Origin: a bacterium
GTDB taxonomy: Bacteria; Omnitrophota; Gorgyraeia; Aquiviventales; Aquiviventaceae
Reading direction: 5' to 3'
Length of the DNA stretch: 64,000 bases
Assembly: GCA_036396895.1 (NCBI GenBank)
Contig: DASWKB010000038.1
Coordinates: 13,145 to 77,144, forward strand
Shown here: positions 1-64,000 of the stretch, in pieces
How the letters are laid out: each line of letters begins with the position of its first letter
Numbering within the stretch: position 1 is the stretch's first letter
Program-made: the position numbers and the translations under genes
The notes under the pieces: model-generated
The model's input: the letters and a program-made list of their open reading frames with translations, nothing else
The model's database searches: none
Told to the model about the DNA's origin: nothing

Positions 1-1368
1 GCCGCGATACCCGTTGCCGGCCAGCGCGAGGCCCGGCACGCCCGCAAGCCGCCGATCGAGGTCCGCCATGCGCGACGGATGCCCCACCGCGTACTGCGGC
101 ATCGCCTCAGGATACCGGTGCACGGAGATCCACAACGGGGCCGAGCGCGAACCGATCAGTTCCGCGAGCTCCTTGACGACCATCGCCCCCAGCGCCTCCT
201 CCCCGAGCGACGCGACGGGGCGATGCATCGCGCCACCGACGAACGCGCGCACGAGGACCGAGCCGGCCGGCGCCCGGTGAGGGAATTTCGTGCTGGCGAA
301 CGTGCAGCCGATGAGCGGCCGCCCTTCGACGGCGGGCACCACGAATCCGAATCCATCGAGCGCATGAAGTACGTCCGTCCGCCGGAACGCGACATTCACG
401 GTCGCGACCGACTCGTACCGGATGCCGCCGATGAGCGCGGCCGCCTCCGGGAGCGCCTCCGCCAGCACCGCCGCCGCCTGCGGCGCCGGCAGCGCCACGC
501 AGACGGCGTCCGCCTCGAGCGTCTCGCCGGGCGCCGCGCGCACGCTCCAGGATCCGCCCGGCTCAGGCCGTGCGACGGATCGCACCCGGCATCCGGCGCG
601 CAGCCGCGCCCCCCGCTCGCGCAGCCGGCCGAGGAGCGCGCCGATGATCGACTCCATGCCTCCCCGCAGCGATACGAACAGACCGTACCGAGGCCCGCTG
701 GCGCCGCGCATCGCGCCGTCGCGCGCCCGGACGCGCGCGCGCAGCGCCCGGATCAGGCTGCCGTGGCGCCGCTCCATCTCGGCGAGCTGCGGCAACGTCG
801 CGCCGAGGCTGAGCCGGTCAGGATCCGCCGTGTAGATGCCGGAAATCATGGGCTGCGCGAGCCGCTCCAGCGCCTCGCGGCCGAACCGCCGACGGACGAA
901 GCCGCCGACGCTCTCATCGTCCTCTCCGGACCGGGGCGGAATCCACCACTCCCCCGCCATGCGGAGCTTCGCCCGCCAGCCCACGAGATCCGTCCGGAAC
1001 AGCGTGCTGAACCTGACCGGAAGGCCGAGATAGATCCCTTCCGGCACGGGGCTTAACCGCCCGCGGTGAACGATGAAACTCCGCCGGCAGTCCTGATTCG
1101 TCCCGATCAGCTCTCCCCCGAGGCCGAGCCGCTGGCAGAGCTCCAGCGCCCACGGCTTGTCGGCAATGAAGGCGTCGGGGCCCGCCTCGAGCAGGAAGCC
1201 CTCGCGCGCGGATGAGGCGATCACGCCTCCGAACCGAGCGCCCGCCTCCAGCAGGGTCAGATCGAGCCGCCGCCCATCCTCCCCGGCCAGCTCCAGGGCC
1301 CGGTGCGCGGCGGCCAGCCCGGACACGCCGCCGCCGATGACGATCAGGCGAAACCGGTCCCGGCTCAT
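1..1368 (-). CDS. hemY: Protoporphyrinogen/coproporphyrinogen III oxidase (HemY/CgoX family), partial; the C-terminus lies beyond the window start
   Basis: My own minus-strand translation from the ATG near 1368 gives MSRDRFRLIVIGGGVSGLAAAHRALELAG..., which carries a GxGxxG FAD-binding fold. Length and further sequence (FLLEAGPDAF..., YPEAMPQY...GYRG) fit the HemY family. It is absent from the ORF track because it runs off the edge. Confidence 0.75.
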   Translation of the reverse strand, partial: MSRDRFRLIVIGGGVSGLAAAHRALELAGEDGRRLDLTLLEAGARFGGVIASSAREGFLLEAGPDAFIADKPWALELCQRLGLGGELIGTNQDCRRSFIVHRGRLSPVPEGIYLGLPVRFSTLFRTDLVGWRAKLRMAGEWWIPPRSGEDDESVGGFVRRRFGREALERLAQPMISGIYTADPDRLSLGATLPQLAEMERRHGSLIRALRARVRARDGAMRGASGPRYGLFVSLRGGMESIIGALLGRLRERGARLRAGCRVRSVARPEPGGSWSVRAAPGETLEADAVCVALPAPQAAAVLAEALPEAAALIGGIRYESVATVNVAFRRTDVLHALDGFGFVVPAVEGRPLIGCTFASTKFPHRAPAGSVLVRAFVGGAMHRPVASLGEEALGAMVVKELAELIGSRSAPLWISVHRYPEAMPQYAVGHPSRMADLDRRLAGVPGLALAGNGYRG

Positions 1369-1375
1369 GACAACA

Positions 1376-3322
1376 TCAGCGCCGGGAAAACTCGTGCACG
1401 GCGTCAACGAAGATTCTCGCGTGATCGGGCGGCGTGCCCGGCAGCACGCCGTGGCCGAGGTTCGCGATATGGCCCGGGAGGCCTCCCGCCCGGCTCAACA
1501 GCCGGCGCACGCGCGCGCGGATCGTCTCCGGCTCCGCGAACAGCGCGACCGGATCGAGGTTGCCCTGAATGCCGACGCCGGAGCCGATTTGACGCCAGGC
1601 CTCATCGAGCTCGATGCGGTGATCGACGCCGATCACGTCGCCGCCCGCCTCCCGCATGGCCGCCAGCAGCGTCGCCGTCTGGGTCCCGAACTGGATCACG
1701 GGGGTCCCCTGCGGCAGCGCGCGGATCACCGCCCGCGTGTGCGGCAGCACGAACTCGCGGTAGTCCGCCGGAGAGAGGCAGCCGACCCAGCTGTCGAAGA
1801 GCTGCACCGCGTCGGCGCCGGCTTCGATCTGCCCGATCAGGTATTTCGCGATGCCCCGGGAGAGCTTCTCCATCAGCGCGCGCCAGGCGCCGGGGTCCCG
1901 GTACATGAAGCGCTTGGTTTGGATGAAGGATCTGGACGTGCCGCCTTCGATGATGTAGGACGCGAGCGTGAACGGCGCGCCCGCGAAGCCGATCAGCGGC
2001 ACGCGCGCGTCGAGCCCCGCGCGCGCCAGGCGCACGGCGTCGAACACGAATCCGAGCGATTCGCCGGGCTCGATCTCGCGGAGGCGGTCCACGCCCGCGG
2101 CGGTCACCGACGCGCCGCCGCCGATGACCGGCCCCTCCTCGGCCGTGTACTCGAGCTCCAGCCCCAGCGGCTCGACGATGAGCAGCAAATCGGAGAAGAT
2201 GATGGCCGCGTCCACGCCGAGCGATTCCACGGCCGAAATGGTGACTTCCGCGGCGAGCTCCTTCGTCTTGCACAGCTCAAGGAACGAGACCGCGCTGCGC
2301 ACGCGGCGATACTCCGGCAGATAGCGCCCCGCTTGGCGCATCAGCCACACGGGCGTCACGCCGGCGGCCTCGCCGCGGCAGGCGGCGAGAAAGGGCGAAT
2401 CGCGCCGGGCCTCCATCGGGCGCCCTGCGGAGGGAACGGCGCCGGTGAACCGATGGAGCGGGCGGGCGCGCGCCTCGAGCAGTGCCACCGCCTGCGCCGC
2501 CAGCTCCGACACGAACAGGCCCATCTTCGAATGCGTGGGCTCGAAGTCGGCCCGGAGACCGCAGTCCTGCAGCGTTTCGCTGGTCGTCGGCCCGATCGAG
2601 GCGATGACCACGCGCCGGAGCGCCTCGCGGAAGGCCCCTTCCCGGCCGCACTCCCCGGCCAGGCGCAACAGATGGCGCACCTGGGCGGCGTTCGTGAACA
2701 GCGCGAACTGCACGCCGCCGCCGATCACCGCGTCGATCGCGCGCAGCACCGGAGCGGTGTCGTCGGGCAGCGCCCACCGGTACACGGGCACCCGCATCAC
2801 CCGGGCGCCGCGGCGCTTCAGCGCCTCCAGCAGGCGTTCGTTCGAAACGCCGTACTCCTGCACGGCCACGAGCCGCCCCTCGAGGGGAACGCTGCGCTCG
2901 CTCTGCTCGAGGGCCTGCAGGATCTCCTGCCAGGTGTTGGGCTCGGGCACCGTCAGGGCGATCGCGATCCCCCGGTCCTTCAGCACCCGCAGCGGCTTCG
3001 GGCCGCGGGCCACGACGGTCACCTTCGAGAGCGCGGCGGCGATCCGGTCCCACGGGTCGCGCGACTCGAGCGTCTCCAGGAGCAGCCGGGTCCCGACGCC
3101 GGTCATGCACACGAGCACGTCCACCTCTCCTGCCAGCAGGCGCTCGCCGAAGGCGGCCGCCTCCGGCTGACGGCCGAGGGGCACCTCCTGCAGGGCGGGC
3201 GCGCTCAGGGGCATGCCGCCGTAGCGGGACACGCTTTTGGCCATCACGTCGGCCATCCGGCTTTCGAAGACGGCGACCGTGGTGCCCGCGAATCCCTGGG
3301 TTGTCGTCACTGTGTGCTGCAT
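1376..3322 (-). CDS. hemDE: Bifunctional uroporphyrinogen-III synthase (N-terminal, HemD-like) / uroporphyrinogen decarboxylase (C-terminal, HemE) fusion protein
   Basis: 648 aa single ORF. The C-terminal ~350 aa has the canonical HemE N-terminal motif PVWLMRQAGRYLPEYR. The N-terminal ~290 aa has a HEM4-like two-lobed fold (VDVLVCMTGVGTRLL, FALFTNAAQVRHLL). Confidence 0.8.
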   Translation of the reverse strand: MQHTVTTTQGFAGTTVAVFESRMADVMAKSVSRYGGMPLSAPALQEVPLGRQPEAAAFGERLLAGEVDVLVCMTGVGTRLLLETLESRDPWDRIAAALSKVTVVARGPKPLRVLKDRGIAIALTVPEPNTWQEILQALEQSERSVPLEGRLVAVQEYGVSNERLLEALKRRGARVMRVPVYRWALPDDTAPVLRAIDAVIGGGVQFALFTNAAQVRHLLRLAGECGREGAFREALRRVVIASIGPTTSETLQDCGLRADFEPTHSKMGLFVSELAAQAVALLEARARPLHRFTGAVPSAGRPMEARRDSPFLAACRGEAAGVTPVWLMRQAGRYLPEYRRVRSAVSFLELCKTKELAAEVTISAVESLGVDAAIIFSDLLLIVEPLGLELEYTAEEGPVIGGGASVTAAGVDRLREIEPGESLGFVFDAVRLARAGLDARVPLIGFAGAPFTLASYIIEGGTSRSFIQTKRFMYRDPGAWRALMEKLSRGIAKYLIGQIEAGADAVQLFDSWVGCLSPADYREFVLPHTRAVIRALPQGTPVIQFGTQTATLLAAMREAGGDVIGVDHRIELDEAWRQIGSGVGIQGNLDPVALFAEPETIRARVRRLLSRAGGLPGHIANLGHGVLPGTPPDHARIFVDAVHEFSRR

Positions 3323-3383
3323 CGTGCCTCAGCGGTGTGTGCGATTTCGATGACTGGATGATGCCGAGTCTGGAGCAGGCGCG

Positions 3384-3472
3384 GTGCCAAATTCGGAATG
3401 CGGAATTCGGAATGCGGAATGACGTTCAAGCAGATCGATTCCGAATTCTCAATTCCCAATTCCGAATGTCAC
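3384..3472. repeat. Heptamer-array hairpin element, GGAATKC family, copy 1 (MITE/REP-like)
   Basis: gtgccaaattcggaatgcggaattcggaatgcggaatg ... cgattccgaattctcaattcccaattccgaatgtcac. Tandem GGAATKC heptamers sit on the left arm and their complement on the right. Related copies at 42540-42678 and 55914-55996. Confidence 0.7.
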
Positions 3473-3495
3473 GTCGGACCATGGTCTCAACGCAG

Positions 3496-4572
3496 TTAAG
3501 GCTTGAGGTACTCCTCCCGATAGATGGTCACCAAGGAAAAGAACAGGGTCAGCACGACGGGGGCCAAGAAGACGCCGATCAGGCCGTAGGCGCGGATGCC
3601 GCCCAGGATGCCGAGAAACAGCAGGAGGTACGGCAGTTTGGTGCGCTCGCCGATGAGGGCCGGCTTGAGCAGGTTGTCCACCAGGCTGATGCCCGCCACG
3701 CCCAGCACAAACAGGATGCCGGCGCGGACGACCTCCTGCTGCACCAGCAGGTACACGACCAGCGGAAGCCACACCATGCTGGCGCCCGCCACCGGCAGCA
3801 GCGCCGCCAGGAACGTCAGCGCGCCGAACAGCACGGGAAACGGCACCCCGATCAGCCAAAAGATGATCCCGCTCAAGATCCCCTGCGCGATGCCCGTCAG
3901 CACCTGACCCCGGATGACCGCGGCGAGCGTCTCGTTGATCTGGCCGAACAGCGCCTGCTTCGTCTGGGCTCTGAGCGGCGTCACCTGATGGATGAAATCC
4001 ACGATGCCGGGACCGTGCCTGAGGAACACGTAGAGCAGCGCGAACGTCAGGAGCGCCGAGAGTCCGGACAGCAGGAGATTGCGCGTCAGCAGGCCGGCCT
4101 GCCGGGCCGAGAAGTTCCCCATGCCCTTGACCGCCTCGAGGAGCCAATCGGCGAAGTTCGACTTGGCGGGGCCGAGCTCCGCCACCTGGCGCTGCAGCTG
4201 CTGGAAGAGCGGCATCTCCCGCACGCGCTCGACCACCTCCTCGAGATGCCCCTCCTGGACATAGGCGGCGACCTGCTGGTAAAACCCCGCGGCCTGGAAC
4301 GCCAGTTTTGTGACTAACATCAGCACCGGCGGGACGAGCACCACCGCCAGGATCACCGTGACGGTGAGCGCCGCCAGCGGTTCGGTGAACCTGGCCCGCT
4401 CGATGAGCCGGCGCTGAAGCGGATAGCACGCGAACGCCAGGATGCCGGCCCACAGGATGGAATTGATGAACGGGGACAGCACCAGATACACCTGGTATAC
4501 GATGAACGCCAGGAGGAGCAGGAAGAATCCGTTCAGGAGCCGGTCGCGGGGCATCGCCACTGATTTTACCAC
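3496..4572 (-). CDS. AI-2E family transporter (PerM/YhhT, UPF0118) permease
   Basis: 358 aa, multiple TM helices and a length typical of the AI-2E family (…LLPVAGASMVWLPLVVYLL…). Confidence 0.8.
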   Translation of the reverse strand: MVKSVAMPRDRLLNGFFLLLLAFIVYQVYLVLSPFINSILWAGILAFACYPLQRRLIERARFTEPLAALTVTVILAVVLVPPVLMLVTKLAFQAAGFYQQVAAYVQEGHLEEVVERVREMPLFQQLQRQVAELGPAKSNFADWLLEAVKGMGNFSARQAGLLTRNLLLSGLSALLTFALLYVFLRHGPGIVDFIHQVTPLRAQTKQALFGQINETLAAVIRGQVLTGIAQGILSGIIFWLIGVPFPVLFGALTFLAALLPVAGASMVWLPLVVYLLVQQEVVRAGILFVLGVAGISLVDNLLKPALIGERTKLPYLLLFLGILGGIRAYGLIGVFLAPVVLTLFFSLVTIYREEYLKP

Positions 4573-4634
4573 ACCATCGCGGTTCCAAGCTGCGGGTTCC
4601 GCGTCAAAGGTTGGCGGCGAGGACCTGGGAATCC

Positions 4635-4839
4635 CGAGAGGCTGGAAGCTGGAGGCTGGAGGCTAGAATGAGTACGTGATCATTCTAAATGCGCCCACGA
4701 TTGCATCTAAACATTGGGCGCATTTACCCTGAGCGAAGTCGAAGGGTACCCCCTCGACTCGCTTTGCTCGCTCGGGGTAAATGGAACCCATTCGAATGTT
4801 AACATGCAATGTGGGTTCCATTTAGCTCCCAGCCTCTCG
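4635..4839. repeat. Heptamer-array hairpin element, GCTGGAR family, copy 1
   Basis: Perfect 11-bp terminal inverted repeats (cgagaggctgg / ccagcctctcg) enclose ggctggaagctggaggctggaggctag. Inside are three internal palindromes (tagaatga..tcattcta; aaatgcgccca..tgggcgcattt; aaatggaaccca..tgggttccattt). Confidence 0.7.
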
Positions 4840-4865
4840 CGTCCAACTTCTCATCGACTCGTTGC

Positions 4866-5465
4866 TCAGGAGGTCGGAGCGAAGTACGGGTTTGTCCCCG
4901 AGGCGTGGTCGGTGGTGTCGTAGATGTCCTTGATCTCCGGCAGCTGTTCGCGCAGCATGGCCTCGATCCCGTGCCGCAGGGTCACGTTGGCCATGCCGCA
5001 GCCGTGGCACCCGCCCCCCATGCGAAGGTACACGTTGCCCTCCCTAACGTCGGTGAGCTCGACGAACCCGCCGTGCTGGGCGATCGCCGGGTTGACCTTG
5101 GAGTCGAAGAGCTCCCGAATCCTGCGCATCAGCTCGAAGTCCGGCGCGCGCCGCGCCAAGAGCTGTTCGCTGACGGCCGGCTCCCCGCTCCCGAGGTGCG
5201 CGCGGATGACACCCGCGATCTGCGCGGCCGTGACGCGCCAGTCCTGCTCGTCATGCTTGGTGACCGTCAGGGTGTTCCCGGCGATCCGGACGCCGTGCAC
5301 TTTGGCCTCCTGAAACAGCTTCTCGGCCAGCCCGGACCCCTTCGCCGACTCAGGATCCGTGAACGAGACGGACCCCTCGGCGAGCAGCGTCCGGTCGATG
5401 GTCAGCTTGCACACTTCCGGCTCAGACGGCTCGAGGTGAGCCTCGATCTTGATGGTCTGGTCCAT
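4866..5465 (-). CDS. nfuA: Fe-S cluster scaffold/carrier protein, Nfu/NifU-like (Nfu_N + NifU C-terminal domain)
   Basis: 199 aa. The C-terminal CxxC motif GGGCHGCGMA is typical of the NifU-like domain. Confidence 0.75.
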   Translation of the reverse strand: MDQTIKIEAHLEPSEPEVCKLTIDRTLLAEGSVSFTDPESAKGSGLAEKLFQEAKVHGVRIAGNTLTVTKHDEQDWRVTAAQIAGVIRAHLGSGEPAVSEQLLARRAPDFELMRRIRELFDSKVNPAIAQHGGFVELTDVREGNVYLRMGGGCHGCGMANVTLRHGIEAMLREQLPEIKDIYDTTDHASGTNPYFAPTS

Positions 5466-5896
5466 GGATCGAACCTCCTTGGATGGAACGGCGGCGTGGC
5501 CTGCCTATTTACTATAGCATGTCGTCCCGTCGCCGAACACCCCTCCCCTTGCGACCCCCTTGAGTTTGGCGACCAGTAACCGGTCCTGTGCCGCCACGGA
5601 ACTTCAGGCGTGTGCCGGCGCGGAAGAGCATGTTTGTGCATCTGTGCAGAACCCCGTTTGTGCCACGACGCCACCCTCAACAACGGAATGTTGGATAGAT
5701 GCACATCGGCACAAGCGTGATGGTCCATGATGGCCCAAACGGCTGGTTTCGTGATGGGACAATCCTGCTCTCCCGATACAGCACAAGACTGACTCCGCAC
5801 TCCCCACTCCACACTCCGCACTTGGCGCGACCGCTCGCGACGTGCCCCTCGCCCCATGCCCCCCGCCCCGACACGGCCCACGGTCCAGAGACGTCG

Positions 5897-6715
5897 CTAC
5901 CAGGTGATCCCGGAACCGGTCGGCGTCCGCCAGACTCCCAGCAGCACTGGGAGGGTTCCCCCCCAAGCCAGCCGGCCGAAGCGGTCCACGGCGATGGCCG
6001 CCAGCCGTTTCCGGCGAAGCTCCCGGAGCATGCTCCGGAGCACGACTGCCGGCGAGCGTCCATCGCGCGCGCGTTCGGCGATCCGTACGGCCAGCGCGGC
6101 TTCGACGATATCCTCTCCCAGCCCGGTGCAGGACACGGCCACGTTGTCGCCGGCCCAGTTTCCGACAGGCATGCCGCTGTCGCTCACCCGCCCCGCGGAC
6201 GCGCGCCGCTTGCCCCCGGTTGAGGTGGCTGCCGCCAGGCGGCCGGCGCGGTCGACGGCGACCGCCCCGACCGTGCCCGGCCCCTGAGGACGGATAGCCC
6301 GCCAGGCAACGGCGGGCCCCGCCGCCAAGCCCAGCCGGCGGGCGAACCTCGAAGCTTCCGGCCCAGCCAGGATCCTGTCGGAGCGTCCCAGCAGCGCTCG
6401 AGCCGCCCGAACGGGGTTCCGGACTCGCTCAATATTGAGGACACCCCCGAACCGGCTTGATTCGCCGTCCATGACCGAGGCGCTCATCCGGACCCGCCCG
6501 TCCCGCTGGGCGACCGACCCGGTCCCGGCATTGAACATCGGGTCGTCCTCCAGCCTGGACACGGCGTCCACCACGGCCGCAAGCGCCCCGGACCGCCGCA
6601 GGACGCGGTAGCCGTACTCGCAGATGCGCCTCAGGCGGCGCTCGGCCTCCCGCAGGCGCGCCGTGTCCGCCTGCGATCCGGCCCCCCCATGGATCACCAG
6701 CGCTGGGCGGCTCAT
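5897..6715 (-). CDS. Isoaspartyl peptidase / L-asparaginase (Ntn-hydrolase, plant-type asparaginase family)
   Basis: ALVIHGGAG N-terminal motif and a GTVGAVAVD nucleophile region. The ORF in the track (to 6778) has a Gly/Arg-rich N-terminal extension; the true start is probably the internal Met of MSRPALVIHGGAG. Confidence 0.7.
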   Translation of the reverse strand: MSRPALVIHGGAGSQADTARLREAERRLRRICEYGYRVLRRSGALAAVVDAVSRLEDDPMFNAGTGSVAQRDGRVRMSASVMDGESSRFGGVLNIERVRNPVRAARALLGRSDRILAGPEASRFARRLGLAAGPAVAWRAIRPQGPGTVGAVAVDRAGRLAAATSTGGKRRASAGRVSDSGMPVGNWAGDNVAVSCTGLGEDIVEAALAVRIAERARDGRSPAVVLRSMLRELRRKRLAAIAVDRFGRLAWGGTLPVLLGVWRTPTGSGITW

Positions 6716-6796
6716 TCCGCTTCCCATTCGACCCCTGCCCATGCTCATGTTATGTCCCCCTCCCCGCCCTTCCCCCACCGCACTGGGTGTCTGGGT

Positions 6797-6840
6797 GTCC
6801 CCAAGGTGACAGTCACCCAGGTGACTGTCACCTTGGGGAC
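6797..6840. promoter_or_regulatory. Perfect 20-bp inverted repeat with a 4-nt spacer, containing two GGTGAC-N-GTCACC palindromic boxes, in the divergent intergenic region between the asparaginase gene and the inositol-3-phosphate synthase gene
   Basis: gtccccaaggtgacagtcac ccag gtgactgtcaccttggggac. No T-tract follows, so this is more likely an operator than a terminator. Confidence 0.5.
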
Positions 6841-6957
6841 AGGCATGGGCGTGTGCGTGCTATCGACATGGATGGCTAACCACCGGCACTAACTGCTTGC
6901 ATCCATGGAATTTTCGATTATACTACTAGGGCTGTTTTCCACCAGGAGGGATGCTGC

Positions 6958-8169
6958 ATGAGACGGGCCGTGCGGCCGATTAGAATTGCCATCGTTGGCG
7001 TGGGAAATTGCGCCAGCTCTCTGTTGCAAGGCATCGCCTATTACGGGTCAAAGACTCCCGATGACGTCATCGGGCTCATGCACTGGGATCTCGGGGGCTA
7101 CCATCCCGGCGATCTCCAGGTAGTCGCGGCGTTCGACATCGATCAGCGCAAGGTCGGGCTGGACGTCGCAACGGCCATCTTCCAGCCCCCGAACTGCACC
7201 GCCGTCTTCCACCGCGAGGTGCCTCCCTCCGGCGCCACCGTGTCCATGGGCCCGGTGCTGGATGGCTATTCGGAGCACATGCGGGGCTACGAGGCGGCCC
7301 AGACGTTCCTCCCCGCGGACGTGCCCGAACCGACCGCCAAGCAGGTCATCGCCTCGCTCAAGGCCTCCGGTGCGGAGATCATGCTGAACTATCTGCCCGT
7401 CGGTTCCGAGCAGGCCACCCGGTTCTACGCCGAATGCGCGCTGGAGTCCGGGGTCGCATTCATCAACAACATGCCGGTGTTCATCGCCAGCGACCCCGCC
7501 TGGGCGGGCCGGTTCGCCGAGCGGAACCTGCCGATCATCGGCGATGACATCAAGTCCCAGCTCGGCGCCACCATCACCCACCGGGCGCTCACGGACCTCT
7601 TCAAGAAGCGCGGCGTCAAGCTCGAACGGACCTACCAGCTCAATACGGGCGGCAACACCGACTTCCTCAATATGCTCAACCGAACCCGGCTCTCGTCCAA
7701 GAAGCGCTCGAAGACCGAAGCGGTGCAGGCGGTGGCGGCCGAGCGCCTGGACCCCAACAACATCCACATCGGACCCAGCGACTACGTGCCCTGGCAGAAG
7801 GATAACAAGGTCTGCTTCATTCGGATGGAAGGCAAGCTCTTCGGCGACATCCCGATGAACCTCGAACTGCGGCTGTCGGTCGAAGATTCGCCGAACTCGG
7901 CCGGGGTCGCCATTGACGCCGTCCGCTGCTGTCGGCTGGCGCTCGACGCCGGACAAGGCGGGAACCTGGCAGGCCCCTCGGCGTACTTCATGAAGCATCC
8001 CCCCGCGCAGTTCCCTGACGACGAAGCGTACCGGATGGTCGAGGACTTCATCCGCACCCACCAGCCGGCCTCCAAGCCGGCTCCGGCGGGAGGGCGCTAC
8101 GCGGCCGCCGGCAGCGCCACCGACGGGAACGGCGCGCATTCCGTCGCGCGCATCGCGCGTAAAAAGTAA
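6958..8169 (+). CDS. ino1: myo-Inositol-1-phosphate (inositol-3-phosphate) synthase
   Basis: 403 aa. The N-terminus [20 protein letters not shown] matches the bacterial/archaeal MIPS Rossmann motif. There is a GGAGGG RBS upstream. This is the only convincing plus-strand gene in the window. Confidence 0.8.
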
Positions 8170-8188
8170 CCCCACTTCCGTCGCTGTT

Positions 8189-10503
8189 CTACTGCGCCAT
8201 GCGGATGCGATCCGCCCGCCGCTCCAGGTGCTCCGCTTTACCGACCTTTCCCGCTTTCCGCAACACGTCGGCGTAATTGTCCAGCAGGAACGCCACCTCG
8301 GGATGCGTCGGGCCGACCAGCTGTTCGTAGATATCGAGCGCGCGCTGGAAGAGCGCTTCCACCGTCGCCAATTCGCTTCCGCCGGTCTGGCGCGACAGCC
8401 CTTGCTGGCGCAAGGATTTGGCCGCCAGCTCCAGGATCTGATGATAGCGCTTGTATCTGGGGTCCTGGTTCGCGGGGCCGTCCCCGAGCTCGATCGGCGC
8501 CGCAAGCTGCACGGAGATCTCCCCGTCCGCCTCGGGCCCTCCGCCGGCCAGTGCCTGCTCCATGATGGCCAGCGCCCGCTGGAACATCCGCTCTGCCGCG
8601 TCCCGGTCGCCGCGCTGTTCGGTCACCCGGGCCAGGCGGCCCAGGATCCGGCCGACCTGGAGGTGCTCCGGTCCGCCGGACTGCTCGGCCACGTCGAGCG
8701 CGCGCGCGTACGCCTCTGAGGCTTCCTGGAGCCGCCCTTCGCCGCCGCGCAAGTCGCCGAGCTCGGTCAGGACGCGGGCGACTTCGGTATGCCGGTCGCC
8801 GAACTGGCGCTTCGTCAGGCGAAGCGCTTCCTCGAGCATCGCCCCCGCAGCCTCGATGTCGCCGCGCTCTCGCCGAACGGCCGCAAGCAGGCCGAGCAGC
8901 CGGGCGTCCTGCGCCTCGTCCCGGCGCGCGAGCGCGCGGTGTTCCCCGAGCAGGCGTTCTGCGCGCTCGATGAGCGGCGCCGCGGCCTCCAGCTCGCCGC
9001 GCGCCCGCTTGATCTCGGCCAGCTGGAGCAGCGCGCCCGCCAGCTGCGGCGCGCCCGAGGGTGCGGATGCCTGGAGAATGTCGGCCGCGCGCTGCCCGGC
9101 CGCCTCGGCTTCCTCGAACCGCTCCTGCGCGGCGTAGAGACTTGCCAGCTCGTTCAAGGGGCCGGCGGCGTCGGGATGCTCCGCGCCGAGGCGTCGCTCC
9201 ACGCCGAGCAGCGCCCGGCGCAGATGGGCTTCCGCCTCTCTCCCCCGTCCCTGCAGACGGAGCGCCGAGCCCCAGGCGCTCCTGGCCCGCACCGTCTCCG
9301 CATGGTCAGGTCCGAGGCGCTCCTCGGCGGTCGCGGTCGCCTGCGCCGCCAGCGTCTCTGCCGAGAGCAGATCGCCCCGCGCGGCCGCCAGCTCCGCGAG
9401 CGCGCGCAACGCGCCGGCGACCCTGGGATGGTCCGGGCCGTAGCGCTTCGCCGCGAGTTCCCGCGCCCGCTCCAACGCCTCGTGCGCCTGATCGAACTCC
9501 CCCCGCGCGGCCGCGAGATCCGCCCTGACGCGCAGCAGCGCGTCCTCGGACGGATGGCCCTCCGGCAGCCGCCGGCGGGCGCGCTCAAGCGCCTCCTCCG
9601 CGTCGGCGTACCGGCCCTCGGCGAGCGCCACGCGGCTGATCCCGAGCCAGACGTCCGCCATCAGCGGATGCTCGGCGCTCCAGACACGCTCGATGATCTC
9701 GCGGCTCTGAGACAGGAACGCCCGCGCCGAGGCGAGGTCGGACTCCTCGAGCGCAAGCGACGCGGAAGCCACCAGAGACTCCGCCATCCTGGGATGCGTC
9801 GGTCCCCAGCGCTCCTCGATGAGCGCGCGCGCCTCGCGCAGCGCCTCCCGGGCCTGCGGATACGCGCCGGCGCGCGCCTGCCGCTCGCCCTCGAGCAGCA
9901 GGATGTGCGCCGCCGGAGCCGATCCGCCTGAGCTGGCGCGGTCTGTCAGCGCCAGCGCCCGCGCGAGCAGCTCACCGGCCGCTCCGAAATCGGCCGTCGC
10001 CGTCGCGTTCGCCGCCAGGAGTCCAAGCGTGTGCGCCAGCTCCGGGGCGTCCGGGCCGAGTTCGCCCTCCGTGAGCTCGAGGCTGCGGGCCGCGAAGACG
10101 CGGGACGCCTCGAACGCTCCGAGGCGAAGATGGACCCCGGCGAGCCGGTCGAGAGCGGCGGACACCAGCGGATCGGATTGCGCGTGCCGGATGTGGCTCT
10201 GAATGGCGAGGACGCGGTAGGAGGTCCGCTCGGCTTCGGGCAGCCGTCCGGCGGCCAGTTGGAGGTCTCCGAGCACGGACAGGGCCGCCGCCACGGACGG
10301 CGCATCCGGACCAGCGGCGCGCTCCGCGCCAGCCACGGCGCGCGCCGCCGCGGTCTCGGCCTCCGCGTACCGGCCGGACTGCCGCAGCGCCCGCGCGCGC
10401 TCGAGCAGCTCCGCGGCCGGCTGAGCCCCCTCGGCGCACTCGGCCCGCGGCACGAACGACGCCACGAAGAGTCCCACGGCCAGGAGCAGCCGGGCGGTGT
10501 TCA
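8189..10503 (-). CDS. Tetratricopeptide-repeat (TPR_10/TPR_12-type) protein with an N-terminal signal peptide
   Basis: Long array of 42-aa repeats with the pattern ...LG..H...A..L..LA..Y...G.Y..AE.L. The likely start is the GTG at 10503 (VNTARLLLAVGLFVASFVPRAEC, a signal peptide). The ORF in the track is extended upstream. Confidence 0.65.
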
Positions 10504-11622
10504 CTCGGAACGGTGTCCCGGATGCGCGAGTTGCCGCAGCATCCACGCCACGACCGCAAGGCCCGCCGCGAACAAGACGAGAAACGCCGCCATGGGCCCC
10601 CACTGCGCCGAGACGCGCAGCTCCTCCGGCCGGAACACGTGCGCGAGTTCGATGGACTGCACCCATTGCCGGCTCACTGCGTTGGCGATCAACACGGCCG
10701 CCTGCGCCGCCGCCACGGGCCAGACGGCGACCGGACCGGCCGCCGCGCGTCGCATGAGCGCCCACACAAGGACCGGCAGCGCGGCGGACGCGGCCGAGGC
10801 CGCGAGCAGACCCGGCGTCCCGGCGATCGCGCCGGTCACGCGCGCCTCGAGCGTCCCGAACACGTACCAGGCGCCCATCGCGCCGAACCAGACCAGGCCC
10901 AGCCCGTGCAGCCGCGACGCGGCCCGCGCGGCCCAGCGCCGGTAGTCCTCGGACTCCCCGCGCGCCGCCGTCCGGGTCTCCACCAGAATGTACACCGCGG
11001 TCGTCATGATCGCCAAGCCGAACATCATCAGCCACCTGGGGAACAGCGTGGGATCCGCCAGGTTCAATCCCGTCCCGGTGACCGCGCCGGCGACGCTCGT
11101 CCGCTCATACAGCGCCAGCATCCTCGCCGGGTCGGCCATCAGGCTGAAGGCGTTCGAAAACACGAATCCGATCGCCAGGAACAGGCCGGCGCTCACGACC
11201 CCGGCCGCGCGGCCCAGCGGCGAGACCCGCCCGCCCCGCACCTGGCCGGCGTAGACATACACCCCGTAATACGCCGCCAGGAGCATGGGAATGACCGAGA
11301 ACCAGAACCATCCCATCATGATGGTCGCGGGATAGAACACGGGATAGTACGCGACCTGGATGAACAGGAGCGGCACGATGCCGAAGTTGACGCCCAGCGC
11401 GATGAGGATCGGCATCGCGCTCGCGAGCCGCCGGCCCAGGCGCGCCGCGTGCGCGTGCCGGGTGAACGCGCACACCGCGACGAGCACCATCCCGGCGTAC
11501 CAGACGTGCATCGGCACCATGTGGAGCACGAAGCCGAGCAGCTTGAAGCCGGCCAGAACCCAGTAGGGCGCCGGGCTGCCCGCCGGCGTCCCCGCCGCCA
11601 GCGGAAACGTCTCGGGCGTCAT
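10501..11622 (-). CDS. Polytopic inner-membrane protein of unknown function (possible partner subunit of the upstream CydA-like protein)
   Basis: 373 aa, about 9 predicted hydrophobic helices. Its 4-nt overlap with the upstream gene suggests translational coupling. Confidence 0.45.
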   Translation of the reverse strand: MTPETFPLAAGTPAGSPAPYWVLAGFKLLGFVLHMVPMHVWYAGMVLVAVCAFTRHAHAARLGRRLASAMPILIALGVNFGIVPLLFIQVAYYPVFYPATIMMGWFWFSVIPMLLAAYYGVYVYAGQVRGGRVSPLGRAAGVVSAGLFLAIGFVFSNAFSLMADPARMLALYERTSVAGAVTGTGLNLADPTLFPRWLMMFGLAIMTTAVYILVETRTAARGESEDYRRWAARAASRLHGLGLVWFGAMGAWYVFGTLEARVTGAIAGTPGLLAASAASAALPVLVWALMRRAAAGPVAVWPVAAAQAAVLIANAVSRQWVQSIELAHVFRPEELRVSAQWGPMAAFLVLFAAGLAVVAWMLRQLAHPGHRSE

Positions 11623-13007
11623 GCGCCCCCTCCCCGCGACTCCGCCCCCGGCAGGACCGGATGCGGCGACGCCAGCGTCTCCAGGTAGCGGCGCAGCGCC
11701 AGAGCCTCCTCCGGCCTCCCCGACCAGGGCGGCATGAAGAAATGATACCGGTCCAGATTCACGATGAGATGGTCCAGCATCCCGGGCGTCCAGCCGGGCA
11801 GCATTTCGCGCATGCCCGAATAGCCGCTCGCGGCGTGGCAGGAGCCGCAGTGGTGCATGAACACCGTCCGGCCGATGAGGCGCTGATCGGCCTCCGTCAG
11901 CGACGGGATGCGCGACTCATCGAGGCCGCCGCCGGAGACCAGCTGGGGCAGCCGCCCCGCAACGTACCGGCGCGTCCACACCCCCCCGTCGAGAAACCCG
12001 TCCCGCTTGAGGCGCGGCACCTCCGAGACGTAGATGTTGTGGCTGTACACCTCGCCGTAGATGACGAACGGCTTCCGGGCGGCCTCCCGCACGAATTCGG
12101 CCTGCCCGGTGACGATATAGCCGATGAGGAGCAGGAGCACGGCGAAGCCCGGGCTCACCCACTCGGGATGCCGGTAGGGGCCGAAGTAGAACATGAAGAA
12201 CACGACCACGCTGAGCGCGAAGATCAGCGCGATCATGAGGTTCATCGCCGCGGCGCCGATGAGCGTCGCCTTCGCGCTCGCCGGCAGCGCCGCGTGCCAC
12301 CAGAGGCCTCCCAGGGTGATGAGCACCGCCCCGGCCATCGCCGGCCGGGCCGAGCGGCGGGCGATCATCGCCCGCAGACCGGCCGGACCGTTCCAGAATG
12401 ACGAATGGACATAGACATACAGCGTCGCCAACAGCAGCGAGGCGCCGGTGCGGGCGACGATCTGCGGCAGGGTCTGAGGGTTCGCCCAGCCCCGCCAGAA
12501 GTCGCCCTGCCAGTCGCCGGGGTTGAGCATGAACGCGGTGATGCCGGTGATGATCACGAGGCTCATCCAGGCCGAGCCGGCGTAGATCCAGGCCATCGCC
12601 TGGTGCGCGCGCGGGGTGAGCCGGTCCCACGCGTAGTAGAAGATGAAGGCCGAGACGATCTCGATGAGGAAGAAGACGTACTCCATCGCCCAGCCGAACA
12701 CGAAGAGGTGGATGAGCATCTGGGTGGGGAGCGGAGAGGCGAGCCCGATGGTCCACCAGATGCCCACGCCCGTGATCGCCCCGTAGACGACGGTGAGCAG
12801 GATGAAGAACCACGCGTGCCGCCGGAGGTACGCCAGGTAGGCCGCGTTGCCGGTCCGGTAGGCGTGCCGGGTCTCCACCGCGAGGAACAACCCGCCGCCC
12901 ACCGCGTAGAGCGCGACGTAGATGTGGAGCACCGCGACGGCCGCGATGAGCATGGGGGCGGTCAGGCCGGGCACGTACCAGAACGGGTAATGCATGGCTG
13001 CGCTCAC
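11619..13007 (-). CDS. Cytochrome bd-type oxidase subunit I (CydA)-like membrane protein with a C-terminal monoheme cytochrome c domain
   Basis: The N-terminal ~330 aa has CydA-like helices (…FIFYYAWDRL… compares with the CydA FFFGWDRL region; EAARKPFVIYG compares with EAGRQPW). The C-terminal soluble domain contains MHHCGSCHAASGY, a CxxCH heme c site. Confidence 0.55.
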   Translation of the reverse strand: MSAAMHYPFWYVPGLTAPMLIAAVAVLHIYVALYAVGGGLFLAVETRHAYRTGNAAYLAYLRRHAWFFILLTVVYGAITGVGIWWTIGLASPLPTQMLIHLFVFGWAMEYVFFLIEIVSAFIFYYAWDRLTPRAHQAMAWIYAGSAWMSLVIITGITAFMLNPGDWQGDFWRGWANPQTLPQIVARTGASLLLATLYVYVHSSFWNGPAGLRAMIARRSARPAMAGAVLITLGGLWWHAALPASAKATLIGAAAMNLMIALIFALSVVVFFMFYFGPYRHPEWVSPGFAVLLLLIGYIVTGQAEFVREAARKPFVIYGEVYSHNIYVSEVPRLKRDGFLDGGVWTRRYVAGRLPQLVSGGGLDESRIPSLTEADQRLIGRTVFMHHCGSCHAASGYSGMREMLPGWTPGMLDHLIVNLDRYHFFMPPWSGRPEEALALRRYLETLASPHPVLPGAESRGGGA

Positions 13008-13026
13008 TCCTTGATCGTCTAGCGTA

Positions 13027-13701
13027 TCACCGGACCCAGCGGCCCGCCAGATGGCCGATGCCGTAGCCTGCGACCGCCGCGAGGCCCGCGATCCCGAGCA
13101 TTTCGAGCCCGCTCATCCACCAGCGCGTCTTCACCATCCGCCCCTTGAACGCGCCGAAGAGGAAGAGCGCCGCCGCCGTGGCCAGCACGGACACGAGCAT
13201 GGCCTCCCGCACCGTCCAGATGAGATACGGCGCCGCCGGCACGCATCCGCCGATCACGTAGGCTGTGCCCATCGTGAACGCGTTGCTCGCCGGCCGCTCG
13301 AGCGCCTCCGGGTAGATCCCGAGCTCCTTGTGCGCCATGTCCTCAAGGAGCAGGCGCTTGTCCGACAGGAGCCGCCGGGCGATGACGGCGATTTCCTCTT
13401 CCGTCCAGCCGCGGGCGCGGTACATCGCCACGAGCTCCCGCCGCTCGCCGGCCGGGTCGCGCTCGATCGCCTCTTCCTCCTCGCGGAGCAGCCGCGCCAG
13501 GTATTCGCGCTGCGCTTTGGAGGACAGGTAGGACCCGGCGGCCATCGAGAGCGATTCGACGACGATGATGACGCATCCCGCGATGATGACCGCGGCGGCG
13601 TCGCGGGTGCCCTCCGCGATGCCGGTCAGCGCGCCCAGCGTCGACACCAGACCGTCCTGGACGCCGAAGACCATCTCGCGCAGCCGCGCGCGGGCGCGCA
13701 T
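13027..13701 (-). CDS. VIT1/CCC1 family iron/manganese transporter
   Basis: The N-terminus REMVFGVQDGLVSTLGALTGIA is typical of the VIT family, and TM helices are present at both ends. The start is probably the internal Met (MRARARLREM…). Confidence 0.65.
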   Translation of the reverse strand: MRARARLREMVFGVQDGLVSTLGALTGIAEGTRDAAAVIIAGCVIIVVESLSMAAGSYLSSKAQREYLARLLREEEEAIERDPAGERRELVAMYRARGWTEEEIAVIARRLLSDKRLLLEDMAHKELGIYPEALERPASNAFTMGTAYVIGGCVPAAPYLIWTVREAMLVSVLATAAALFLFGAFKGRMVKTRWWMSGLEMLGIAGLAAVAGYGIGHLAGRWVR

Positions 13702-13835
13702 GTCGGGCGCGCCGCGGCGCCTCGCGGCGACGCTTCGCCCGGACGGCGGGGCGGGCGCGCCGGGAAGCGCATGATGCTCCCCCGGCGACGCCTCGCCCCG
13801 AGGAGCGGGCGGCGCGGGCAGCGCCCCGTCCGGGC

Positions 13836-14120
13836 TCATGCGGAAGAACTCCGGCGCATCATGAGGTAATAGAGCACGGGAATCGCGGTGCGGGAGAGCA
13901 GCGTCGAGGCGACTTCGCCCGCCATGAGCGCGATCGCCAGCCCCTGGAAGATGGGATCGAACAGGACGCCCGCGCCGCCGCCCAGGAGGAGCGACGCAGC
14001 CACCATGACCAAGGCTCCCGCGCGCGCGCTCATCGACACGTCCGGTTGGCGAGCACGATCCCGGAAGATCTTCTGCAGATTGCGCACGCTCATGAGGCCC
14101 ATCCGGTCAGTCCCGGCCAT
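13836..14120 (-). pseudogene. Possible remnant of an RND efflux pump: C-terminal ~90 aa only
   Basis: 94-aa ORF. …[30 protein letters not shown] resembles the last TM helix and C-terminus of RND (AcrB/CzcA) transporters. No RND body is present upstream. Confidence 0.3.
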
Positions 14121-14168
14121 TCCCGCAGCCGGACCATCGGGCGCCCATCCGCGGAGGCGAACGCCGGG

Positions 14169-16160
14169 TCAGAGCCGGCCGCGCACGAGCTGCTGCGCGA
14201 CCGCCGGGTCGGCGAGCGTCGTCGTGTCGCCCAGGTTGTCCACTTCACCGGCCGCCACTTTCCGGAGGATGCGCCGCATGATCTTGCCGGAGCGGGTCTT
14301 CGGCAGCGCGTCGGTGAACTGGATCTTCTCCGGCGTCGCGATGGGACCGATCACCGCACGCACGTGCGACATGAGCTTCTTGCGCAGCTCATCCGTGGGC
14401 TCGACGCCCTGCTTCAAGGTGACGTAGCAGTAGAGGCCCTGCCCCTTCACCTCATGCGGAAACCCGACCACCGCCGCTTCCGCGACCGTTTGGTGCGCCA
14501 CCAGGGCGCTCTCGACCTCCGCCGTGCCGAGCCGGTGCCCCGAGATGTTGATGACGTCATCGATGCGGCCCATCAGCCAGTAGAAGCCGTCCGCGTCGAC
14601 CCGGCAGCCGTCCCCGGTGAAGTACTTGCCCGGGAACATAGAGAAGTACACGTCCTTGATCCGCGTGTGCGCCGGATCGCCGTAGACGCCGCGGAGCATG
14701 CCGGGCCAGGGCTGCGTGATCACGAGCGAGCCGCCTTCGTTGACGGCGGCTTCCGTGCCGTCCTGCCGGAGCACCTGCGGGACCACGCCGAAAAACGGCT
14801 TTGTCGCGGATCCCGGCTTGGTCCCCAGCGCGCCCGGCAGCGGCGTGATCAGAATGCCCCCGGTCTCCGTCTGCCACCAGGTGTCCACGATCGGGCAGCG
14901 CGCCTTCCCGATGACCCGGTGGTACCACATCCACGCTTCCGGGTTGATCGGCTCGCCGACCGACCCCAGGATGCGCAGGCTGGAGAGGTCGTGTTTATTC
15001 GGCCACTCCTCCCCGAGCCGCATCAGGGCGCGGATCGCCGTCGGCGCCGTGTAGAACACCGTCACTTTATACTCCTCGACGATCTGCCAGAACCGGTCGG
15101 GCTCGGGGAACGTCGGAATGCCCTCGAACATGATCGCCGTCGCGCCGTTGGAGAGCGGCCCGTAGACGATGTAGGAGTGCCCCGTCACCCATCCGATGTC
15201 CGCCGTGCACCAGAACAGATCGTCATCGTGCACGTCGAAGATATACTTGAAGGTGACATGGACGAAGAGCAGGTAGCCCGCCGTCGTGTGGAGCACGCCC
15301 TTGGGCTTGCCGGTTGAGCCGCTCGTGTAGAGGATGAACAGCGGCGACTCCGCGTCCATCGGCTCAGGCGGGCACGGCCGGGCGGCCTCCGGACGCGCCA
15401 TCTCCTCATGCCACCAGAGGTCGCGGCCGGCCGTCATGGCGCAGCTGCCGTCGCCCCGGCGGTATACGATCACGGTCTTCACGCTCGGGCAATCCGCGAG
15501 CGCCTCGTCCGCCTTCGCCTTCATGCCGAGGGATTTGCCCCCGTGCACCGCCGCATCCGTCGTCACCAGGAGCCGCGAGTTGCAGTCCTGCAGCCGGTCC
15601 CGCAGGGCGCTGGGGCTGAACGCCGAGAACACGACCGAATGGATGGCGCCGATTCTCGTGCAGGAGAGCATCGCGACCGCCAGCTCCGGGATCATCGGCA
15701 TGAAGAGGGTCACCCGGTCCCCGCGCGTCACGCCGTGCGCCTTCAGGACGTTCGCGAACCGGCACACCTCGGCGTGCAGCTCTTCATACGTCAGGGTCCG
15801 CTTGTCCTTCGAGGATTCCCCCTGCCAGATGATGGCGGGCTTGGTCTTACGCGGCCCATCGAGATGACGGTCGAGGCAGTTGGCGCTCACGTTCAGCTGC
15901 GCGCCGTGGAAATACTCCACGTAGGGATGCTCGGTCTCGCCGATCGTGGACCAGTCGGAGCGTACGACCGCGTCCCAGCGCGTCATCCAGCTCAGGTGCT
16001 CCTCGGCCATCCGGCCCCAGAACGCCTCGGGCGACCGCACCGACTCTTCGTACATCATCCGGTATTCCTCTTCGCCCTTGATGAACGCGCCTTCCCGGAC
16101 TTTCGCGGGAGGATCGAAGCGCCGCTCCTCCTGCAGCAACGACGAAATATCTTGCGCCAT
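14169..16160 (-). CDS. acs: Acetyl-CoA synthetase (AMP-forming)
   Basis: About 660 aa from [18 protein letters not shown]. Carries the AMP-binding signature [12 protein letters not shown] and Acs-specific N- and C-terminal regions. Confidence 0.9.
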
Positions 16161-16187
16161 CGCATCCTCCTTCTCAGTATTCGCGAG

Positions 16188-16274
16188 AAGCTGGAGGTTG
16201 GAGGCTAGAAGCTCGAACATTCCAGCTTCCAGCATCCAGCTTCCAGCATCCAGCATCCAGCTTCCAGCTTCCGA
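16188..16274. repeat. Heptamer-array hairpin element, GCTGGAR family, copy 2 (includes a 7x CCAGCWT tandem array)
   Basis: gctggaggttggaggctagaagctcgaacattccagcttccagcatccagcttccagcatccagcatccagcttccagcttcc, between hypE and acs. Confidence 0.65.
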
Positions 16275-16302
16275 CCAGTGCCCTTGACCCGCGTGATGCG
16301 GT

Positions 16303-17355
16303 CTAGCAGATACGGGGCAGCTGCTCGCCGCTCAGCATATCAAGAATCCGGGAGGATCCGATGGCGCTTTTCAGCGAGACAAGGCCGGGGGTGTCGCCCG
16401 CCACCCGTCCGATTTCGACCGCCTGCTGCCCCAGCGGGTGCGCCCGCATCAGGGCCGCCGCCCGGGGAGCGTCCTGGGGCGCCACGAACGCGACGAACCG
16501 CCCTTCGTTGGCGACGTACAGCGGGTCGAGACCCAGCATCTCGCAGGCGCCGCGCACCTCCTCGCGAACCGGCACGGCCGCCTCATCGACCGCAAGCGGC
16601 ACCCGCGCGCTCTGGGCAAGCTCCACCAGCGCGCTCGCGAGACCGCCGCGGGTGAGATCCCGCAGGCAGTGCACCTCGATCCCGGCCTCCACCAGCGCCG
16701 CGACGAGGCCGGCGAGCGGAGCCGAATCGCTCTCGATCGCGCTCTCGAACTCGAGCCCCTCGCGGACCGCCATGATCGCGATGCCGTGCCGGCCGATGTC
16801 TCCGCTCAGCAGCACCACGTCCCCCGGCCGGATGCGGTCGGGACCGATGACCACGCCGGGCGGCACAAGACCGAGCCCCGCGGTATTGAGGTAGATCCCG
16901 TCGCCTTTGCCCCGGTCCACGACCTTGGTGTCGCCGGTCACGATGTCGACTCCGGCCGAGGCGGACGCCTCCCGCATGGAGCGCACGACTTCCCACAAGG
17001 ACGCCATCGGAAACCCCTCTTCCAGAATGAAGCCCACGGTGAGCGCGACGGGCTTCGCCCCGCACATCGCCAGGTCGTTGACCGTGCCGTGCACCGCGAG
17101 CGAGCCGATGTCACCGCCGGGAAATTTCCAGGGCCGCACGACATAGGAATCCGTCGTCAGCGCCACCCGCGTCCCGTTCACGCCGAGGACGGCGCCGTCG
17201 TGCAGCCGCTCCGGGCTGCCGCCGAAGGCGGGTACGAACACCCGCTCGATCAGCTGGCGCATCAGCTTGCCTCCACCCCCGTGCGCGAGCAGAATCTGCG
17301 GCGTCTCCGTGATCGGCAGCGGACACGCAAGCGACAGCGGGGGGCGCTCGCTCAT
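16303..17355 (-). CDS. hypE: Hydrogenase maturation protein HypE (carbamoyl dehydratase)
   Basis: From [15 protein letters not shown]…; has AIR-synthase-like domains and the HypE C-terminus …PRIC. The ORF in the track has a spurious Arg-rich N-terminal extension. Confidence 0.9.
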
Positions 17356-18458
17356 CGCGCCTCCACCTTCGCCGCGACCCCCCGGTAGCGGTAATAGGCG
17401 GCGCAGGCCCCCTCGGATGAGACCATCGTCGCGCCCATCGGGCGCTCGGGCGTGCAGCGGGTGCCGAACGCGGGGCACTCCGTCGGCTTCTTCACGCCCT
17501 GCAGCACGAGCCCGCTCTCGCACTCGGCGGGCTCCTCCGTATGGCGGTCCGCTACGCCGAAGCGGCGCTCGGCGTCGTGCGCGTCGTACGGCGGCCGCAA
17601 GCCCAGGCCGCTTGCGGGGATGCTCCCGACGCCGCGCCACTTGCGGTCGACGACCGTGAAGACCTCCCGGATCAGCGCCTGCGCCGGACGGTTGCCCGCG
17701 CGCCGGACCGCGCGCGCATACTGGTTCTCGACCTCGGCGCGGCCCTCCTCGAGCTGGCGGACGCACAGGTACACGCCCTGGAGGATGTCGAGCGGCTCGA
17801 AGCCCGTCACGACGATCGGCACGCGGTAGCGCGCGGCCAGCGGGCCGTATTCGGCGGTGCCCATGATCGTGCAGACGTGTCCCGCGGCCAGGAATCCCTG
17901 CACCCGGTTCATGGGCGAGCTCAGGATCGCTTCCATGGCGGGCGGGACGAGCACGTGCGAGACGAGCAGAAAGAAATTCTGGAGGGTCGCCCGGTGCGCC
18001 TGATACACGGCCATGGCGGTGGCGGGCGCGGTCGTTTCGAACCCGACGGCGAAGAAGACGACCTCGCGGTCGGGATGCGCGGCCGCGAGCGCGACGGCGT
18101 CCATCGGCGAATAGACGACCCGGACGTCGCCGCCGCGCGCCTTCACGGCGAAGAGGTCCTCGCGGCTGCCGGGCACGCGCAGCATGTCTCCGAAGGAGCA
18201 GAAGATGACGCCCGGCGCCGCGGCGATCGCGAGCGCTTTGTCGATGAGCTCAAGGGGCGTCACGCACACGGGACAGCCGGGCCCGTGGATCAGCGTGAGC
18301 TCGGGCGGCAGGAGCTCGTCGATGCCGAACTTCACGATGGCGTGCGTCTGCCCTCCGCAGATCTCCATGATCGTCCAGGGGCGCCTCGTGCGATTCGCGA
18401 TCAGCCGCGCGTAGCGGCGGGCGGCTTCGGCGTCGCGGTACTCATCGATGAATTTCAT
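17352..18458 (-). CDS. hypD: Hydrogenase maturation protein HypD
   Basis: 368 aa with MKFIDEYRD…, the GPGCPVCV motif and the CGG motif. ATGA overlap with hypE. Confidence 0.9.
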
Positions 18459-18709
18459 GGCGGCGGCGCCTCAAGTTCCGCGAGCTCGCCCATGCGCCGC
18501 AGGTAGTCGAAGACGACGGTCGCTTCCTGCTCGTCGACTTTGCTGATCGCGAACCCGACGTGCACGATCACGTAGTCCCCCACCCCGGCCTCGGGGACAT
18601 AGGAGAGGTTGACGGGCTTGAGGACGCCGCCGAAGCTCACCTTTCCGGTCCGCGCGCCGGGCTCCTCCCGCTCGAGGCGCACGATTTGTCCGGGCACGCC
18701 GAGGCACAT
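18455..18709 (-). CDS. hypC: Hydrogenase maturation protein HypC
   Basis: [11 protein letters not shown]-terminus (the MCL(A/G)(I/V)P signature), about 84 aa. Confidence 0.85.
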
Positions 18710-21414
18710 CACGTCCTCCGCTCGCTTCGGTCGGCGGCGAGAGCCTGGCCGAGCGACAGTCCGCCGTCATTCGGCGGAACGCGCTGATGCCAGTAGGGGC
18801 GAAATCCGGCATCGCGCAGGCGGCGCACCGCCCGCTCGGTCAGCCGGCGGTTCTGGAAGCACCCGCCGCTGAGCGCGACACGGCGCTCGCCGATCGCGGC
18901 GGCCGCCGCAAGGATATATTCTACCAAGGTCTCGTGCACGTTCGCCGCGATGATTCCCGCGTCCACGCCGCGCCGGCGGTCCTCGAGGAGCCCGCGCACC
19001 ATCGGACCCCAGTCGATCACGATGGGCGAGTCCGCCCCTCCCGGCCGGCCCAGCCGCACAGGGTACGGCCCGGAGCCGTCCGCGCGCCCGGCCACGTCTT
19101 CCAGCAGCATCGCCGCCTGCGCTTCGAACGCCGCGACCTGCCGCAGCCCGATGAGCGCGGCGACGGCGTCGAAGAGCCGCCCGGCGCTCGAGGTGATCGG
19201 CGCGTGGATCCCGCGCCTCAGCATGACCCGCAGCACCTCCCGCTCCTTCGGTGTGAACGCGGCCAGCGCCGGCACCTCGCGGCGCGAAAACGCCCCCTCG
19301 CCGAAGAGCTCGTACAGCACGCCGAGCGCCGAGCGCCGCGGCTCCTTGACGGCCTGATCCCCGCCCGGGAGGCGGAACGTGCGCAAGTGCGCCGCGCGCT
19401 CGAACCCCCGGGCGCCGACGCGAAGGAATTCCCCTCCCCAGACCGTGCCATCGAGCCCGTACCCCGTGCCGTCCCAGGCGACGCCGAGGACCGGCGGCTC
19501 CAGGTCGTTCTCCGCCATGCAGCTGAGCACGTGCGCGTAGTGATGCTGCACCGCCACGACCGGGAGGCCCGTCTGCCCGGCATACTGGGTCGAGCGGTAA
19601 TCCGGGTGGGCGTCGCAGGCGACCGCCTGAGGCCGCGCCTCGTGCAGGCGCGCGAGGTTCTCCGCGGCCTGCTGGAACGCGGCATACGCCTGCACGGTCT
19701 CGAGATCGCCCAGGTGCTGGCTGACGACCACGCCGGAGCCGACGGTGAGCGCGACGGTGTTCTTCAGGTGCCCGCCGACGGCGAGCACGGTCCGGACGGA
19801 GCGCCGCTTCAGCGGCACCGGCAGAGGGGCGTAGCCGCGCGCCCGGCGGATCAGAAGCTCGCGCTCGAGCACGACGCGCACGACGGAATCGTCCACGTGC
19901 CTGGCGATCGGCCGGTTGTGGACCAGAAAGAGGTCGGCAATGCCCTCCAGCCTGTCCAGCGCCTCGCTCTCGTCCGTGCAGATCGGCTCGTCCGAGAGGT
20001 TACCGCTGGTCGCCACGATGGGACCCGCGACCGCCTGAACGAGCAGGTGGTGCAGCGGCGTGTACGGGAGCATGACGCCCAGCGTCCGTTGCCCGGGGGC
20101 GAGGCTCTCCGCCAACGGGGACTCCTCAGGCCGGATCCGCTTCTCGAGCAGCACAATCGGGGCCTGGGGAGACGCGAGGAGGCGCTCCTCGATTTCCGAT
20201 ACGTCGCACTGCGCCCGCACCGCGCCGACCGAGCGCACCATCACCGCCAGCGGCTTCTCCTCGCGCCGCTTGCGCTCGCGCAGTTCCCGCACGGCGCCGT
20301 CATTGCGCGCGTCCGCGACCAGATGGAATCCGCCGAGCCCCTTGACCGCCACGATGCCGCCTGAGCGCACTGCCTCGGCCGCCGCCGCGAGCGCGGCGGC
20401 GTCCCTGGCCAGCACCGCGCCCGCCGGATCCCACAGCGCCAGACGGGGTCCGCAGGCCGGGCAGGCGTTCGGCTGGGCGTGGAACCGGCGGTCGGCCGGA
20501 TCGTCGTATTCGCGGCGGCAGTCCGGGCAGAGCGTGAAGCGGCTCATCGTCGTGGCCGGCCGGTCGTAGGGCAGTGCGAGGATAATGCTGAACCGCGGCC
20601 CGCAGTTCGTGCAGTTGGTGAACGGATACCGGAAGCGGCGGTCGCGCGGATCGTCGAGCTCCCGACGGCAGTCCGCGCACGTCGCCAAATCTGGCAGGAC
20701 GACGCCGGTCCGGGCGCCGCCCTGACCGCTTTGGCGGATGGCGAAACCGCGGAGCCCGGCCGCGTCCAGCCAGCGGACCTCCTCGCTGTACACCGCGGCC
20801 TGTGGCGGGAGATCATGGCGGAGCCCCTCCAGCAGCCGCGCGAGCGTCTCCGGAGCGCCTTCCGCCTCGACGATCACGCCTTGGGGGGAGTTCTGCACCC
20901 AGCCGTCGAGCCCGAGCCGGGTCGCCAGCCGGTGCACGAAGGGACGGAACCCGACGCCCTGTACCGCGCCGGTCAGGGCGACGTGGAGCCGCCGCCGCTC
21001 CTGCCGCGCGATCCGGATCCCGGATTGTTGCGCCATCGGACTCTCCATCCGCCGTGACGGCCCCTCGGCCGCCTCCGTCGAATCCGCCACCGTCACGTCG
21101 ATCACCTCGAGCGCGTGCGCACCCGGCACCTCGATCAGCGCGCCGCAGGCGCCGCACGGGAGCATCGACCCGGCGAGCGCGTCGTGCGTCACGGGCTCAT
21201 CGCGCCCGCACGCGCACCGGACGGACGTCACGCCCGGCTCGATGATGACCTCGGCGGACTCCAGGACGGACCCCGCCGAGGCGGCCGCGAGGGCGTGCCG
21301 CACCGCCTCGGGCGCGAGCGCGCCTCCCGCACGGACCCGCACCTGTCGTACTCCTGTCGGGAACCGCCGGGTGAGCTCGCGCATCAGGGCCAAGACGGAG
21401 CCGGATTCATGCAT
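18709..21414 (-). CDS. hypAF: HypA-HypF fusion: N-terminal HypA (Ni-insertion zinc-finger protein) fused in-frame to carbamoyltransferase HypF
   Basis: MHESGSVLALMRELT… plus CxxC…CxxC (CACGRD…CGACG) make a HypA of about 115 aa. After a linker comes the HypF acylphosphatase domain (LTGAVQGVGFRPFV), two CxxC zinc fingers, and the YrdC and Kae1-like domains, ending …GGLSLGQ. There is no stop codon between the HypA and HypF parts. Confidence 0.75.
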   Translation of the reverse strand: MHESGSVLALMRELTRRFPTGVRQVRVRAGGALAPEAVRHALAAASAGSVLESAEVIIEPGVTSVRCACGRDEPVTHDALAGSMLPCGACGALIEVPGAHALEVIDVTVADSTEAAEGPSRRMESPMAQQSGIRIARQERRRLHVALTGAVQGVGFRPFVHRLATRLGLDGWVQNSPQGVIVEAEGAPETLARLLEGLRHDLPPQAAVYSEEVRWLDAAGLRGFAIRQSGQGGARTGVVLPDLATCADCRRELDDPRDRRFRYPFTNCTNCGPRFSIILALPYDRPATTMSRFTLCPDCRREYDDPADRRFHAQPNACPACGPRLALWDPAGAVLARDAAALAAAAEAVRSGGIVAVKGLGGFHLVADARNDGAVRELRERKRREEKPLAVMVRSVGAVRAQCDVSEIEERLLASPQAPIVLLEKRIRPEESPLAESLAPGQRTLGVMLPYTPLHHLLVQAVAGPIVATSGNLSDEPICTDESEALDRLEGIADLFLVHNRPIARHVDDSVVRVVLERELLIRRARGYAPLPVPLKRRSVRTVLAVGGHLKNTVALTVGSGVVVSQHLGDLETVQAYAAFQQAAENLARLHEARPQAVACDAHPDYRSTQYAGQTGLPVVAVQHHYAHVLSCMAENDLEPPVLGVAWDGTGYGLDGTVWGGEFLRVGARGFERAAHLRTFRLPGGDQAVKEPRRSALGVLYELFGEGAFSRREVPALAAFTPKEREVLRVMLRRGIHAPITSSAGRLFDAVAALIGLRQVAAFEAQAAMLLEDVAGRADGSGPYPVRLGRPGGADSPIVIDWGPMVRGLLEDRRRGVDAGIIAANVHETLVEYILAAAAAIGERRVALSGGCFQNRRLTERAVRRLRDAGFRPYWHQRVPPNDGGLSLGQALAADRSERRT

Positions 21415-21973
21415 CGGGCACCGCCGGCTCAGGCGCGCGCGGAGGCGCGGACGGACACGCCAGGTCCCGCAGGATGCGCCCCGCGACCTTCGCAGACGCC
21501 CGTCGCACCGCGGGCGTGACCGGCGCTCCGGGATCAAAGCAGTCCCCCTCGATGCCGTACACCATCACCCGGGCCGGCAGACGGCGCATCGCCCGGGCCA
21601 GCTCGATCGCGTCGGCGACGCCCATCCCGTGCGTCGAGTGCTGGCGCAGCTCAGCCGGTACGGGACCCTCGCTCACGGCGAGCCGGTGGATCGTCCCCGG
21701 CCGAGCGCCGGAGGCGACGGCATCGATGAGCACGACGTGCTCATGGGCCGCCCAGGCATCCAACAACTCCGTCAGCGCGCCCCCGGCTTCGAGGATCTCG
21801 ACGCCCGGCAATGCCGCGGACCGAATGCGGCGCGCCGCCAGCACCCCGGCGGCGTCATCGCCGCGGAGCGTGTTCCCCATGCCCACCACGAGCACCCGCC
21901 CGGCCGGCAGAGGCGCCGCCGGACCGGCCGATGCCGCATCCGTCCCGGATGTCCGGCGCGCACGTCCCCGCAT
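21407..21973 (-). CDS. Hydrogenase maturation endopeptidase (HycI/FrhD/HoxW family)
   Basis: VLVVGMGNTLRGDDAAGV (GNxLxxDDG motif), about 160-188 aa, immediately downstream of the large subunit. Confidence 0.75.
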   Translation of the reverse strand: MRGRARRTSGTDAASAGPAAPLPAGRVLVVGMGNTLRGDDAAGVLAARRIRSAALPGVEILEAGGALTELLDAWAAHEHVVLIDAVASGARPGTIHRLAVSEGPVPAELRQHSTHGMGVADAIELARAMRRLPARVMVYGIEGDCFDPGAPVTPAVRRASAKVAGRILRDLACPSAPPRAPEPAVPDA

Positions 21974-21976
21974 GGC

Positions 21977-23300
21977 TCACTCCCGGAACAGCCGCAGCTT
22001 CAAGAAGTGCGTGGAACACGAAATGCACGGGTCGTAGTTCCTCACGGCCTGCTCGCATTGCCACTCGAGTTCCTTCGCCGGGAGCGAGAGCCGTTCCGGC
22101 ACAAACGCCCGGAGATCCTGCTCGATCGTGGCCTGGTTCACCGCCGTCGGAGACACGATCTTGGCGTCCCGGATCGTCCCCGCGTCGTCGATCGTGTACC
22201 GGTGGTAGAGGATCCCCCGCGGCGCCTCGGTGACGGCGTAGCCCGTGCCCGCGCGGGGCCGCACTTCGACGGCGGGGGCGTCGGGCGGCTCGTACGCCTC
22301 GATGATCCGCAGCGCTTCCTCGAACGCGAACACCGTTTCGACCCCGCGCACCAGGATGCTCCGGAACGGGTTCCGGCACGAGTCGCTCAGGCCGGCCTGC
22401 CGCGCCGCGTCTTGCGCGACCGACGGAAGGCGCTCGAAGTTCAGGCTGTACCGGGCCAGCGGCCCGACGTGCGCCGTGCCGCGGCCCTGCACCACGCTGT
22501 GCAAGGCGGTCGAATGCGGCTGGTGTTGCTCCAGCAAGTGGGCATCGTAGTCCCGGACCTCGATGTCGAGGCCTTTGTTGGACACGAGCCGTCCTTCGTT
22601 CAGCGGGTACTCCTCGGCGTGCCGGAGCGCCACGAACTCATAGTCCTGCTCGAAGTCCGGGTAGGACAGCGTGGCCAGCCACGACATCGTCTTCACGGCG
22701 GCGTCGCGCCCCCAGGCCAGTTCGTCGCGCATGACCGCCAGTTCCGACTTGGTCGGCACCCGGTAGAATCCGCCGATCTTGACGTTGATCGGGTGGATCT
22801 CCCGTCCGCCCAGGAGCGTCATGAGCGTATTGCCGGCCTTCTTCATGCGGAGGCCGCGCTGGACGAGCTCAGGATGGTCTTTGGCCATCTGCACCGCGTC
22901 CTGATACCCGAGGAAATCCGGCGCGTGGAGCAAAAACATGTGCAGCACGTGGCTCTCGATCCATTCGCCGCAGTACAAGAGCCGCCGGAGCGCCCGCAGC
23001 GGCCCGTCCACGGTCACGCCGCAGATCTGCTCCATCGCATGCACGGCGCACATCTGATAGGCGACCGGGCAGATCCCGCAGATGCGCGCGGTGAGATCCG
23101 GCGCTTCGCGGAAATCCCGGCCGCGCAGCAACGCCTCGAAAAACCGCGGCGGCTCGACAATGCGCAGCTTCACGTCCTTGACGTCCCTCCCGCGGATGCG
23201 GATGTCGAGGCCGCCCTCGCCCTCCACCCGGGCGAGATAGTTCACCTTAATGTGACGCGTCGCGGTGCGGGGCATGGGCTTCACTCTCCCGTCGGAAGAC
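21977..23300 (-). CDS. hydA: [NiFe]-hydrogenase large (alpha) subunit, group 3b (sulfhydrogenase/NADP-coupled type)
   Basis: N-terminal [10 protein letters not shown] and C-terminal [10 protein letters not shown] Ni-binding CxxC pairs. About 440 aa. Confidence 0.85.
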
Positions 23301-24044
23301 ATCGGCATAGGCGTTGTACGTCCGGAAGCTGCGCACGAGGTCCGCCTCATGCGCGCCCAGCTGCTTCCACTGCTCGCTCAGCGCGCGGGTGTTGGCGCTT
23401 TCCATCGGGCCGAAACACCCGTAGCAGCCGCGGGAGAAAGCCGGGCAGATCGCCCCGCAGCCGTCCTGGGTGACGGGACCCAGACACGGCGTCCCGTGGG
23501 CCGTCATCACGCACGTCAGGCCGCGACGCTTGCAGGTGAGGCAGACGCTCGACGTCGGCAGGTTCGGCGCCCGTCCGTTCAGGAGCGCGCTGAAGACTTC
23601 CAGGAGCTGCGCCTTGTTGATCGGACAGCCCCGCAGTTCCAGATCCACCGTCACGTGGTCGATGATCGGCGTCGAGCGCTCCAGCGTCTCGATGTACTCC
23701 GGTTTGGCGTAGACGATGGACACGAACTCGTTGACCTTGCGGAAATTCCGCAGCGCCTGGATCCCGCCCGCGGTCGCGCACGCCCCGATGGTCACCAGCA
23801 TCCGGGACGCCCGCCGCACCTGTTGAATCCGCTCGGCATCATGGGAGGTCGTCACGGACCCTTCGACCAGCGAGACGTCATACGGCCCCTTCACGACGGC
23901 CCGTGACGCCTCAGGAAAATTCGCGATGTCCACCGCGCCCGCCACCGCGAGGAGCTCGTCCTCGCAGTCGAGGAGGCTCAGCTGACACCCGTCGCAGGAC
24001 GCGAATTTCCAGACTGCCAGTGTCGGCCGCTTCACCGCTCCCAT
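23247..24044 (-). CDS. hydD: [NiFe]-hydrogenase small (delta) subunit, group 3
   Basis: [12 protein letters not shown]…IGACATAGG, a short group-3 small subunit lacking a Tat signal. Confidence 0.8.
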
Positions 24045-24045
24045 G

Positions 24046-24906
24046 TCATATCTCCCGCTTGGCCAGCCACGGTTCCACGCGATCGACCCGAAACACCGGG
24101 CCGTCCTTGCAGACAAAGAACGGCCCGAACTGACAGTGCCCGCAGAGCCCGATGGCGCACTTCATATTGCGCTCCAAGCTGACGTAGATCCGGTCGTTCG
24201 TCACGCCGCGCTTCTGGAGCTCCTGGACGGCAAATCGCATCATGATCTCGGGACCGCAGACCATGGCGAGCGCCTGCAGGGGATCGAACCCGGCCCGCCG
24301 GATCAGGGGCGTCACCACCCCGACGTTCCCGCGCCAGCCCCCTTCCCCCCGGTCGACGGTGACCTGGACGTCGAGGTCGAATCGCCCGCCCCAGAGCCGC
24401 AGCTCGTTGCGGAAGAGAATGTCGCTCGGCGTCCGGGTCCCGTACAGCAGCACCACGCGCCCGTACCGGGACCGGTGCGCCAGCACGTGATAGATGGCCG
24501 GCCGCAGCGGCGCCAGCCCGATCCCGCCCGCGACGATCACGACATCCCGGCCGGCGGCGAGGTCCAGCGGCCAGCCGGTGCCGAAGGGCCCGCGCACGCC
24601 GAGGAGCCCTCCGCGTCCAAGACGGCTCATGGCGTTCGTCACCGCGCCCACGGCGCGCGTGGTATGCCCGACGCGCACGGTGGATGCCGGATCGCCCGAG
24701 ATCGAAATCGGGACTTCTCCCACCCCGATCACGTCGAGCATGTTGAACTGTCCGGGCCTGAAGGGCCGGACGCGCGAGCCCGGCTGCGGCTGCAGCTCCA
24801 TCGTAAACGTGTCGGCCGTTTCCTTCCGCACCCGCTTAATGAGAAACAGGTCCGGCCGCATCGGATCGGCGCCCCGCCCGTTCGTCTTGGTCTTCGCGCG
24901 CATCAC
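24046..24906 (-). CDS. hydG: Hydrogenase gamma subunit (PyrK/AsrB-like FAD/NAD(P)-binding, 2Fe-2S)
   Basis: FNR-like fold and the C-terminal [10 protein letters not shown] 2Fe-2S motif. Confidence 0.8.
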
Positions 24907-25363
24907 GCTCCCCCGTAGAGGTCCTGCAATTGCAGGCGAGCCGACTCCAGCCGGTCCGCGATCACCTGCGAGAAGCGCCGCAGGAGTTCATACCCCAGGT
25001 CGTGATCCTGCTCGCATTTCTTCCGCAGACACTCGCCGTCCAGCACCACGGCGCGGACCGGCGTCAGGGCGCGGGCGTCAAAGCGCCACTGATGCGGCGG
25101 GATGAGCCACGACCAGCCGAGCACGTCCCCCGCGGAGACGGTCTGAATCGTCCGGGGCGACCCGCCCACCGGCGGCAGCTCGATCCCGACGCGGCCTTCG
25201 CGCAGCACGTAGAACGCATTCGCCGGCTCGCCCGTGCGGAATATGTACGCCGCGGGCTGCACGGCGACGTTCCGCGCGCATCCGGCCAACACCGTGACGT
25301 AGGGGGCCGGAACATCATGGAAAAACGGGTGGTCGGCCAACAGCGACGCCAGATCGCGCATCA
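24903..25363 (-). CDS. Standalone cyclic-nucleotide-binding (cNMP/CAP effector) domain protein lacking an HTH
   Basis: About 150 aa from [16 protein letters not shown]…; has the beta-roll signature ([18 protein letters not shown]…). It overlaps the hydB stop (ATGA) and the hydG start, so it is embedded in the hydrogenase operon. Confidence 0.6.
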
Positions 25364-26545
25364 GGAGCCTCCTGGGGTGGCCGGCGGATCGCACCGCTCG
25401 GACTCGCGGATTTCCCGGACTTCCTCGGTCACATCGATGCCAACGGGACACCAGCTGATGCAGCGCCCGCACCCCACGCATCCCAGGGTCCCGAACTGGT
25501 CGACCCACGTCGCCAGCTTATGCGTCAGCCATTGCCGGTATCGCGCGCGCGTCGAGCTCCGGATGCTGCCGCCGTGAATGTAGCTGAACGCCATCGTGAA
25601 GCATGAATCCCATTTCCGGACCCGCTCCGCCGTCGTCCCGGTCAGGTCGGTGACCTCCTCCACCGTCGAGCAGAAACAGGTCGGGCACACCATGGTGCAA
25701 TTCGCGCAGGCGAGGCACCGCGACGCGACCTGATCCCAGCGCGGGTGGTCCAGATGCCGGTAGAGCAGGTCCTTCAGGCCGTCCACCTCCAGCGTCCGGC
25801 CCATCCGGGCGGCCGTCTCCGCCACCGCCGACGTCGCGCGGGCCACCGTCTCCGGATCGGCCGGCCGGTGCGCGAGCTCGGCGAGGAGCTCCCCGCCGCG
25901 CGCCGTGCCGACCTCGATGAGGAATTCATGACGCTGCGCGTCGCACAGCTCGGTGAGCGCCAGGTCAAATCCCGTCGTGGCTGCCGGGCCAGACTGCACG
26001 GACGCGCAGAAGCAGGTGCCGCCCGACTGGGTGCAGTTGACCGCGATCAGGCACGCGGATTGACGGCGGGCCGCGTACTGCGGATCGGCCCACGTCCCCT
26101 CGAGCAGAATCCGGTCCTGCACCGCGATCGCCTGAAGCTCGCATGCCCGCACGCCGAGGAACGCCAGCTTCTCACGCGGCGCGCCGCCCCCCGTGAACGC
26201 CGGCGCCCGCCCGGAGCGATCGACCCGGCAGACGGTCGCCACGGGAGGGTACAGCCAGCGCTTCCATGACTGCGGGCTGAGCGTATAGCCGAAGAGCGTG
26301 TCGTGCTCCCGGCGGAAGAGCCGGTAGCGCCCCGGGGCCTGCTCGTCGCCCCACCCCGCCGGCAGCGCCTCGGGCCCATCGAGTTCATCGTAGACCACGG
26401 CGCCGTCCCGCACGGTCGGACCGATCACCCGGTACTCCCGCTTGCGCAGCGCGTCGAACAGGCTCCCGAGCGCGGCGCGTTCCATGAGCGCCCGCCCCCC
26501 CGTCCCGAGGGCCCGCCGATTCCCCTGTGATGCCGTGCCGCCCAT
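25361..26545 (-). CDS. hydB: Hydrogenase beta subunit (AsrA-like, multiple 4Fe-4S clusters)
   Basis: CLACANCTMVCPTCFC plus further Cys clusters; about 394 aa. Confidence 0.8.
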   Translation of the reverse strand: MGGTASQGNRRALGTGGRALMERAALGSLFDALRKREYRVIGPTVRDGAVVYDELDGPEALPAGWGDEQAPGRYRLFRREHDTLFGYTLSPQSWKRWLYPPVATVCRVDRSGRAPAFTGGGAPREKLAFLGVRACELQAIAVQDRILLEGTWADPQYAARRQSACLIAVNCTQSGGTCFCASVQSGPAATTGFDLALTELCDAQRHEFLIEVGTARGGELLAELAHRPADPETVARATSAVAETAARMGRTLEVDGLKDLLYRHLDHPRWDQVASRCLACANCTMVCPTCFCSTVEEVTDLTGTTAERVRKWDSCFTMAFSYIHGGSIRSSTRARYRQWLTHKLATWVDQFGTLGCVGCGRCISWCPVGIDVTEEVREIRESERCDPPATPGGS

Positions 26546-26558
26546 GCGTGGTCTCCTC

Positions 26559-27587
26559 TCACGATCCGTCCGGCGCGTCGCCGGGCCGGGGACGCAGCGC
26601 GTAGGAACGCAGCACCTTCATGTAATTGGCCCGCTCGAACGCTTCGGGCTCGGCCACCGCCACCGTGCTCATGCTGCCCTGCATCTGCTGGACGGACTCG
26701 TATTCGTGCTCTTCCATCCACCGCACGAGGCCGGCCGTGAGCGTCTGCACGTGCTCGGGGCCGTGGCGCAGCAGCGCCGAGGTCATCATGGCCACCCGCG
26801 CGCCGGCCATCATGGCCTTCAGGACGTCCTCCGCCGTGTGGACGCCCCCCGTGACCGCCAGGTCCGCGCGCAGGCAGCCGTAGAGCATCGCCACCCACTG
26901 CAGGCGAAGCCGCAGCTCATCCGACGTGCTGAGCCGCAAGTTCGGGACGACCTCCAGCCGCTCCAGATCCAGATCCGGCTGATAGAACCGGTTGAACACG
27001 ACGAGCGCATCCGCCCCCGCGGACTCCAGGCGGCGGGCGATGTGGGCCAGCGCGCTGAAGAACGGGCTGAGCTTGACGGCCACCGGGATGTCGATGCTCG
27101 CCGCCACGTCCCTGACCAGCTGGACATACATCGCCTCGACGTCCGCGCCGCTGGTGTCCGGATTGGTCGGGATGAAATAGACGTTGAGCTCCAGCGCGTC
27201 TGCGCCGGCCTCCTGGATCCGCTTGGCGTAGCTGATCCAGCCGCCGGTGGAGACGCCGTTCAAACTGCCGATGATCGGGATCCCCACCGCCGCTTTCGCC
27301 CGCCGGATGTGCTCGAGGTACTCCTCGGGTCCGAGGTTGTAGCGCGTCATGTCCGGAAAGTAGGTGAGCGCCTCCGCGAAGCTCTCCGTCCCGTAGGAGA
27401 GGAACCGGTCCAGGTCCTGGCTCTCCAGAACGATCTGCTCCTCGAACAGCGACGGCAGCACGACGGCCGCGATGCCCGCGTCCTCGAGGCGCTGGATGCT
27501 CCGGAGGTCCTCCCCCAAGGGCCCGGCCGAGGCGACGAGCGGGCTGCGCAGCGTCAATCCCAGGTAGCGCGTCGTGAGGTCAGGCAT
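26559..27587 (-). CDS. Dihydroorotate dehydrogenase-like (PyrD class 1-like FMN TIM-barrel) protein
   Basis: …[11 protein letters not shown]…, [11 protein letters not shown] and [19 protein letters not shown] match the DHOD family. Sits between PFOR and hydB. Confidence 0.65.
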
Positions 27588-30500
27588 GAGGGGCCTCCGG
27601 CGGCGCGTCCGTCACGGCGCTGGACGCCAGGTGCTGGTAGCGGCGCCATCGCACCCTGACGTCCTCCTGCGCGAGCTCCAGCAGGCGCTTGGCCTCCTCC
27701 GGATTGCTGTGCGCCAGCATGGTGTACCGGGTCTCGTTGTAGATGTAGTTCTCCAGGGGGATGCTGGGCGGTCCGGAGTCGATCAGCAGCGGGTGCTTGC
27801 CGTCCCCCGGGCGCGCCGGGTGGTACCGGAACAGCGGCCAGTGCCCGGATTGAACCGCGGCTTTCTGCTGGTCCATCCCGTGCACGAGGTCGTAGCCGTG
27901 CGCGATGCAGTGGCTGTAGGCGATGATCAGCGACGGCCCATCGTAGGCTTCCGCTTCGAGAAAGGCCCTCAGGGTCTGCATGTCGCTTGCGCCCATGGCC
28001 ACCTGCGCGACGTACACGTGCCCGTAGCTCAGCGCCATGAGCGCCAGGTCCTTCTTCGGCATCTGCTTGCCGCTCGCGGCGAACTTCGCGACGCCAGCCC
28101 GCGGCGTGGCCTTGGACATCTGGCCACCGGTGTTCGAGTACACTTCCGTGTCCAGCACGAGCACGTTGACGTTGTGCCCGGAGGCCAGGACGTGGTCGAG
28201 ACCGCCGTAACCGATGTCGTACGCCCAGCCGTCCCCGCCCACGATCCAGACGGTCTTCTTGACCAGGACGTCCGCCAGTCGCTCCAAATCGGCCCCCTCC
28301 TGCTCCGCCAGCCCGCGGAGCCGCTCCTTCAGGCGCGCCACGCGCTGCCGCTGCGCCCGCAGGCCGGTCTCGGAGCTCTGGTCGGCGTTGAGGATCGAGT
28401 CCACGAGCTCCTCGCCGACGATGTCGCCGAGCTTGACCAGCAGCCGCTTGGCATAGGCCCCCTGCGCGTCGAGTGCCAAGCGCATGCCCAAGCCGAATTC
28501 CGCGTTGTCCTCGAAGAGGGAGTTGGCCCACGCCGGCCCGCGGCCGTCCCCGTTCGCGGTCCAGGGCGTGGTCGGAAGGTTCCCGCCGTAGATGGAGGAG
28601 CAGCCCGTCGCGTTGGCGATCATCGCCCGGTCGCCGAAGAGCTGGCTGAGCAGCTTGAGATACGGCGTCTCGCCGCATCCCGCACAGGCGCCGGAGAATT
28701 CGAACAGCGGCGGCAGGAGCTGCACGTCCTTCACCTGCGCGAGCGCGAGCGCCTCCCGGTCCGCCTCGGGCAGCGACAGGAAGAACTCCCAGTTGTCCCG
28801 CTCGGCCGTCCGGAGCGGCTCCTGCGGGTGCATGTTGATGGCCTTGTGCCGGACTTCGCGCTTGCTCTTGACCGGACACACCTCCACGCACAGGGCGCAT
28901 CCGGTGCAGTCTTCCGGCGCGACCTGCAGCGTATAGCGGCGGCCGCCGAACTCCCGCCACCGGGCGGGCGCGGACTTGAACGTCTCCGGCGCGCCCTGGA
29001 GCCGGTCCGCCGGATAGACCTTCCCCCGGATCACCGCATGCGGGCAGACCAGCACGCACTTGCCGCACTGCACGCAGAGCGTCTCGTCCCACACCGGGAT
29101 CTGCAGCGCGATATTGCGCTTTTCCCAGCGGGCCGTGCCCGTCGGATAGGTGCCGTCGTCCGGCAGCGCGCTCACGGGCAGCTGGTCCCCCTGCCCGACG
29201 ATCATCCGCCCCAGGACGGACTTGACGAACTCCGGCGCCTGCGCGGGGACGGGCGGCAGGAGCTCGAGCGCGCCGTCCGCCTCGGCGGGCACGGCGACCT
29301 CGTGCAGGTGCTCGAGCGCGTGATCGACCGCCGCGAAATTCTTCTGGACCACGGCTTCCCCCCGCTTCCCGTACGTCTTCTGGATGGAGGCTTTGATCGC
29401 CGTGATCGCCTCCTCCCGTGGCAGGACGCCGCTGATGGCGAAAAAGCAGGTCTGCATGACCGTGTTGATCCGCCGGCCCATCCCCGCTTCCTGCGCCACC
29501 CGGTACCCGTCGATGACGAAGACGCGCAGGCGCTTCTCGATGATCTGGCGCTGCACGGGGCGCGGCAGATGCGCCCAGACCTCCCCCGGCCCGTACGGGC
29601 TGTTGAGCAGGAACGTCGCCTCGGAGCGGGCGACGGAGAGGACGTCGAAGCGCTCCAGGAACGAGAACTGGTGGCACGCGACCACGCTCGCCTGCGTGAT
29701 CAGATAGGCCGAGCGGATCGGCCGCGAGCCGAAGCGCAGGTGGGAGACCGTCATGGATCCCGACTTCTTCGAGTCATAGACAAAGTACCCTTGCGCGTAG
29801 AACGGCGTCCCCTCGCCGATGATCTTGATGGAGTTCTTGTTCGCCCCCACCGTCCCGTCGGATCCGAGGCCGTAGAAGATCGCCCGGTGCGTATCCGCGT
29901 CCTCGGTCGAGACCTCCGGGTCGTAGGCCAGGCTCGTCATGGTGACGTCGTCCACGATGCCGACCGTGAAATGGTTCTTCGGAGAGGCGCTCGAGAGCTG
30001 ATCGAACACGCCCGTCAGCATCGCCGGGGTGAACTCCTTGGACGAAAGCCCGTACCGGCCGCCGATGATCTTCGGATGCGTCCGGAAGGGCGCCCGCCCG
30101 GCCGACACGGCTTCCTGGACGGCGGCGACGACGTCCAGGTACAGCGGCTCGCCCGCGCTGCCGGGCTCCTTGGTGCGGTCGAGCACCCCGATGGCGGTCA
30201 CCGTGGGCGGCAGCGCGGCGATGAAGTGCTCCACCGAGAAGGGGCGGTAGAGCCGGACGTTGATGAGCCCGACGCGCGCCCCACGGGCGGTCAGGTACTC
30301 AACGGTCTCCTGGGCCGTTTCGGCGCTGGAGCCCATCAGGACCACCACGTGCTCGGCATCCGGCGCGCCGAGGTAGTCGAAGAGGTGGTAGCGGCGACCC
30401 GTCAGGCGGCCGAGGGCGTCCATCGCGCCCTGCACGATCGCCGGACACGCGAGGTAATACGGATTGGAGGCTTCGCGGGCCTGGAAGTGCACGTCCGGGT

Positions 30501-31161
30501 TGTGCGCCGTGCCCCGGATGACCGGCCGGTCCGGAGTGAGCGCGCGGGCTCGGAACGCGCGAACCAAGTCGTCGTCGATCAGGGCCCGGAGATCCTCGGG
30601 GGCGAGCCGTTCGACCTTCATGACCTCGTGCGAGGTCCTGAATCCGTCGAAGAAATGCACCGCGGGCACGCGGGACTTGAGCGCGGCCGCGTGGCTCACC
30701 AAGGCGAGGTCCATCGCCGCCTGCACGGAGCTGGAGGCGAGCATGGCGAACCCGGTCGCGCGCGCGGCCATCACGTCGCTGTGGTCGCCGAAGATCGACA
30801 GCGCCTGGGTCGCGATGGACCGGGACGCGACGTGAAACACCGTCGGGAGCAGCTCCCCGGCGATCTTGTACATGTTCGGGATCATGAGGAGCAGGCCCTG
30901 CGAGGCGGTGAACGTCGTGGTCAGTGAGCCCGCCTGGAGGGCGCCGTGCACCGCCCCCGCGGCTCCGCCTTCGCTCTGCATCTCTTCAACCGAGGGAGGA
31001 ACCCCCCACAGGTTCGGCCTGCCCTGGGTCGCCCACTGATCCGCCCATTCCCCCATGGTCGAAGAGGGGGTGATGGGATAGATCGCGATCACCTCGCTGA
31101 GTTGATAGGCGATCTCGGCAACCGCCTGGTTGGCATCGAGCGTCACGCTCGGGCGTGGCAT
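27580..31161 (-). CDS. nifJ: Pyruvate:ferredoxin (flavodoxin) oxidoreductase, single-polypeptide NifJ/PFOR type
   Basis: 1193 aa with ferredoxin-like [12 protein letters not shown] and the TPP motif [16 protein letters not shown]. Confidence 0.9.
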
Positions 31162-31247
31162 CGCGTCCCCTCCCTTGTCTCGTCCCCTGCAGCGTCCGAT
31201 CTGACGTCCTGAGCTTACCTATGAGATACCTGAATATACCGCCGCCT

Positions 31248-31267
31248 TCTATGATGGCTGTCATAGA
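31248..31267. promoter_or_regulatory. Inverted repeat TCTATGA-N6-TCATAGA about 90 bp upstream of the PFOR start, in a locally AT-richer region
   Basis: tctatgatggctgtcataga. It shares the CTATGA half-site with the palindrome upstream of the Crp/Fnr gene at 36328. Confidence 0.35.
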
Positions 31268-31394
31268 GGATTCCTGCATTGGAGGCATAAACGTACCGTG
31301 AGAAAGCGAGATAGTTCCATCAAATGGGCTTGGCTATGACCTGGCGCATACCGTATTGAAACGGGACCGCACTGTCTCGGAGGCCGCTGGCGGG

Positions 31395-32057
31395 TTAGAG
31401 ACGGATTTTCCCTGACAGCAAGAGAAGCTGCCGGTCGTCCCAATCCGCGCCGCGCCGGATGCTCTGGATGCCCCAGGCGAGCGTAGCGGAGAGTTGCTTG
31501 GTGAGGGAGGTCTGGAGGCCCGCGAAGAGGCGATTCTGGTTCCAGCCCCCGTGGGGGGTCTCGAAGAAGGGTTCCTCGCTCGCACACACCGCGAGCCGGC
31601 CGTCGGTGCCCGGCAGCGTGTACACCGCTTGAATGCGGTTGCGGTAGCGCCACTTCACGTCATCGGAGGCGCCTTCGATCACGCGGATCTCCAGGCGCGC
31701 CCGGTTCTCGAACTTCACGGGGCCGACGGCGACGTGCGGAATCAGATCAAACATCGGCCGGTGCTCGTCGCGCCAATGGCCGTCTTGGCCCTTCTCCTGC
31801 ATGTAGCTGTAGACCGCTCCGGCCCTGAGATGCGGCAGCACCTGGACGGCGGCGCTCCCCTCCCAGTAGACGAAGAAGATCTCCCGCATGTCGTCCCGGT
31901 ACCGGGTCTGCTCGACCAGGGTCCCCGAGACCCGGCCGCGCGTGAAGAGCGGCCACACGGTTTCCTGCCACAGGTGCCAGTCGTCCGATGCCCGGACGGC
32001 CGGCGTCACCGCGAGACTCCCGAGCACGAGCACGCATGCGAGACCGAAACGGGACAC
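31395..32057 (-). CDS. Secreted hypothetical protein (signal peptide)
   Basis: MSRFGLACVLVLGSLAVTPAVRA signal peptide, 220 aa, no recognisable motif. Confidence 0.45.
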   Translation of the reverse strand: MSRFGLACVLVLGSLAVTPAVRASDDWHLWQETVWPLFTRGRVSGTLVEQTRYRDDMREIFFVYWEGSAAVQVLPHLRAGAVYSYMQEKGQDGHWRDEHRPMFDLIPHVAVGPVKFENRARLEIRVIEGASDDVKWRYRNRIQAVYTLPGTDGRLAVCASEEPFFETPHGGWNQNRLFAGLQTSLTKQLSATLAWGIQSIRRGADWDDRQLLLLSGKIRL

Positions 32058-32125
32058 GAATCCTCCTCAGCTCAGTGAACAGTGAACAGGCAAAAGCCAA
32101 AAGGCAAACGCACAAGTGACAAGGA

Positions 32126-32467
32126 TCATTCGTGTGACGTTCGACGTTCGTCCCTTTGGTCCACCAACCGGATCGTCTCCACGATCAACGGCAGATACCG
32201 GTCGAGACAGCAGTCGGCGCGGCTGCGGACCTCGCACGCATCGTCGGCCCGGCGGTGCTCGCACCGTGAACAGATCCGCGCGCGGACGGCGGCCTCGTAC
32301 GCCGGTCCGGAGGCCCCGCCGACCTCGCGCACCAGTTCCACCAGCGCGGGAATCCACGCGGCCATCCGGCACGTGTCCGGATCCTCGCAGGAGAGCTGCC
32401 GGTCGAGGCAGACCCCGTGGACGTGCGCCCGAAGCGCGTCCCGATAGTGCTGCCAGGGATCCGTCAT
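32126..32467 (-). CDS. Small Cys-rich hypothetical protein (8 Cys), translationally coupled to pckA
   Basis: MTDPWQHYRDALRAHVHGVCLDRQLSCEDPDTC…ICSRCEHRRADDACE…CCLDRY. The ATGA overlap places its start on the pckA stop. Confidence 0.4.
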   Translation of the reverse strand: MTDPWQHYRDALRAHVHGVCLDRQLSCEDPDTCRMAAWIPALVELVREVGGASGPAYEAAVRARICSRCEHRRADDACEVRSRADCCLDRYLPLIVETIRLVDQRDERRTSHE

Positions 32468-34146
32468 GGGCCTCCTCCCGGCGATGAAGACGCGGCGCGC
32501 GCGCCGACCGCGCCGTCTTCCGGCGCGGCCTGCCGGACGTCCGGCGGCACCCGCCCGTCGAACTGCGCGAAATTCTTCCGGAATCGCTGCGCCAGCTCGC
32601 GCGCCTTCGCGTCGTACGCGGACGGGTCCTGCCACGTGCGGCGCGGGTCGAGGACGGTCTCCGGCACGTCCGGGCATCGCGCGACCGCGTCCATGCCGAA
32701 CACCGGGTCACGCCGCGTCGGAGCCTCATCGAGCGCGCCGCCGAGCGCCGCGTCGATGATCGCCCTGGTCAGCTCGATCTTGATCCGCTTGCCGGCGCCG
32801 TAGGCCCCCCCGCTCCAGCCGGTGTTCACCAGCCAGCAGCGGGTGCGCTGCTCGGCGATCTTGTCCCCGAGCAGCTTCGCGTAGACGATAGGGTCCAGCG
32901 CCATGAACGGCGCGCCGAAACAGGTGCTGAAGGTGGCCTGCGGCTCGGTCACGCCCAGTTCCGTCCCCGCCACCTTCGCGGTGTAGCCGGAGAGAAAATG
33001 GAACATCGCCTGCGCGGGCGTGAGACGGGCGATCGGGGGCAGCACCCCGAACGCGTCGCAGGTGAGCATGATCACGTCGCGCGGATGGCCGCCGCATCCC
33101 GTCCGGCTGGCGTTGGGGATGTAGCAGAGCGGGTAGGCCCCGCGGGTGTTCTCGGTCAGCGAATCATCATCGAGGTCCAGCCGCCGGCTCTCCGGATCGA
33201 GCGCGACGTTCTCCAGCACGGTCCCGAACCGGCGCGTCACGGAGAAGATCTCGGGTTCCGATGCCGCCGAGAGGCGGATCATCTTCGCGTAGCAGCCGCC
33301 TTCGATGTTGAACACGCCGTGATCGCTCCAGCCGTGCTCGTCGTCGCCGATCAGGGTGCGCCGCCGGTCGGCCGAGAGCGTGGTCTTGCCCGTGCCGGAG
33401 AGGCCGAAGAAGACCGCCACCTCCCCGTCGGGGGCGATGTTCGCCGAGCAGTGCATGGAGAGCACGCCTGCGAGCGGCAGGAGGTAGTTCATCAGCGTGA
33501 ACACCGATTTCTTGATCTCGCCCGCGTACCCGGTGCCTCCGATCAGGATCAGCTTCTGTCCGAAGTTCACGACAATGAACGTGGGCGAGTTCGTCCCGTC
33601 GATCTCCGGGTCCGCGCCGAAGGAGGGGGCATGGAGCACCGTGTAGTCCGGCGTGAAGGCGGGATCGAAGCCCGTCCGGTCCTCCACGATGAACATGGTC
33701 CGGGCGAAGAGGCTGTGCCAGGCGCTTTCCGTCATCACCCGGATCGAACGCCGGTAAGCGGGATCCGCCCCGGCCGCGCAGTCCTGGATGAAGAGGTCTT
33801 TCCCCCGCAGCGAGGACAGCATGCGCCGGTGGAGCCGGGCGAACCGGGCCGAGGACATGGCGCGGTTGACCGGTCCCCACCACACGTGGGACTCGCTGGA
33901 CGGCTCGCGCACGACGTACTTGTCGTTCGGCGAGCGCCCGGTGTGCTGGCCGGTCCGGACCACCAGCGCTCCGCCACGGGCGACCGACCCTTCGCGCCGG
34001 CGGATCGCTTCCTCGTACAACGCCGAGGTCGAGAAGTTCCACGACACCTGCCCGGCCCGGGTCAGGCCGTGGCGGGCGAGCTCGCGGGCGGGCGAAGACT
34101 CCGGGGAGGATTCAGGCGAGCGGGCACGGGTTCGGCGCTGCGGCAT
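32464..34146 (-). CDS. pckA: Phosphoenolpyruvate carboxykinase (ATP)
   Basis: RSPNDKYVVRE, Walker A FFGLSGTGKTTLS, and overall PckA collinearity. The ORF in the track carries an N-terminal extension. Confidence 0.9.
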   Translation of the reverse strand: MPQRRTRARSPESSPESSPARELARHGLTRAGQVSWNFSTSALYEEAIRRREGSVARGGALVVRTGQHTGRSPNDKYVVREPSSESHVWWGPVNRAMSSARFARLHRRMLSSLRGKDLFIQDCAAGADPAYRRSIRVMTESAWHSLFARTMFIVEDRTGFDPAFTPDYTVLHAPSFGADPEIDGTNSPTFIVVNFGQKLILIGGTGYAGEIKKSVFTLMNYLLPLAGVLSMHCSANIAPDGEVAVFFGLSGTGKTTLSADRRRTLIGDDEHGWSDHGVFNIEGGCYAKMIRLSAASEPEIFSVTRRFGTVLENVALDPESRRLDLDDDSLTENTRGAYPLCYIPNASRTGCGGHPRDVIMLTCDAFGVLPPIARLTPAQAMFHFLSGYTAKVAGTELGVTEPQATFSTCFGAPFMALDPIVYAKLLGDKIAEQRTRCWLVNTGWSGGAYGAGKRIKIELTRAIIDAALGGALDEAPTRRDPVFGMDAVARCPDVPETVLDPRRTWQDPSAYDAKARELAQRFRKNFAQFDGRVPPDVRQAAPEDGAVGARAASSSPGGGP

Positions 34147-34202
34147 GATGGGGCTTCCGACTCCTTGCGTTGTGGTGGCTGCGCCCGTCGCCGCGTCAGA
34201 CG

Positions 34203-34673
34203 TCAACGCAGGAGCGCCCGCAGCACATCCATCGAGGTGACAATGCCGGCCAGGGTGCCCTCCCGTCCGACGACGACCCGGTGCACCTGCCGGCGCAGCA
34301 TCACCCGCCCGATGGCGCGCACGCTCGTCTGCTCCCGGACCAGGGGCGAGGCCGGCGCCATGACGTCGCGCACGCGGCGCTCGTCGGCCTCGGGGCCGAG
34401 CGACGGCGGAGGCGCCACGGCCGTGGATTCCTGCGTGAAATAGGCCGCCTCATCCGCGGCGCCGGTCCGGCCAAGCACCAGATCGCGCTGGGACACCGCC
34501 CCGACCAGCCGGCCCTCGGCGTCCACCACCGGCGCGCCGCTGACGCCGTGGTCGAAGAAGACCTGAGCCGCCTCCCGGAGCGTCATGTCCGGGCTCAGCG
34601 CCACGACGTGCCGGCGCATGACATCCCCGGCCCGCAGCTGCACGCCGTCCCGCTTCACCTGGATCCCAGCCAT
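34203..34673 (-). CDS. CBS-domain pair protein
   Basis: Two CBS repeats (…VMRRHVVALSPDMTLREAAQVFFDHGVSGAPVVD…). Confidence 0.65.
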   Translation of the reverse strand: MAGIQVKRDGVQLRAGDVMRRHVVALSPDMTLREAAQVFFDHGVSGAPVVDAEGRLVGAVSQRDLVLGRTGAADEAAYFTQESTAVAPPPSLGPEADERRVRDVMAPASPLVREQTSVRAIGRVMLRRQVHRVVVGREGTLAGIVTSMDVLRALLR

Positions 34674-34702
34674 CGCTCCCGCCGCCCCGCCGCGAGGCGG
34701 GT

Positions 34703-35356
34703 TTACACGCGCACGCGGAACTCGGCGCCCGCGGTTCGCTCGCCGGCGATGTCGCCCTCGAGTTCCCGGATCAGCGTCCGGCAGTCAATCCCGTGCCGCC
34801 AGGCCACCTCGTCGAGGCACACCAGTCCCTCATCCTGAATGTTGATGAACATCCGCCGGAATACCCCTGCGGCTTCCGGATAGGCACGGAGCACCCGGTT
34901 CACGGTCATTCGCTCATCGACGCCGGCCTCCACCGAAGGCTCACCGAACTCCTCCTCGGAGGGGAGCCGCCGTTCAAGTTCCGGAAACAGCATGGCTTCC
35001 TCCTCGTCCATATGCCGGCGCAGCCGCTCGATGAGCGCGAGGAGCCGCGGGCGGATCGCCGCACGTGCTTCTCCCGGTCCCTGGACGAACGCCCGGTTGA
35101 TGGCGCTCAGCAGGCGCGGCTCGCGGCGGTGCGTCACGCCCAGGTGCGCGATCTCATCCGGTTCCAGCGAGGCGCGGCACCGGCTGATGAGCGACTCCTC
35201 CCGCCTGATATGGTCCTTCAACTGGCGCGCGAGCGTGTACACGAGCTCCCTCGCCACGTACCATGCCTGCGGATGCAAGGCAAGCGCGCTCTCGAGGATC
35301 TGAAGTTTCGCGCGCAGCAGCGCGTGCTCGCGCCGCAGGCGCTCCACCGGTTGCAT
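34703..35356 (-). CDS. Hemerythrin HHE cation-binding domain + C-terminal DUF1858 (ScdA_N-like) protein; has the RIC/YtfE domains in reversed order
   Basis: H…HxxxE motifs (RREHALL, KDHIRREE, HMDEEE) and a C-terminal …VLRAYPEAAGVFRRMFI…CLDEVAWRHGID… segment. Confidence 0.6.
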   Translation of the reverse strand: MQPVERLRREHALLRAKLQILESALALHPQAWYVARELVYTLARQLKDHIRREESLISRCRASLEPDEIAHLGVTHRREPRLLSAINRAFVQGPGEARAAIRPRLLALIERLRRHMDEEEAMLFPELERRLPSEEEFGEPSVEAGVDERMTVNRVLRAYPEAAGVFRRMFINIQDEGLVCLDEVAWRHGIDCRTLIRELEGDIAGERTAGAEFRVRV

Positions 35357-35575
35357 CGCGACCTCCCGTCTCCTCCCGCGCCACAGAGACCCGGAGCGTA
35401 CGAGGTTGCGCGCTGTGGTGCTCACATCCTACGTTCGGCCTGCGCACCCTTTCGGCGTCGGCTCGATGATGATGTCCAACTCGCGCTCGAGGGCCGCCAC
35501 GTGGCCCGCCTGGACCTGCGCGCCGACGGCGATCATGATCAGGCGCGCCGGAACCCGGGCGCGCTATGACGCATG

Positions 35576-36271
35576 TCAGCCCCCGGCGCGGACAGTCCCG
35601 TCGCGAGACGCGGTCCGGCCGTTGCCGTCAACCAGATGCCTGAGCTGCTCCGGCGCGAGCACCGTGATCTTGCCGCGGGATGACGTGATCCACCCCTTCC
35701 GCTTCATCGTGGAAAGCGTCCGGATCGAGGTCTCCCAGCGAGTGCCGGCCATCCTGGCCAGCTCGTGGTGCGTCAGCGGAATCGTCACGCCGAAGGTCGT
35801 CCGAAGCCTGAGCAGCACCGAGGCCAGCCGCTGTTCCACGGGCGCCTGCCCGAGACGGATCGTCTCCGCCATGTGGCGCATCCGGTGAATGCAGCTGGTG
35901 ATGACCGCTTCGGCGAACTGCGGATACTGCGAAATGAGCTCGCCGCAGGTGGCGGACGGAATCCGAACCACCTGAGCGTCCGTGGCGGCCAGAGCCCCGG
36001 CGGAGTACGTCCCGCGTTCGAACGCGGAAATGCCGCAGAGCGCCTCGTCCGGCGTCATCGTGAAGATCGTCGCCAGGGATCCCTGGGGGGTGCGCTTCAC
36101 CAGGAACACGACCCCGCGCTTGAGCACCCACACGGCTTCCGCCGGCTGATGCTCCTCGAAGATCATGGCGCCCTTGCCGAACCGTAGACGCTGGCACTCG
36201 GACGCCAACTGCCGGCACACCGGGGACGGCAGAGCTTGAAACAGCGGCACAGAATCGAGCAGATGCTCCAT
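35576..36271 (-). CDS. Crp/Fnr family transcriptional regulator
   Basis: cNMP-binding beta-roll plus a C-terminal HTH (TIPLTHHELARMAGTRWETSIRTLS). Confidence 0.8.
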   Translation of the reverse strand: MEHLLDSVPLFQALPSPVCRQLASECQRLRFGKGAMIFEEHQPAEAVWVLKRGVVFLVKRTPQGSLATIFTMTPDEALCGISAFERGTYSAGALAATDAQVVRIPSATCGELISQYPQFAEAVITSCIHRMRHMAETIRLGQAPVEQRLASVLLRLRTTFGVTIPLTHHELARMAGTRWETSIRTLSTMKRKGWITSSRGKITVLAPEQLRHLVDGNGRTASRDGTVRAGG

Positions 36272-36327
36272 GGCTCCTCCCTCACGGCTTCTGTCAGTAT
36301 CGTACCCCCACCGGAGGGAGAAGTTCT

Positions 36328-36341
36328 ATGACGTACGTCAT
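36328..36341. promoter_or_regulatory. Perfect 14-bp palindrome ATGACGTACGTCAT (5-4-5 spacing as in FNR/FixK-type boxes), about 60 bp upstream of the Crp/Fnr gene
   Basis: Seen directly in the sequence. Candidate autoregulatory operator. Confidence 0.4.
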
Positions 36342-36398
36342 GCGTGGGTAGCGCGGCGCGTCGGAGCGGTCCGGTTTCCTGACAGATGACCCGGGGGC

Positions 36399-37055
36399 TC
36401 AGGAACGGACGAGCTCGCTGAGGTGCTTGGGATGGACGATCGTGGTCTTGCCGCGGACGGACCGGATCCACCCCTGCTGCTTGAAGCGGCTCAAGGTGCG
36501 GATGGCGGTCTCATGCGTCGTGCCCGCCAGCTCGGCCAGCTCGTGGCGGGTCAGCGGAATCGTCTCGCCGAATTTCTTCTGGAGCGTGAGCAAGACTTGC
36601 GCGATGCGCTTTTCTGCTGGCTCGTAGGCGGTGCAGCTCTTGTGCTCGACCTGGCGCAGGCGATCGCAGAACAGGCACAGCGTCTGGCTGGCGAATTCCC
36701 TGGACTTCGCCATGGCCTGGTGGAACATCTCAAGCGGAACCCGGACGAGCGTGCTGTCCACGGCGGCAATGGCATCGACGGGATAGGCCTTGCGGTCCAG
36801 CGTGGAGAGGCAACAGAAGGTCTCCCCGGGGGTCATGACGCACGTGGTGGATGCCCGGCCGTCGGCGAAGAAATTCATCAGGTGGACGCGTCCGGTACGC
36901 ACGACCCAGACCGCGTCGGCCTGCTCGTTCTGCCGGAAGACCGTTTCGCCCTTGGCGAACCCGCGCTCGCGGCTCACGGACGCGACCTGCTGCAACTCCG
37001 CGGGCGTCAAGCGCTTGAACGGATCCACGTTGGCCAGAAATTGCTGCATCATGCC
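36399..37055 (-). CDS. Crp/Fnr family transcriptional regulator (second paralog)
   Basis: From MMQQFLANVDPFKRLT…; has the HTH TIPLTRHELAELAGTTHETAIRTLS. Overlaps the end of ccsA. Confidence 0.8.
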   Translation of the reverse strand, partial: GMMQQFLANVDPFKRLTPAELQQVASVSRERGFAKGETVFRQNEQADAVWVVRTGRVHLMNFFADGRASTTCVMTPGETFCCLSTLDRKAYPVDAIAAVDSTLVRVPLEMFHQAMAKSREFASQTLCLFCDRLRQVEHKSCTAYEPAEKRIAQVLLTLQKKFGETIPLTRHELAELAGTTHETAIRTLSRFKQQGWIRSVRGKTTIVHPKHLSELVRS

Positions 37056-38773
37056 CCTGCTCGGACGCGGCGGGAAGCCATGACGGCGCCCAGGAGCGCG
37101 ATGAACGCCGCTTCTCCGATGGCGTACGCGATCAAGAGCGGCGGGATCGGCTTCGCGTTCCCGCCGGCATAGCTGTGCAGGCCGACCAGATAGAAGCTCA
37201 CACCATAATACGTCATCAAGAGCAGGAAGAATCCCGCGATCGTGGCCATCGCCACGCCGGCCGGCCGCAGCCAGCCGGCGAACCGGCCGTGCAGCACCGC
37301 GATGAACCACAAGAGCGTGATGAGCGCCCAGGTCTCCTTGGGATCCCAGCCCCAGTACCGGCCCCAGGACGCGTTCGCCCAGACCGCCCCGAGCATGATC
37401 CCGGCCGCCAGGAGCACCACGCCGACCTGAATCGTCCGGTAGAGCCACAGATCGAGCGCGGCGAGCGTGGCGTCCTCGCGGCGCGCGAGATACTTCGCGC
37501 CCGCAAAGTGCGCCAGGACCGCCGCCAGCGCCAGCGCGCCGTAGCTCGCCACGATCGTGAGGACGTGCACGGTAAGCCACAGGTTGCTGCGCAGCACGGC
37601 GACGATCGGGGTGATGCTGGAATCCAGCGGCAGATGGTCCGCCAGGATCAGGGTGATGACGGCGAGGATCGACGCCGCCAGCGCGAAGAACCGCACGCGG
37701 TAGCGCCACTCGAACACGAAGGCGAGGACGACCGCGACGAACGGCAGCCAGAGCATGGTCTCGTAGAAGTTCGCCACCGGAGGCCGCTCGGCAAGCACCA
37801 CCCGCGCGACCATGCCGCCCGCGTGGAGGGCCGCCGCCAACGTCATCGCGGCCATCCCGATCGCCGCCGCCCGCCGCGAGCCCGCCGCTGCCGTCGAGGT
37901 GCCGCCGGGTGTGACGCCCGGCGCACCCGCGCGCAGCCCGGCCGCCAGGGCCAGGATCGCCAGGACGTACGCGATGCGGGCGAGCAGGAACGGCTCGAGC
38001 CGGTTGTACCACACCTCGAGCGTGAGGCGCCACTCCGCGGGATACGCGGACGGCTGAAGGTCCCGGAGAGTCCGGCGAAGCGACCGCGCCGATTGCCCAA
38101 GCGCCTCCGCATCGCCGCCTCGCACGGCCTGGACGAAGGAGGCCCATGCGCCGCGGACGGTGTCCCGCGCCTCCGGCGGGTGGCCGGCCGGGTTCAGCAC
38201 GGGCAGCCAGGTCCGCTCAAGCCGCGACGCGGGCGGGACGAGATCGAGCTCCTGTTCAAAGAGGAGATTGAGCGTGACGAAGCGGTCGTACACGTCCATC
38301 GTTTCGTTCTCGGCGATGGTGAGCTTCTCATCGCGCTGCTGCTTCGCCACGATGGGCGGCAACAGCTGCATGAGCCGCCGCGTCGCGATGATCCCGTGGT
38401 AGGAGACGTGCGCGGACTCATCCGGCACCCCCAGCGCGTCGCGCAACGGGCCATACGGCACGGCGATGAGCGGCGCGTCCTGCCAGCGCTCCGGCTCCGC
38501 GATCAAGGAGAGCGTCGTCGCCACCGGGTCCTGCCCCCCCAGGGTCGGCGATCCCGTCAGATGCTTCAGGGTCTCCCAGGCGAAGCTGTCGAAGGGTTTG
38601 TGGCGCCCATGGTGCTGGATGACGATCCGCCGCGCGCCCGAGAGCGCCGCCTCCGGCCAGTCCCGCACGTCGGGCACGTCCCCGGCTGCCTGGACGGCGA
38701 TCCCCGCCGACATGACGAGTCCGCACGCGAGGCCCCAGACGCGCCAGGCGCGCCGCCGAGTGCCGATCATGCG
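37049..38773 (-). CDS. ccsA: Cytochrome c biogenesis protein CcsA/ResC (System II) with a large N-terminal periplasmic domain
   Basis: WWD domain WGRYWGWDPKETWAL and multiple TM helices. Confidence 0.8.
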   Translation of the reverse strand, partial: RMIGTRRRAWRVWGLACGLVMSAGIAVQAAGDVPDVRDWPEAALSGARRIVIQHHGRHKPFDSFAWETLKHLTGSPTLGGQDPVATTLSLIAEPERWQDAPLIAVPYGPLRDALGVPDESAHVSYHGIIATRRLMQLLPPIVAKQQRDEKLTIAENETMDVYDRFVTLNLLFEQELDLVPPASRLERTWLPVLNPAGHPPEARDTVRGAWASFVQAVRGGDAEALGQSARSLRRTLRDLQPSAYPAEWRLTLEVWYNRLEPFLLARIAYVLAILALAAGLRAGAPGVTPGGTSTAAAGSRRAAAIGMAAMTLAAALHAGGMVARVVLAERPPVANFYETMLWLPFVAVVLAFVFEWRYRVRFFALAASILAVITLILADHLPLDSSITPIVAVLRSNLWLTVHVLTIVASYGALALAAVLAHFAGAKYLARREDATLAALDLWLYRTIQVGVVLLAAGIMLGAVWANASWGRYWGWDPKETWALITLLWFIAVLHGRFAGWLRPAGVAMATIAGFFLLLMTYYGVSFYLVGLHSYAGGNAKPIPPLLIAYAIGEAAFIALLGAVMASRRVRAGA

Positions 38774-40512
38774 CCCCCTCCCCCCCAGCGCGCCGCCTTC
38801 GCCCGCCGCGCGATGAACATCCACACGACCCCGAGAATCACGATGAGAAATCCGGCGTACACCAGCGGCGTGCCGGGATCGTTCCGCACCGACAGCACCG
38901 TCGTTTCCACTGCGCCCGGGACGAAGCTCGACTGGAACAGGCTGTACCCGCGGTACTTGAGCGGGTTGTTCATGCTGATCTTGCGCATGAGGATAACGCC
39001 CCGCTCCAGGTCGCTCAGGTGGACGTCGCTTTCGAAGCCGGCGGCCATCTGCGTGCCGGGATAATCGATCTTCCTGAAGTCCAGCAGCTTCACGGTGAAC
39101 GGCAGCTCGCGCGTCTGCTGCTCGTAGCTCACCGTCACGGGGTGCCCGTTGAGATCCAGCTCGAGCGCGCCGCCGGATCCGACCCAGCCGTCGGCTTCAG
39201 CGTCGCTCGAGGACAGCGTCACGTGCAGCGCTTCCCCCCTGACCTCGTCGCTGCGGTTCGTCACGCGCTGCTCCAGGACGGCGCGCGGCGCGTACGCCTC
39301 CACGCGGAACACGTACTCGAGCCAAGGGTGCGTATACGTCTCGCCCGGCTCCAGATGCTCGACATGCCGCCGTTCGCCCGCCCGGCCGGTCAGCACCGCG
39401 CCCAGCCGCTCGGCGCCCGGATGCACGTAGAGCGCGATCGCATTCGGCGGCAGCGACGCCGAGAAGGGATGCGTGTAGCTCACCTGGGCCGGAATCTGAT
39501 GCTGCCAGCCGTGCATGGACGCGATGTCCGGATGGAAGGCGAAGAGCAGGTACGGGTCGGTCCCCTCCGGTCCGCTCAGCGTGAAGGCCACCGCGGGATT
39601 GTTCGGAGAGTCCGAGCGGGATTCGGGGCCATCCTCGCCGATCACGAAGTCAGGAAAGTAGTCGCGGAACGTGATCGTGTACGGAGTCCCCTCGACCGGG
39701 ATGGGCGTGTGCATCGTCTCCGGCACAGGAATGTCGCGCGCACCCAGGTCCGGCAGCGCCACGGCCACGACCCCCCGCAGGTGGCGGGTGGCCGGAACCG
39801 GCTCGATGAGGCGCGCGGCGTCGGCCTCCGTTTCCGGCTCGAGGAAGATGACGTGCGCGTCGCCCCAGCCGATCCCGAACCGCTCCGGGTCGCGCGCGAA
39901 GAGCCACAGCGCGTCCTGCTGGAGCCCGTGTTCCACCCTGACCCGCACGGCCGGGTTCGCCTCAGGCCCGCCATCGGTGACCTCGTCCTGCACCACCGCG
40001 TCCGGATAATACCGGTTCACCGTGAGCTCCAGGCGGCGGCCCTCCAGCTCGGCCGAGAACGACGCGTCGGGCTCGTGCACCCAGGCCTGCGTCTCGAAGA
40101 AGGTCGGGAACGCCCGGTGCCCGCCGGGATTCGGCTGATGCAGCACGAGGACCTTGCCCGGAAGCAGCAGCGTCCGGTTGGCCTCCCCTTCGCGGATCAC
40201 GAGCTGGCCCTCGATGCCGAAGCGGCCGCCGATGATGCCGCCGAGGAGAATGCAGATGATCCCGAGGTGCGCCAGGAGGAACGGCACGTGCTTGCGCTTC
40301 CACGGCACGCGACGCAGCGCCGACACCACCAGGTTCACCGCGAGAAATCCGAGGATCCCCTGGAACCACCACGCCTGGTAGATGAAGCGCTGGACGGAGG
40401 CCGTGCCGTAACGCGTCTCATAGATCGTGCCCCACGCCAGCACGATCGCGATCGCGAGGATCAGCGCGACCGCCATCTGGAGTGAGCCCATCCAACGAAG
40501 GAGTCGAGTCAT
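38767..40512 (-). CDS. ccsB: Cytochrome c biogenesis protein CcsB/ResB (System II)
   Basis: 581 aa with N-terminal TM helices and the ResB family N-terminus (…WGTIYETRYGTASVQRFIYQAWWF…). Confidence 0.8.
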   Translation of the reverse strand: MTRLLRWMGSLQMAVALILAIAIVLAWGTIYETRYGTASVQRFIYQAWWFQGILGFLAVNLVVSALRRVPWKRKHVPFLLAHLGIICILLGGIIGGRFGIEGQLVIREGEANRTLLLPGKVLVLHQPNPGGHRAFPTFFETQAWVHEPDASFSAELEGRRLELTVNRYYPDAVVQDEVTDGGPEANPAVRVRVEHGLQQDALWLFARDPERFGIGWGDAHVIFLEPETEADAARLIEPVPATRHLRGVVAVALPDLGARDIPVPETMHTPIPVEGTPYTITFRDYFPDFVIGEDGPESRSDSPNNPAVAFTLSGPEGTDPYLLFAFHPDIASMHGWQHQIPAQVSYTHPFSASLPPNAIALYVHPGAERLGAVLTGRAGERRHVEHLEPGETYTHPWLEYVFRVEAYAPRAVLEQRVTNRSDEVRGEALHVTLSSSDAEADGWVGSGGALELDLNGHPVTVSYEQQTRELPFTVKLLDFRKIDYPGTQMAAGFESDVHLSDLERGVILMRKISMNNPLKYRGYSLFQSSFVPGAVETTVLSVRNDPGTPLVYAGFLIVILGVVWMFIARRAKAARWGGGGA

Positions 40513-40686
40513 CAGCGGTGTGTCCGTGCCGTTACAACGGGAGGGCGACTGCGTCCCTGCCGACCATGCGCCTTATCATACTACACCGATGCGTCGGAAG
40601 GAAAGACGGGAAAAAACCTGGCCATGGCGACGAAGGCGAGCCCGCCGGCGCAGAGCCCCGCCGCGGCCATCGCGAGCGCGCGCCGC

Positions 40687-42603
40687 CTACACCTCGTCAT
40701 CCGGCTCGTTCTCGCGGTGGGCCCGATCCGACTCCGAGGGCCGCCCGCTGATCCACGTCCACTTCATCGGGTACTCGTCCGGGTCGAACATCACGAAGTA
40801 GAAGTGCCACACGGCGATCGCCAGGCACGCGAGGACCGCCTCGTAGTAGTGAATCGCGTTCACCACGTCGAAGCACCACTTCGGGAACACGCGCAGCGTC
40901 CAGTCCTGCCAGGTCATCAGCGTGCCCGTCAGCACCATCACGATGGAGCCCCACACGAGCGCCCAGTACTCCATCTTCTCGACATAGCTGTAGCGGGCGA
41001 AGACCGGCCGCGCCGCGCGCCGTCCCAGGTAGAACGCCAGCATGCGGAACGGATCGATGAGATCGCGGCGCCTCGGCCACAGCGCCGCCAGCTCCTTCCT
41101 GCCGCGCGTCGTGGCGGCCATGAACCACAGGTGGTACACCGACAGCAGCACGAACAGCGCCGCCGCGACCCGGTGCCCCATGCTCCGCCAATCGAACCGG
41201 CCGACGAAGGGGCTCGACCACCAGGCCTGCGGGAACGACAGCGCGAAGCCCGTGTAGGCCAGCGTCAGGAACGCGAGAATCAACAGGACGTGCTGGAGGC
41301 GCTCGCCGCGCTGCATCCGCATGCCGGTGGCCTGAGCCCGGTGGCGGCGGTAATGCTCGGCGAGCTTCCGCCTGAAGTCCAGGAAGTTGTGCGCGAGCAT
41401 CCCGCCGATCACCATCACGATCAGCGCCAGGTAGAACCTGCGGACCCACCCGACGACGCGGTGCTCCAGGCCCGGCCGGGTGCCTGAGTGGATCTGCCCT
41501 TTGGCGACCTGGGCGCTGACGCCGGGGTGGCACTTCCCGCAGGTCTGCGGCAGGTTCGAGGGATGCACCGAGGAGCGGGGGTCGTTCGAGGGGAGGATAT
41601 CGTGGGCCCCGTGGCAGGAGGCGCAGTTCGCCGCCGTCGGCATGCCCATCTGCAGCGCAAGCCCGTGGAAGCTCGACATGTAGGTGTCGACGGTGTGCGA
41701 CGGGAGCCCGTACTTGGTGATGATGCGCTCGGCTGCGTGGCACTGCCCGCACGTCTCGGGAATGTGCGAGGGGAAGACCGACGATGCGGCCAGCTTCACG
41801 GACGCGATGGTGTGCTCGCCGTGGCAGTCGGTGCAGACCGGCGCCTCGCGCTTCCCCGCCTGGACGGCGCCGCCGTGGACGCTGCGCAGGTACGTCTGCT
41901 GGATGTTCTCATGGCATTTCCCGCAGGTGGCCGGGATGCGCTGCCAGTAGAGCTTCGACCCCGGATTGGTCGCGCGGTGCAGATCGTGCGAGCCGTGGCA
42001 GTCCGTGCACACGGCCGCCGCCGCCACGCCCCGCTCGATGAGCGCCCGGCCGTGCACGCTCTCATCGTAGGAGGCCACCGGCTCGGGCTGCGCCAGCCGG
42101 AACCGGGCCATCTCGGCGGTCTTCCCGTGGCATTGCGCGCAGGTCTCGGGAATGTTGGCCCGGTGCACGGGCGAGGCGGGGTTGCGCGAGCTCAGCAGCT
42201 CATGGGCGTTGCCGTGGCAGCTGCGGCAGGTCGCCGCTTCGGTGACGCCGGCTTTCAGCGCCAGGCCGTGATCGCTGTTCAGGTAGACTTCGGTCTCGAT
42301 CCGGTGGCAGGAGGCGCAGCTCACGGGCGCAAGCGGCACGCCGTGCGGGATCTCCGTCACGTCCCGGTGGCAGCTCGTGCAGCGGTTGCGGCCGTGGATC
42401 GAGGCTCCGAACAGCTCGGGGTCGATGAACGGGTCCGCGGACGGGTCGCCGTGGCACGCCAGGCACGTGTCATTGTCCGGAGCCTCCTGCGCGCGCGCCG
42501 GCGCTGCGAATGCCAACACCAATCCCAGCGCCAACCATCGTGCCAAATTCGGAATTCGGAATGCGGAATGGCTCGGCGTACCGTTCGATGTGGAATGTGT
42601 CAT
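40687..42603 (-). CDS. Undecaheme c-type cytochrome fused to a C-terminal diheme cytochrome b (HydC/FdnI-like) membrane domain; same architecture as Geobacter CbcL
   Basis: 11 CxxCH motifs follow a signal peptide. The C-terminal 4-5 TM helices carry conserved His (MLAHNFLDF, SVYHLWF, NAIHYYEAVL, AVWHFYF). The start codon and N-region lie inside the GGAATKC element. Confidence 0.7.
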   Translation of the reverse strand: MTHSTSNGTPSHSAFRIPNLARWLALGLVLAFAAPARAQEAPDNDTCLACHGDPSADPFIDPELFGASIHGRNRCTSCHRDVTEIPHGVPLAPVSCASCHRIETEVYLNSDHGLALKAGVTEAATCRSCHGNAHELLSSRNPASPVHRANIPETCAQCHGKTAEMARFRLAQPEPVASYDESVHGRALIERGVAAAAVCTDCHGSHDLHRATNPGSKLYWQRIPATCGKCHENIQQTYLRSVHGGAVQAGKREAPVCTDCHGEHTIASVKLAASSVFPSHIPETCGQCHAAERIITKYGLPSHTVDTYMSSFHGLALQMGMPTAANCASCHGAHDILPSNDPRSSVHPSNLPQTCGKCHPGVSAQVAKGQIHSGTRPGLEHRVVGWVRRFYLALIVMVIGGMLAHNFLDFRRKLAEHYRRHRAQATGMRMQRGERLQHVLLILAFLTLAYTGFALSFPQAWWSSPFVGRFDWRSMGHRVAAALFVLLSVYHLWFMAATTRGRKELAALWPRRRDLIDPFRMLAFYLGRRAARPVFARYSYVEKMEYWALVWGSIVMVLTGTLMTWQDWTLRVFPKWCFDVVNAIHYYEAVLACLAIAVWHFYFVMFDPDEYPMKWTWISGRPSESDRAHRENEPDDEV

Positions 42604-42678
42604 GGACCGGCCGAGCGGGCATGACACGTTACACATCCAACATGACACAATCGGGATTCCGCATTCCGCATTTGGCAC
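42540..42678. repeat. Heptamer-array hairpin element, GGAATKC family, copy 2 (longest; near-perfect terminal inverted repeats)
   Basis: gtgccaaattcggaattcggaatgcggaatg …(unique core with tgtcatg/catgaca and ggctcggc/gccgagc sub-palindromes)… gggattccgcattccgcatttggcac. Confidence 0.75.
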
Positions 42679-42686
42679 TGATTTCG

Positions 42687-44200
<1,514 letters not shown>

Positions 44201-44201
<1 letters not shown>

Positions 44202-45485
44202 CACGAGCGCTCCCCCCGCGAGCCGTCCGGGCGGTCCAACTCCCTGATCCGCAGCACGAGGCCGAGGATCAAGAGCCCCAGGATCACGAGCGTCACCCAA
44301 AAGCCCTTGCGGCGGAAGTGGAACTCCTCCACCGCCTGCTCCCCCTGCCCCGCGGCCTCATCCGCATGGGCAAGCCCCTCCTCGACGATGGGGTCCATCT
44401 TGTCCATCGAAAAGGCGTGCACATACGCCCGCGACTGCGTCAGTTTGGCGCCCGCCTCGTGGAGCTCGAATTCCGCGTCCGCCACGTCCATGCCCAGGCC
44501 GTCGGCCTGTTCGATCAGGGCATTCGCGTCCTGCACGCGGGTCTTGAGCCGCTCGATTGCCCCGCGCATCGCTTGGGCGGTGCGGAACCCCGCGGACTCG
44601 GGCTCGTGGCAGCTGACGCAGAGCGCCTCGGGGCCGGTCCCGAGCATCTCGTCCGTCGGCCTGGCGATCAAATGGTTGCCGTGGCACACCTCGCACTCCG
44701 GCAGCCCCAACGCCTCGTGCGCCGCTTTGTGCGGGCTGTTGACGAACAGGTCGCGCGAGAGCGCGTGGCACTGGGCGCACACGTTGCCGACGGCGAGCGT
44801 GCCCGGGCGGGCGGCCTCGTGTGATCCGTGGCAGCTGGCGCAATGGGGCGCCGCGCGGTCGCCCCGGAACAACAGCGCCTGGCCGTGCACGCTCCGCGAA
44901 TATTCCCAGTGCTGATTGACCGGCAGCCCGTGCCGGTCCATGACGGACGCGTCCGCATGGCACGTCGCGCACGTCCCGGGGATGTTGGTCGCATAGACCG
45001 GCGAGGAGGGGTTGCGCGCCTGCAGGATCCCGTGGACGCCGTGACAGCTCGTGCAGACGGGAACGTCGGCGTCGTGCGCGGCGAAGCGTTTGCCGTGCTG
45101 GCTCGTCAGGTACTTCGCGTACTGGTCGGTCGGCAGGTTCGGATTGAACCGCCGCATGTACTCCGGATTCGCGTGGCACCGGGCGCAGAGCGCCGGGATC
45201 TCCTCGCGCCGGATATGCCCGAGGAACCCCCGCGCGGGATCCATGGCCGCCTCCGGATCCATGGAGGCGGGATCTCCCCCGTGGCAGTCGGCGCACGTGA
45301 GCCCGCGCGCGGCATGCACATCGTCGGGAAACAGCGCGGCCGGCCCCCGGGTGCCGCCCTCCATGGCCTGATGGCATTCCACGCACCCGCTGCCCTTGGT
45401 CTGTGCCTGCGCCGCCGGCGCCCATGCCGGGATCGCGAGCGCCGCGACGACGCCGGCTCGCAGCACCACCGCCGAGCGCGTCATG
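44201..45485 (-). CDS. Nonaheme c-type cytochrome with signal peptide and C-terminal TM anchor
   Basis: From MTRSAVVLRAGVVAALAIPAWAPAAQA; 9 CxxCH; C-terminal WVTLVILGLLILGLVL helix. Its ATGA overlap with the cytochrome b stop suggests translational coupling. Confidence 0.75.
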
Positions 45486-46560
45486 GCGCGTGCCCGATCC
45501 AGAGCGCGTAGACCGTCATGCCCACCACGTAGCTCATCCCGACCCACCCCAGCAGCGCCATCAGCCAATGCGCCCGTCCGCGGCGGGCCGGACGGTCCAG
45601 CCACGGCACCAGCACCAGCGCGGCGCCCGCAATCCCGATGCCGCCGATGGCGAGCAGCTCTCCTTCCAAGCCGAAGACATGGCTCGGCACCAGCTTCAAG
45701 GTCTGAAACATCCAGAGGAAGTACCATTCCGGCTCGATGCCGGCCGGCGTCGGCGCGAAGGGATCCGCCTGCTCGCCCAGCGTGGCCGGCAGGTACACCG
45801 CGAGGGCCAGCACCGCCCCGAGCATCACGCACCATGCGACCAGATCCCGGAGCAGGAAGTCCGGCACGAACGGCATGCTGCGCTCGTCCCGCACAGAGAG
45901 CGGCCGGCTCATCCCCTGCATCTGAATCATGGCCAGATGCGCGCCCAGCAGGCCCAGGAGCGCGATCGGCAGGATGGCGATATGCAGCCAATAGAACCGC
46001 CGGATGGTCGCCGCGCCCACTTCCGGACCTCCGCGCAGCATGGTCCCGATGACCGGGCCGATCCCGGGCACGGCCGCGGAGATTTCCGTGCCGACTTTCG
46101 TCGCGAAGTACGCGAGCGTATTCCACGGCAGGAGGTACCCGGTGAATCCGAAGCCCATCAGGAGGAAAAACAGGAGCGCCCCGCTGACCCAGGTCAGTTC
46201 CCGGGGCGGGCGGTACGCCTTCAGGAAAAACGTGCTCGCCAGATGCACGAAGGCGGAGAGGATCGCCACGTTCGCCGCCCAGGCGTGCACCGAGCGCACG
46301 AGCCAGCCGAACTCCACCTTGGTCATGATGAAGCGGACGGACTCGAACGCGTGCTCGGCGGAGGGCTGATAGTACAGCAGCAGCAGGATGCCGCTCAGAA
46401 TCTGGATGACGATCAGGACAAGCGTCATGCCGCCCCAGTAATACCAGATCGTGTGCCGGTGGACGGGCACCGTCTTGTGGGACGCGAACTCGCCGAGGCG
46501 CTGCAGGGGATAGCGGCTGTGGAAGAAGCCGCGCAGCCGCTCAGCCGCGCGCGCGAACAT
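45481..46560 (-). CDS. petB: Cytochrome b (bc1/b6f family, b6 + subunit IV fused length)
   Basis: …WGGMTLVLIVIQILSGILLLLYY…, the heme-ligand His regions (SVHAWAANVAILSAFVHL…) and a PEW-like region (LPW). Confidence 0.85.
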   Translation of the reverse strand: MFARAAERLRGFFHSRYPLQRLGEFASHKTVPVHRHTIWYYWGGMTLVLIVIQILSGILLLLYYQPSAEHAFESVRFIMTKVEFGWLVRSVHAWAANVAILSAFVHLASTFFLKAYRPPRELTWVSGALLFFLLMGFGFTGYLLPWNTLAYFATKVGTEISAAVPGIGPVIGTMLRGGPEVGAATIRRFYWLHIAILPIALLGLLGAHLAMIQMQGMSRPLSVRDERSMPFVPDFLLRDLVAWCVMLGAVLALAVYLPATLGEQADPFAPTPAGIEPEWYFLWMFQTLKLVPSHVFGLEGELLAIGGIGIAGAALVLVPWLDRPARRGRAHWLMALLGWVGMSYVVGMTVYALWIGHAP

Positions 46561-46811
46561 GGAGCCTCACGGGCAAGCCCGTCGCACTTGTCATCCCACG
46601 CTCCGCGTGAGGCGACATCCCGCCCCCGGTCTTGGCCGGAGCAGGCTCGGCGGGATGGAGCCTCACGGGCATGCCGGTTGCCCACATGAACACCGCCCGT
46701 GGGGCGGAATCCCGCGCGAGCCCACGGCCGCTGGCCGTGGTGCGAGTCGCGGGATCACCGGGTCCTTTCGCGCGCGTCATGATCCGCACCGGCAGCGCGC
46801 CCGCGGCTCCG
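46560..46811. repeat. Structured spacer between Rieske and cytochrome b genes, with direct and inverted copies of GGAGCCTCACG and several short stem-loops
   Basis: Two direct repeats of about 26 nt (atggagcctcacgggcaagcc…/atggagcctcacgggcatgcc…), an inverted copy (cgcgtgaggcg), and hairpins cgggcaagcccg and ccacgggc…gcccgtgg. Confidence 0.45.
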
Positions 46812-47294
46812 TCATGAGGATTTCGACACGACAATGTCATCGCCGCGGATGTTGACCTGAAACGCCTCGAGCGGCCGCGGAGGAGGCCCCGAGATCACCT
46901 GGCCGTTCAGGTCGAACTTGCCGTTGTGGCAGGCGCACCAGATGACGCTGGCGTGATCGTCGTACTGCACGGTGCAGTTCAGGTGCGTGCACACGGCGGA
47001 AAACGCCTTCAGGTCTCCGTGCGGCGTATGGACGAGCAGCGCGGGCTGGGACCCGAACCGGAAGATCTTGGCCTGGTTGGCGGCCAGCTCGCCGACTCTC
47101 CCCGCCACCACGTTCGACACCGAAGCTTCCCGGCCCATGGGAGGATAGAGATACCGCACGATCGGGTAGAGAGTCGACCCGATCAGGGCGAGGACGCCGC
47201 CTTTCAGGAGCCCCCCGAGGAACGCGCGCCGGCTGAACCCCCGGCGCGGACACATAATCCCGTTTGACGGTTCCATCTCGTTGCTCCGACGCAC
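46812..47294 (-). CDS. petA: Rieske [2Fe-2S] iron-sulfur protein with twin-arginine signal
   Basis: Tat motif SRRAFLGG; Rieske boxes CTHLNC and CACHNG. Confidence 0.8.
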   Translation of the reverse strand: MRRSNEMEPSNGIMCPRRGFSRRAFLGGLLKGGVLALIGSTLYPIVRYLYPPMGREASVSNVVAGRVGELAANQAKIFRFGSQPALLVHTPHGDLKAFSAVCTHLNCTVQYDDHASVIWCACHNGKFDLNGQVISGPPPRPLEAFQVNIRGDDIVVSKSS

Positions 47295-47394
47295 AAGAGG
47301 AGGCCGCCCGCCGGCTCCCGCGCATCCGCGCGTCAGTCAGGTCGCCTGGCGGGCGGCCTCCGCAGTGCCCGTGACGCCGTGCCGGAAGCCCGGA

Positions 47395-49431
47395 TCAGAA
47401 CTTCTTCGACACCTCCAACCACAATGCGTTCGCCCGGTAGTTGCCCGCCTCCGCCAAAGACTTGGCCAGATAATGATAATATCCGTACTTCGCGCCGAGT
47501 GTCACGTCCTCCTTCGGCGACCAGTTCACGCCGAGCTCCAGGTCGAGCCGCTCGTTGTCGATGCCGTACGGCAGCGCCGTCGGCGACACGTCATTGAAGT
47601 TCTCCGCGTCGGCATAGAGCAGCGAGGACGTCAGCGACACCGCGGACGTCGGCGTGTAATCGACGGTCAAGAGCCAGGTGGTGACATCGCTGCTGAACGC
47701 CGCGATCGGCGGGTTCGGACCGTGGCGGGCCGGCGTGACCACGTCCGCATCTTGCCGGGACACGGACCCCAGCACCAGGAGCCCATTGAGCGGCTGGAGC
47801 GCCACATCGTAGGTATAGATGTGCGACAACGTCTGCGTCTCGACGCTGTTCATGCCCTGCACCGCGGTCGCGTAGTCATCGTCCCGCAGCTGGTAGCGGA
47901 ACGAGGTGCGCAGCCAGCGCCGTGGCTTGAGCGTCACGCGGGTCGTGAACTCATCCGTGGCCTTGTTGGCATAGTCGATGAACGCGGAGCTGAACGACGT
48001 CTCGAATTGGTCGTCGTAGTCATTGTTGCTCCGTTTGTGGCGCACCTGGCTCGTCACGTCCAGGAACCGCCACGGCGAGCTCCGGGCGCCCAGCGTCCAG
48101 CCGCCGCGGCGGACATCGGTCACCGTGTCCCGGTAGAAGGAGTTCGCGCCCGTGATCCCGTCGGATTGATCTTCGCGAAGCCGGATGCGCGCCTGCTCCA
48201 GCTCGAGGTCCGTGTACACCGACGTACGGGGGATTCCGGTGAACTTGAGCGAGACCGCTTCGCCCCAGCGGTGCTCGTTCGAATCGCTGATGTTGTTCTC
48301 GATCCCGTCGATCACGCCGTCGGGCGACGCCCCGGAGGCCGGCGAGCCGTCTTCAGGATATACGGAGACGCTCTCGCGTTTCGCGAGCTCCGCCTTGAGC
48401 CGGGTGGTCAGCGTGAGCGAGTCCGCGACGTCCACCGCCAGGTTGCCGACCCAGGCGTGCGTATCCACATCGCTGTCGGCGCGCGCGTTCCGCTTCTGCT
48501 CCGAGAAGCTGAAGAAATTCGTCGGCACCCCCGCCGCGTTCAATTCATACAGGTCTTCGTATTCGCGGGCCGTCAGGTGCGCGAAGTGATACGCGCTGGC
48601 GAAGAACACCTTTTCTTCCAGGAACGCCCGCTCCGCGCCGAAGAGCGAGGTCAGCACCGCCGCCTCCGGGCGCTGGTCGTGCCGCCGCATCAGCTTGTCG
48701 GCGGCGGTGGCGGTGGTCGAGATGTCCCGCTCGAGCCGCACGGATTCGATGTCGACGAACTCCGCCTCGTGCTTGGTGGTCAGGTTCCACTCCGCCACCT
48801 CGTCGGCGATCTCGAAGCCCACGACGTCGACGATCTCATCCACTTCCTGCCAAGTGGGCGCGATATTCCGGGTCACCGCCTCCTCCGCTTCGCTCCAGGT
48901 GAGGCGGGATTTCGTGCCGTCCTTGTACTCGCGTTCATAGAACAGCTTGATGTCCGGGAAATCCTCGAGCGTGAGGCCCGCCTCCAGCTCGATCTTGCCG
49001 ATGTCCATCTCCAGGCGCTTGTCCGTTTCGCTCCCCGAGAGCGTCGTGAACGGCGGATACACGCCGCCCGTGCCGTCGTAGTATTTCCGGAATTCCTGGA
49101 AATTCAGGTGGACGTACCCGAGGCCGCCCCAGTTGTACTCGAGCGCCGTCCCGAGATCGTTATCGTCGATGATGGCGTGCCCGGTTGCGCGGAATTCGGT
49201 GTCGCCCTCCCCTTCGACCTTGAGGGAGAAATCCTCGATGCCGCCGCCGTAGCCGTCCTTGATCCAGTGGTGCGCCCGGAACTTCTCGTCATCCCCCTGC
49301 ACGTCGATATAGCGCACGGGCAGCACCGTGATCGAGGACTCCATCTCGGCGGCCGCCGCGGTCCGGGCGCTCCCCAGGAGGCCGCCCACGGCCATGACCA
49401 GCGCCCCCACCGCACCGATCGTCGCTCTCAT
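47395..49431 (-). CDS. Outer-membrane beta-barrel protein (large, about 650 aa mature; C-terminal Phe)
   Basis: Signal peptide MRATIGAVGALVMAVGGLLGSARTAAAA, alternating amphipathic beta-strand pattern with aromatic girdle residues throughout, and a terminal …LWLEVSKKF. Confidence 0.55.
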   Translation of the reverse strand: MRATIGAVGALVMAVGGLLGSARTAAAAEMESSITVLPVRYIDVQGDDEKFRAHHWIKDGYGGGIEDFSLKVEGEGDTEFRATGHAIIDDNDLGTALEYNWGGLGYVHLNFQEFRKYYDGTGGVYPPFTTLSGSETDKRLEMDIGKIELEAGLTLEDFPDIKLFYEREYKDGTKSRLTWSEAEEAVTRNIAPTWQEVDEIVDVVGFEIADEVAEWNLTTKHEAEFVDIESVRLERDISTTATAADKLMRRHDQRPEAAVLTSLFGAERAFLEEKVFFASAYHFAHLTAREYEDLYELNAAGVPTNFFSFSEQKRNARADSDVDTHAWVGNLAVDVADSLTLTTRLKAELAKRESVSVYPEDGSPASGASPDGVIDGIENNISDSNEHRWGEAVSLKFTGIPRTSVYTDLELEQARIRLREDQSDGITGANSFYRDTVTDVRRGGWTLGARSSPWRFLDVTSQVRHKRSNNDYDDQFETSFSSAFIDYANKATDEFTTRVTLKPRRWLRTSFRYQLRDDDYATAVQGMNSVETQTLSHIYTYDVALQPLNGLLVLGSVSRQDADVVTPARHGPNPPIAAFSSDVTTWLLTVDYTPTSAVSLTSSLLYADAENFNDVSPTALPYGIDNERLDLELGVNWSPKEDVTLGAKYGYYHYLAKSLAEAGNYRANALWLEVSKKF

Positions 49432-49449
49432 CTCGCCTCCTCCCTCGCC

Positions 49450-50568
49450 TCAATACCGCAGGTGGTCGCTGAAGTTCGACCCGTGGACCGCCGTGTGGCA
49501 GCCCGCGCTGAAACACGTCCCTTCCGGTAGGCGACCCGCATGGCCCGAATTCCCGATGCTCGGGAAGTTGACCTGGGTGTGGCAGCGCAGGCACAGGTTC
49601 GCGTCCCGCGCGACCAGCATCTTGTCGTTGATCGAACCGTGAACCTGGTGGCACTCGGTGCATCCCTCGCGCAGCGCTTCGTGCTCGAACACGAACGGCC
49701 CTCGCTGCTCCTTGTGGCACTTGAAGCACGCCTCGTTCGTGCCGTGGAGGCTCGTCGCCGACCAGGGGCGGACGTCCGTCGCGTGCGCGTCATGGCAGTC
49801 CGCGCAGCTCATCTTGCCTTCCAGCACCGGGTGGTGGTGCGTCATCCGGAACTGCATCTTCTTGTCCGTGTGGCAGGCGAAGCACGCGTTGGGGTCCTTG
49901 CGGGGGTTGATCATTCCGCCGACGCCGCGGCCTCCGCCGGCGTCCACATGGAGGCTGCCCGGCCCATGACAAGTCTCGCATCCTTGCGCCTTGAGGCCCT
50001 CCACCTCGCCCGGAATGGCAATGCGCGCGTGCGAAGAGTGCTTGAACTCCTTGGCCTCCTTGGCGTGGCACATGGCGCAGGTCTCCGTGCCGACGTATTC
50101 CGCCTTGGGCGCCTCCTCCGCTCCGTCCTCCGCCTGCTCATCGGCCCATGCCGCCGGCATCGCCAGGGAGGCCAGATACCGGTTGACCGACCGCGGTGGC
50201 AGCGAAGATTGCGGGCTGCCGGGCAGGGAGGCGGGGTCGGACGGGTTTGTGCCGGCGTTCAGCTCCTCGCCGTTCGTCGCGCCGTCTTCGTCGGCGTCCT
50301 GATCCTCGACGGCGCGGTAGTCCTCGATCGTGAGGGCCAGGGCGTTCCCGGCCCCCTTGAGCGCCTCGAGCGCCTTGCCGTAGGCGTTCAGGTCGCCTTT
50401 CTTCCCGACCGCGCTCTCATGGCAAGCCTTGCACGTCACGGCCTTCGTGTCCGGATAGGCGGCCTTAAAACTCTTCACGTTCTGGATCGTCGCCCAAGCC
50501 GAAGGCGCCATGACGAGCCACGCCAACAAGCCTCCCACTATGCCCAGCATGCCCCGCATGTCCCGCAT
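49450..50568 (-). CDS. Multiheme c-type cytochrome (8 CxxCH + 1 CX4CH) with an N-terminal monoheme/DxDxDG Ca-binding-like domain
   Basis: Signal peptide; CKACH, then DQDADEDGATNGEE, then CAMCH, CETCH, CFACH, CADCH, CFKCH, CTECH, CLRCH, and CFSAGCH near the C-terminus. Confidence 0.7.
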   Translation of the reverse strand: MRDMRGMLGIVGGLLAWLVMAPSAWATIQNVKSFKAAYPDTKAVTCKACHESAVGKKGDLNAYGKALEALKGAGNALALTIEDYRAVEDQDADEDGATNGEELNAGTNPSDPASLPGSPQSSLPPRSVNRYLASLAMPAAWADEQAEDGAEEAPKAEYVGTETCAMCHAKEAKEFKHSSHARIAIPGEVEGLKAQGCETCHGPGSLHVDAGGGRGVGGMINPRKDPNACFACHTDKKMQFRMTHHHPVLEGKMSCADCHDAHATDVRPWSATSLHGTNEACFKCHKEQRGPFVFEHEALREGCTECHQVHGSINDKMLVARDANLCLRCHTQVNFPSIGNSGHAGRLPEGTCFSAGCHTAVHGSNFSDHLRY

Positions 50569-50618
50569 TGCTCCCCCCTCAGGCTGCATCCGCGCACCAC
50601 ACTCGGCCGTTCCTGAGC

Positions 50619-50996
50619 TTATGATGACGGCGAACCCTCCGGAGCCGACGCGGGATCGGACGGATCCGTCCCCGCCTCGAGCTCCTCGCCGTTGGTCGCG
50701 CCGTCTTCGTCAGCGTCCTGGTCCTCGACGGCGCGGTAGTCCTCGACCGTCAGGGTCAGGGCGTTCCCGGCGCCCTTGAGCGCCTCGAGCGCCTTGCCGT
50801 AGGCGTTCAGGTTTCCCTTCTTGCCGATCGCGGCCTCATGGCAGACCTTGCACGTCACGACCTTCGTGCCCGGATAGGCGTCCTTAAAACTCTTGACGTT
50901 CTGGATCGTCGCCCGGGCCGAGGGCGCCATGACGAGCGCCGCCGCGATGACGCCGAGCCCGATTACGAGACCGTGACCGATTCGCATGGCTGGTTC
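50619..50996 (-). CDS. Small secreted monoheme cytochrome c with a DxDxDG motif; tandem paralog of the N-terminal domain of the downstream multiheme cytochrome
   Basis: MRIGHGLVIGLGVIAAALVMAPSARA signal, CKVCHE, DQDADEDGATNGEE. DNA about 90% identical to 50224-50520. Confidence 0.6.
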   Translation of the reverse strand, partial: EPAMRIGHGLVIGLGVIAAALVMAPSARATIQNVKSFKDAYPGTKVVTCKVCHEAAIGKKGNLNAYGKALEALKGAGNALTLTVEDYRAVEDQDADEDGATNGEELEAGTDPSDPASAPEGSPSS

Positions 50997-52087
50997 TCCT
51001 GCGCGTCCGTCCGCCACCACCGCAGAAAATGCTCGGTCTGCCGCGACAGCATGGCGCGGCACGATGCCACGGCCCGGCGGCGGCTCGCCAGTGTCGTGTC
51101 CACGGCCGTTTGCAGATCGTCGATGTTGTAGAGCGTGACGCCCGGCATGCGGCCGACCGCCGGATCCACGTTCCTCGGCACCGAGAGATCGACGATGACG
51201 AGCGGGCGGGATCCTCGGACGGCCTGCGCCGATTCGATATCGCCGGGATCGATCACGTAGTGCGGCGCCTGCGTGCAGACGATCGCGACATCGATGTGCG
51301 CGAGATGCCGCTGGGCCTGCTCCCATGAGAGCCAACCGCCGGAGCACAACGAGGCCAGTTCCCTGGCTTTGGCCTGGGTTCGGTTGACGACCCAGACCTG
51401 GCCGATGCCCGCGGCGGTGAGATGGCGCACCGTCGTTTCCGCGGCCTTGCCCGCGCCCCACAACAGCGCATGCGCCTCGCCGAGACGCTCGCCGAAGAGC
51501 CGGCGGAGGAGCCCCGCCACCACGGACCCGATCGACCCCGGACCGCCGTTCACGGCCGTGCGCGTGCGGATCAGCTTGGCGGCATGGAGGGCCTTTTGGA
51601 AGAGCCGGTTCAGGAGCATGCCGGTGGCACCGGCGTCCTGCGCGGTGAGGTAGGCCTGCTTGACCTGCGCGGCGATCTCGGACTCGCCCAGCACCATGGA
51701 GTCCAACCCTGAGGCCACCTGGAACAGGTGGGACACGGCGTCGTGGTTCGCGCGCCGGACCAGCGCCGCCTCGAGCCGGGCCGGTTCCGCTCCGGCCCGG
51801 GCCGCGAACATCTCGCACGCCGCGCGGGCGGCCGCATCGGGATCAGTCCCTGCCAGATAGCATTCGACGCGGTTGCACGTCGAGAGCACCACGGCCTCGT
51901 CGATGGCCGCCGATGCGCACAGCGCGCGGAGCGCATCGGGCAGCTCGCGGGGGTGGAAGGCCAGCCGGTCGCGCAGATCGAGCCCCGTGCCGCGGTAGTG
52001 CACCCCCACCACCGCGAGCGCCCGCGCCCGCGCCGAGGAGGAAGGCGCCGCGCCAGCAATGGGCTGGATGTGGTCTGTCTGCGCAGT
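50963..52087 (-). CDS. hemA: Glutamyl-tRNA reductase
   Basis: …VLSTCNRVECY…, a C-terminal NAD-binding and dimerization region, about 375 aa from MTAQTDHIQP. Confidence 0.85.
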   Translation of the reverse strand, partial: TAQTDHIQPIAGAAPSSSARARALAVVGVHYRGTGLDLRDRLAFHPRELPDALRALCASAAIDEAVVLSTCNRVECYLAGTDPDAAARAACEMFAARAGAEPARLEAALVRRANHDAVSHLFQVASGLDSMVLGESEIAAQVKQAYLTAQDAGATGMLLNRLFQKALHAAKLIRTRTAVNGGPGSIGSVVAGLLRRLFGERLGEAHALLWGAGKAAETTVRHLTAAGIGQVWVVNRTQAKARELASLCSGGWLSWEQAQRHLAHIDVAIVCTQAPHYVIDPGDIESAQAVRGSRPLVIVDLSVPRNVDPAVGRMPGVTLYNIDDLQTAVDTTLASRRRAVASCRAMLSRQTEHFLRWWRTDAQENQPCESVTVS

Positions 52088-52207
52088 CATGGACGGATTG
52101 GGAGAATTATAGTCCCGCCTCTCGGCCGGCGCTAGGATGGAATTGTGCTCGAAGGGCATGCCTGATCTATCCAGATACGTCGAGTATTCGAAGACAGGAC
52201 ATCCGTC

Positions 52208-52567
52208 TCAGTTCCGCTCCGTCAGGCACGGGAACCCGGCGCTCCGGCCCCCGTGCCGGGCGCAGCAGGGAAACGTCCCGGTCAGCCGGTACCGGACGCA
52301 TTGCCCTTCCCTGATGGCCTCGACCAGCCCCGCCGCGCGCAAGATCGCCAGATGGTGCGACACGCGCGCGGGTCTCACGCGCAGGCGCCTCGCCAGCTCG
52401 CCCACATGCTCGCTGCGCGACAGCAGGGCGCGCACGAGCCCAAACCGGATCGGATCTCCCATCGCCTGGAACAGGATCACGCACGCCTCCGGCGTCCGGG
52501 GAGCCTGGGCCTGCCAGCCGCTGCCGTTGTTGACGGCCGATTCAACTTCGCGTCGGGATCGCCTCAT
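52208..52567 (-). CDS. ArsR/SmtB family transcriptional regulator
   Basis: …LFQAMGDPIRFGLVRALLSRSEHVGELARRLRVRPARVSHHLAILRAAGLV… (winged HTH). Confidence 0.7.
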   Translation of the reverse strand: MRRSRREVESAVNNGSGWQAQAPRTPEACVILFQAMGDPIRFGLVRALLSRSEHVGELARRLRVRPARVSHHLAILRAAGLVEAIREGQCVRYRLTGTFPCCARHGGRSAGFPCLTERN

Positions 52568-53162
52568 TCAGCGCATCCAGCAGCTGGTCGATCCGCATGC
52601 CATAGCACCACGCGACCTCCTCGAGCGTCGCGCTGCCGTGCCAGCGCCGATTGACCCGCAGCGCATCGACCACCGCGGCGAGCTCCGGAAACCGGCGCAG
52701 CGTCGCGTTCAGCGTGGCGTCCTTCGTGATGGGCCACACGGCCGCCGCCCCCGCGGGCGGCAGCTGCTCCAACAGCGGGAACAGCAGATCGTGCTCCCGT
52801 TGGGTGTGAACCCGGTAGAGCGCGAGGAAATGCTCCGCGAACGTCGTGAACGACTCCTGGCCCGGCATGACGCCGCCTCTGGCCAGCGCCTTCAGGACCG
52901 TCAGCGATTCCAGCAGATCCCGGTGCTCCGCCAGCAGCACTTCGATCAGCGCGGGATCCGCCTGGCCCGAGGCCCGAAACGGCACGTAGAACTGCCGCTC
53001 TTCCTGCGCGATATGCTCGGTGAGCCTGACCGCGCAGGCGTCGAGAAACGGGAGCAGATCTTCCGGCGGCACCCGCATATGCGATGTCACCCACAGATCG
53101 AGATGGGCCAGCGTCGCGTCAAGCAACTCATGGTCGTCATGCAGCCATGCGAGCCGATTCAT
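52542..53162 (-). CDS. Hemerythrin HHE domain + C-terminal DUF1858 protein (second paralog)
   Basis: HDDHELL, TEHIAQEE and EHRDLLE motifs, plus C-terminal …LRRFPELAAVVDALRVNRRWHGSATLEEVAWCYGM…. Confidence 0.6.
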   Translation of the reverse strand: MNRLAWLHDDHELLDATLAHLDLWVTSHMRVPPEDLLPFLDACAVRLTEHIAQEERQFYVPFRASGQADPALIEVLLAEHRDLLESLTVLKALARGGVMPGQESFTTFAEHFLALYRVHTQREHDLLFPLLEQLPPAGAAAVWPITKDATLNATLRRFPELAAVVDALRVNRRWHGSATLEEVAWCYGMRIDQLLDALNEAIPTRS

Positions 53163-53283
53163 GCTCCGGAGCTCGTCCAGGACGGTGCCCGGCTTGTCGT
53201 GTTGTGTCGAACGCTCGAACGGGCTCCCGGCTCTACGGTAGCGGGAATCCCGGATGGCCTTCTATGACGTGACGCATGTTCGT

Positions 53284-54519
53284 TCAACATCGCTCCAGCC
53301 GCACCGTTGCCTCCGCGTGCGCGGACTCGAACGCCCCGGCATCGGGGGCCCGGAGCAATCGCGGAAGCGCGAACCACAGCCAAGCCAGCGCGCCCAGCAG
53401 CCAGGCGCCTGCCGCCGTGCCCAGCGCATGGAAATAGCCGGCGGGCACGAGATCCGCGCACAGCCGCGCGATCAGCGCCGCGCCCAGCGCGACCCCGAGC
53501 AGGCGAATGATCCACAGCGGGTTGCGAAGGCGCAACCCTTCCCCGCTGTGGCTCATCACCACCATCGTGGCGACCGCAAACGCCATCAGGCTGAACCCGC
53601 CCAAAAACACCACGTGCAGCATCGCAACCCGGTACGCCGGCTGCCACGCCGCCGCCCACAAGCCTCCCATGATGGCCCACAGCGACACCCACACCAGCCG
53701 CGCATAGCCCTCGGGAACCGCCGGAGGCCTCCAGCACTGCGTGGTCCAGGCCAGCTCCGCCGTGACCACCGCCGCCCGCAGCGCATAGGCCGGACGGATC
53801 ATGCCTGCGCCTTCCAGCACGCCGCTCGCCGCCAGCGACGCGCCGGCGGCCGCGTGCGCGGCCATCCGCACGCCGGGCCGGGTCCACCATCGGGGATCAC
53901 CCGGATCGACGCGGACCGGCAGCCCGCCCCGTCCGAGCAGCCTGGGCGCCATGAAGCCGGCGACGCCGACGACGATGGACAGCAGGAATCCCTGCTGAGC
54001 CAGCACGCGCCCCGTGCCGCTCACCCACACCGGGGCGCCCCCCAGCTCCCGGGCCATCATCATCCCGGCTCCCGCGATGCCCAACAGCAGGCCGATCGGG
54101 ATCCAAACGAACTCCGCCGGCGCATCGCCGCCGCGCCGCGCCGCCACCCGGCGCGCGGCGAACGCGCCCAACTGAACGAGCAGCGCGATGAAACACGCCA
54201 GCGACGCGGCCCACCAGCCGAATGACAGGCACAGCACGTATCCCGCCAGCGCCGCCAGGGCGCCCGCCAATTCCGCGGTGGAGGCGGGCGGCGTTGACGA
54301 GAACCGCGGAAGCGCGGTCATGAGGAAGCCGGCGATGAAGCCGTACATGTAGCCGCCGACTTGAAGGAACGCGTGAAAGGAACCGGATGAGGCCTCGGTC
54401 CATCGGGCCGCGTACGCGAGCCAGTGGCCGACGCCGAGGCAGCCCAGCAGCGTGCCGATGGGAAACAGGACCCGAAAGGGCTCCCGCTTCGCCTGGGTCC
54501 AGGTGATCATCCCGCGCAC
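53284..54519 (-). CDS. NnrS-like polytopic membrane protein (heme-copper membrane protein family linked to NO response)
   Basis: 411 aa, about 12 TM helices with multiple His in the helices. Family assignment from overall architecture only. Confidence 0.45.
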   Translation of the reverse strand: MRGMITWTQAKREPFRVLFPIGTLLGCLGVGHWLAYAARWTEASSGSFHAFLQVGGYMYGFIAGFLMTALPRFSSTPPASTAELAGALAALAGYVLCLSFGWWAASLACFIALLVQLGAFAARRVAARRGGDAPAEFVWIPIGLLLGIAGAGMMMARELGGAPVWVSGTGRVLAQQGFLLSIVVGVAGFMAPRLLGRGGLPVRVDPGDPRWWTRPGVRMAAHAAAGASLAASGVLEGAGMIRPAYALRAAVVTAELAWTTQCWRPPAVPEGYARLVWVSLWAIMGGLWAAAWQPAYRVAMLHVVFLGGFSLMAFAVATMVVMSHSGEGLRLRNPLWIIRLLGVALGAALIARLCADLVPAGYFHALGTAAGAWLLGALAWLWFALPRLLRAPDAGAFESAHAEATVRLERC

Positions 54520-55655
54520 GAGGCCGGCTGTCCGGCCTGGACGCGCGGCACATAGGCGCAGCCCGGCTCTTCCGCGAGATAATCGCCGGTCGTCGCGTAG
54601 GCGCGCGCGCGGGAGCCGCCGCAGGCGTCCCGGTACTCGCAGATCCCGCAGCGGCCGCCCAGGCGGTCGGGATCGCGAAGCGCCCGGAACACCGGCGAGT
54701 CGCGGTACACGTCCGCCAGCCGGTGGCGGCGCACGTTGCCGGCCGCCAGCGGCAGAAACCCGCTCGGATAGATCTCCCCGTGGTACGAGATGAACAGGTG
54801 GCCTTTGCCCGCGTTGATCGGCTGCGGGGCCTGGCCGATCGTCCCCATCGGCCCGATCGCGCGCCGCAGCGCCTCAGGCAACGCCGCATCCGAGGCCGAG
54901 GGACGCCGGGCGGCCGCCGGCTCGCGCTGCATGACGTAACGGCGGAAGTGGGGGGCTTCGGTGATCTTGACGATGAACGGCGCGCGGCGTGTCAGCGCGT
55001 AGAGCTTCGCGAAGACCCGTTCGAATTCCTCGGGCGCGAGCCCCTCCACCTGGTTGCCCCGGCCCACCGGCACGAGGAAGAACACCTCCCAGAATACGAT
55101 CCCGAGGCGCTCGATCAGCTCGATCATCGCGTCGGCGTCCTCGAGGTTGCGCCGGCTGAAGACGGTGTTGATCTGGACGGCGAGCTTGGCCTCGTGCGCC
55201 CACTGCACGGCGTCCATGGTCTTGCGGAACGCGCCCGGCACGCCCCGGAACGCGTCGTGCGCGCCGGGGGTGCTCGCATCCAGGCTCAGCGCCATCTGAT
55301 CGAGCCCCGTGTCCTTCAGCGACGCGACGACGGACCGGGTCAGCTTCGCGGTCGCGGCCGGAATCGTGCCGACGCGCCGTCCGCGCGCTTTGGCGCGCCG
55401 GATCAGCTCGAAGAGATCGGGCCGCTTGAGCGGATCGCCGCCGCTGAGGACCAGGATCGGGGTGCCGAGGGCCGCGATCTCATCGATCAGCGCCAGCCCC
55501 TCTTCGGGCGTCAGCTCTCCGGGCAGCGGGTTCGGCTGGGCGGCGGCGCGGCAGTGCGCGCAGGCGAGGTCGCAGGCTTGCGTGGTTTCCCAAATGACGA
55601 TGAAGGGCGTCCGGGCGAGGTCGAGCGCGCGCGCGTGGGCGTGGGGCGGCGTGGT
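54507..55655 (-). CDS. Radical SAM / SPASM-domain enzyme (NirJ/AhbD/MftC-like subfamily)
   Basis: IWETTQACDLACAHC (CX3CX2C) and a C-terminal auxiliary-cluster Cys region CGICEYRDACGG. The start is probably the Met of MTTPPHAHARA…. Confidence 0.7.
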   Translation of the reverse strand, partial: TTPPHAHARALDLARTPFIVIWETTQACDLACAHCRAAAQPNPLPGELTPEEGLALIDEIAALGTPILVLSGGDPLKRPDLFELIRRAKARGRRVGTIPAATAKLTRSVVASLKDTGLDQMALSLDASTPGAHDAFRGVPGAFRKTMDAVQWAHEAKLAVQINTVFSRRNLEDADAMIELIERLGIVFWEVFFLVPVGRGNQVEGLAPEEFERVFAKLYALTRRAPFIVKITEAPHFRRYVMQREPAAARRPSASDAALPEALRRAIGPMGTIGQAPQPINAGKGHLFISYHGEIYPSGFLPLAAGNVRRHRLADVYRDSPVFRALRDPDRLGGRCGICEYRDACGGSRARAYATTGDYLAEEPGCAYVPRVQAGQPASCAG

Positions 55656-55903
55656 CATGCGCCTGGCGTCCCGGGCGGCGCGGGAACCACGCCGGAGACC
55701 GGCAGCGCGTCGAACGGCCACGCCCCGCCGTCGGTCGTGAAGACGCAGTCCACGCGGAAGCAGGCGGGATCCTTATCGAGGCAGTTGACCACTCTCCACT
55801 TCCCTGGCGCGTGCTGCAGCAGGATCGCCCAGACGCTGCGCTGCGTCAGCGCGCACGTGCACGGCAGGTATTTCACCTCGCCCCGGTCCGCCTCACTCAT
55901 CAC
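55655..55903 (-). CDS. Small Cys-containing hypothetical protein (82 aa) translationally coupled to the radical SAM/SPASM gene
   Basis: VKYLPCTCALTQRSVWAILLQHAPGKWRVVNCLDKDPACFRVDCVF; its stop overlaps the rSAM start; lies immediately downstream of GGAATKC element copy 3. Confidence 0.35.
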   Translation of the reverse strand: MMSEADRGEVKYLPCTCALTQRSVWAILLQHAPGKWRVVNCLDKDPACFRVDCVFTTDGGAWPFDALPVSGVVPAPPGTPGA

Positions 55904-55913
55904 TGTGCCTCCC

Positions 55914-55996
55914 GTGCCAAATGTGGAATTCGGAATTGGGAATTCGGAATGTGCTCCCGGTTTTCAATTCCGCATTCCGCATTCCGCATTTGGCAC
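55914..55996. repeat. Heptamer-array hairpin element, GGAATKC family, copy 3
   Basis: gtgccaaatgtggaattcggaattgggaattcggaatg tgctcccggtttt caattccgcattccgcattccgcatttggcac. Confidence 0.7.
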
Positions 55997-56045
55997 ACCG
56001 CATGCCCATGCACCTTGAATCTTCCTTGACGTGAGCCTGATGCAG

Positions 56046-57788
56046 TTAGCCGGCGCACTCGCCCTTCCCCATCCCTCCCAAGGAGAAGTCCTCCGTGTGC
56101 CCCCAGTCGCGGAACGCCTCAGGGTCTTCCGGGTTGGGTTCGAACACGGCGAACGGGGCCAGCGCGCGCTCGATCGGCGCCGTGCCGGCGCGTTCCACGC
56201 AGGCCCGGAACGATTCCCCGTCGGTCCGCTCGCGCCGGTACCAGGCCAGCAGCGCCTCGACGGCCTGCGGGACCCGCCGCGCCGGCAGCCGCGCCACCGT
56301 CTGCCCGAATGACGCTTCGCCGTCCCCGCATCCGCCGCCGACCAGCACCTGATAGAACGGCACCGGGCGGCCCGCCACGTTCCGGCTCGACCCGAACATG
56401 CCGATGTCGGCGATATGATGCTGGCCGCAGGAATTCGGGCAGCCGGAGAGCTTGATCCGGAGCGCTTGGAGGTCGTCGGTCTTGTACTCCGGAGCGTCGA
56501 GCGTGTCCGCCAGCGCCGTCGCCAGGCCGCGCGAGGCGGTAATGCCGATCTGGCAGGTGTCCGCGCCCGGGCAGGACGTGATGTCCTGAATCCGCTCCGC
56601 GTCGGCGCGCCCGAGCCCGAGCGGGACGAGCACCGCGTACAGCGACGGCAGATCCTCTTCCCTAACCCAGGGCAGGCACACGTCCTGCCACGGCGTCGTG
56701 ACGACCCGCCCGCCGGAGAACCGGCGCGCCGCGTCCGCGAGACCCCGCAGCTGGGGCACCGACAGATCACCCAGGAGCAGCCGCACGGTGACCATCGCGA
56801 CGCCCGGCTGGCGCTGGGGCTGCGCGTTCGTCTTGACCCACCGGACATACCCCGCGGCGCCCTCCGCCCGGATGGCGCGGCCGCCGCCGCGCCCGTTCGT
56901 TGGGATCGCCGGCTCCGGCAGCAACGGGAACCGCTCCGGGCGCGCGTGCAGCTCGTCGCGCCGAGCGAACACGCGGCGGCGGAACTCCTCGATGCCGATC
57001 GAGCTCAGCAGGAACTTCATCCTGGCGCGCTGGCGGTTCTTTCGCTCACCGTCGCGGTTGAACACCGCAAGGACGGCCTCCATCGTCGGCAGGAGCTCCG
57101 CCAGCGGCGTCCACGGCTCCAGGAGATCCGCCGGGCGCGGGAGCGCCCCGAGCCCCCCGCCGACGTACAGCCGGAATCCGGGCCGGCCCTGATCCAGCGC
57201 CGCGATCACCCCGATGTCATGGATCGCCGCCATCGCCCGGTCGTGCCGGCAGCCGGAGAAGCTCATCTTGAACTTGCGGGGAAGCTCCTGCGTGTCCGGG
57301 TGCCTGAGGAAATACGTGGTCGCGGCCAGCACGTACGGCGCCACGTCGAAGACCTCATCGGGGCAGAGCCCGGTGAACGGGCACGCGGTGATGTTCCTGA
57401 CGCTGTTGCCGCACGCCTCCCGCGTGGTGAGGCCGACATCCGCCAGCTCCGCCAGCAGGTCCGGCACCCGCGGCAGGGGCACCTCGTAGAGCTGGAAGTC
57501 CTGCCGGGTCGTCACGTGCGCCCTGCCGGTCGCGTAGGCCTCCGCGAGCGCCGCGACCCGCTCGCACTGCCCGGCGTTGAGCCAGCCGCCTGGCACTTTG
57601 ATGCGGACCATCTGGCGGTCGCGCAGCGCGCGGATGCCGTAGATCCCGAGCTGCAGCCGGCACTTCTTGAAGTCATCCGCGGAGAGCGACCCGTCGAGGT
57701 ACTGGCGGATGCGGCCCCGGAACTCGTCCAGTTCCGCCGGGTTCCCCGGCAGCGTCACGATGGGTGTCGTCGGCTGTGTCTGCTGCAT
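56046..57788 (-). CDS. Ferredoxin-dependent sulfite/nitrite reductase (siroheme + 4Fe-4S; NirA/Sir family)
   Basis: Two NiR/SiR repeats and the cluster motif SGCPNSCGQHH…; 580 aa. Confidence 0.85.
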   Translation of the reverse strand: MQQTQPTTPIVTLPGNPAELDEFRGRIRQYLDGSLSADDFKKCRLQLGIYGIRALRDRQMVRIKVPGGWLNAGQCERVAALAEAYATGRAHVTTRQDFQLYEVPLPRVPDLLAELADVGLTTREACGNSVRNITACPFTGLCPDEVFDVAPYVLAATTYFLRHPDTQELPRKFKMSFSGCRHDRAMAAIHDIGVIAALDQGRPGFRLYVGGGLGALPRPADLLEPWTPLAELLPTMEAVLAVFNRDGERKNRQRARMKFLLSSIGIEEFRRRVFARRDELHARPERFPLLPEPAIPTNGRGGGRAIRAEGAAGYVRWVKTNAQPQRQPGVAMVTVRLLLGDLSVPQLRGLADAARRFSGGRVVTTPWQDVCLPWVREEDLPSLYAVLVPLGLGRADAERIQDITSCPGADTCQIGITASRGLATALADTLDAPEYKTDDLQALRIKLSGCPNSCGQHHIADIGMFGSSRNVAGRPVPFYQVLVGGGCGDGEASFGQTVARLPARRVPQAVEALLAWYRRERTDGESFRACVERAGTAPIERALAPFAVFEPNPEDPEAFRDWGHTEDFSLGGMGKGECAG

Positions 57789-57851
57789 CGCGGTGCTCCT
57801 TCCCCTGGTTCGAAGTCTGACAGGCTTCTGTGCGCTCGTCGATGACCGACG

Positions 57852-58103
57852 TCAGATGCCCATGCCGTCTTTCTGCCACGTCGTCATCTCCCGCCGGTGC
57901 GCGAACAGGAACCGGTCGATCGCCTCGAGCACCGCGCGGCTCCGCGGCGCCGTCTCCTGGCGCTCCCAGCGGCTGAGCGTCGAATAGCTCACGCCCAGCT
58001 GATGGGCGCAGGCCTCCTCGGACCAGCCCATCTGCCTGCGGAGCCGCTTCAGCGCCTCCAGCCGTTCCCTGACTGTCTGGATTCCGGATACACTCATGTG
58101 CAA
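57852..58103 (-). CDS. XRE-family helix-turn-helix transcriptional regulator (small)
   Basis: …QMGWSEEACAHQLGVSYSTLSRWERQETAP… (HTH_XRE). Confidence 0.55.
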   Translation of the reverse strand: MHMSVSGIQTVRERLEALKRLRRQMGWSEEACAHQLGVSYSTLSRWERQETAPRSRAVLEAIDRFLFAHRREMTTWQKDGMGI

Positions 58104-58198
58104 ATGCTACAGCATCTGCACAGATCCGTTCCATGACATCCGTCATATTCGTCAACAAAGCCGGCCTGGGGCTGGAACGGGGCGGGGGGCGGGGACGT

Positions 58199-58372
58199 GG
58201 GGATGACCATGAGAGCATGAGAAGGTAGAAGATGGAGGGTGGAGGGTGGAAGAGAGAAGATGGAAGGTGGAGGGTAGAAGGTAGAAGGTAGAAGATAGAA
58301 GGTAGAGTTATATTGTCATTTGTACTTTCTATCTTCTACCTTCTATCTTCTACCTTCTCACGGTCATCCCCA
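58199..58372. repeat. Octamer-array hairpin element, GGTAGAAG/GGTGGAGG family
   Basis: Terminal inverted repeats ggggatgaccatgaga / tctcacggtcatcccc enclose (ggtagaag/ggtggagg)n, an AT-rich loop (ttatattgtcatttgtac), then (cttctacc/cttctatc)n. Confidence 0.7.
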
Positions 58373-58399
58373 CATCCGCGCCCCCCGGCCCAATCGTGA

Positions 58400-59884
58400 T
58401 CAGAACTGCTTCTTATACTTGAGAAACACCTCATCCAGCGGCGACGCCTTCGATTCGTTCGCCGCCGGGTCCGTGGTAACCGGCGTGGGGCGGACGTCCT
58501 TCTCGCCTTCGAGGGAGACCGAAGAGGTGCCGTCGAGCCGGTATTCCGCGCCCAGCCTGTGCGTGGTGGTCGGGGGCTGGAGCGAGGTCTCGGCCTGGGT
58601 CTGTTCGACCCCGTAGGTCGCCTTGAGTTTCCTGGTCACCGATGTCTCCACCTCGACCCCGCGAACGCCTTCGTCGTGTTTGAGCGCGACCGCGTCGATC
58701 CCGAGGCGCTGCGCCACGCGCCCGCCGAGTCCGCCGAAGAGGAAATAATCGATGAACTCGGAGGCGAGCTCTGGCGTCACCCGCCCCTCGGTGAGCGCCG
58801 TGGTGACTCCCCGCCACTCCTTCCCGGTCCCCAGCATGACGAGCAAGACCCCCTGCGGCTTCGGCGGCACCGAACTCAGCCGGAGGTCGGGCTTCTCCGG
58901 CGTGCCGCGCAGGCGGACCGTAATGGTGGTGTCGGCGATGCGCGCGGTCCCTTCCACATCCATCACCGGGCGCGTCGGCTCTCCCGCAAACTCCAGCCGG
59001 CTGTTTCGAAGCCGGAGCGCCGTCTGCCTGACCAGCGCTCCGCCGCCGGTCAGCTCGACAATCCCCCGCAGACCCGGCGGGGTCTTCGTCGTGTCAACGG
59101 CCAGGCGCAGCGTGACCGGCGCCTCGGTGACGGCGACCGGGCGGTGCGCGAGCCGCTCGATGTGCAGCCGGCCCATCACCACCGGCTCCCTGAGCGTGCC
59201 GGCGAGGCGGACATCGACGTCCCGAACGAGCCCCGTGACGCCCGGCAGCTTGTCTCCGGTGCCGATGAAGTCCAACACCTGCCGGACGGAGACCGTCTTC
59301 GAATAGACCCAGCCGTCCAGGCGGCCGTCCTCGATGGTCGCGGACACGACGACCGGCTCGGCTCCCGGCAGCCGGATGCGCGCGTTCTGCACAACCCGGA
59401 CCGAGTCGAGCGAGAGCGGCCACTCCAGATCGAGCCGCTGGATCTCGATGTCGGCCTCCTGAGGCAGCCCCCGCACGCCGCGCAGTCGCACGCCCGCAAG
59501 CGACACGCGGGATCCCGGCGAGCCGCTCGCCTCGCTCGCGGTGAACTCCCGCACGACGCCCGGCACATGCAGCGAGAGGTCCCGCATGGCGAATTGCACC
59601 GGCTTGCCCCCGCCGAGCAAACCGGTCGCCGCCAGATTCCCGACACCGATCTGCGACCCCGACGGCAGCGGCCCGGGCCCCTCGATGGCGAGCCCCTGCA
59701 GCGTCATCCCGTCCTGCAGCGTGCCCTGCGTGCCGGCGAGCTCGACGCGTGTCGCGTCCACCTGCCACGCGAGCCACAATCTGATGAGCGCCGACGATCC
59801 CGCGTTCGTCGCGACCGCGGCATACGCGCCGCCGGCCATGACGATGAGCCCCGCAAGTCCGAGCCAACCCAAGCGGCGTCTCAT
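58400..59884 (-). CDS. TamB/AsmA-like (DUF490) protein with N-terminal membrane anchor
   Basis: [24 protein letters not shown] anchor; the C-terminal region …[26 protein letters not shown]… resembles the TamB C-terminal domain. ATGA overlap with treY. Confidence 0.45.
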
Positions 59885-62817
59885 CGCGATGCACCTTCTT
59901 CCGGCGCCGCCTCGCCCTCCAGGATCGCCACCGGCAGGTGCCGGAACACGGCGGCGAGCCTGAGCCCGTGCAGCCATGTGACGGGCGCGCTCTCGATGGT
60001 CTCCCCCGTCAGGACGCTGCGCCACCGGTGCGGCGCGCCTCCGGGCAAGAGCAGCGTGTCGGACCCCCACACCGGCTGCCCGACCGGAAACGGATGCGTG
60101 CCCGCCAACCGCGAGGCGAGCCTGGGCACCGCGGCAAGCACCCAGTGCGGCCCGTGAGACCTGACGAACGCGAACACATGCGCGCGATGGGTGCCGAGCG
60201 CCTCCAGCGGCCGGTACTGGCCGGCGCCCAGCGCGTCGCGCCGACGCTGCCTGAGCTCGAGCCCTTGCCGGATGAGCAGCAGCTTGATCGCGCCGGTCTC
60301 CCAGCGCGCCAAGAGCGCCTTGGCGGACGCCTTCAGCCGCTCCGAATCCTGCGCCGGGGGTAGCGCCGCCAGCTCCGACGCCCGGCGCGCGAAATCGACC
60401 GGCCGTCGGTTGTCCGGATCGACGAGGCTGTCATCCCAGAGCTCGGTGCCCTGATAAAAATCCGGCGCGCCGGGCGCGCAGAGCTTGACCGCCGTCTGGG
60501 CCAGCGAGTTGACCGCCCCGAGGCGACCGACGACGCCAGCCAGGCGCGCGACATCAGCCAGGAAGGGCTGCTCCTCCCCGGGCGTCAACACGGTCCGGAC
60601 GAACCGCGTGAGGACCTCCTCATAGGCGGCGTCCGGGTTGATCCAGCTCGTCCTGAGCTTGGCTTCGCGGACCGCCTTCGTCATGTACGCCGAGAGGCGG
60701 TCCGCGTAGTCCGGCGCCACGGCGGCGCCGCGGGCGCCGGCGGGCCAGGTGCCCAGCAGGGTCTGGTAGAACAGGGACTGCTCCTCCGGCCCCGGGACCG
60801 GGTCGCCGTCGACGACGCCGATGAGCTCCCGGTGCCACGCGCGCCAGCGCGTGAGCGCGTCTTCCCACTCATCCGGCATCTCCGAGAGCGCGTTCAGCCG
60901 CGCCCGGATGTCTTCGCTGCGCTTCGTGTCGTGCGTCGAGGTCGCCGAGAGCCCGTACGGCCAGCGCTCCGCCCGCTCGGCGAGCCGCTGGTGCGCGGCC
61001 TCGGGCGCGACGACGCCGTGCGCGGGCTCGCCGCCCACCTCATTGAGGGATCCGAGCGGGCAGAGGCGGTAGAACGCGGTGTCTTCCACGCCTTTGGCGG
61101 CGACCGGCGCCGTCAACTGCTGCAGGCGGAGCACGAACACCCGCCGCTGGGCGCGCTGCGCCTCGGTCAGCCCGTCGGGATCCTCCAGCAGGAGCACGGA
61201 CCTGATGAACTCGAACACGGACGCGCTCATCTCGGGATTGCGGCGCTTCGCCGCGTGGACGGCGGCGAGGATCGCCTGCGTGCCTTCCTCGTGCACCTCG
61301 GCCGCGCCGGCCCGGATGTACGTCCGGTACACCGGAAAGCACGCGATGACCTCCCGCAGGGCCGCGTGCAGGCTCGCAAGCGTGAAATCGCGCGACCAGC
61401 GATGCTGCTCGGAGATCCGGTCGAGCCGCCGGGCCAAGACGTGGAGCTCGCTCGCCATCGCCACCTCGAGCAGCGCCCTGCGGCTCTGATAATAGACGTC
61501 GCCGAAGTTCACCGGGCGCCCGGTCGCCGCGGCGTAGATCTCCTTGAGCCGCGTCCAGCCGGCGGCATCGACGAACAGCCCGTTGACCAGATTGAGGAAT
61601 TCATAGCCGGTCGTGCCGTGAACCGGCCACTCCGCGCGCAGGCGCTCCCGCGGCCCGAGGATCTTCTCGACGACGATGTAGCCCGCCCGGTCTCCGGCCG
61701 CGCCCGGCGCCAGGTGCCCGCCCTCCTCGAGGGCGCGCCGGCAGGCGTCCTGCAGCGCATGCAGGTACTGCTCGGGGTCGTACAGGCCGTCGGGGTGGTC
61801 GACCCGCAGGCCGTGCACGTAGCCGGCGCGGATCAGCTCGAGCACGAGGCTGTGGACGACCTGGAACACCTCCGGCTCCTCCACCCGCACGGCCGCGAGC
61901 TCATTGATGTCGAAGAACCGCCGGTAGTTGATCTCATCGGCCGCGACCCGCCAGTGCGCGAGCCGGTACGCCTGATCGGCGAGCAGGGCCTCGAGCCGGT
62001 CGAAGCTCTCCGGCTTCCCGGGCACGCCGTTGAGCGATTCGAGAACGCGCTCGAGCTCCCGCGACAGGTCCGGCGCCGCGCCGAGCAGCGCCGCGAGGTG
62101 CCGCTTCAGGACCGATTGCTCCCGGTGGCGCTCCCGGTTCCGCTCGGGATCGGTCTCGGTCCGCGGCGGCAGATTCCCCAGCCCGGTCAGGATGCGCTCC
62201 AGCTCCGCCAGCACCCGGTCGCTCTCGCCGAGGGCCGGACGAACGCCGTCTCGCAGCGGCTCAAGGATCCGCGCCCACGTGCGCGGGGCGAGCGGGAACC
62301 GCCGTCCGCGGTACCGGACGGCGAACGCCCCGTCCTCGTAGACGACCACGAGCTCTCCGCTCTCCAGCACCCGCCCGTACTGGTCGCCCAACACCGGCAG
62401 GAGCACCTTGTGCGCCAGGTCCGGCTTCGGGGGCGTCCAGTCGATGTCGAACATCTTCGACTCGGGCGAGCTGGACCCGTTCTCCAGCACGTCCTGCCAC
62501 CACCGGTTGGCCTCATCGCTGATGTCCATGTGGTTCGGCACGACATCGAGGATGAGCCCCATGCCGTGCCGCTTCAAGGTCTCGACCAGCCGGCCGAACT
62601 CCTCCATCGTGCCCAGTTCCGGATTCAGCATGGTGTGGTCCGTCACGTCGTAGCCGTGGCGACTGCCGGGACGGGCGCGGAACACGGGAGAGGCGTAGAG
62701 GTCGCTGATGCCCAGGTCGTGCAGGTAGGACACGAGCGCCGTCGCGTCCCGGAACCTGAAGGCGCGGGAGAACTGGACCCGGTACGTCGCCAGCGGCGCA
62801 TAGAGCGGCGCGATCAT
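59881..62817 (-). CDS. treY: Malto-oligosyltrehalose synthase (GH13)
   Basis: [60 protein letters not shown]; 978 aa. Confidence 0.85.
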
Positions 62818-62821
62818 CGCC

Positions 62822-64000
62822 TCATGCCTCCTCGGCGAAGACGGCGCACTGATACGGCGCCAGGGGCCACTGCGCCGCGCCGGGCGCGGCGTCCTCCGGC
62901 ACGGCGCTGCCCGGCCCGGCCCAGCGCCACTCGGCGCTGTCGAGGCGCTTCCGCCACCGGCCCGGGGGGACCGGAACGCCGCGGACGGCCGGCTGAGCGC
63001 CGAAATGAAACATGAGGAACACCGATGAGCCGGGCGCTCCGCGGCGCGCGAGGAACAGCCGCGCCGCCTCCTCGACGGTGACGGCCAGGCCGTCGCGATC
63101 GGCGCGGGCCAGCGCCGGATGCGCCCGCCTGAGCGCCAGCGCCTCCCGGTAGAACTCGCGCAGCGCCCGGTGCCGGCCCTCGAGCGCCGGCGCCGGCGTC
63201 AACCGGGAGCGCCGGAAGGTGTCCTCCGCCTGGGGATCGGGCGGGCTCGCCTGCCAGCCGAACGCCGCGAACTCGCGCGAGCGCCCCTGCCGAACCGCCT
63301 CGATGAGCCCGGGATCGCCGTGCTCGATGAAATACAGAAACGGCGCCGTCTCCCCGTACTCCTCGCCCATGAAGAGGAGCGGAATGCCCGGCGCGAACAG
63401 CACCATGCCCGCCGCCAGCTTCAGCGCGTCGAACGGCGCGAGCGCGCTGAGCCGCTCGCCCAGCATGCGGTTGCCGACCTGGTCGTGGTTCTGCGAGAAG
63501 ATGACGAACCGGTCCGCCCCGCACGCGCGCGCGGGCGCGCCGTGCCGCCGGCCCCGGAACGCGGAGTGCCGCCCCGCGTACACATAGCCCTCCCGCCAGG
63601 CGCTCGCCAGATCCTCCAGCGTCCCGAAGTCCCGGTAATACCCCTGCCGCTCGCCGGTGAGCAGCGCGTGCAGGGCGTGGTGGAAGTCGTCGTTCCACTG
63701 GGCATCGAGCCCCCAGCCGCCGAGCTCGGCGGGCCGGATCGCCCGGGGATCGTTGAGGTCGCTTTCGGGGATCACGTGCACGGCGCGGCCGGCTCGTCCG
63801 GCCTCCGCATGCACCGCCGCTCCCAGCTCGGCGAGGAACGGCCTGGCGCTGACATCGAAGATGCCGTGGATGGCGTCCAGCCGGAGCGCGTCGACGTGGA
63901 AGTCCCGGACCCAGCCGAGGGCGTTCTCGATGAAGTACCGGCGCACCTCGTCGCTGCCCGGCCCGTCGAAGTTGATCGCCGCGCCCCAGGGACCCCGGTA
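62822..64000 (-). CDS. treZ: Malto-oligosyltrehalose trehalohydrolase (GH13), partial; the N-terminus lies beyond the window end
   Basis: …[14 protein letters not shown]… (catalytic Asp region) and the typical TreZ C-terminal domain. The reading frame is open to the window edge. Confidence 0.8.

Follow-up and report, generated by a model that had tools for sequence, protein, structure and literature searches.

A secreted multiheme cytochrome (379 aa) and an outer-membrane beta-barrel (678 aa), encoded side by side in the 64,000-nucleotide stretch of DNA analysed here (the window), probably form a two-component trans-outer-membrane conduit of the MtrAB/PioAB/MtoAB type. The conduit looks like a divergent, unannotated form of MtrAB, present mainly in uncultured Omnitrophota. 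A sequence-only reading of this DNA had suggested that the barrel might act as a sheath for a cytochrome wire, and that suggestion is supported by a predicted barrel of 26 strands with an MtrB fold and no plug, by a partner homologous to MtrA and by the constant pairing of the two genes.

The coordinates of the genes and domains are given in Table 1. In coding-strand order the operon runs from the cytochrome to the barrel, the Rieske protein, cytochrome b and more cytochromes. The successive genes are separated by 29 nt and 18 nt, the latter between the end of the cytochrome gene and the start of the barrel gene, then by 100 and 251 nt, and then overlap by 4 nt (the start of the 427-aa cytochrome with the stop of cytochrome b) and by 1 nt (the start of the 504-aa cytochrome with the preceding stop). 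No terminator-like site was found inside the operon, and GGGAGGAGG constitutes a strong ribosome-binding site for the barrel gene. Third-position GC in the operon genes is 0.87-0.89 against a background of 69% GC; this high value and the many barrel homologues (59 close homologues, and 856 representative clusters at E<=1e-3) argue that the open reading frames are real rather than chance. The sequence-only reading had described a nine-heme secreted cytochrome just before the barrel on the same strand, with a Rieske protein, cytochrome b and further cytochromes after it, and all of these were confirmed. Its heading has the barrel followed by multiheme cytochromes; in coding-strand order the partner cytochrome comes before the barrel and the further cytochromes after it.

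Table 1. Features of the putative conduit operon (window coordinates)
Feature	Coordinates	Strand	Evidence or remark
Free monoheme + TSP3 protein, 122 aa	50619..50987	minus	BLASTP to N-terminus of 9-heme cytochrome
Secreted 9-heme cytochrome, 379 aa, MtrA-like barrel partner	49450..50589	minus	Heme motifs, TIGR03508, 6r2q_A
N-terminal add-on of 379-aa cytochrome, about aa 1-128: signal peptide, monoheme helical domain (CKACH), TSP3 calcium-binding repeat	50206..50589	minus	Pfam
Octaheme MtrA-like core of 379-aa cytochrome, about aa 160-379: 7 CXXCH + terminal CX4CH	49450..50112	minus	6r2q_A alignment
Outer-membrane beta-barrel, 678 aa	47395..49431	minus	ORF + translation; proposed heme-wire sheath (MtrB/PioB/MtoB analogue)
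Rieske [2Fe-2S] subunit, twin-arginine signal (SRRAFL)	46812..47294	minus	PF00355 2.8e-14
Cytochrome b, fused b6 + subunit IV type, PEWY motif	45481..46560	minus	PF00033 7.8e-48
9-heme cytochrome, 427 aa, signal peptide + C-terminal transmembrane anchor	44201..45484	minus	Motifs, Pfam
7-heme NapC/NrfH-like inner-membrane cytochrome, 504 aa, ImcH-like	42687..44201	minus	Cytochrom_NNT (Pfam)
11-heme periplasmic domain fused to cytochrome b561/FdnI-like membrane domain, 638 aa	40687..42603	minus	PF01292 1.4e-14
ResB (38767-40512) + CcsA (37049-38824, start uncertain), system II cytochrome c maturation	37049..40512	minus	Translations, synteny

The upstream cytochrome is annotated by NCBI as a 366-aa 'cytochrome c3 family protein' starting at 50550. 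In its 379-aa form it carries a signal peptide, eight CXXCH motifs and one CFSAGCH (CX4CH), and is therefore counted as having nine heme sites. The best NCBIfam match was TIGR03508, the DmsE/MtrA family (E 1.2e-47; 162.5 bits, below the curated cut-off of 192.2 bits), and the GSU2203 family also matched at E 1.4e-46. The C-terminal core aligned with MtrA of the solved MtrCAB structure (6R2Q chain A) at E 1.4e-31, in two stretches that cover MtrA residues 62-169 and 177-325 and hemes 1-2 and 5-10. Judged by this similarity, the core is a homologue of MtrA. Instead of the ten CXXCH of the MtrA/DmsE family, the core has eight sites, and the ninth site of the protein is a CXXCH in the added N-terminal domain. 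The octaheme core is kept in related loci at 62-74% identity, and its CX4CH motif is present in 24 of the 25 octaheme open reading frames recovered from them. The N-terminal add-on, which matched TSP3_bac and, weakly, Temptin_C in Pfam, is followed by a Pro/Ser-rich linker and occurs only in close relatives of the window. It was modelled at a pLDDT of 72-93, and the octaheme core mostly below 50.

The barrel begins with a Sec-type signal peptide (cut AAA/AE) and ends in a C-terminal Phe (...LWLEVSKKF) that most members of its family share. The protein has no cysteine at all, which bears out the earlier remark that a barrel of this length lacks the N-terminal CXXC, and CXXC is found in none of the 42 family members. 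Among such barrels an N-terminal CXXC marks the Shewanella-type MtrB and is not known from PioB or MtoB. AlphaFold2 (pLDDT 87.6, pTM 0.78) predicted 26 strands between residues 29 and 677, the first directly behind the signal peptide, with short periplasmic turns and longer extracellular loops. A plug domain is absent from the model, and the Pfam search gave neither a Plug nor a TonB-receptor match at E<=0.01. The best fold match in the PDB (Foldseek, rank 1) was MtrB (6r2q_B; E 4.2e-11, TM 0.64/0.67), a barrel for which PMC12133095, citing the 6R2Q structure, gives 26 strands. The remaining top-50 matches, which were still statistically significant, were all 22-strand TonB-dependent transporters with TM-scores of 0.27-0.48.

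A TonB-dependent transporter was rejected as the identity of the barrel on these scores, on the strand number of 26 rather than 22 and on the absence of a plug and TonB box. The strand number and plug were among the features that the sequence-only reading had named as able to overturn a sheath, and they did not overturn it. Sequence comparison gave a different picture from the fold, as a PDB search with the barrel family profile retrieved no chain, not even MtrB (6r2q_B), at E<=1 or E<=10. Pfam PF11854 (MtrB_PioB) scored marginally on the window barrel (30.3 bits; gathering score 23) in an alignment that is out of register, with barrel residues 550-652 on profile positions 249-360 of 635, and matched 1 of the 42 family members at E<=0.01. 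The barrel is MtrB-like in its predicted fold and its genomic context, with no detectable sequence similarity.

The arrangement of the pair was constant across relatives, a comparison that the earlier reading had also pointed to. Wherever DNA upstream of the barrel is available in a related locus (about 25 distinct loci, mostly from Omnitrophota metagenome-assembled genomes (MAGs)), the next gene upstream is the octaheme gene, co-oriented with the barrel gene, and the pair is intact while the barrels have diverged to 28-52% identity. An octaheme gene is also upstream of the barrel in all three distant relatives examined, in which a PSCyt1 monoheme domain is fused to the N-terminus of the barrel. 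In the clade of the window a monoheme domain unrelated to PSCyt1 is fused instead to the N-terminus of the cytochrome. Near the pair, an ImcH-like gene was counted in 13 loci and Rieske/cytochrome b genes in 13 loci (about half). A 14th ImcH-like gene (498 aa, Cytochrom_NNT) belongs to L038, the smallest cluster seen, which consists of ResB/CcsA, the octaheme, the barrel and this gene. In loci that have no Rieske/cytochrome b complex, the inner-membrane partner still adjoining the pair is the ImcH-like gene. In one relative (L001/L025), a molybdopterin oxidoreductase, a 4Fe-4S protein and an NrfD-like protein are encoded between the barrel and the Rieske genes. PF05140 (ResB) and PF01578 were found in the homologous maturation genes of related loci.

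By analogy with MtrAB, the octaheme core would be threaded through the lumen of the barrel, its N-terminus lying at the mouth on the periplasmic side and its last heme, that of the conserved CX4CH, at the outer mouth. This would give an insulated chain of hemes about 60 A long, the length of the octaheme core being estimated rather than measured because of its low pLDDT. Electron exchange between the terminal heme and soluble or colloidal redox species outside the cell may be direct, as has been proposed for PioAB and MtoAB, since no MtrC-type surface cytochrome is encoded nearby. No MtrC/OmcA-type surface cytochrome was found in the operon or in related loci. The operon also encodes no cytochrome of the outer membrane or of the lipoprotein kind, and its remaining cytochromes carry inner-membrane anchors.

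On the periplasmic side, electrons would be ferried between the conduit and the inner membrane by two monoheme units. One is the N-terminal add-on of the cytochrome, which we propose to be a periplasmic electron-entry domain tethered through its calcium-binding and Pro/Ser-rich linker. The other is the free 122-aa paralogue, a candidate soluble periplasmic shuttle, which matches the first 128 aa of the nine-heme cytochrome at 78% identity (BLASTP 1e-63) and of which separate copies are also found in L001, L025 and L011.

Three quinol:cytochrome c modules would be provided by the downstream genes. The first is the Rieske/cytochrome b complex, of which the 427-aa nine-heme anchored cytochrome is likely to be the c-type subunit. 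The Rieske protein matched the b6f-type Rieske subfamily below cut-off (NCBIfam), and cytochrome b, which resembles Geobacter ExtP, matched NF002990 at 5e-68 and cytb_ExtP at 1.3e-61, the latter below cut-off. The second is the 504-aa cytochrome, which matched NrfH at 2.7e-13 (below cut-off). ImcH proteins are recognized by three transmembrane segments, one CX3CH and five to nine CXXCH (PMC6295460); the 504-aa protein has three N-terminal hydrophobic helices followed by CGLVCH (CX3CH) and six CXXCH, and is likened to ImcH of Geobacter sulfurreducens by architecture alone. The third is the 638-aa fusion, which has a CbcL/MtoC/MtrH-like architecture by the criteria of PMC6295460. Its likeness to G. 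sulfurreducens CbcL, again one of architecture alone, lies in a multiheme domain joined to a dihaem-b type membrane domain, with 11 hemes against 9. Three homologues each of ImcH and CbcL had already been counted in Candidatus Omnitrophica, and no mtrAB adjoining any imcH was found (PMC6295460). Unlike the imcH loci of that study, the window has the conduit pair and the ImcH-like gene in one operon.

Outward electron flow, from quinol to extracellular acceptors such as Fe(III), Mn(IV) or humics, appears somewhat more likely than inward flow. It is favoured because quinol oxidation is the natural mode of all three inner-membrane modules, because the ImcH-like gene stays beside the pair in loci without the Rieske/cytochrome b complex and because the gene set of the window is of the anaerobe type, with no cytochrome c oxidase. 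The anaerobe genes include those for pyruvate:ferredoxin oxidoreductase, [NiFe]-hydrogenase and Hyp maturation. Within the 64 kb neither a cytochrome c oxidase nor a cytochrome c-dependent reductase was found, and the only oxidase-type Pfam match was a weak one to Cyt_bd_oxida_I; the cytochrome bd family are quinol oxidases.

The same heme wire could instead serve electron uptake from Fe(II), a mineral, a cathode or a partner cell, a use that is possible at clearly less than an even chance. Electrons would then pass to periplasmic cytochromes and on to a terminal reductase, or uphill through Rieske/cytochrome b to the quinone pool, as in the scheme proposed for PioAB and MtoAB. The absence of an MtrC/OmcA-type surface cytochrome from the operon and related loci, as in PioAB/MtoAB (PMC8805035), is consistent with uptake, as are the lack of the N-terminal CXXC of Shewanella MtrB, the direct linkage of the Rieske/cytochrome b complex to the pair in about half of the loci, the shuttle-like position of the small monoheme protein and the VIT1 iron transporter and hemerythrin genes nearby. 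FeGenie-based work also describes Omnitrophica MAGs as potentially both iron oxidisers and reducers (PMC8478452). Conduits of two components that lack MtrC are known chiefly from Fe(II) oxidisers, and MtoAB and PioAB form no function-specific clades (PMC8805035). Against uptake, the ImcH family has so far been tied only to quinol oxidation in Fe(III) reducers (PMC6295460), and an ImcH-like gene is the partner kept beside the pair where Rieske/cytochrome b is missing. The window also lacks both a cytochrome c oxidase and a cytochrome c-dependent reductase, its weak cytochrome bd match being to a family of quinol oxidases, and its context is anaerobic and either fermentative or hydrogen-linked.

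A conduit of the DmsEF type, which would feed an extracellular or outer-membrane terminal reductase such as a molybdoenzyme for a soluble substrate, with no mineral contact, is improbable. The DmsE family is the top NCBIfam match of the cytochrome, and the L001/L025 relative encodes a molybdoenzyme set after the barrel, but no such reductase gene is present in the window operon or in most related loci, and the L001 set includes an NrfD membrane subunit, a sign that the complex sits in the inner membrane rather than outside the cell. Least probable of all is that the barrel is an independent channel for a solute, iron or heme and the cytochrome a soluble periplasmic carrier never inside it: the barrel sequence shows no convincing likeness to that of MtrB, and the generic fold similarity among large barrels also makes the TonB-dependent transporter matches significant, but 26 strands with neither plug nor TonB box, an MtrB TM-score clearly apart from all transporter scores, strict octaheme adjacency at 28-52% barrel identity and in the far PSCyt1-fused branch, and the direct fusion of a cytochrome domain to the distant barrels all argue against it.

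Taken as an outer-membrane conduit, the pair shares with MtrAB of MtrCAB (Shewanella baltica, 6R2Q) the MtrA-homologous core, the plug-less 26-strand barrel and the order of cytochrome, then barrel. It differs in that the core has 8 hemes rather than 10, lacks equivalents of MtrA hemes 3-4 and ends in CX4CH; in the extra N-terminal monoheme and TSP3 domain of the cytochrome; in the absence of MtrC; in a barrel without CXXC or detectable sequence similarity to MtrB; and in inner-membrane partners that are Rieske/cytochrome b, ImcH-like and CbcL-like proteins rather than CymA. PioAB (Rhodopseudomonas palustris TIE-1) and MtoAB (Sideroxydans, Gallionella) likewise have two components and no surface cytochrome, and a link to bc-type complexes is a conceptual likeness; in addition, a CbcL-family gene, mtoC, and a gene for a small monoheme protein, mtoD, are part of the mto clusters (PMC6295460). 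These systems are decaheme, proteobacterial and used for Fe(II) oxidation, whereas the window core is octaheme, and their sequences fall into the MtrA and MtrB clades (PMC8805035), outside which the window barrel lies.

The Geobacter Pcc systems (OmaB/OmbB/OmcB and the ext clusters) also have a periplasmic eight-heme cytochrome beside a porin-like protein (PMC4245776). Two-gene versions without the outer cytochrome occur in Anaeromyxobacter and Kuenenia, and extHIJKLMNOPQS of Geobacter includes by gene name ExtP, the NCBIfam model matched by the window cytochrome b. Pcc porins are smaller, with about 20 strands. As far as compared, they appear unrelated to the window barrel family. An outer-membrane lipoprotein cytochrome is usually part of a Pcc cluster, whereas the window operon has none, and the window octaheme, unlike that of Pcc, is a relative of the MtrA/DmsE family by sequence.

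The distant barrel relatives with PSCyt1 at their N-terminus are formally fused cytochrome-porins, as is Cyc2 (PMC8478452). The window barrel differs from Cyc2, a small porin, in having 26 strands and no heme motif or cytochrome domain, and in needing a separate octaheme. The PSCyt1 of the distant members sits on the periplasmic N-terminus, where it would add to the wire and replace nothing.

The 379-aa multiheme cytochrome and the 678-aa barrel encoded behind it are best explained as a two-component outer-membrane electron conduit, in which the octaheme core of the cytochrome would be sheathed by a 26-strand barrel. The sequence-only reading had placed a secreted nine-heme cytochrome just upstream of the barrel, and eight CXXCH motifs plus one CX4CH were found there. 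Residues ~160-379 match MtrA of the solved Shewanella baltica MtrCAB complex (6r2q_A, E 1.4e-31), and the protein matched TIGR03508 (DmsE/MtrA family) at 1.2e-47, with a score of 162.5 bits that lies under the curated cut-off of 192.2. In the HMMER alignment the eight heme sites of the core, seven CXXCH and the terminal CX4CH, fall on MtrA hemes 1, 2 and 5-10, and the core therefore corresponds to MtrA minus two central hemes. The final site, at the C-terminus of the cytochrome, reads CFSAGCH. Seven CXXCH and a terminal C-x4-CH, followed by ...TA(V/P)HGSN..., were present in 24 of the 25 octaheme partner genes from related loci, a count that omits two ORF extractions consisting of an N-terminal fragment only. 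The consensus of the terminal site is C(F/W)(S/T)xxCH; the related locus L018 instead has CXXCH, i.e. it has reverted. By analogy with MtrA heme 10, the terminal CX4CH would hold a heme at the cell surface. The core is 62-74% identical among 34 aligned relatives, a conservation far above that of the barrel. When the cytochrome alone was modelled with AlphaFold2 (35-sequence alignment, without hemes), the monoheme N-terminal domain was the only confident part and pLDDT in the heme core was mostly <50; a Foldseek search with this model, low in confidence at the heme core, gave no match.

The barrel protein, reported earlier to be without CXXC, is cysteine-free throughout. An AlphaFold2 model generated from an alignment of 42 full-length homologues (mean pLDDT 87.6, pTM 0.78) contains 26 beta strands, which span residues 29-677 and begin directly behind the signal peptide. 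The periplasm-facing turns are 2-6 residues long and the alternate connections reach 23, which is the usual outer-membrane protein pattern, and the final residue is Phe. No Plug or TonB-receptor Pfam domain was detected at E<=0.01. The strand number and plug of a TonB-dependent receptor, on which the earlier proposal of a dedicated barrel turned, were not seen, the barrel being 26-stranded and plug-free. The best Foldseek match in the PDB was MtrB (6r2q_B; E 4.2e-11, TM 0.64/0.67), whose 26 strands form a barrel around MtrA (PMC12133095), while the remaining top-50 matches were all 22-strand TonB-dependent transporters with TM-scores of 0.27-0.48. A TonB-dependent transporter was rejected on strand count, missing plug and TM-scores, and an LptD-type 26-strand barrel was rejected on the missing N-terminal jellyroll domain and the absence of LptD from the top 50 fold matches. 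The standard barrel-geometry relation (spacing 4.4 Å, tilt ~40 degrees) gives a C-alpha diameter of ~47 Å for 26 strands, which is room enough for a heme-wire protein.

Similarity to MtrB did not extend to sequence. The barrel matched Pfam MtrB_PioB (PF11854) with 30.3 bits against a gathering score of 23, but residues 550-652 aligned out of register, on profile positions 249-360 of 635, and one of the 42 barrel-family members was alone in matching this model. A profile of the barrel family matched no PDB chain, MtrB included, at E<=1 or E<=10. Because the match was out of register and unique to a single member, and because the family profile was blind to MtrB, assignment of the barrel to PF11854 was dropped. 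As far as the predicted fold and the context tell, the barrel would nevertheless work like MtrB.

Comparison of synteny across relatives, which had been suggested as a check, identified the octaheme-barrel pair as the sole invariant part. An MtrA-like octaheme gene lies directly upstream of the barrel and is co-oriented with it in all ~25 distinct loci with upstream DNA. Close homologues and a scan of species-representative genomes showed that the barrel family belongs mostly to Candidatus Omnitrophota MAGs, many from groundwater, with a few bins labelled Planctomycetes-like and one Syntrophales. Close barrel homologues share 44-52% identity. Synteny, together with 45-75% identity to the Omnitrophota loci, suggests that the window too derives from Omnitrophota. 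Blocks common to relatives comprise HemA, NnrS, radical-SAM and sulfite/nitrite-reductase-like genes upstream, and Rieske, cytochrome b, 9-heme cytochrome, ImcH-like, CbcL-like and ResB/CcsA genes downstream; Rieske/cytochrome b and the ImcH-like gene were each found within the fetched flanks of 13 loci. The smallest cluster seen, on a 1.59 Mb Omnitrophica contig, consists of ResB/CcsA, octaheme, barrel, an 85-aa gene and the ImcH-like gene. One Omnitrophota relative (L001/L025) has extra genes between barrel and Rieske, encoding Band_7, a small cytochrome c3-like protein, a molybdopterin oxidoreductase, a 4Fe-4S protein and an NrfD-like membrane protein, an alternative-complex-III or Psr-like module.

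The first 128 residues of the cytochrome are an add-on in which a signal peptide is followed by a helical domain with one heme and a calcium-binding repeat of the bacterial TSP3 type; a Pro/Ser-rich linker comes next. In the long cytochromes this linker ends with a conserved '...P.AWA(E/D)' that aligns to the point at which the signal peptide of the short octahemes is cleaved, suggesting an ancestral gene fusion that swallowed a signal peptide. The free 122-aa monoheme and TSP3 protein shares 78% identity with the add-on and is therefore a tandem partial duplicate of it.

Fusion of a different kind was found in the wider barrel superfamily. A search of 1.84 billion proteins with the barrel profile gave 856 representative clusters at E<=1e-3, 349 of these at E<=1e-30. 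In distant members, which are 780-915 aa long, a complete 26-strand barrel is preceded by one or two PSCyt1 monoheme cytochrome domains fused to its N-terminus. A gene for a 224-277-aa multiheme cytochrome directly precedes the PSCyt1-fused barrel in three of three cases examined, and in both loci read as DNA it encodes the same octaheme of seven CXXCH and C-x4-CH. No relationship was detectable between PSCyt1 and the monoheme domain of the window, so monoheme domains of two different kinds were added independently of each other, which constitutes independent evidence for joint action of barrel and octaheme. The attachment sites also differ: PSCyt1 is on the periplasmic N-terminus of the barrel, whereas the window domain is on the N-terminus of the cytochrome, the end that lies in the periplasm in the case of MtrA. 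These data suggest that a monoheme entry point is useful at the periplasmic mouth. The PSCyt1-fused barrels are large fused cytochrome-porins, conceptually like Cyc2 but much bigger. Neighbouring genes of the N_methyl and SBP_bac_10 families suggest that the host of one of them, P0197, belongs to the Planctomycetota.

Features of the window and of related loci (window positions unless a locus is named)
Feature	Description	Position	Strand
Gene 1	122-aa monoheme protein	50619-50987	minus
Gene 2	379-aa multiheme cytochrome	49450-50589	minus
Gene 3	678-aa barrel	47395-49431	minus
Gene 4	Rieske protein	46812-47294	minus
Gene 5	cytochrome b	45481-46560	minus
Gene 6	9-heme cytochrome with C-terminal membrane anchor	44201-45484	minus
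Gene 7	7-heme NapC/NrfH-like cytochrome (504 aa, ImcH-like)	42687-44201	minus
Gene 8	11-heme cytochrome fused to cytochrome b561 domain (638 aa)	40687-42603	minus
Gene 9	ResB	38767-40512	minus
Gene 10	CcsA	37049-38824	minus
Add-on	N-terminal part of gene 2	50206-50589	
Final heme site	C-terminus of gene 2 product	49450-49530	
Rieske-cytochrome b gap	repeats	46559-46681 region	
Upstream block	HemA to NIR_SIR	50963-57788	minus
HemD/HemE	fused gene	1376-3322	
Anaerobe-type genes		11619-31161	minus
DUF2490 protein	220 aa	31395-32057	minus
L001/L025 insert	genes between barrel and Rieske	12331-18758	
PSCyt1-fused barrel loci		L037:4863-7991; L039:1024-4613	
PSCyt1-fused barrels	P0151, P0154, P0163, P0168, P0175, P0184, P0197, P0200, P0207		

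In the window (GC ~69%) nearly all real genes are carried on the minus strand. The ten genes from the monoheme protein to CcsA are closely packed, with successive gaps of 29, 18, 100, 251, -4, -1, 83, 174 and -58 nt, and a promoter and terminator scan found no terminator-like sites within the set. Rieske, cytochrome b and further cytochromes follow the barrel as genes 4-8, in agreement with the sequence-only reading. The Rieske protein carries a twin-arginine signal, and the cytochrome b is of the fused b6 and subunit IV type with a PEWY motif. The start of gene 6 overlaps the cytochrome b stop, and its anchored product is likely the c subunit of the Rieske/cytochrome b complex. At 251 nt, the gap that separates the Rieske gene from the cytochrome b gene is unusually long (~4-20 nt in relatives). 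It holds a 19-nt inverted repeat and a 27-nt direct repeat, whose two copies are 89% identical and 96 nt apart; one of the copies directly adjoins the start codon of cytochrome b. The region may represent either a regulatory hairpin or a translation-initiation region that has been duplicated.

In the 504-aa protein, three hydrophobic helices at the N-terminus precede CGLVCH (CX3CH) and six CXXCH; three transmembrane segments, CX3CH and a CXXCH series are the signature of ImcH (PMC6295460). By architecture the 504-aa protein is ImcH-like and the 638-aa protein is of the CbcL/MtoC/MtrH type. Three homologues each of ImcH and CbcL have been counted in Candidatus Omnitrophica, and no mtrAB or mtoAB adjoined any imcH (PMC6295460). 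In the window, by contrast, the ImcH-like gene and the pair share one operon, and in L006, L019, L020, L027 and L038 this gene adjoins the pair or lies within ~0.5 kb.

On cytochrome homology, the predicted barrel fold, strict pairing and the fusions, the octaheme core would be inserted in the barrel and oriented with its conserved terminal CX4CH heme as the contact site with the outside, since there is no MtrC-type surface cytochrome. The tethered monoheme domain and the free 122-aa paralogue may act as shuttles that bridge the periplasm between the conduit and the inner-membrane modules. The direction of electron flow leans outward, and this is a lean only. It is based on all three inner-membrane modules being natural quinol oxidases; on the ImcH-like gene staying by the pair in loci without Rieske/cytochrome b, ImcH having so far been tied to Fe(III) reducers (PMC6295460); and on a window of 64 kb that encodes pyruvate:ferredoxin oxidoreductase and [NiFe]-hydrogenase, lacks cytochrome c oxidase and matches the cytochrome bd family weakly. 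Inward flow, with electron uptake through the same conduit, is somewhat less probable. Against the outward lean, the best-known conduits without MtrC are those of Fe(II) oxidisers, and MtoAB/PioAB form no function-specific clades (PMC8805035).

Porin-cytochrome conduits are already well known and the system in the window is not new in kind. What is new is an MtrA relative with eight hemes, the last of them at a CX4CH site; a barrel family missed by sequence models; modular monoheme add-ons; and operon linkage straight to a Rieske/cytochrome b complex and an ImcH-like gene. A survey of MtrCAB reported three phyla, with neither Omnitrophota nor Planctomycetes in its text (PMC8805035), and the pair thus occurs in phyla outside that coverage. 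The searchable literature yielded general statements only, such as a remark, based on FeGenie, that Omnitrophica MAGs may be capable of iron cycling (PMC8478452), and no description of an octaheme-barrel module in Omnitrophota was found in it. It is conceivable, but rather unlikely, that the pair represents a class of trans-outer-membrane conduit in its own right, widespread and separate from Mtr/Pcc, composed of a CX4CH-ending octaheme wire, a 26-strand barrel family without detectable sequence similarity to MtrB and a modular monoheme 'entry' domain fused to wire or to barrel, and hard-wired in the lineage of the window to an energy-conserving Rieske/cytochrome b. If this were true, the Omnitrophota, often regarded as an ultra-small, host-dependent phylum, would gain a respiratory link to the outside that could serve minerals, direct electron exchange with partner or host cells, or electron theft. 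Surveys of extracellular electron transfer genes depend on MtrA/MtrB, Pcc and Cyc2 sequence models and may undercount; clustered at 50% identity, the barrel family comprises no fewer than 856 clusters, and Pfam MtrB_PioB detects it unreliably. If the pairs are functional conduits, electron-exchange capacity is undercounted in groundwater and subsurface Omnitrophota and Planctomycetota-like bacteria. The architecture raises the questions of whether the octaheme spans the 26-strand sheath, what role the terminal CX4CH heme has at the cell surface, whether tethered monoheme domains bridge the periplasm, and whether Rieske/cytochrome b conserves energy in extracellular respiration.

The block upstream of the conduit encodes HemA (glutamyl-tRNA reductase), an NnrS-like membrane protein, a radical-SAM protein and a NIR_SIR (sulfite/nitrite-reductase-like) protein, and is also conserved in L001, L025 and L026; with the fused HemD/HemE gene it may provide heme or sirohaem for a cytochrome-rich lifestyle. 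The anaerobe-type genes include those for a VIT1 iron transporter, acetyl-CoA synthetase, HypD/HypF, large and small [NiFe]-hydrogenase subunits with FNR-like and 4Fe-4S subunits, and the weak match, which is to cytochrome bd subunit I. The pyruvate:ferredoxin oxidoreductase in this region has a DHODH-like partner, and the same two adjoin the conduit in L038. A DUF2490 protein is encoded away from the pair, and weak DUF2490 matches in three big-barrel family members probably represent generic beta-barrel similarity.

Follow-up and report, generated by a model that had tools for sequence, protein, structure and literature searches.

To our knowledge, porin-cytochrome conduits are the main route by which electrons cross the outer membrane, and the link from such a conduit to the inner membrane is known to us only for a few Proteobacteria (MtoD, PioC, CymA, STC/FccA). 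For the Mto clusters, small periplasmic cytochromes that relay electrons from MtoA are established; MtoD has been proposed to be the electron relay to an inner-membrane complex, and tandem genes for small cytochromes occur in MtoAB clusters (PMC5566968). PioA of Rhodopseudomonas palustris TIE-1 carries an N-terminal extension of ~200 aa, which has no recognisable domain or heme and is removed by proteolysis (PMC6831781).

The locus described here lies in a window of 64,000 nt, i.e. the whole stretch of DNA that was analysed, from a bacterium of the phylum Omnitrophota. Two neighbouring minus-strand genes of an iron/electron-transfer operon, S (free) and F (fused), appear to carry paralogous versions of a single small periplasmic c-type cytochrome module (Table 1). 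As the preliminary description had stated, the tandem unit consists of a signal peptide, a CXXCH site and an acidic loop, one copy being free and the other forming the N-terminus of a multiheme cytochrome, and CK(A/V)CHE, NAYGKALEALKGAGNAL and DQDADEDGATNGEE are found in both copies. The starts of both genes were revised. The free gene was found as described, but the 125-aa frame given for it (50619-50996) takes in three codons upstream of the ATG at 50987, which yields 122 aa as in the public protein P0001; this start overlaps the hemA stop by ~25 nt. The open reading frame of the 379-aa cytochrome also stands, but its start is most likely at 50568 (MRDMRG..., with GGGGAG 5 nt upstream), the alternative being 50550, as in the public protein P0011 (366 aa).

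Table 1. Features of the S-F locus and its neighbours (positions in the window).
Feature	Position	Strand	Remarks
Gene S, free 122-aa small c-type cytochrome module (predicted)	50619..50987	-	Identical to public protein P0001
Gene F, fused cytochrome	49450..50568 (ORF reaches 50589)	-	Public protein P0011
Putative heme-binding motif CKVCH of S	50838..50852	-	C46, C49, H50 invariant in the family alignment
Predicted Ca2+ loop of S, DADEDGATNGEE	50682..50717	-	EF-hand positions 1, 3, 5, 6, 9, 12 = D, D, D, G, N, E
Putative heme-binding motif CKACH of the F N-terminal module	50419..50433	-	
Predicted Ca2+ loop of F, 12 residues	50263..50298	-	Same as the S loop (DADEDGATNGEE)
Internal motif YLASLAMPAAWA in F	50143..50178	-	Family consensus LQAYLxxLxxPxAWA(D/E), ~20 aa before heme site 2
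Eight heme sites, MtrA/DmsE-like part of F	49495..50079	-	7 CXXCH + terminal CFSAGCH (CX4CH)
Repeat tract, copy in S	50647..50943	-	Runs from codon 18 of the signal peptide to six codons ahead of the stop
Repeat tract, copy in F	50228..50524	-	88% identical to 50647-50943
hemA (glutamyl-tRNA reductase)	50963..52159	-	Conserved; lies upstream of the module in every close relative
MtrB/PioB-type outer-membrane beta-barrel, 678 aa	47395..49431	-	Ends ...KKF; PF11854 30.3 bits (cut-off 23)
Rieske protein (46812-47294) and cytochrome b (45481-46560)	45481..47294	-	Conserved downstream partners

F encodes a protein of 372-379 aa with 1+8 heme sites, composed of a signal peptide, the module, a Pro/Ser/acidic linker, the conserved YLASLAMPAAWA motif, and an MtrA/DmsE-like part. 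The gene for the MtrB/PioB-type barrel follows 18 nt downstream, the arrangement of the known MtrA/DmsE + MtrB/PioB pairs. The C-terminal 240 aa reach 162.5 bits with TIGR03508 (DmsE/MtrA decaheme), below the cut-off of 192.2, and GSU2203-type models also match; compared with the decaheme family, this part has eight instead of ten heme sites, and the last one is CX4CH. An AF2 model of the whole of F was unusable (mean pLDDT 40), and nothing was drawn from it.

The MtrA-like/MtrB_PioB gene pair is conserved in 79 loci, which were gathered with an alignment of the fused proteins. The order hemA, module, outer-membrane conduit, Rieske, cytochrome b, multiheme is kept in L001, L005, L008-L010, L018, L086, and L087. 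The operon also carries a ResB-type maturation gene, and family or similarity searches of the operon revealed no extracellular MtrC-type cytochrome. In the region 47000-52600, which includes the S-F junction, no terminator-like sites were found, and promoter-like sites only at 47476-47505; this is consistent with co-transcription of S and F. The conserved synteny points to a putative role of the module as a periplasmic electron relay, by analogy with MtoD or PioA's N-terminal extension.

Like MtoD and Cytc1/Cytc2 of the MtoAB clusters of Sideroxydans and Gallionellaceae, the predicted product of S is a small periplasmic monoheme c-type cytochrome encoded beside an MtrA/MtrB-type pair (PMC5566968). 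In contrast to MtoD, the module has a predicted Ca2+ loop, has neither a Met nor a second His, and also occurs fused to an MtrA-like protein. A sequence relationship to MtoD was not found: a profile search of all PDB chains at E<=1 gave almost only EF-hand proteins and no MtoD chain among the matches. F resembles PioA in being of the MtrA type, in lying beside an MtrB/PioB-type porin, and in its long N-terminal extension; a segment that follows the extension upstream of the conserved part's first heme, and is hydrophobic or AxA-like, may be a further likeness (PMC6831781). The extension of F differs from that of PioA in that it is a predicted folded heme/Ca2+ module of ~95 aa, which also exists as a separate gene.

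Both copies start with a Sec signal peptide with n-, h-, and c-regions and AxA followed by T at the cleavage site; S consists of a signal peptide ending in ARA/T (cut A-T), one CXXCH, and one loop of the TSP3/EF-hand type. C46, C49, and H50 are invariant in the 24 family members that were aligned. The signal peptide together with the CXXCH predicts a c-type cytochrome module with a presumably covalently attached heme. The mature module has no Met and a single His; short relatives keep the CXXCH, do not have the Ca2+ loop, and have an extra His in GxHExNxYG. The heme site is SCKxCH with LNxYG 8-9 residues on, and is similar to that of Cyc2-type fused cytochrome-porins, which have SCxVCH directly after the signal peptide and LNxYG 6-9 residues on. 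With hhalign, the module and the Cyc2-like N-terminus gave a probability of 94% (E 9e-8), or 87% (E 4e-6) without the signal peptides, over only ~27 columns. Unlike in Cyc2, no barrel is attached to the module, which is either soluble or fused to a multiheme protein. In L001-L005, L007, and L088, the gene next downstream of the free form is Cyc2-like; we take these 409-aa neighbours to belong to Cyc2 by the N-terminal pattern of Cyc2, as well as by their size, their single CXXCH, and their C-terminal Phe, and they match no curated model.

The loop DxDxDGx5E comprises 12 residues with D1, D3, D5, G6, and E12, the pattern of EF-hand and TSP3-type loops, and its residues D91, D93, D95, G96, and E102 are invariant in the family alignment; binding of Ca2+ is predicted, and would be a property of both copies. 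The AF2 model of S is of moderate quality (pLDDT 76) and has helices at 81-86 and 99-105 on either side of the loop; a Foldseek search of the PDB with this model gave no match. EF-hands from the PDB align weakly, in register, with the module profile (E 0.0014-1), no class I cytochrome is among the PDB profile matches at E<=1, and no Cytochrom_C-type Pfam model matches the module. Both S and F are below the cut-off of every curated family searched. For TSP3_bac (PF18884), the values are 23.2 and 23.9 bits, respectively, over the full length of the 22-position model (cut-off 25), and some homologues pass (P0004, P0008, P0031). For Temptin_C (PF24784), they are 19.9 and 19.0 bits (cut-off 27), and multi-module relatives have 40-58 bits. 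For diheme_GEGP (NF041762), they are 36.1 and 34.2 bits versus a cut-off of 300, with a match to profile positions 46-126 only and, compared with the two hemes of that family, a single CXXCH in the module. Profile positions 89-118 match arrays of 10-50 TSP3_bac repeats in giant proteins. Temptin_C, TSP3_bac, EF-hand, and diheme_GEGP have the CXXCH-LNxYG-DxDxDG layout of the module, and the bacterial proteins P0141, P0182, and P0194 repeat this unit 4-8 times and pass Temptin_C and EF-hand_1. The near-cut-off TSP3_bac values and the invariant D/D/D/G/E bear out the likeness to thrombospondin and dockerin Ca-binding motifs that had been proposed from the loop, which is of the TSP3/EF-hand/dockerin kind.

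Homologue searches, which the preliminary description had recommended for the standalone domain, revealed 10 clusters of free proteins and ~60 clusters of fused proteins. Judging from these sequences, the free and the fused form are old and widespread in Omnitrophota-type MAGs and genomes. In the literature on Omnitrophota multiheme cytochromes and EET, on cytochromes with EF-hands and porin-cytochromes, and on temptin and heme, we found no description of this module.

The repeat search identified a gap-free direct repeat of two copies, each 297 nt long, with a spacing of 419 nt and 88% identity, confirming the segment of ~290 bp with ~90% DNA identity that had been noticed at first sight. Such a similarity is far beyond chance. 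Of the 297 positions, 35 are mismatched, and the longest exact run is 40 nt; the mismatches are not significantly clustered inside the tract (P = 0.14 for the 40-nt run). At the protein level, the identity is 78% over 123 aa (E 4e-64) and 86% over the mature domain. The in-register nucleotide identity is 0.83-1.0 within the tract versus 0.27-0.47 outside (chance ~0.29), and the rise from 0.3-0.45 to 0.83-1.0 at the borders takes ~30 nt. The remaining 122 nt of the 419-nt unit are at chance identity, and local alignments of both flanks had scores no better than shuffled sequence; a simple tandem duplication was rejected on these grounds. An inverted repeat within the repeat (I1, 71% complementary) was taken as chance.

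The identity within the tract is 77% at third codon positions versus 91-94% at first and second positions, with dN 0.075 and dN/dS 0.19, showing that both copies are under purifying selection. Upstream of the tract, the 17 codons of the signal peptide are of equal length in both genes, with 23 of 51 nt identical (45%); 0.69 identity would be expected if they were neutral and of the same age as the tract (P = 3e-4). In a neighbour-joining tree of 93 residues, S and F of the window are sisters in 99 of 100 bootstraps; the tree is poorly resolved apart from this pair, and free forms are interspersed with fused ones throughout. Locus L007 (hemA-S-Cyc2like-X-F-MtrB) contains both forms with only 64% amino acid identity. 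Thus, a sharp-bordered tract of high identity lies in diverged homologous genes, and L007 and the tree indicate that the paralogues pre-date the tract. Exchange between S and F is also seen elsewhere: L088 (hemA-S-Cyc2like) and L086 (hemA-F-MtrB) share 324 nt at 100% identity as far as the CXXCH codons, beyond which the identity drops to ~60%. Because the flanks are at chance, the signal peptides are only 45% identical, and the two forms of L007 have diverged, gene conversion between pre-existing paralogues appears to be the best reading of the repeat, a reading that rests on the two sequences S and F of the window. A close relative of the genome was not found; the best orthologous module has 72% amino acid identity, and a metagenome scan for close relatives of S yielded only TSP3-loop fragments. 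The preliminary description had offered recent duplication or ongoing gene conversion; conversion fits, and a recent duplication is at odds with the dS of 0.39, with flanks at the level of shuffled sequence, and with the age and wide distribution of both forms.

An unlikely, though possible, explanation is that a domain-sized piece of F was copied in an ancestor with the order hemA-F-MtrB, so that the 88% identity would give the age of the duplication; a stop would have arisen in the upstream copy, while the downstream one would have obtained its ribosome-binding site and signal peptide anew. Indeed, F directly follows hemA, with no free copy, in the five syntenic relatives that are nearest (L008-L010, L086, L087), the start of S overlaps hemA exactly as that of F does in L087, and S and F are each other's closest relatives. 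That signal peptides evolve fast also counts against conversion, and the dS may understate the age of the tract if synonymous sites are constrained in this genome of 69% GC, which would weaken the argument that the flanks are older. However, copying of a 419-nt unit leaves unexplained why only 297 nt are similar, since at the dS of the tract the other 122 nt and the flanks should still be ~70% identical. It would also require the de novo origin, between the copies, of a signal peptide of the same length with the same cleavage motif, and diverged free and fused genes already coexist in L007. A collapsed or duplicated contig end could in principle mimic a repeat, the source being a metagenome-assembled genome. 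This artefact is effectively refuted and extremely improbable because the copies have diverged in a codon-position-structured way, with the differences concentrated at third positions and a longest exact run of 40 nt; both are intact open reading frames with different signal peptides, tails, and flanks, and the repeat is internal to a public contig of 77.7 kb, on which both genes are annotated.

As regards function, it might be that the CXXCH serves a structural purpose or binds a metal, and that the module is an element for Ca2+-dependent docking or adhesion like those of thrombospondin or dockerin, docking or adhesion having been suggested in the preliminary description. Its C-terminal half resembles loops of the TSP3/EF-hand/dockerin type, a distal heme ligand is not evident, and the closest Pfam model is Temptin_C, temptin being named for a non-heme animal pheromone. 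A role without redox chemistry is nevertheless very unlikely, given that the CXXCH is invariant and is kept by the short relatives without the Ca2+ loop, that c-type cytochromes, hemA, and a maturation gene of the ResB type always accompany the gene, and that the half with the heme site is similar to the heme module of Cyc2-like cytochrome-porins. It is also conceivable, although rather doubtful, that the N-terminal module of F is a propeptide instead of a permanent domain, so that S and F would give rise to almost identical free small cytochromes, whose likeness conversion would maintain. LQAYLxxLxxPxAWA is conserved in fused proteins whose linkers vary in length and sequence, and aligns with the signal-peptide end of unfused MtrA-like proteins, e.g. 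L018 (...SVWA, then DEGE); by analogy, YLASLAMPAAWA may be what remains of a signal-peptide c-region, or a site of processing. In PioA, cleavage takes place upstream of the first heme site, in a hydrophobic region inside the protein (PMC6831781). F has the corresponding N-terminal extension and the conserved YLxxLxxPxAWA, but this motif is amphipathic and only ~12 residues long, unlike a membrane-spanning h-region, and the extension of PioA is devoid of a heme or a recognisable domain. This proposal is built entirely on analogy, and no protease has been identified.

The combination of old paralogues, a tract homogenised by conversion, and a module acting as a periplasmic electron relay is, in our view, moderately probable. 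At least 297 bp would have been homogenised between S and F by non-reciprocal recombination, after which the tract would have gained a dS of ~0.39 under purifying selection on both copies. The free form directly follows hemA and precedes an outer-membrane conduit, either a Cyc2-like cytochrome-porin or an MtrA/MtrB-like pair, and the fused form is the N-terminal extension of the MtrA-like cytochrome, both lying side by side in this genome. The module may relay single electrons between the porin-cytochrome conduit of the outer membrane and the Rieske/cytochrome b/multiheme complex of the inner membrane, whose genes lie downstream; the free copy would be a carrier that diffuses, the fused one a tethered entry or exit heme, and Ca2+ would lend stability to the fold or to a docking surface. 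The repeat with its borders, the selection on both copies, the family distribution, and the synteny follow from the sequences; we infer the attachment of heme, the binding of Ca2+, the relay role, and any direction of electron flow. The duplication is ordinary concerted evolution of adjacent paralogues, and the module itself is uncharacterised.

A more far-reaching proposal, which we regard as speculative and rather improbable as a whole, is that the module represents an undescribed class of periplasmic carriers, a soluble Ca2+-binding version of the heme site of Cyc2 whose axial ligation is non-His/Met. In Omnitrophota, such a carrier would be the common adaptor from a Cyc2-like or MtrAB-like conduit to a complex of Rieske protein and cytochrome b; the fused copy would be cleaved at the internal AWA, and recurrent recombination between S and F (the tract of the window; L086/L088) would keep the carrier of the two genes matched. 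If this were true, the operon would make the same carrier from two genes.

From the operon and ~80 related loci, there are indications that the step from the conduit to the inner membrane is made by a different small cytochrome in Omnitrophota-type bacteria. This cytochrome would have a predicted Ca2+ loop, would be related to the heme site of Cyc2, and appears to have been exchanged between free and fused forms. The module offers an easily expressed target of 10 kDa for studying an electron relay and its possible Ca2+ dependence in an uncultured phylum.

Within 49400-51100, the repeat search returned a single long direct repeat, an ungapped tract of 297 nt that is 88% identical between its copies (35 mismatches, longest exact run 40 nt), with a start-to-start spacing of 419 nt; the MAFFT alignment was concordant. 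One copy lies in S, the free gene of a small monoheme module (a CXXCH heme site plus an acidic Ca2+-type loop), and the other forms the N-terminus of F, a multiheme cytochrome fused to this module. The two copies, at about 90% DNA identity, had been noticed in the preliminary description and are confirmed, while the free protein has 122 aa rather than 125 aa, because three codons before the ATG had been counted. At the protein level, S and F share 78% identity across 123 aa (E 4e-64), and 86% over the mature modules. The start of S overlaps the stop of hemA, an arrangement also found for the start of F in the related locus L087.

Positions of the features in the window and in related loci (L numbers), with gene orders; MtrB, MtrB/PioB-type outer-membrane porin gene
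Feature	Position	Strand	Remarks
S	50619-50987	minus	upstream copy; identical to public protein P0001
F, multiheme ORF	49450-50589	minus	downstream copy = F N-terminus; likely start 50568; public call P0011 starts 50550
Tract, F copy	50228-50524	minus	
Tract, S copy	50647-50943	minus	
LQAYLxxLxxPxAWA(D/E) motif	50143-50178		aa 138-149 of the 379-aa ORF; window form YLASLAMPAAWA; between linker and heme site 2
Promoter-like matches	47476-47505		
Cytochrome b gene	45481-46560	minus	
9-CXXCH cytochrome, mechanical ORF	44201-46126	minus	641 aa
NapC/NirT-like cytochrome gene	42687-44300		
11-CXXCH protein	40687-42903	minus	738 aa; fused to cytochrome b561/Ni_hydr_CYTB membrane domain
ResB	38767-40512		
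Cyc2-like proteins	L001 2137-3366; L005 8441-9670; L007 5940-7235		409-431 aa
Two short monoheme genes	L045 5169-5846; L048 4694-5395; L049 1560-2149; L050 7186-7899		directly adjacent
Two short monoheme genes	L025 5537-7854		~1.6 kb apart
L088/L086 comparison	L088:1-781; L086:5823-6620		
Gene order, window			hemA-S-F-MtrB-Rieske-cyt b-multiheme
Gene order, L008, L009, L010, L086, L087			(radical SAM-NnrS-)hemA-F-MtrB-Rieske-cyt b-multiheme
Gene order, L018			hemA-S-unfused MtrA-like-MtrB-Rieske-cyt b
Gene order, L001-L005			hemA-S-Cyc2-like cytochrome-porin-209-aa protein-Rieske-cyt b-multiheme
Gene order, L007			hemA-S-Cyc2-like-X-F-MtrB

In codons 18-116, which span the tract, the copies agree at 91% of first, 94% of second and 77% of third codon positions, and the Nei-Gojobori estimates are dS 0.39 and dN 0.075 (dN/dS ~0.19), showing that both copies are real, diverged and under purifying selection. 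The repeat is therefore neither an assembly artefact, a possibility raised in the preliminary description, nor very recent. The stretch 47000-52600 has no terminator-like sites, and its promoter-like matches are confined to positions far from the S-F junction.

The in-register identity per 30-nt window is 0.83-1.0 inside the tract versus 0.27-0.47 outside (chance ~0.29). It jumps within ~30 nt at the 5′ border and declines more gradually at the 3′ border. Local alignments of the flanks (150 nt upstream and 128 nt downstream) give scores no higher than those of shuffled sequence. The signal-peptide stretch ahead of the tract measures 17 codons in both S and F, and 23 of its 51 bases are identical, only weakly above chance (P = 0.01) and below the 0.69 expected under neutrality since the synonymous age of the tract (binomial P = 3e-4). 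A fresh 419-nt tandem duplication was rejected, since the remaining 122 nt should be similar too and are dissimilar.

A search for homologues of the standalone domain, as the preliminary description had proposed, yielded 10 clusters of free proteins with S as query. With F, ~60 clusters of full-length fused proteins (335-425 aa, 1+7 CXXCH) and many unfused forms (~260 aa, own signal peptide) were retrieved, mostly from Omnitrophota MAGs. One fused homologue, P0033 (409 aa), carries a short hemA-like fragment (PF05201 match; ...VILPTCNRIELYV...) before its signal peptide, probably because the ORF was called too long where hemA and F overlap. We scanned 79 genome loci, annotated by blastp and hmmsearch. 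The free and fused gene forms are old and widespread. Where both occur in L007, they are only 64% identical. In a neighbour-joining tree of 93 residues, the window S and F are sister taxa in 99 of 100 bootstraps; elsewhere free and fused forms are intermixed in this otherwise weakly resolved tree. In more distant loci, the MtrA-like gene is immediately preceded by one or two short monoheme genes (87-130 aa), whose products have no Ca2+ loop and contain an additional conserved His in GxHExNxYG. Pairs of such genes (94-134 aa) lie upstream of the MtrA-like gene in five distant Omnitrophota-type loci, so that duplication of the small gene is recurrent.

These data are fitted better by gene conversion between two adjacent paralogues that already existed than by recent duplication. 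Both origins had been offered in the preliminary description, and it is the former that agrees with the synonymous divergence, the sharp borders and the age and spread of both forms. Recent duplication would require that a new signal peptide of the same length arose between the copies and that the rest of the duplicated unit was erased. No close relative of the window genome was found among the S homologues or in the related-locus and metagenome scans, so the conversion event is not polarisable. In L088 (hemA-S-Cyc2-like) and L086 (hemA-F-MtrB), which come from different samples, 324 nt running from the 3′ end of hemA through the signal peptide and into the module as far as the CXXCH codons are 100% identical, followed by an abrupt fall to ~60%. 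The junction could reflect genuine recombination between S and F or a jump of the assembler along an identical tract; it follows from both readings that identical sequence is, or was, common to S and F in that population. Homogenisation of paralogues is commonplace.

In the family alignment of the module (24 members), the cleavage context A|T, C46, C49 and H50, L60, G64 and L67 of the LNxYGxxL segment, and D91, D93, D95, G96, E102 and G106 are invariant. The mature module has no Met, and its sole His is that of CXXCH. It stays below threshold in curated families, i.e. Pfam TSP3_bac (S 23.2 and F 23.9 bits, cut-off 25), Pfam Temptin_C (19.9 and 19.0, cut-off 27) and NCBIfam diheme_GEGP (36.1 and 34.2, cut-off 300), and a literature search found no description of it. 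Its profile had 5244 matches at E<=1e-3 among 1.84 billion representative proteins. The top matches are giant proteins that align with positions 89-118 only, 10-50 times each, one of them with 23 TSP3_bac repeats. Three metagenomic proteins, P0141 (643 aa), P0182 (466 aa) and P0194 (388 aa), contain the whole CXXCH-LNxYG-DxDxDG unit in tandem 4-8 times and score above the cut-offs of Pfam Temptin_C and EF-hand_1, so that heme and Ca2+ modules of this kind may form a wider family. Against the PDB, the profile matched EF-hand proteins almost exclusively; these aligned in register, at weak E-values. In the AF2 model of S (pLDDT 76), the loop is flanked by helices 81-86 and 99-105; Foldseek found no match for this model in the PDB.

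The heme-site half aligns by hhalign with the N-terminus of the Cyc2-like proteins adjoining S in relatives (probability 94%, 87% without signal peptides). These neighbours, which resemble Cyc2-type fused cytochrome-porins, have a signal peptide directly followed by a single CXXCH (AIPAWARKYGVSCNVCH...LNDYG) and a C-terminal Phe, and gave no Pfam or NCBIfam match. Each of their genes precedes a conserved gene whose product, of 199-209 aa, is secreted and unannotated. The module appears to combine a Cyc2-like heme site with a TSP3/EF-hand loop, and it occurs either on its own or joined to an 8-heme MtrA-like protein.

In F, the module is followed by a Pro/Ser/acidic linker of variable length and the LQAYLxxLxxPxAWA(D/E) motif, which is conserved in fused proteins (at the same position in P0012-P0062). 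In alignments this motif coincides with the end of the signal peptide in unfused homologues, and it could be either a relic or a PioA-like processing site. Seven CXXCH and a terminal CX4CH follow, in a part that matches DmsE/MtrA and GSU2203-type models below cut-offs. The next gene passes Pfam MtrB_PioB, and Rieske, cytochrome b, three more multiheme proteins (9, 6 and 11 CXXCH) and ResB lie downstream. The 11-CXXCH gene is placed between the NapC/NirT-like gene and ResB. The mechanical ORF for the 9-CXXCH cytochrome extends ~650 nt into the cytochrome b gene, and its real start is probably near MTRSAVVLRAG, at about aa 215. Upstream are hemA, hemerythrin, NnrS and a radical SAM protein.

The module is always encoded between hemA and the outer-membrane conduit, ahead of the Rieske/cytochrome b complex. 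Small periplasmic cytochromes are already known from porin-cytochrome clusters, and a periplasmic relay role has been proposed for MtoD and the Cytc1/Cytc2 pair of Mto clusters (PMC5566968), similar to that envisaged here. One alternative for the fused copy draws on PioA, in which cleavage within an internal hydrophobic region removes the N-terminal extension (PMC6831781): F might likewise supply the module as a precursor, set free at its internal AWA site. On the simplest reading, the module would be a periplasmic one-electron relay serving either metal oxidation or metal reduction, and the fused copy would be its tethered version.
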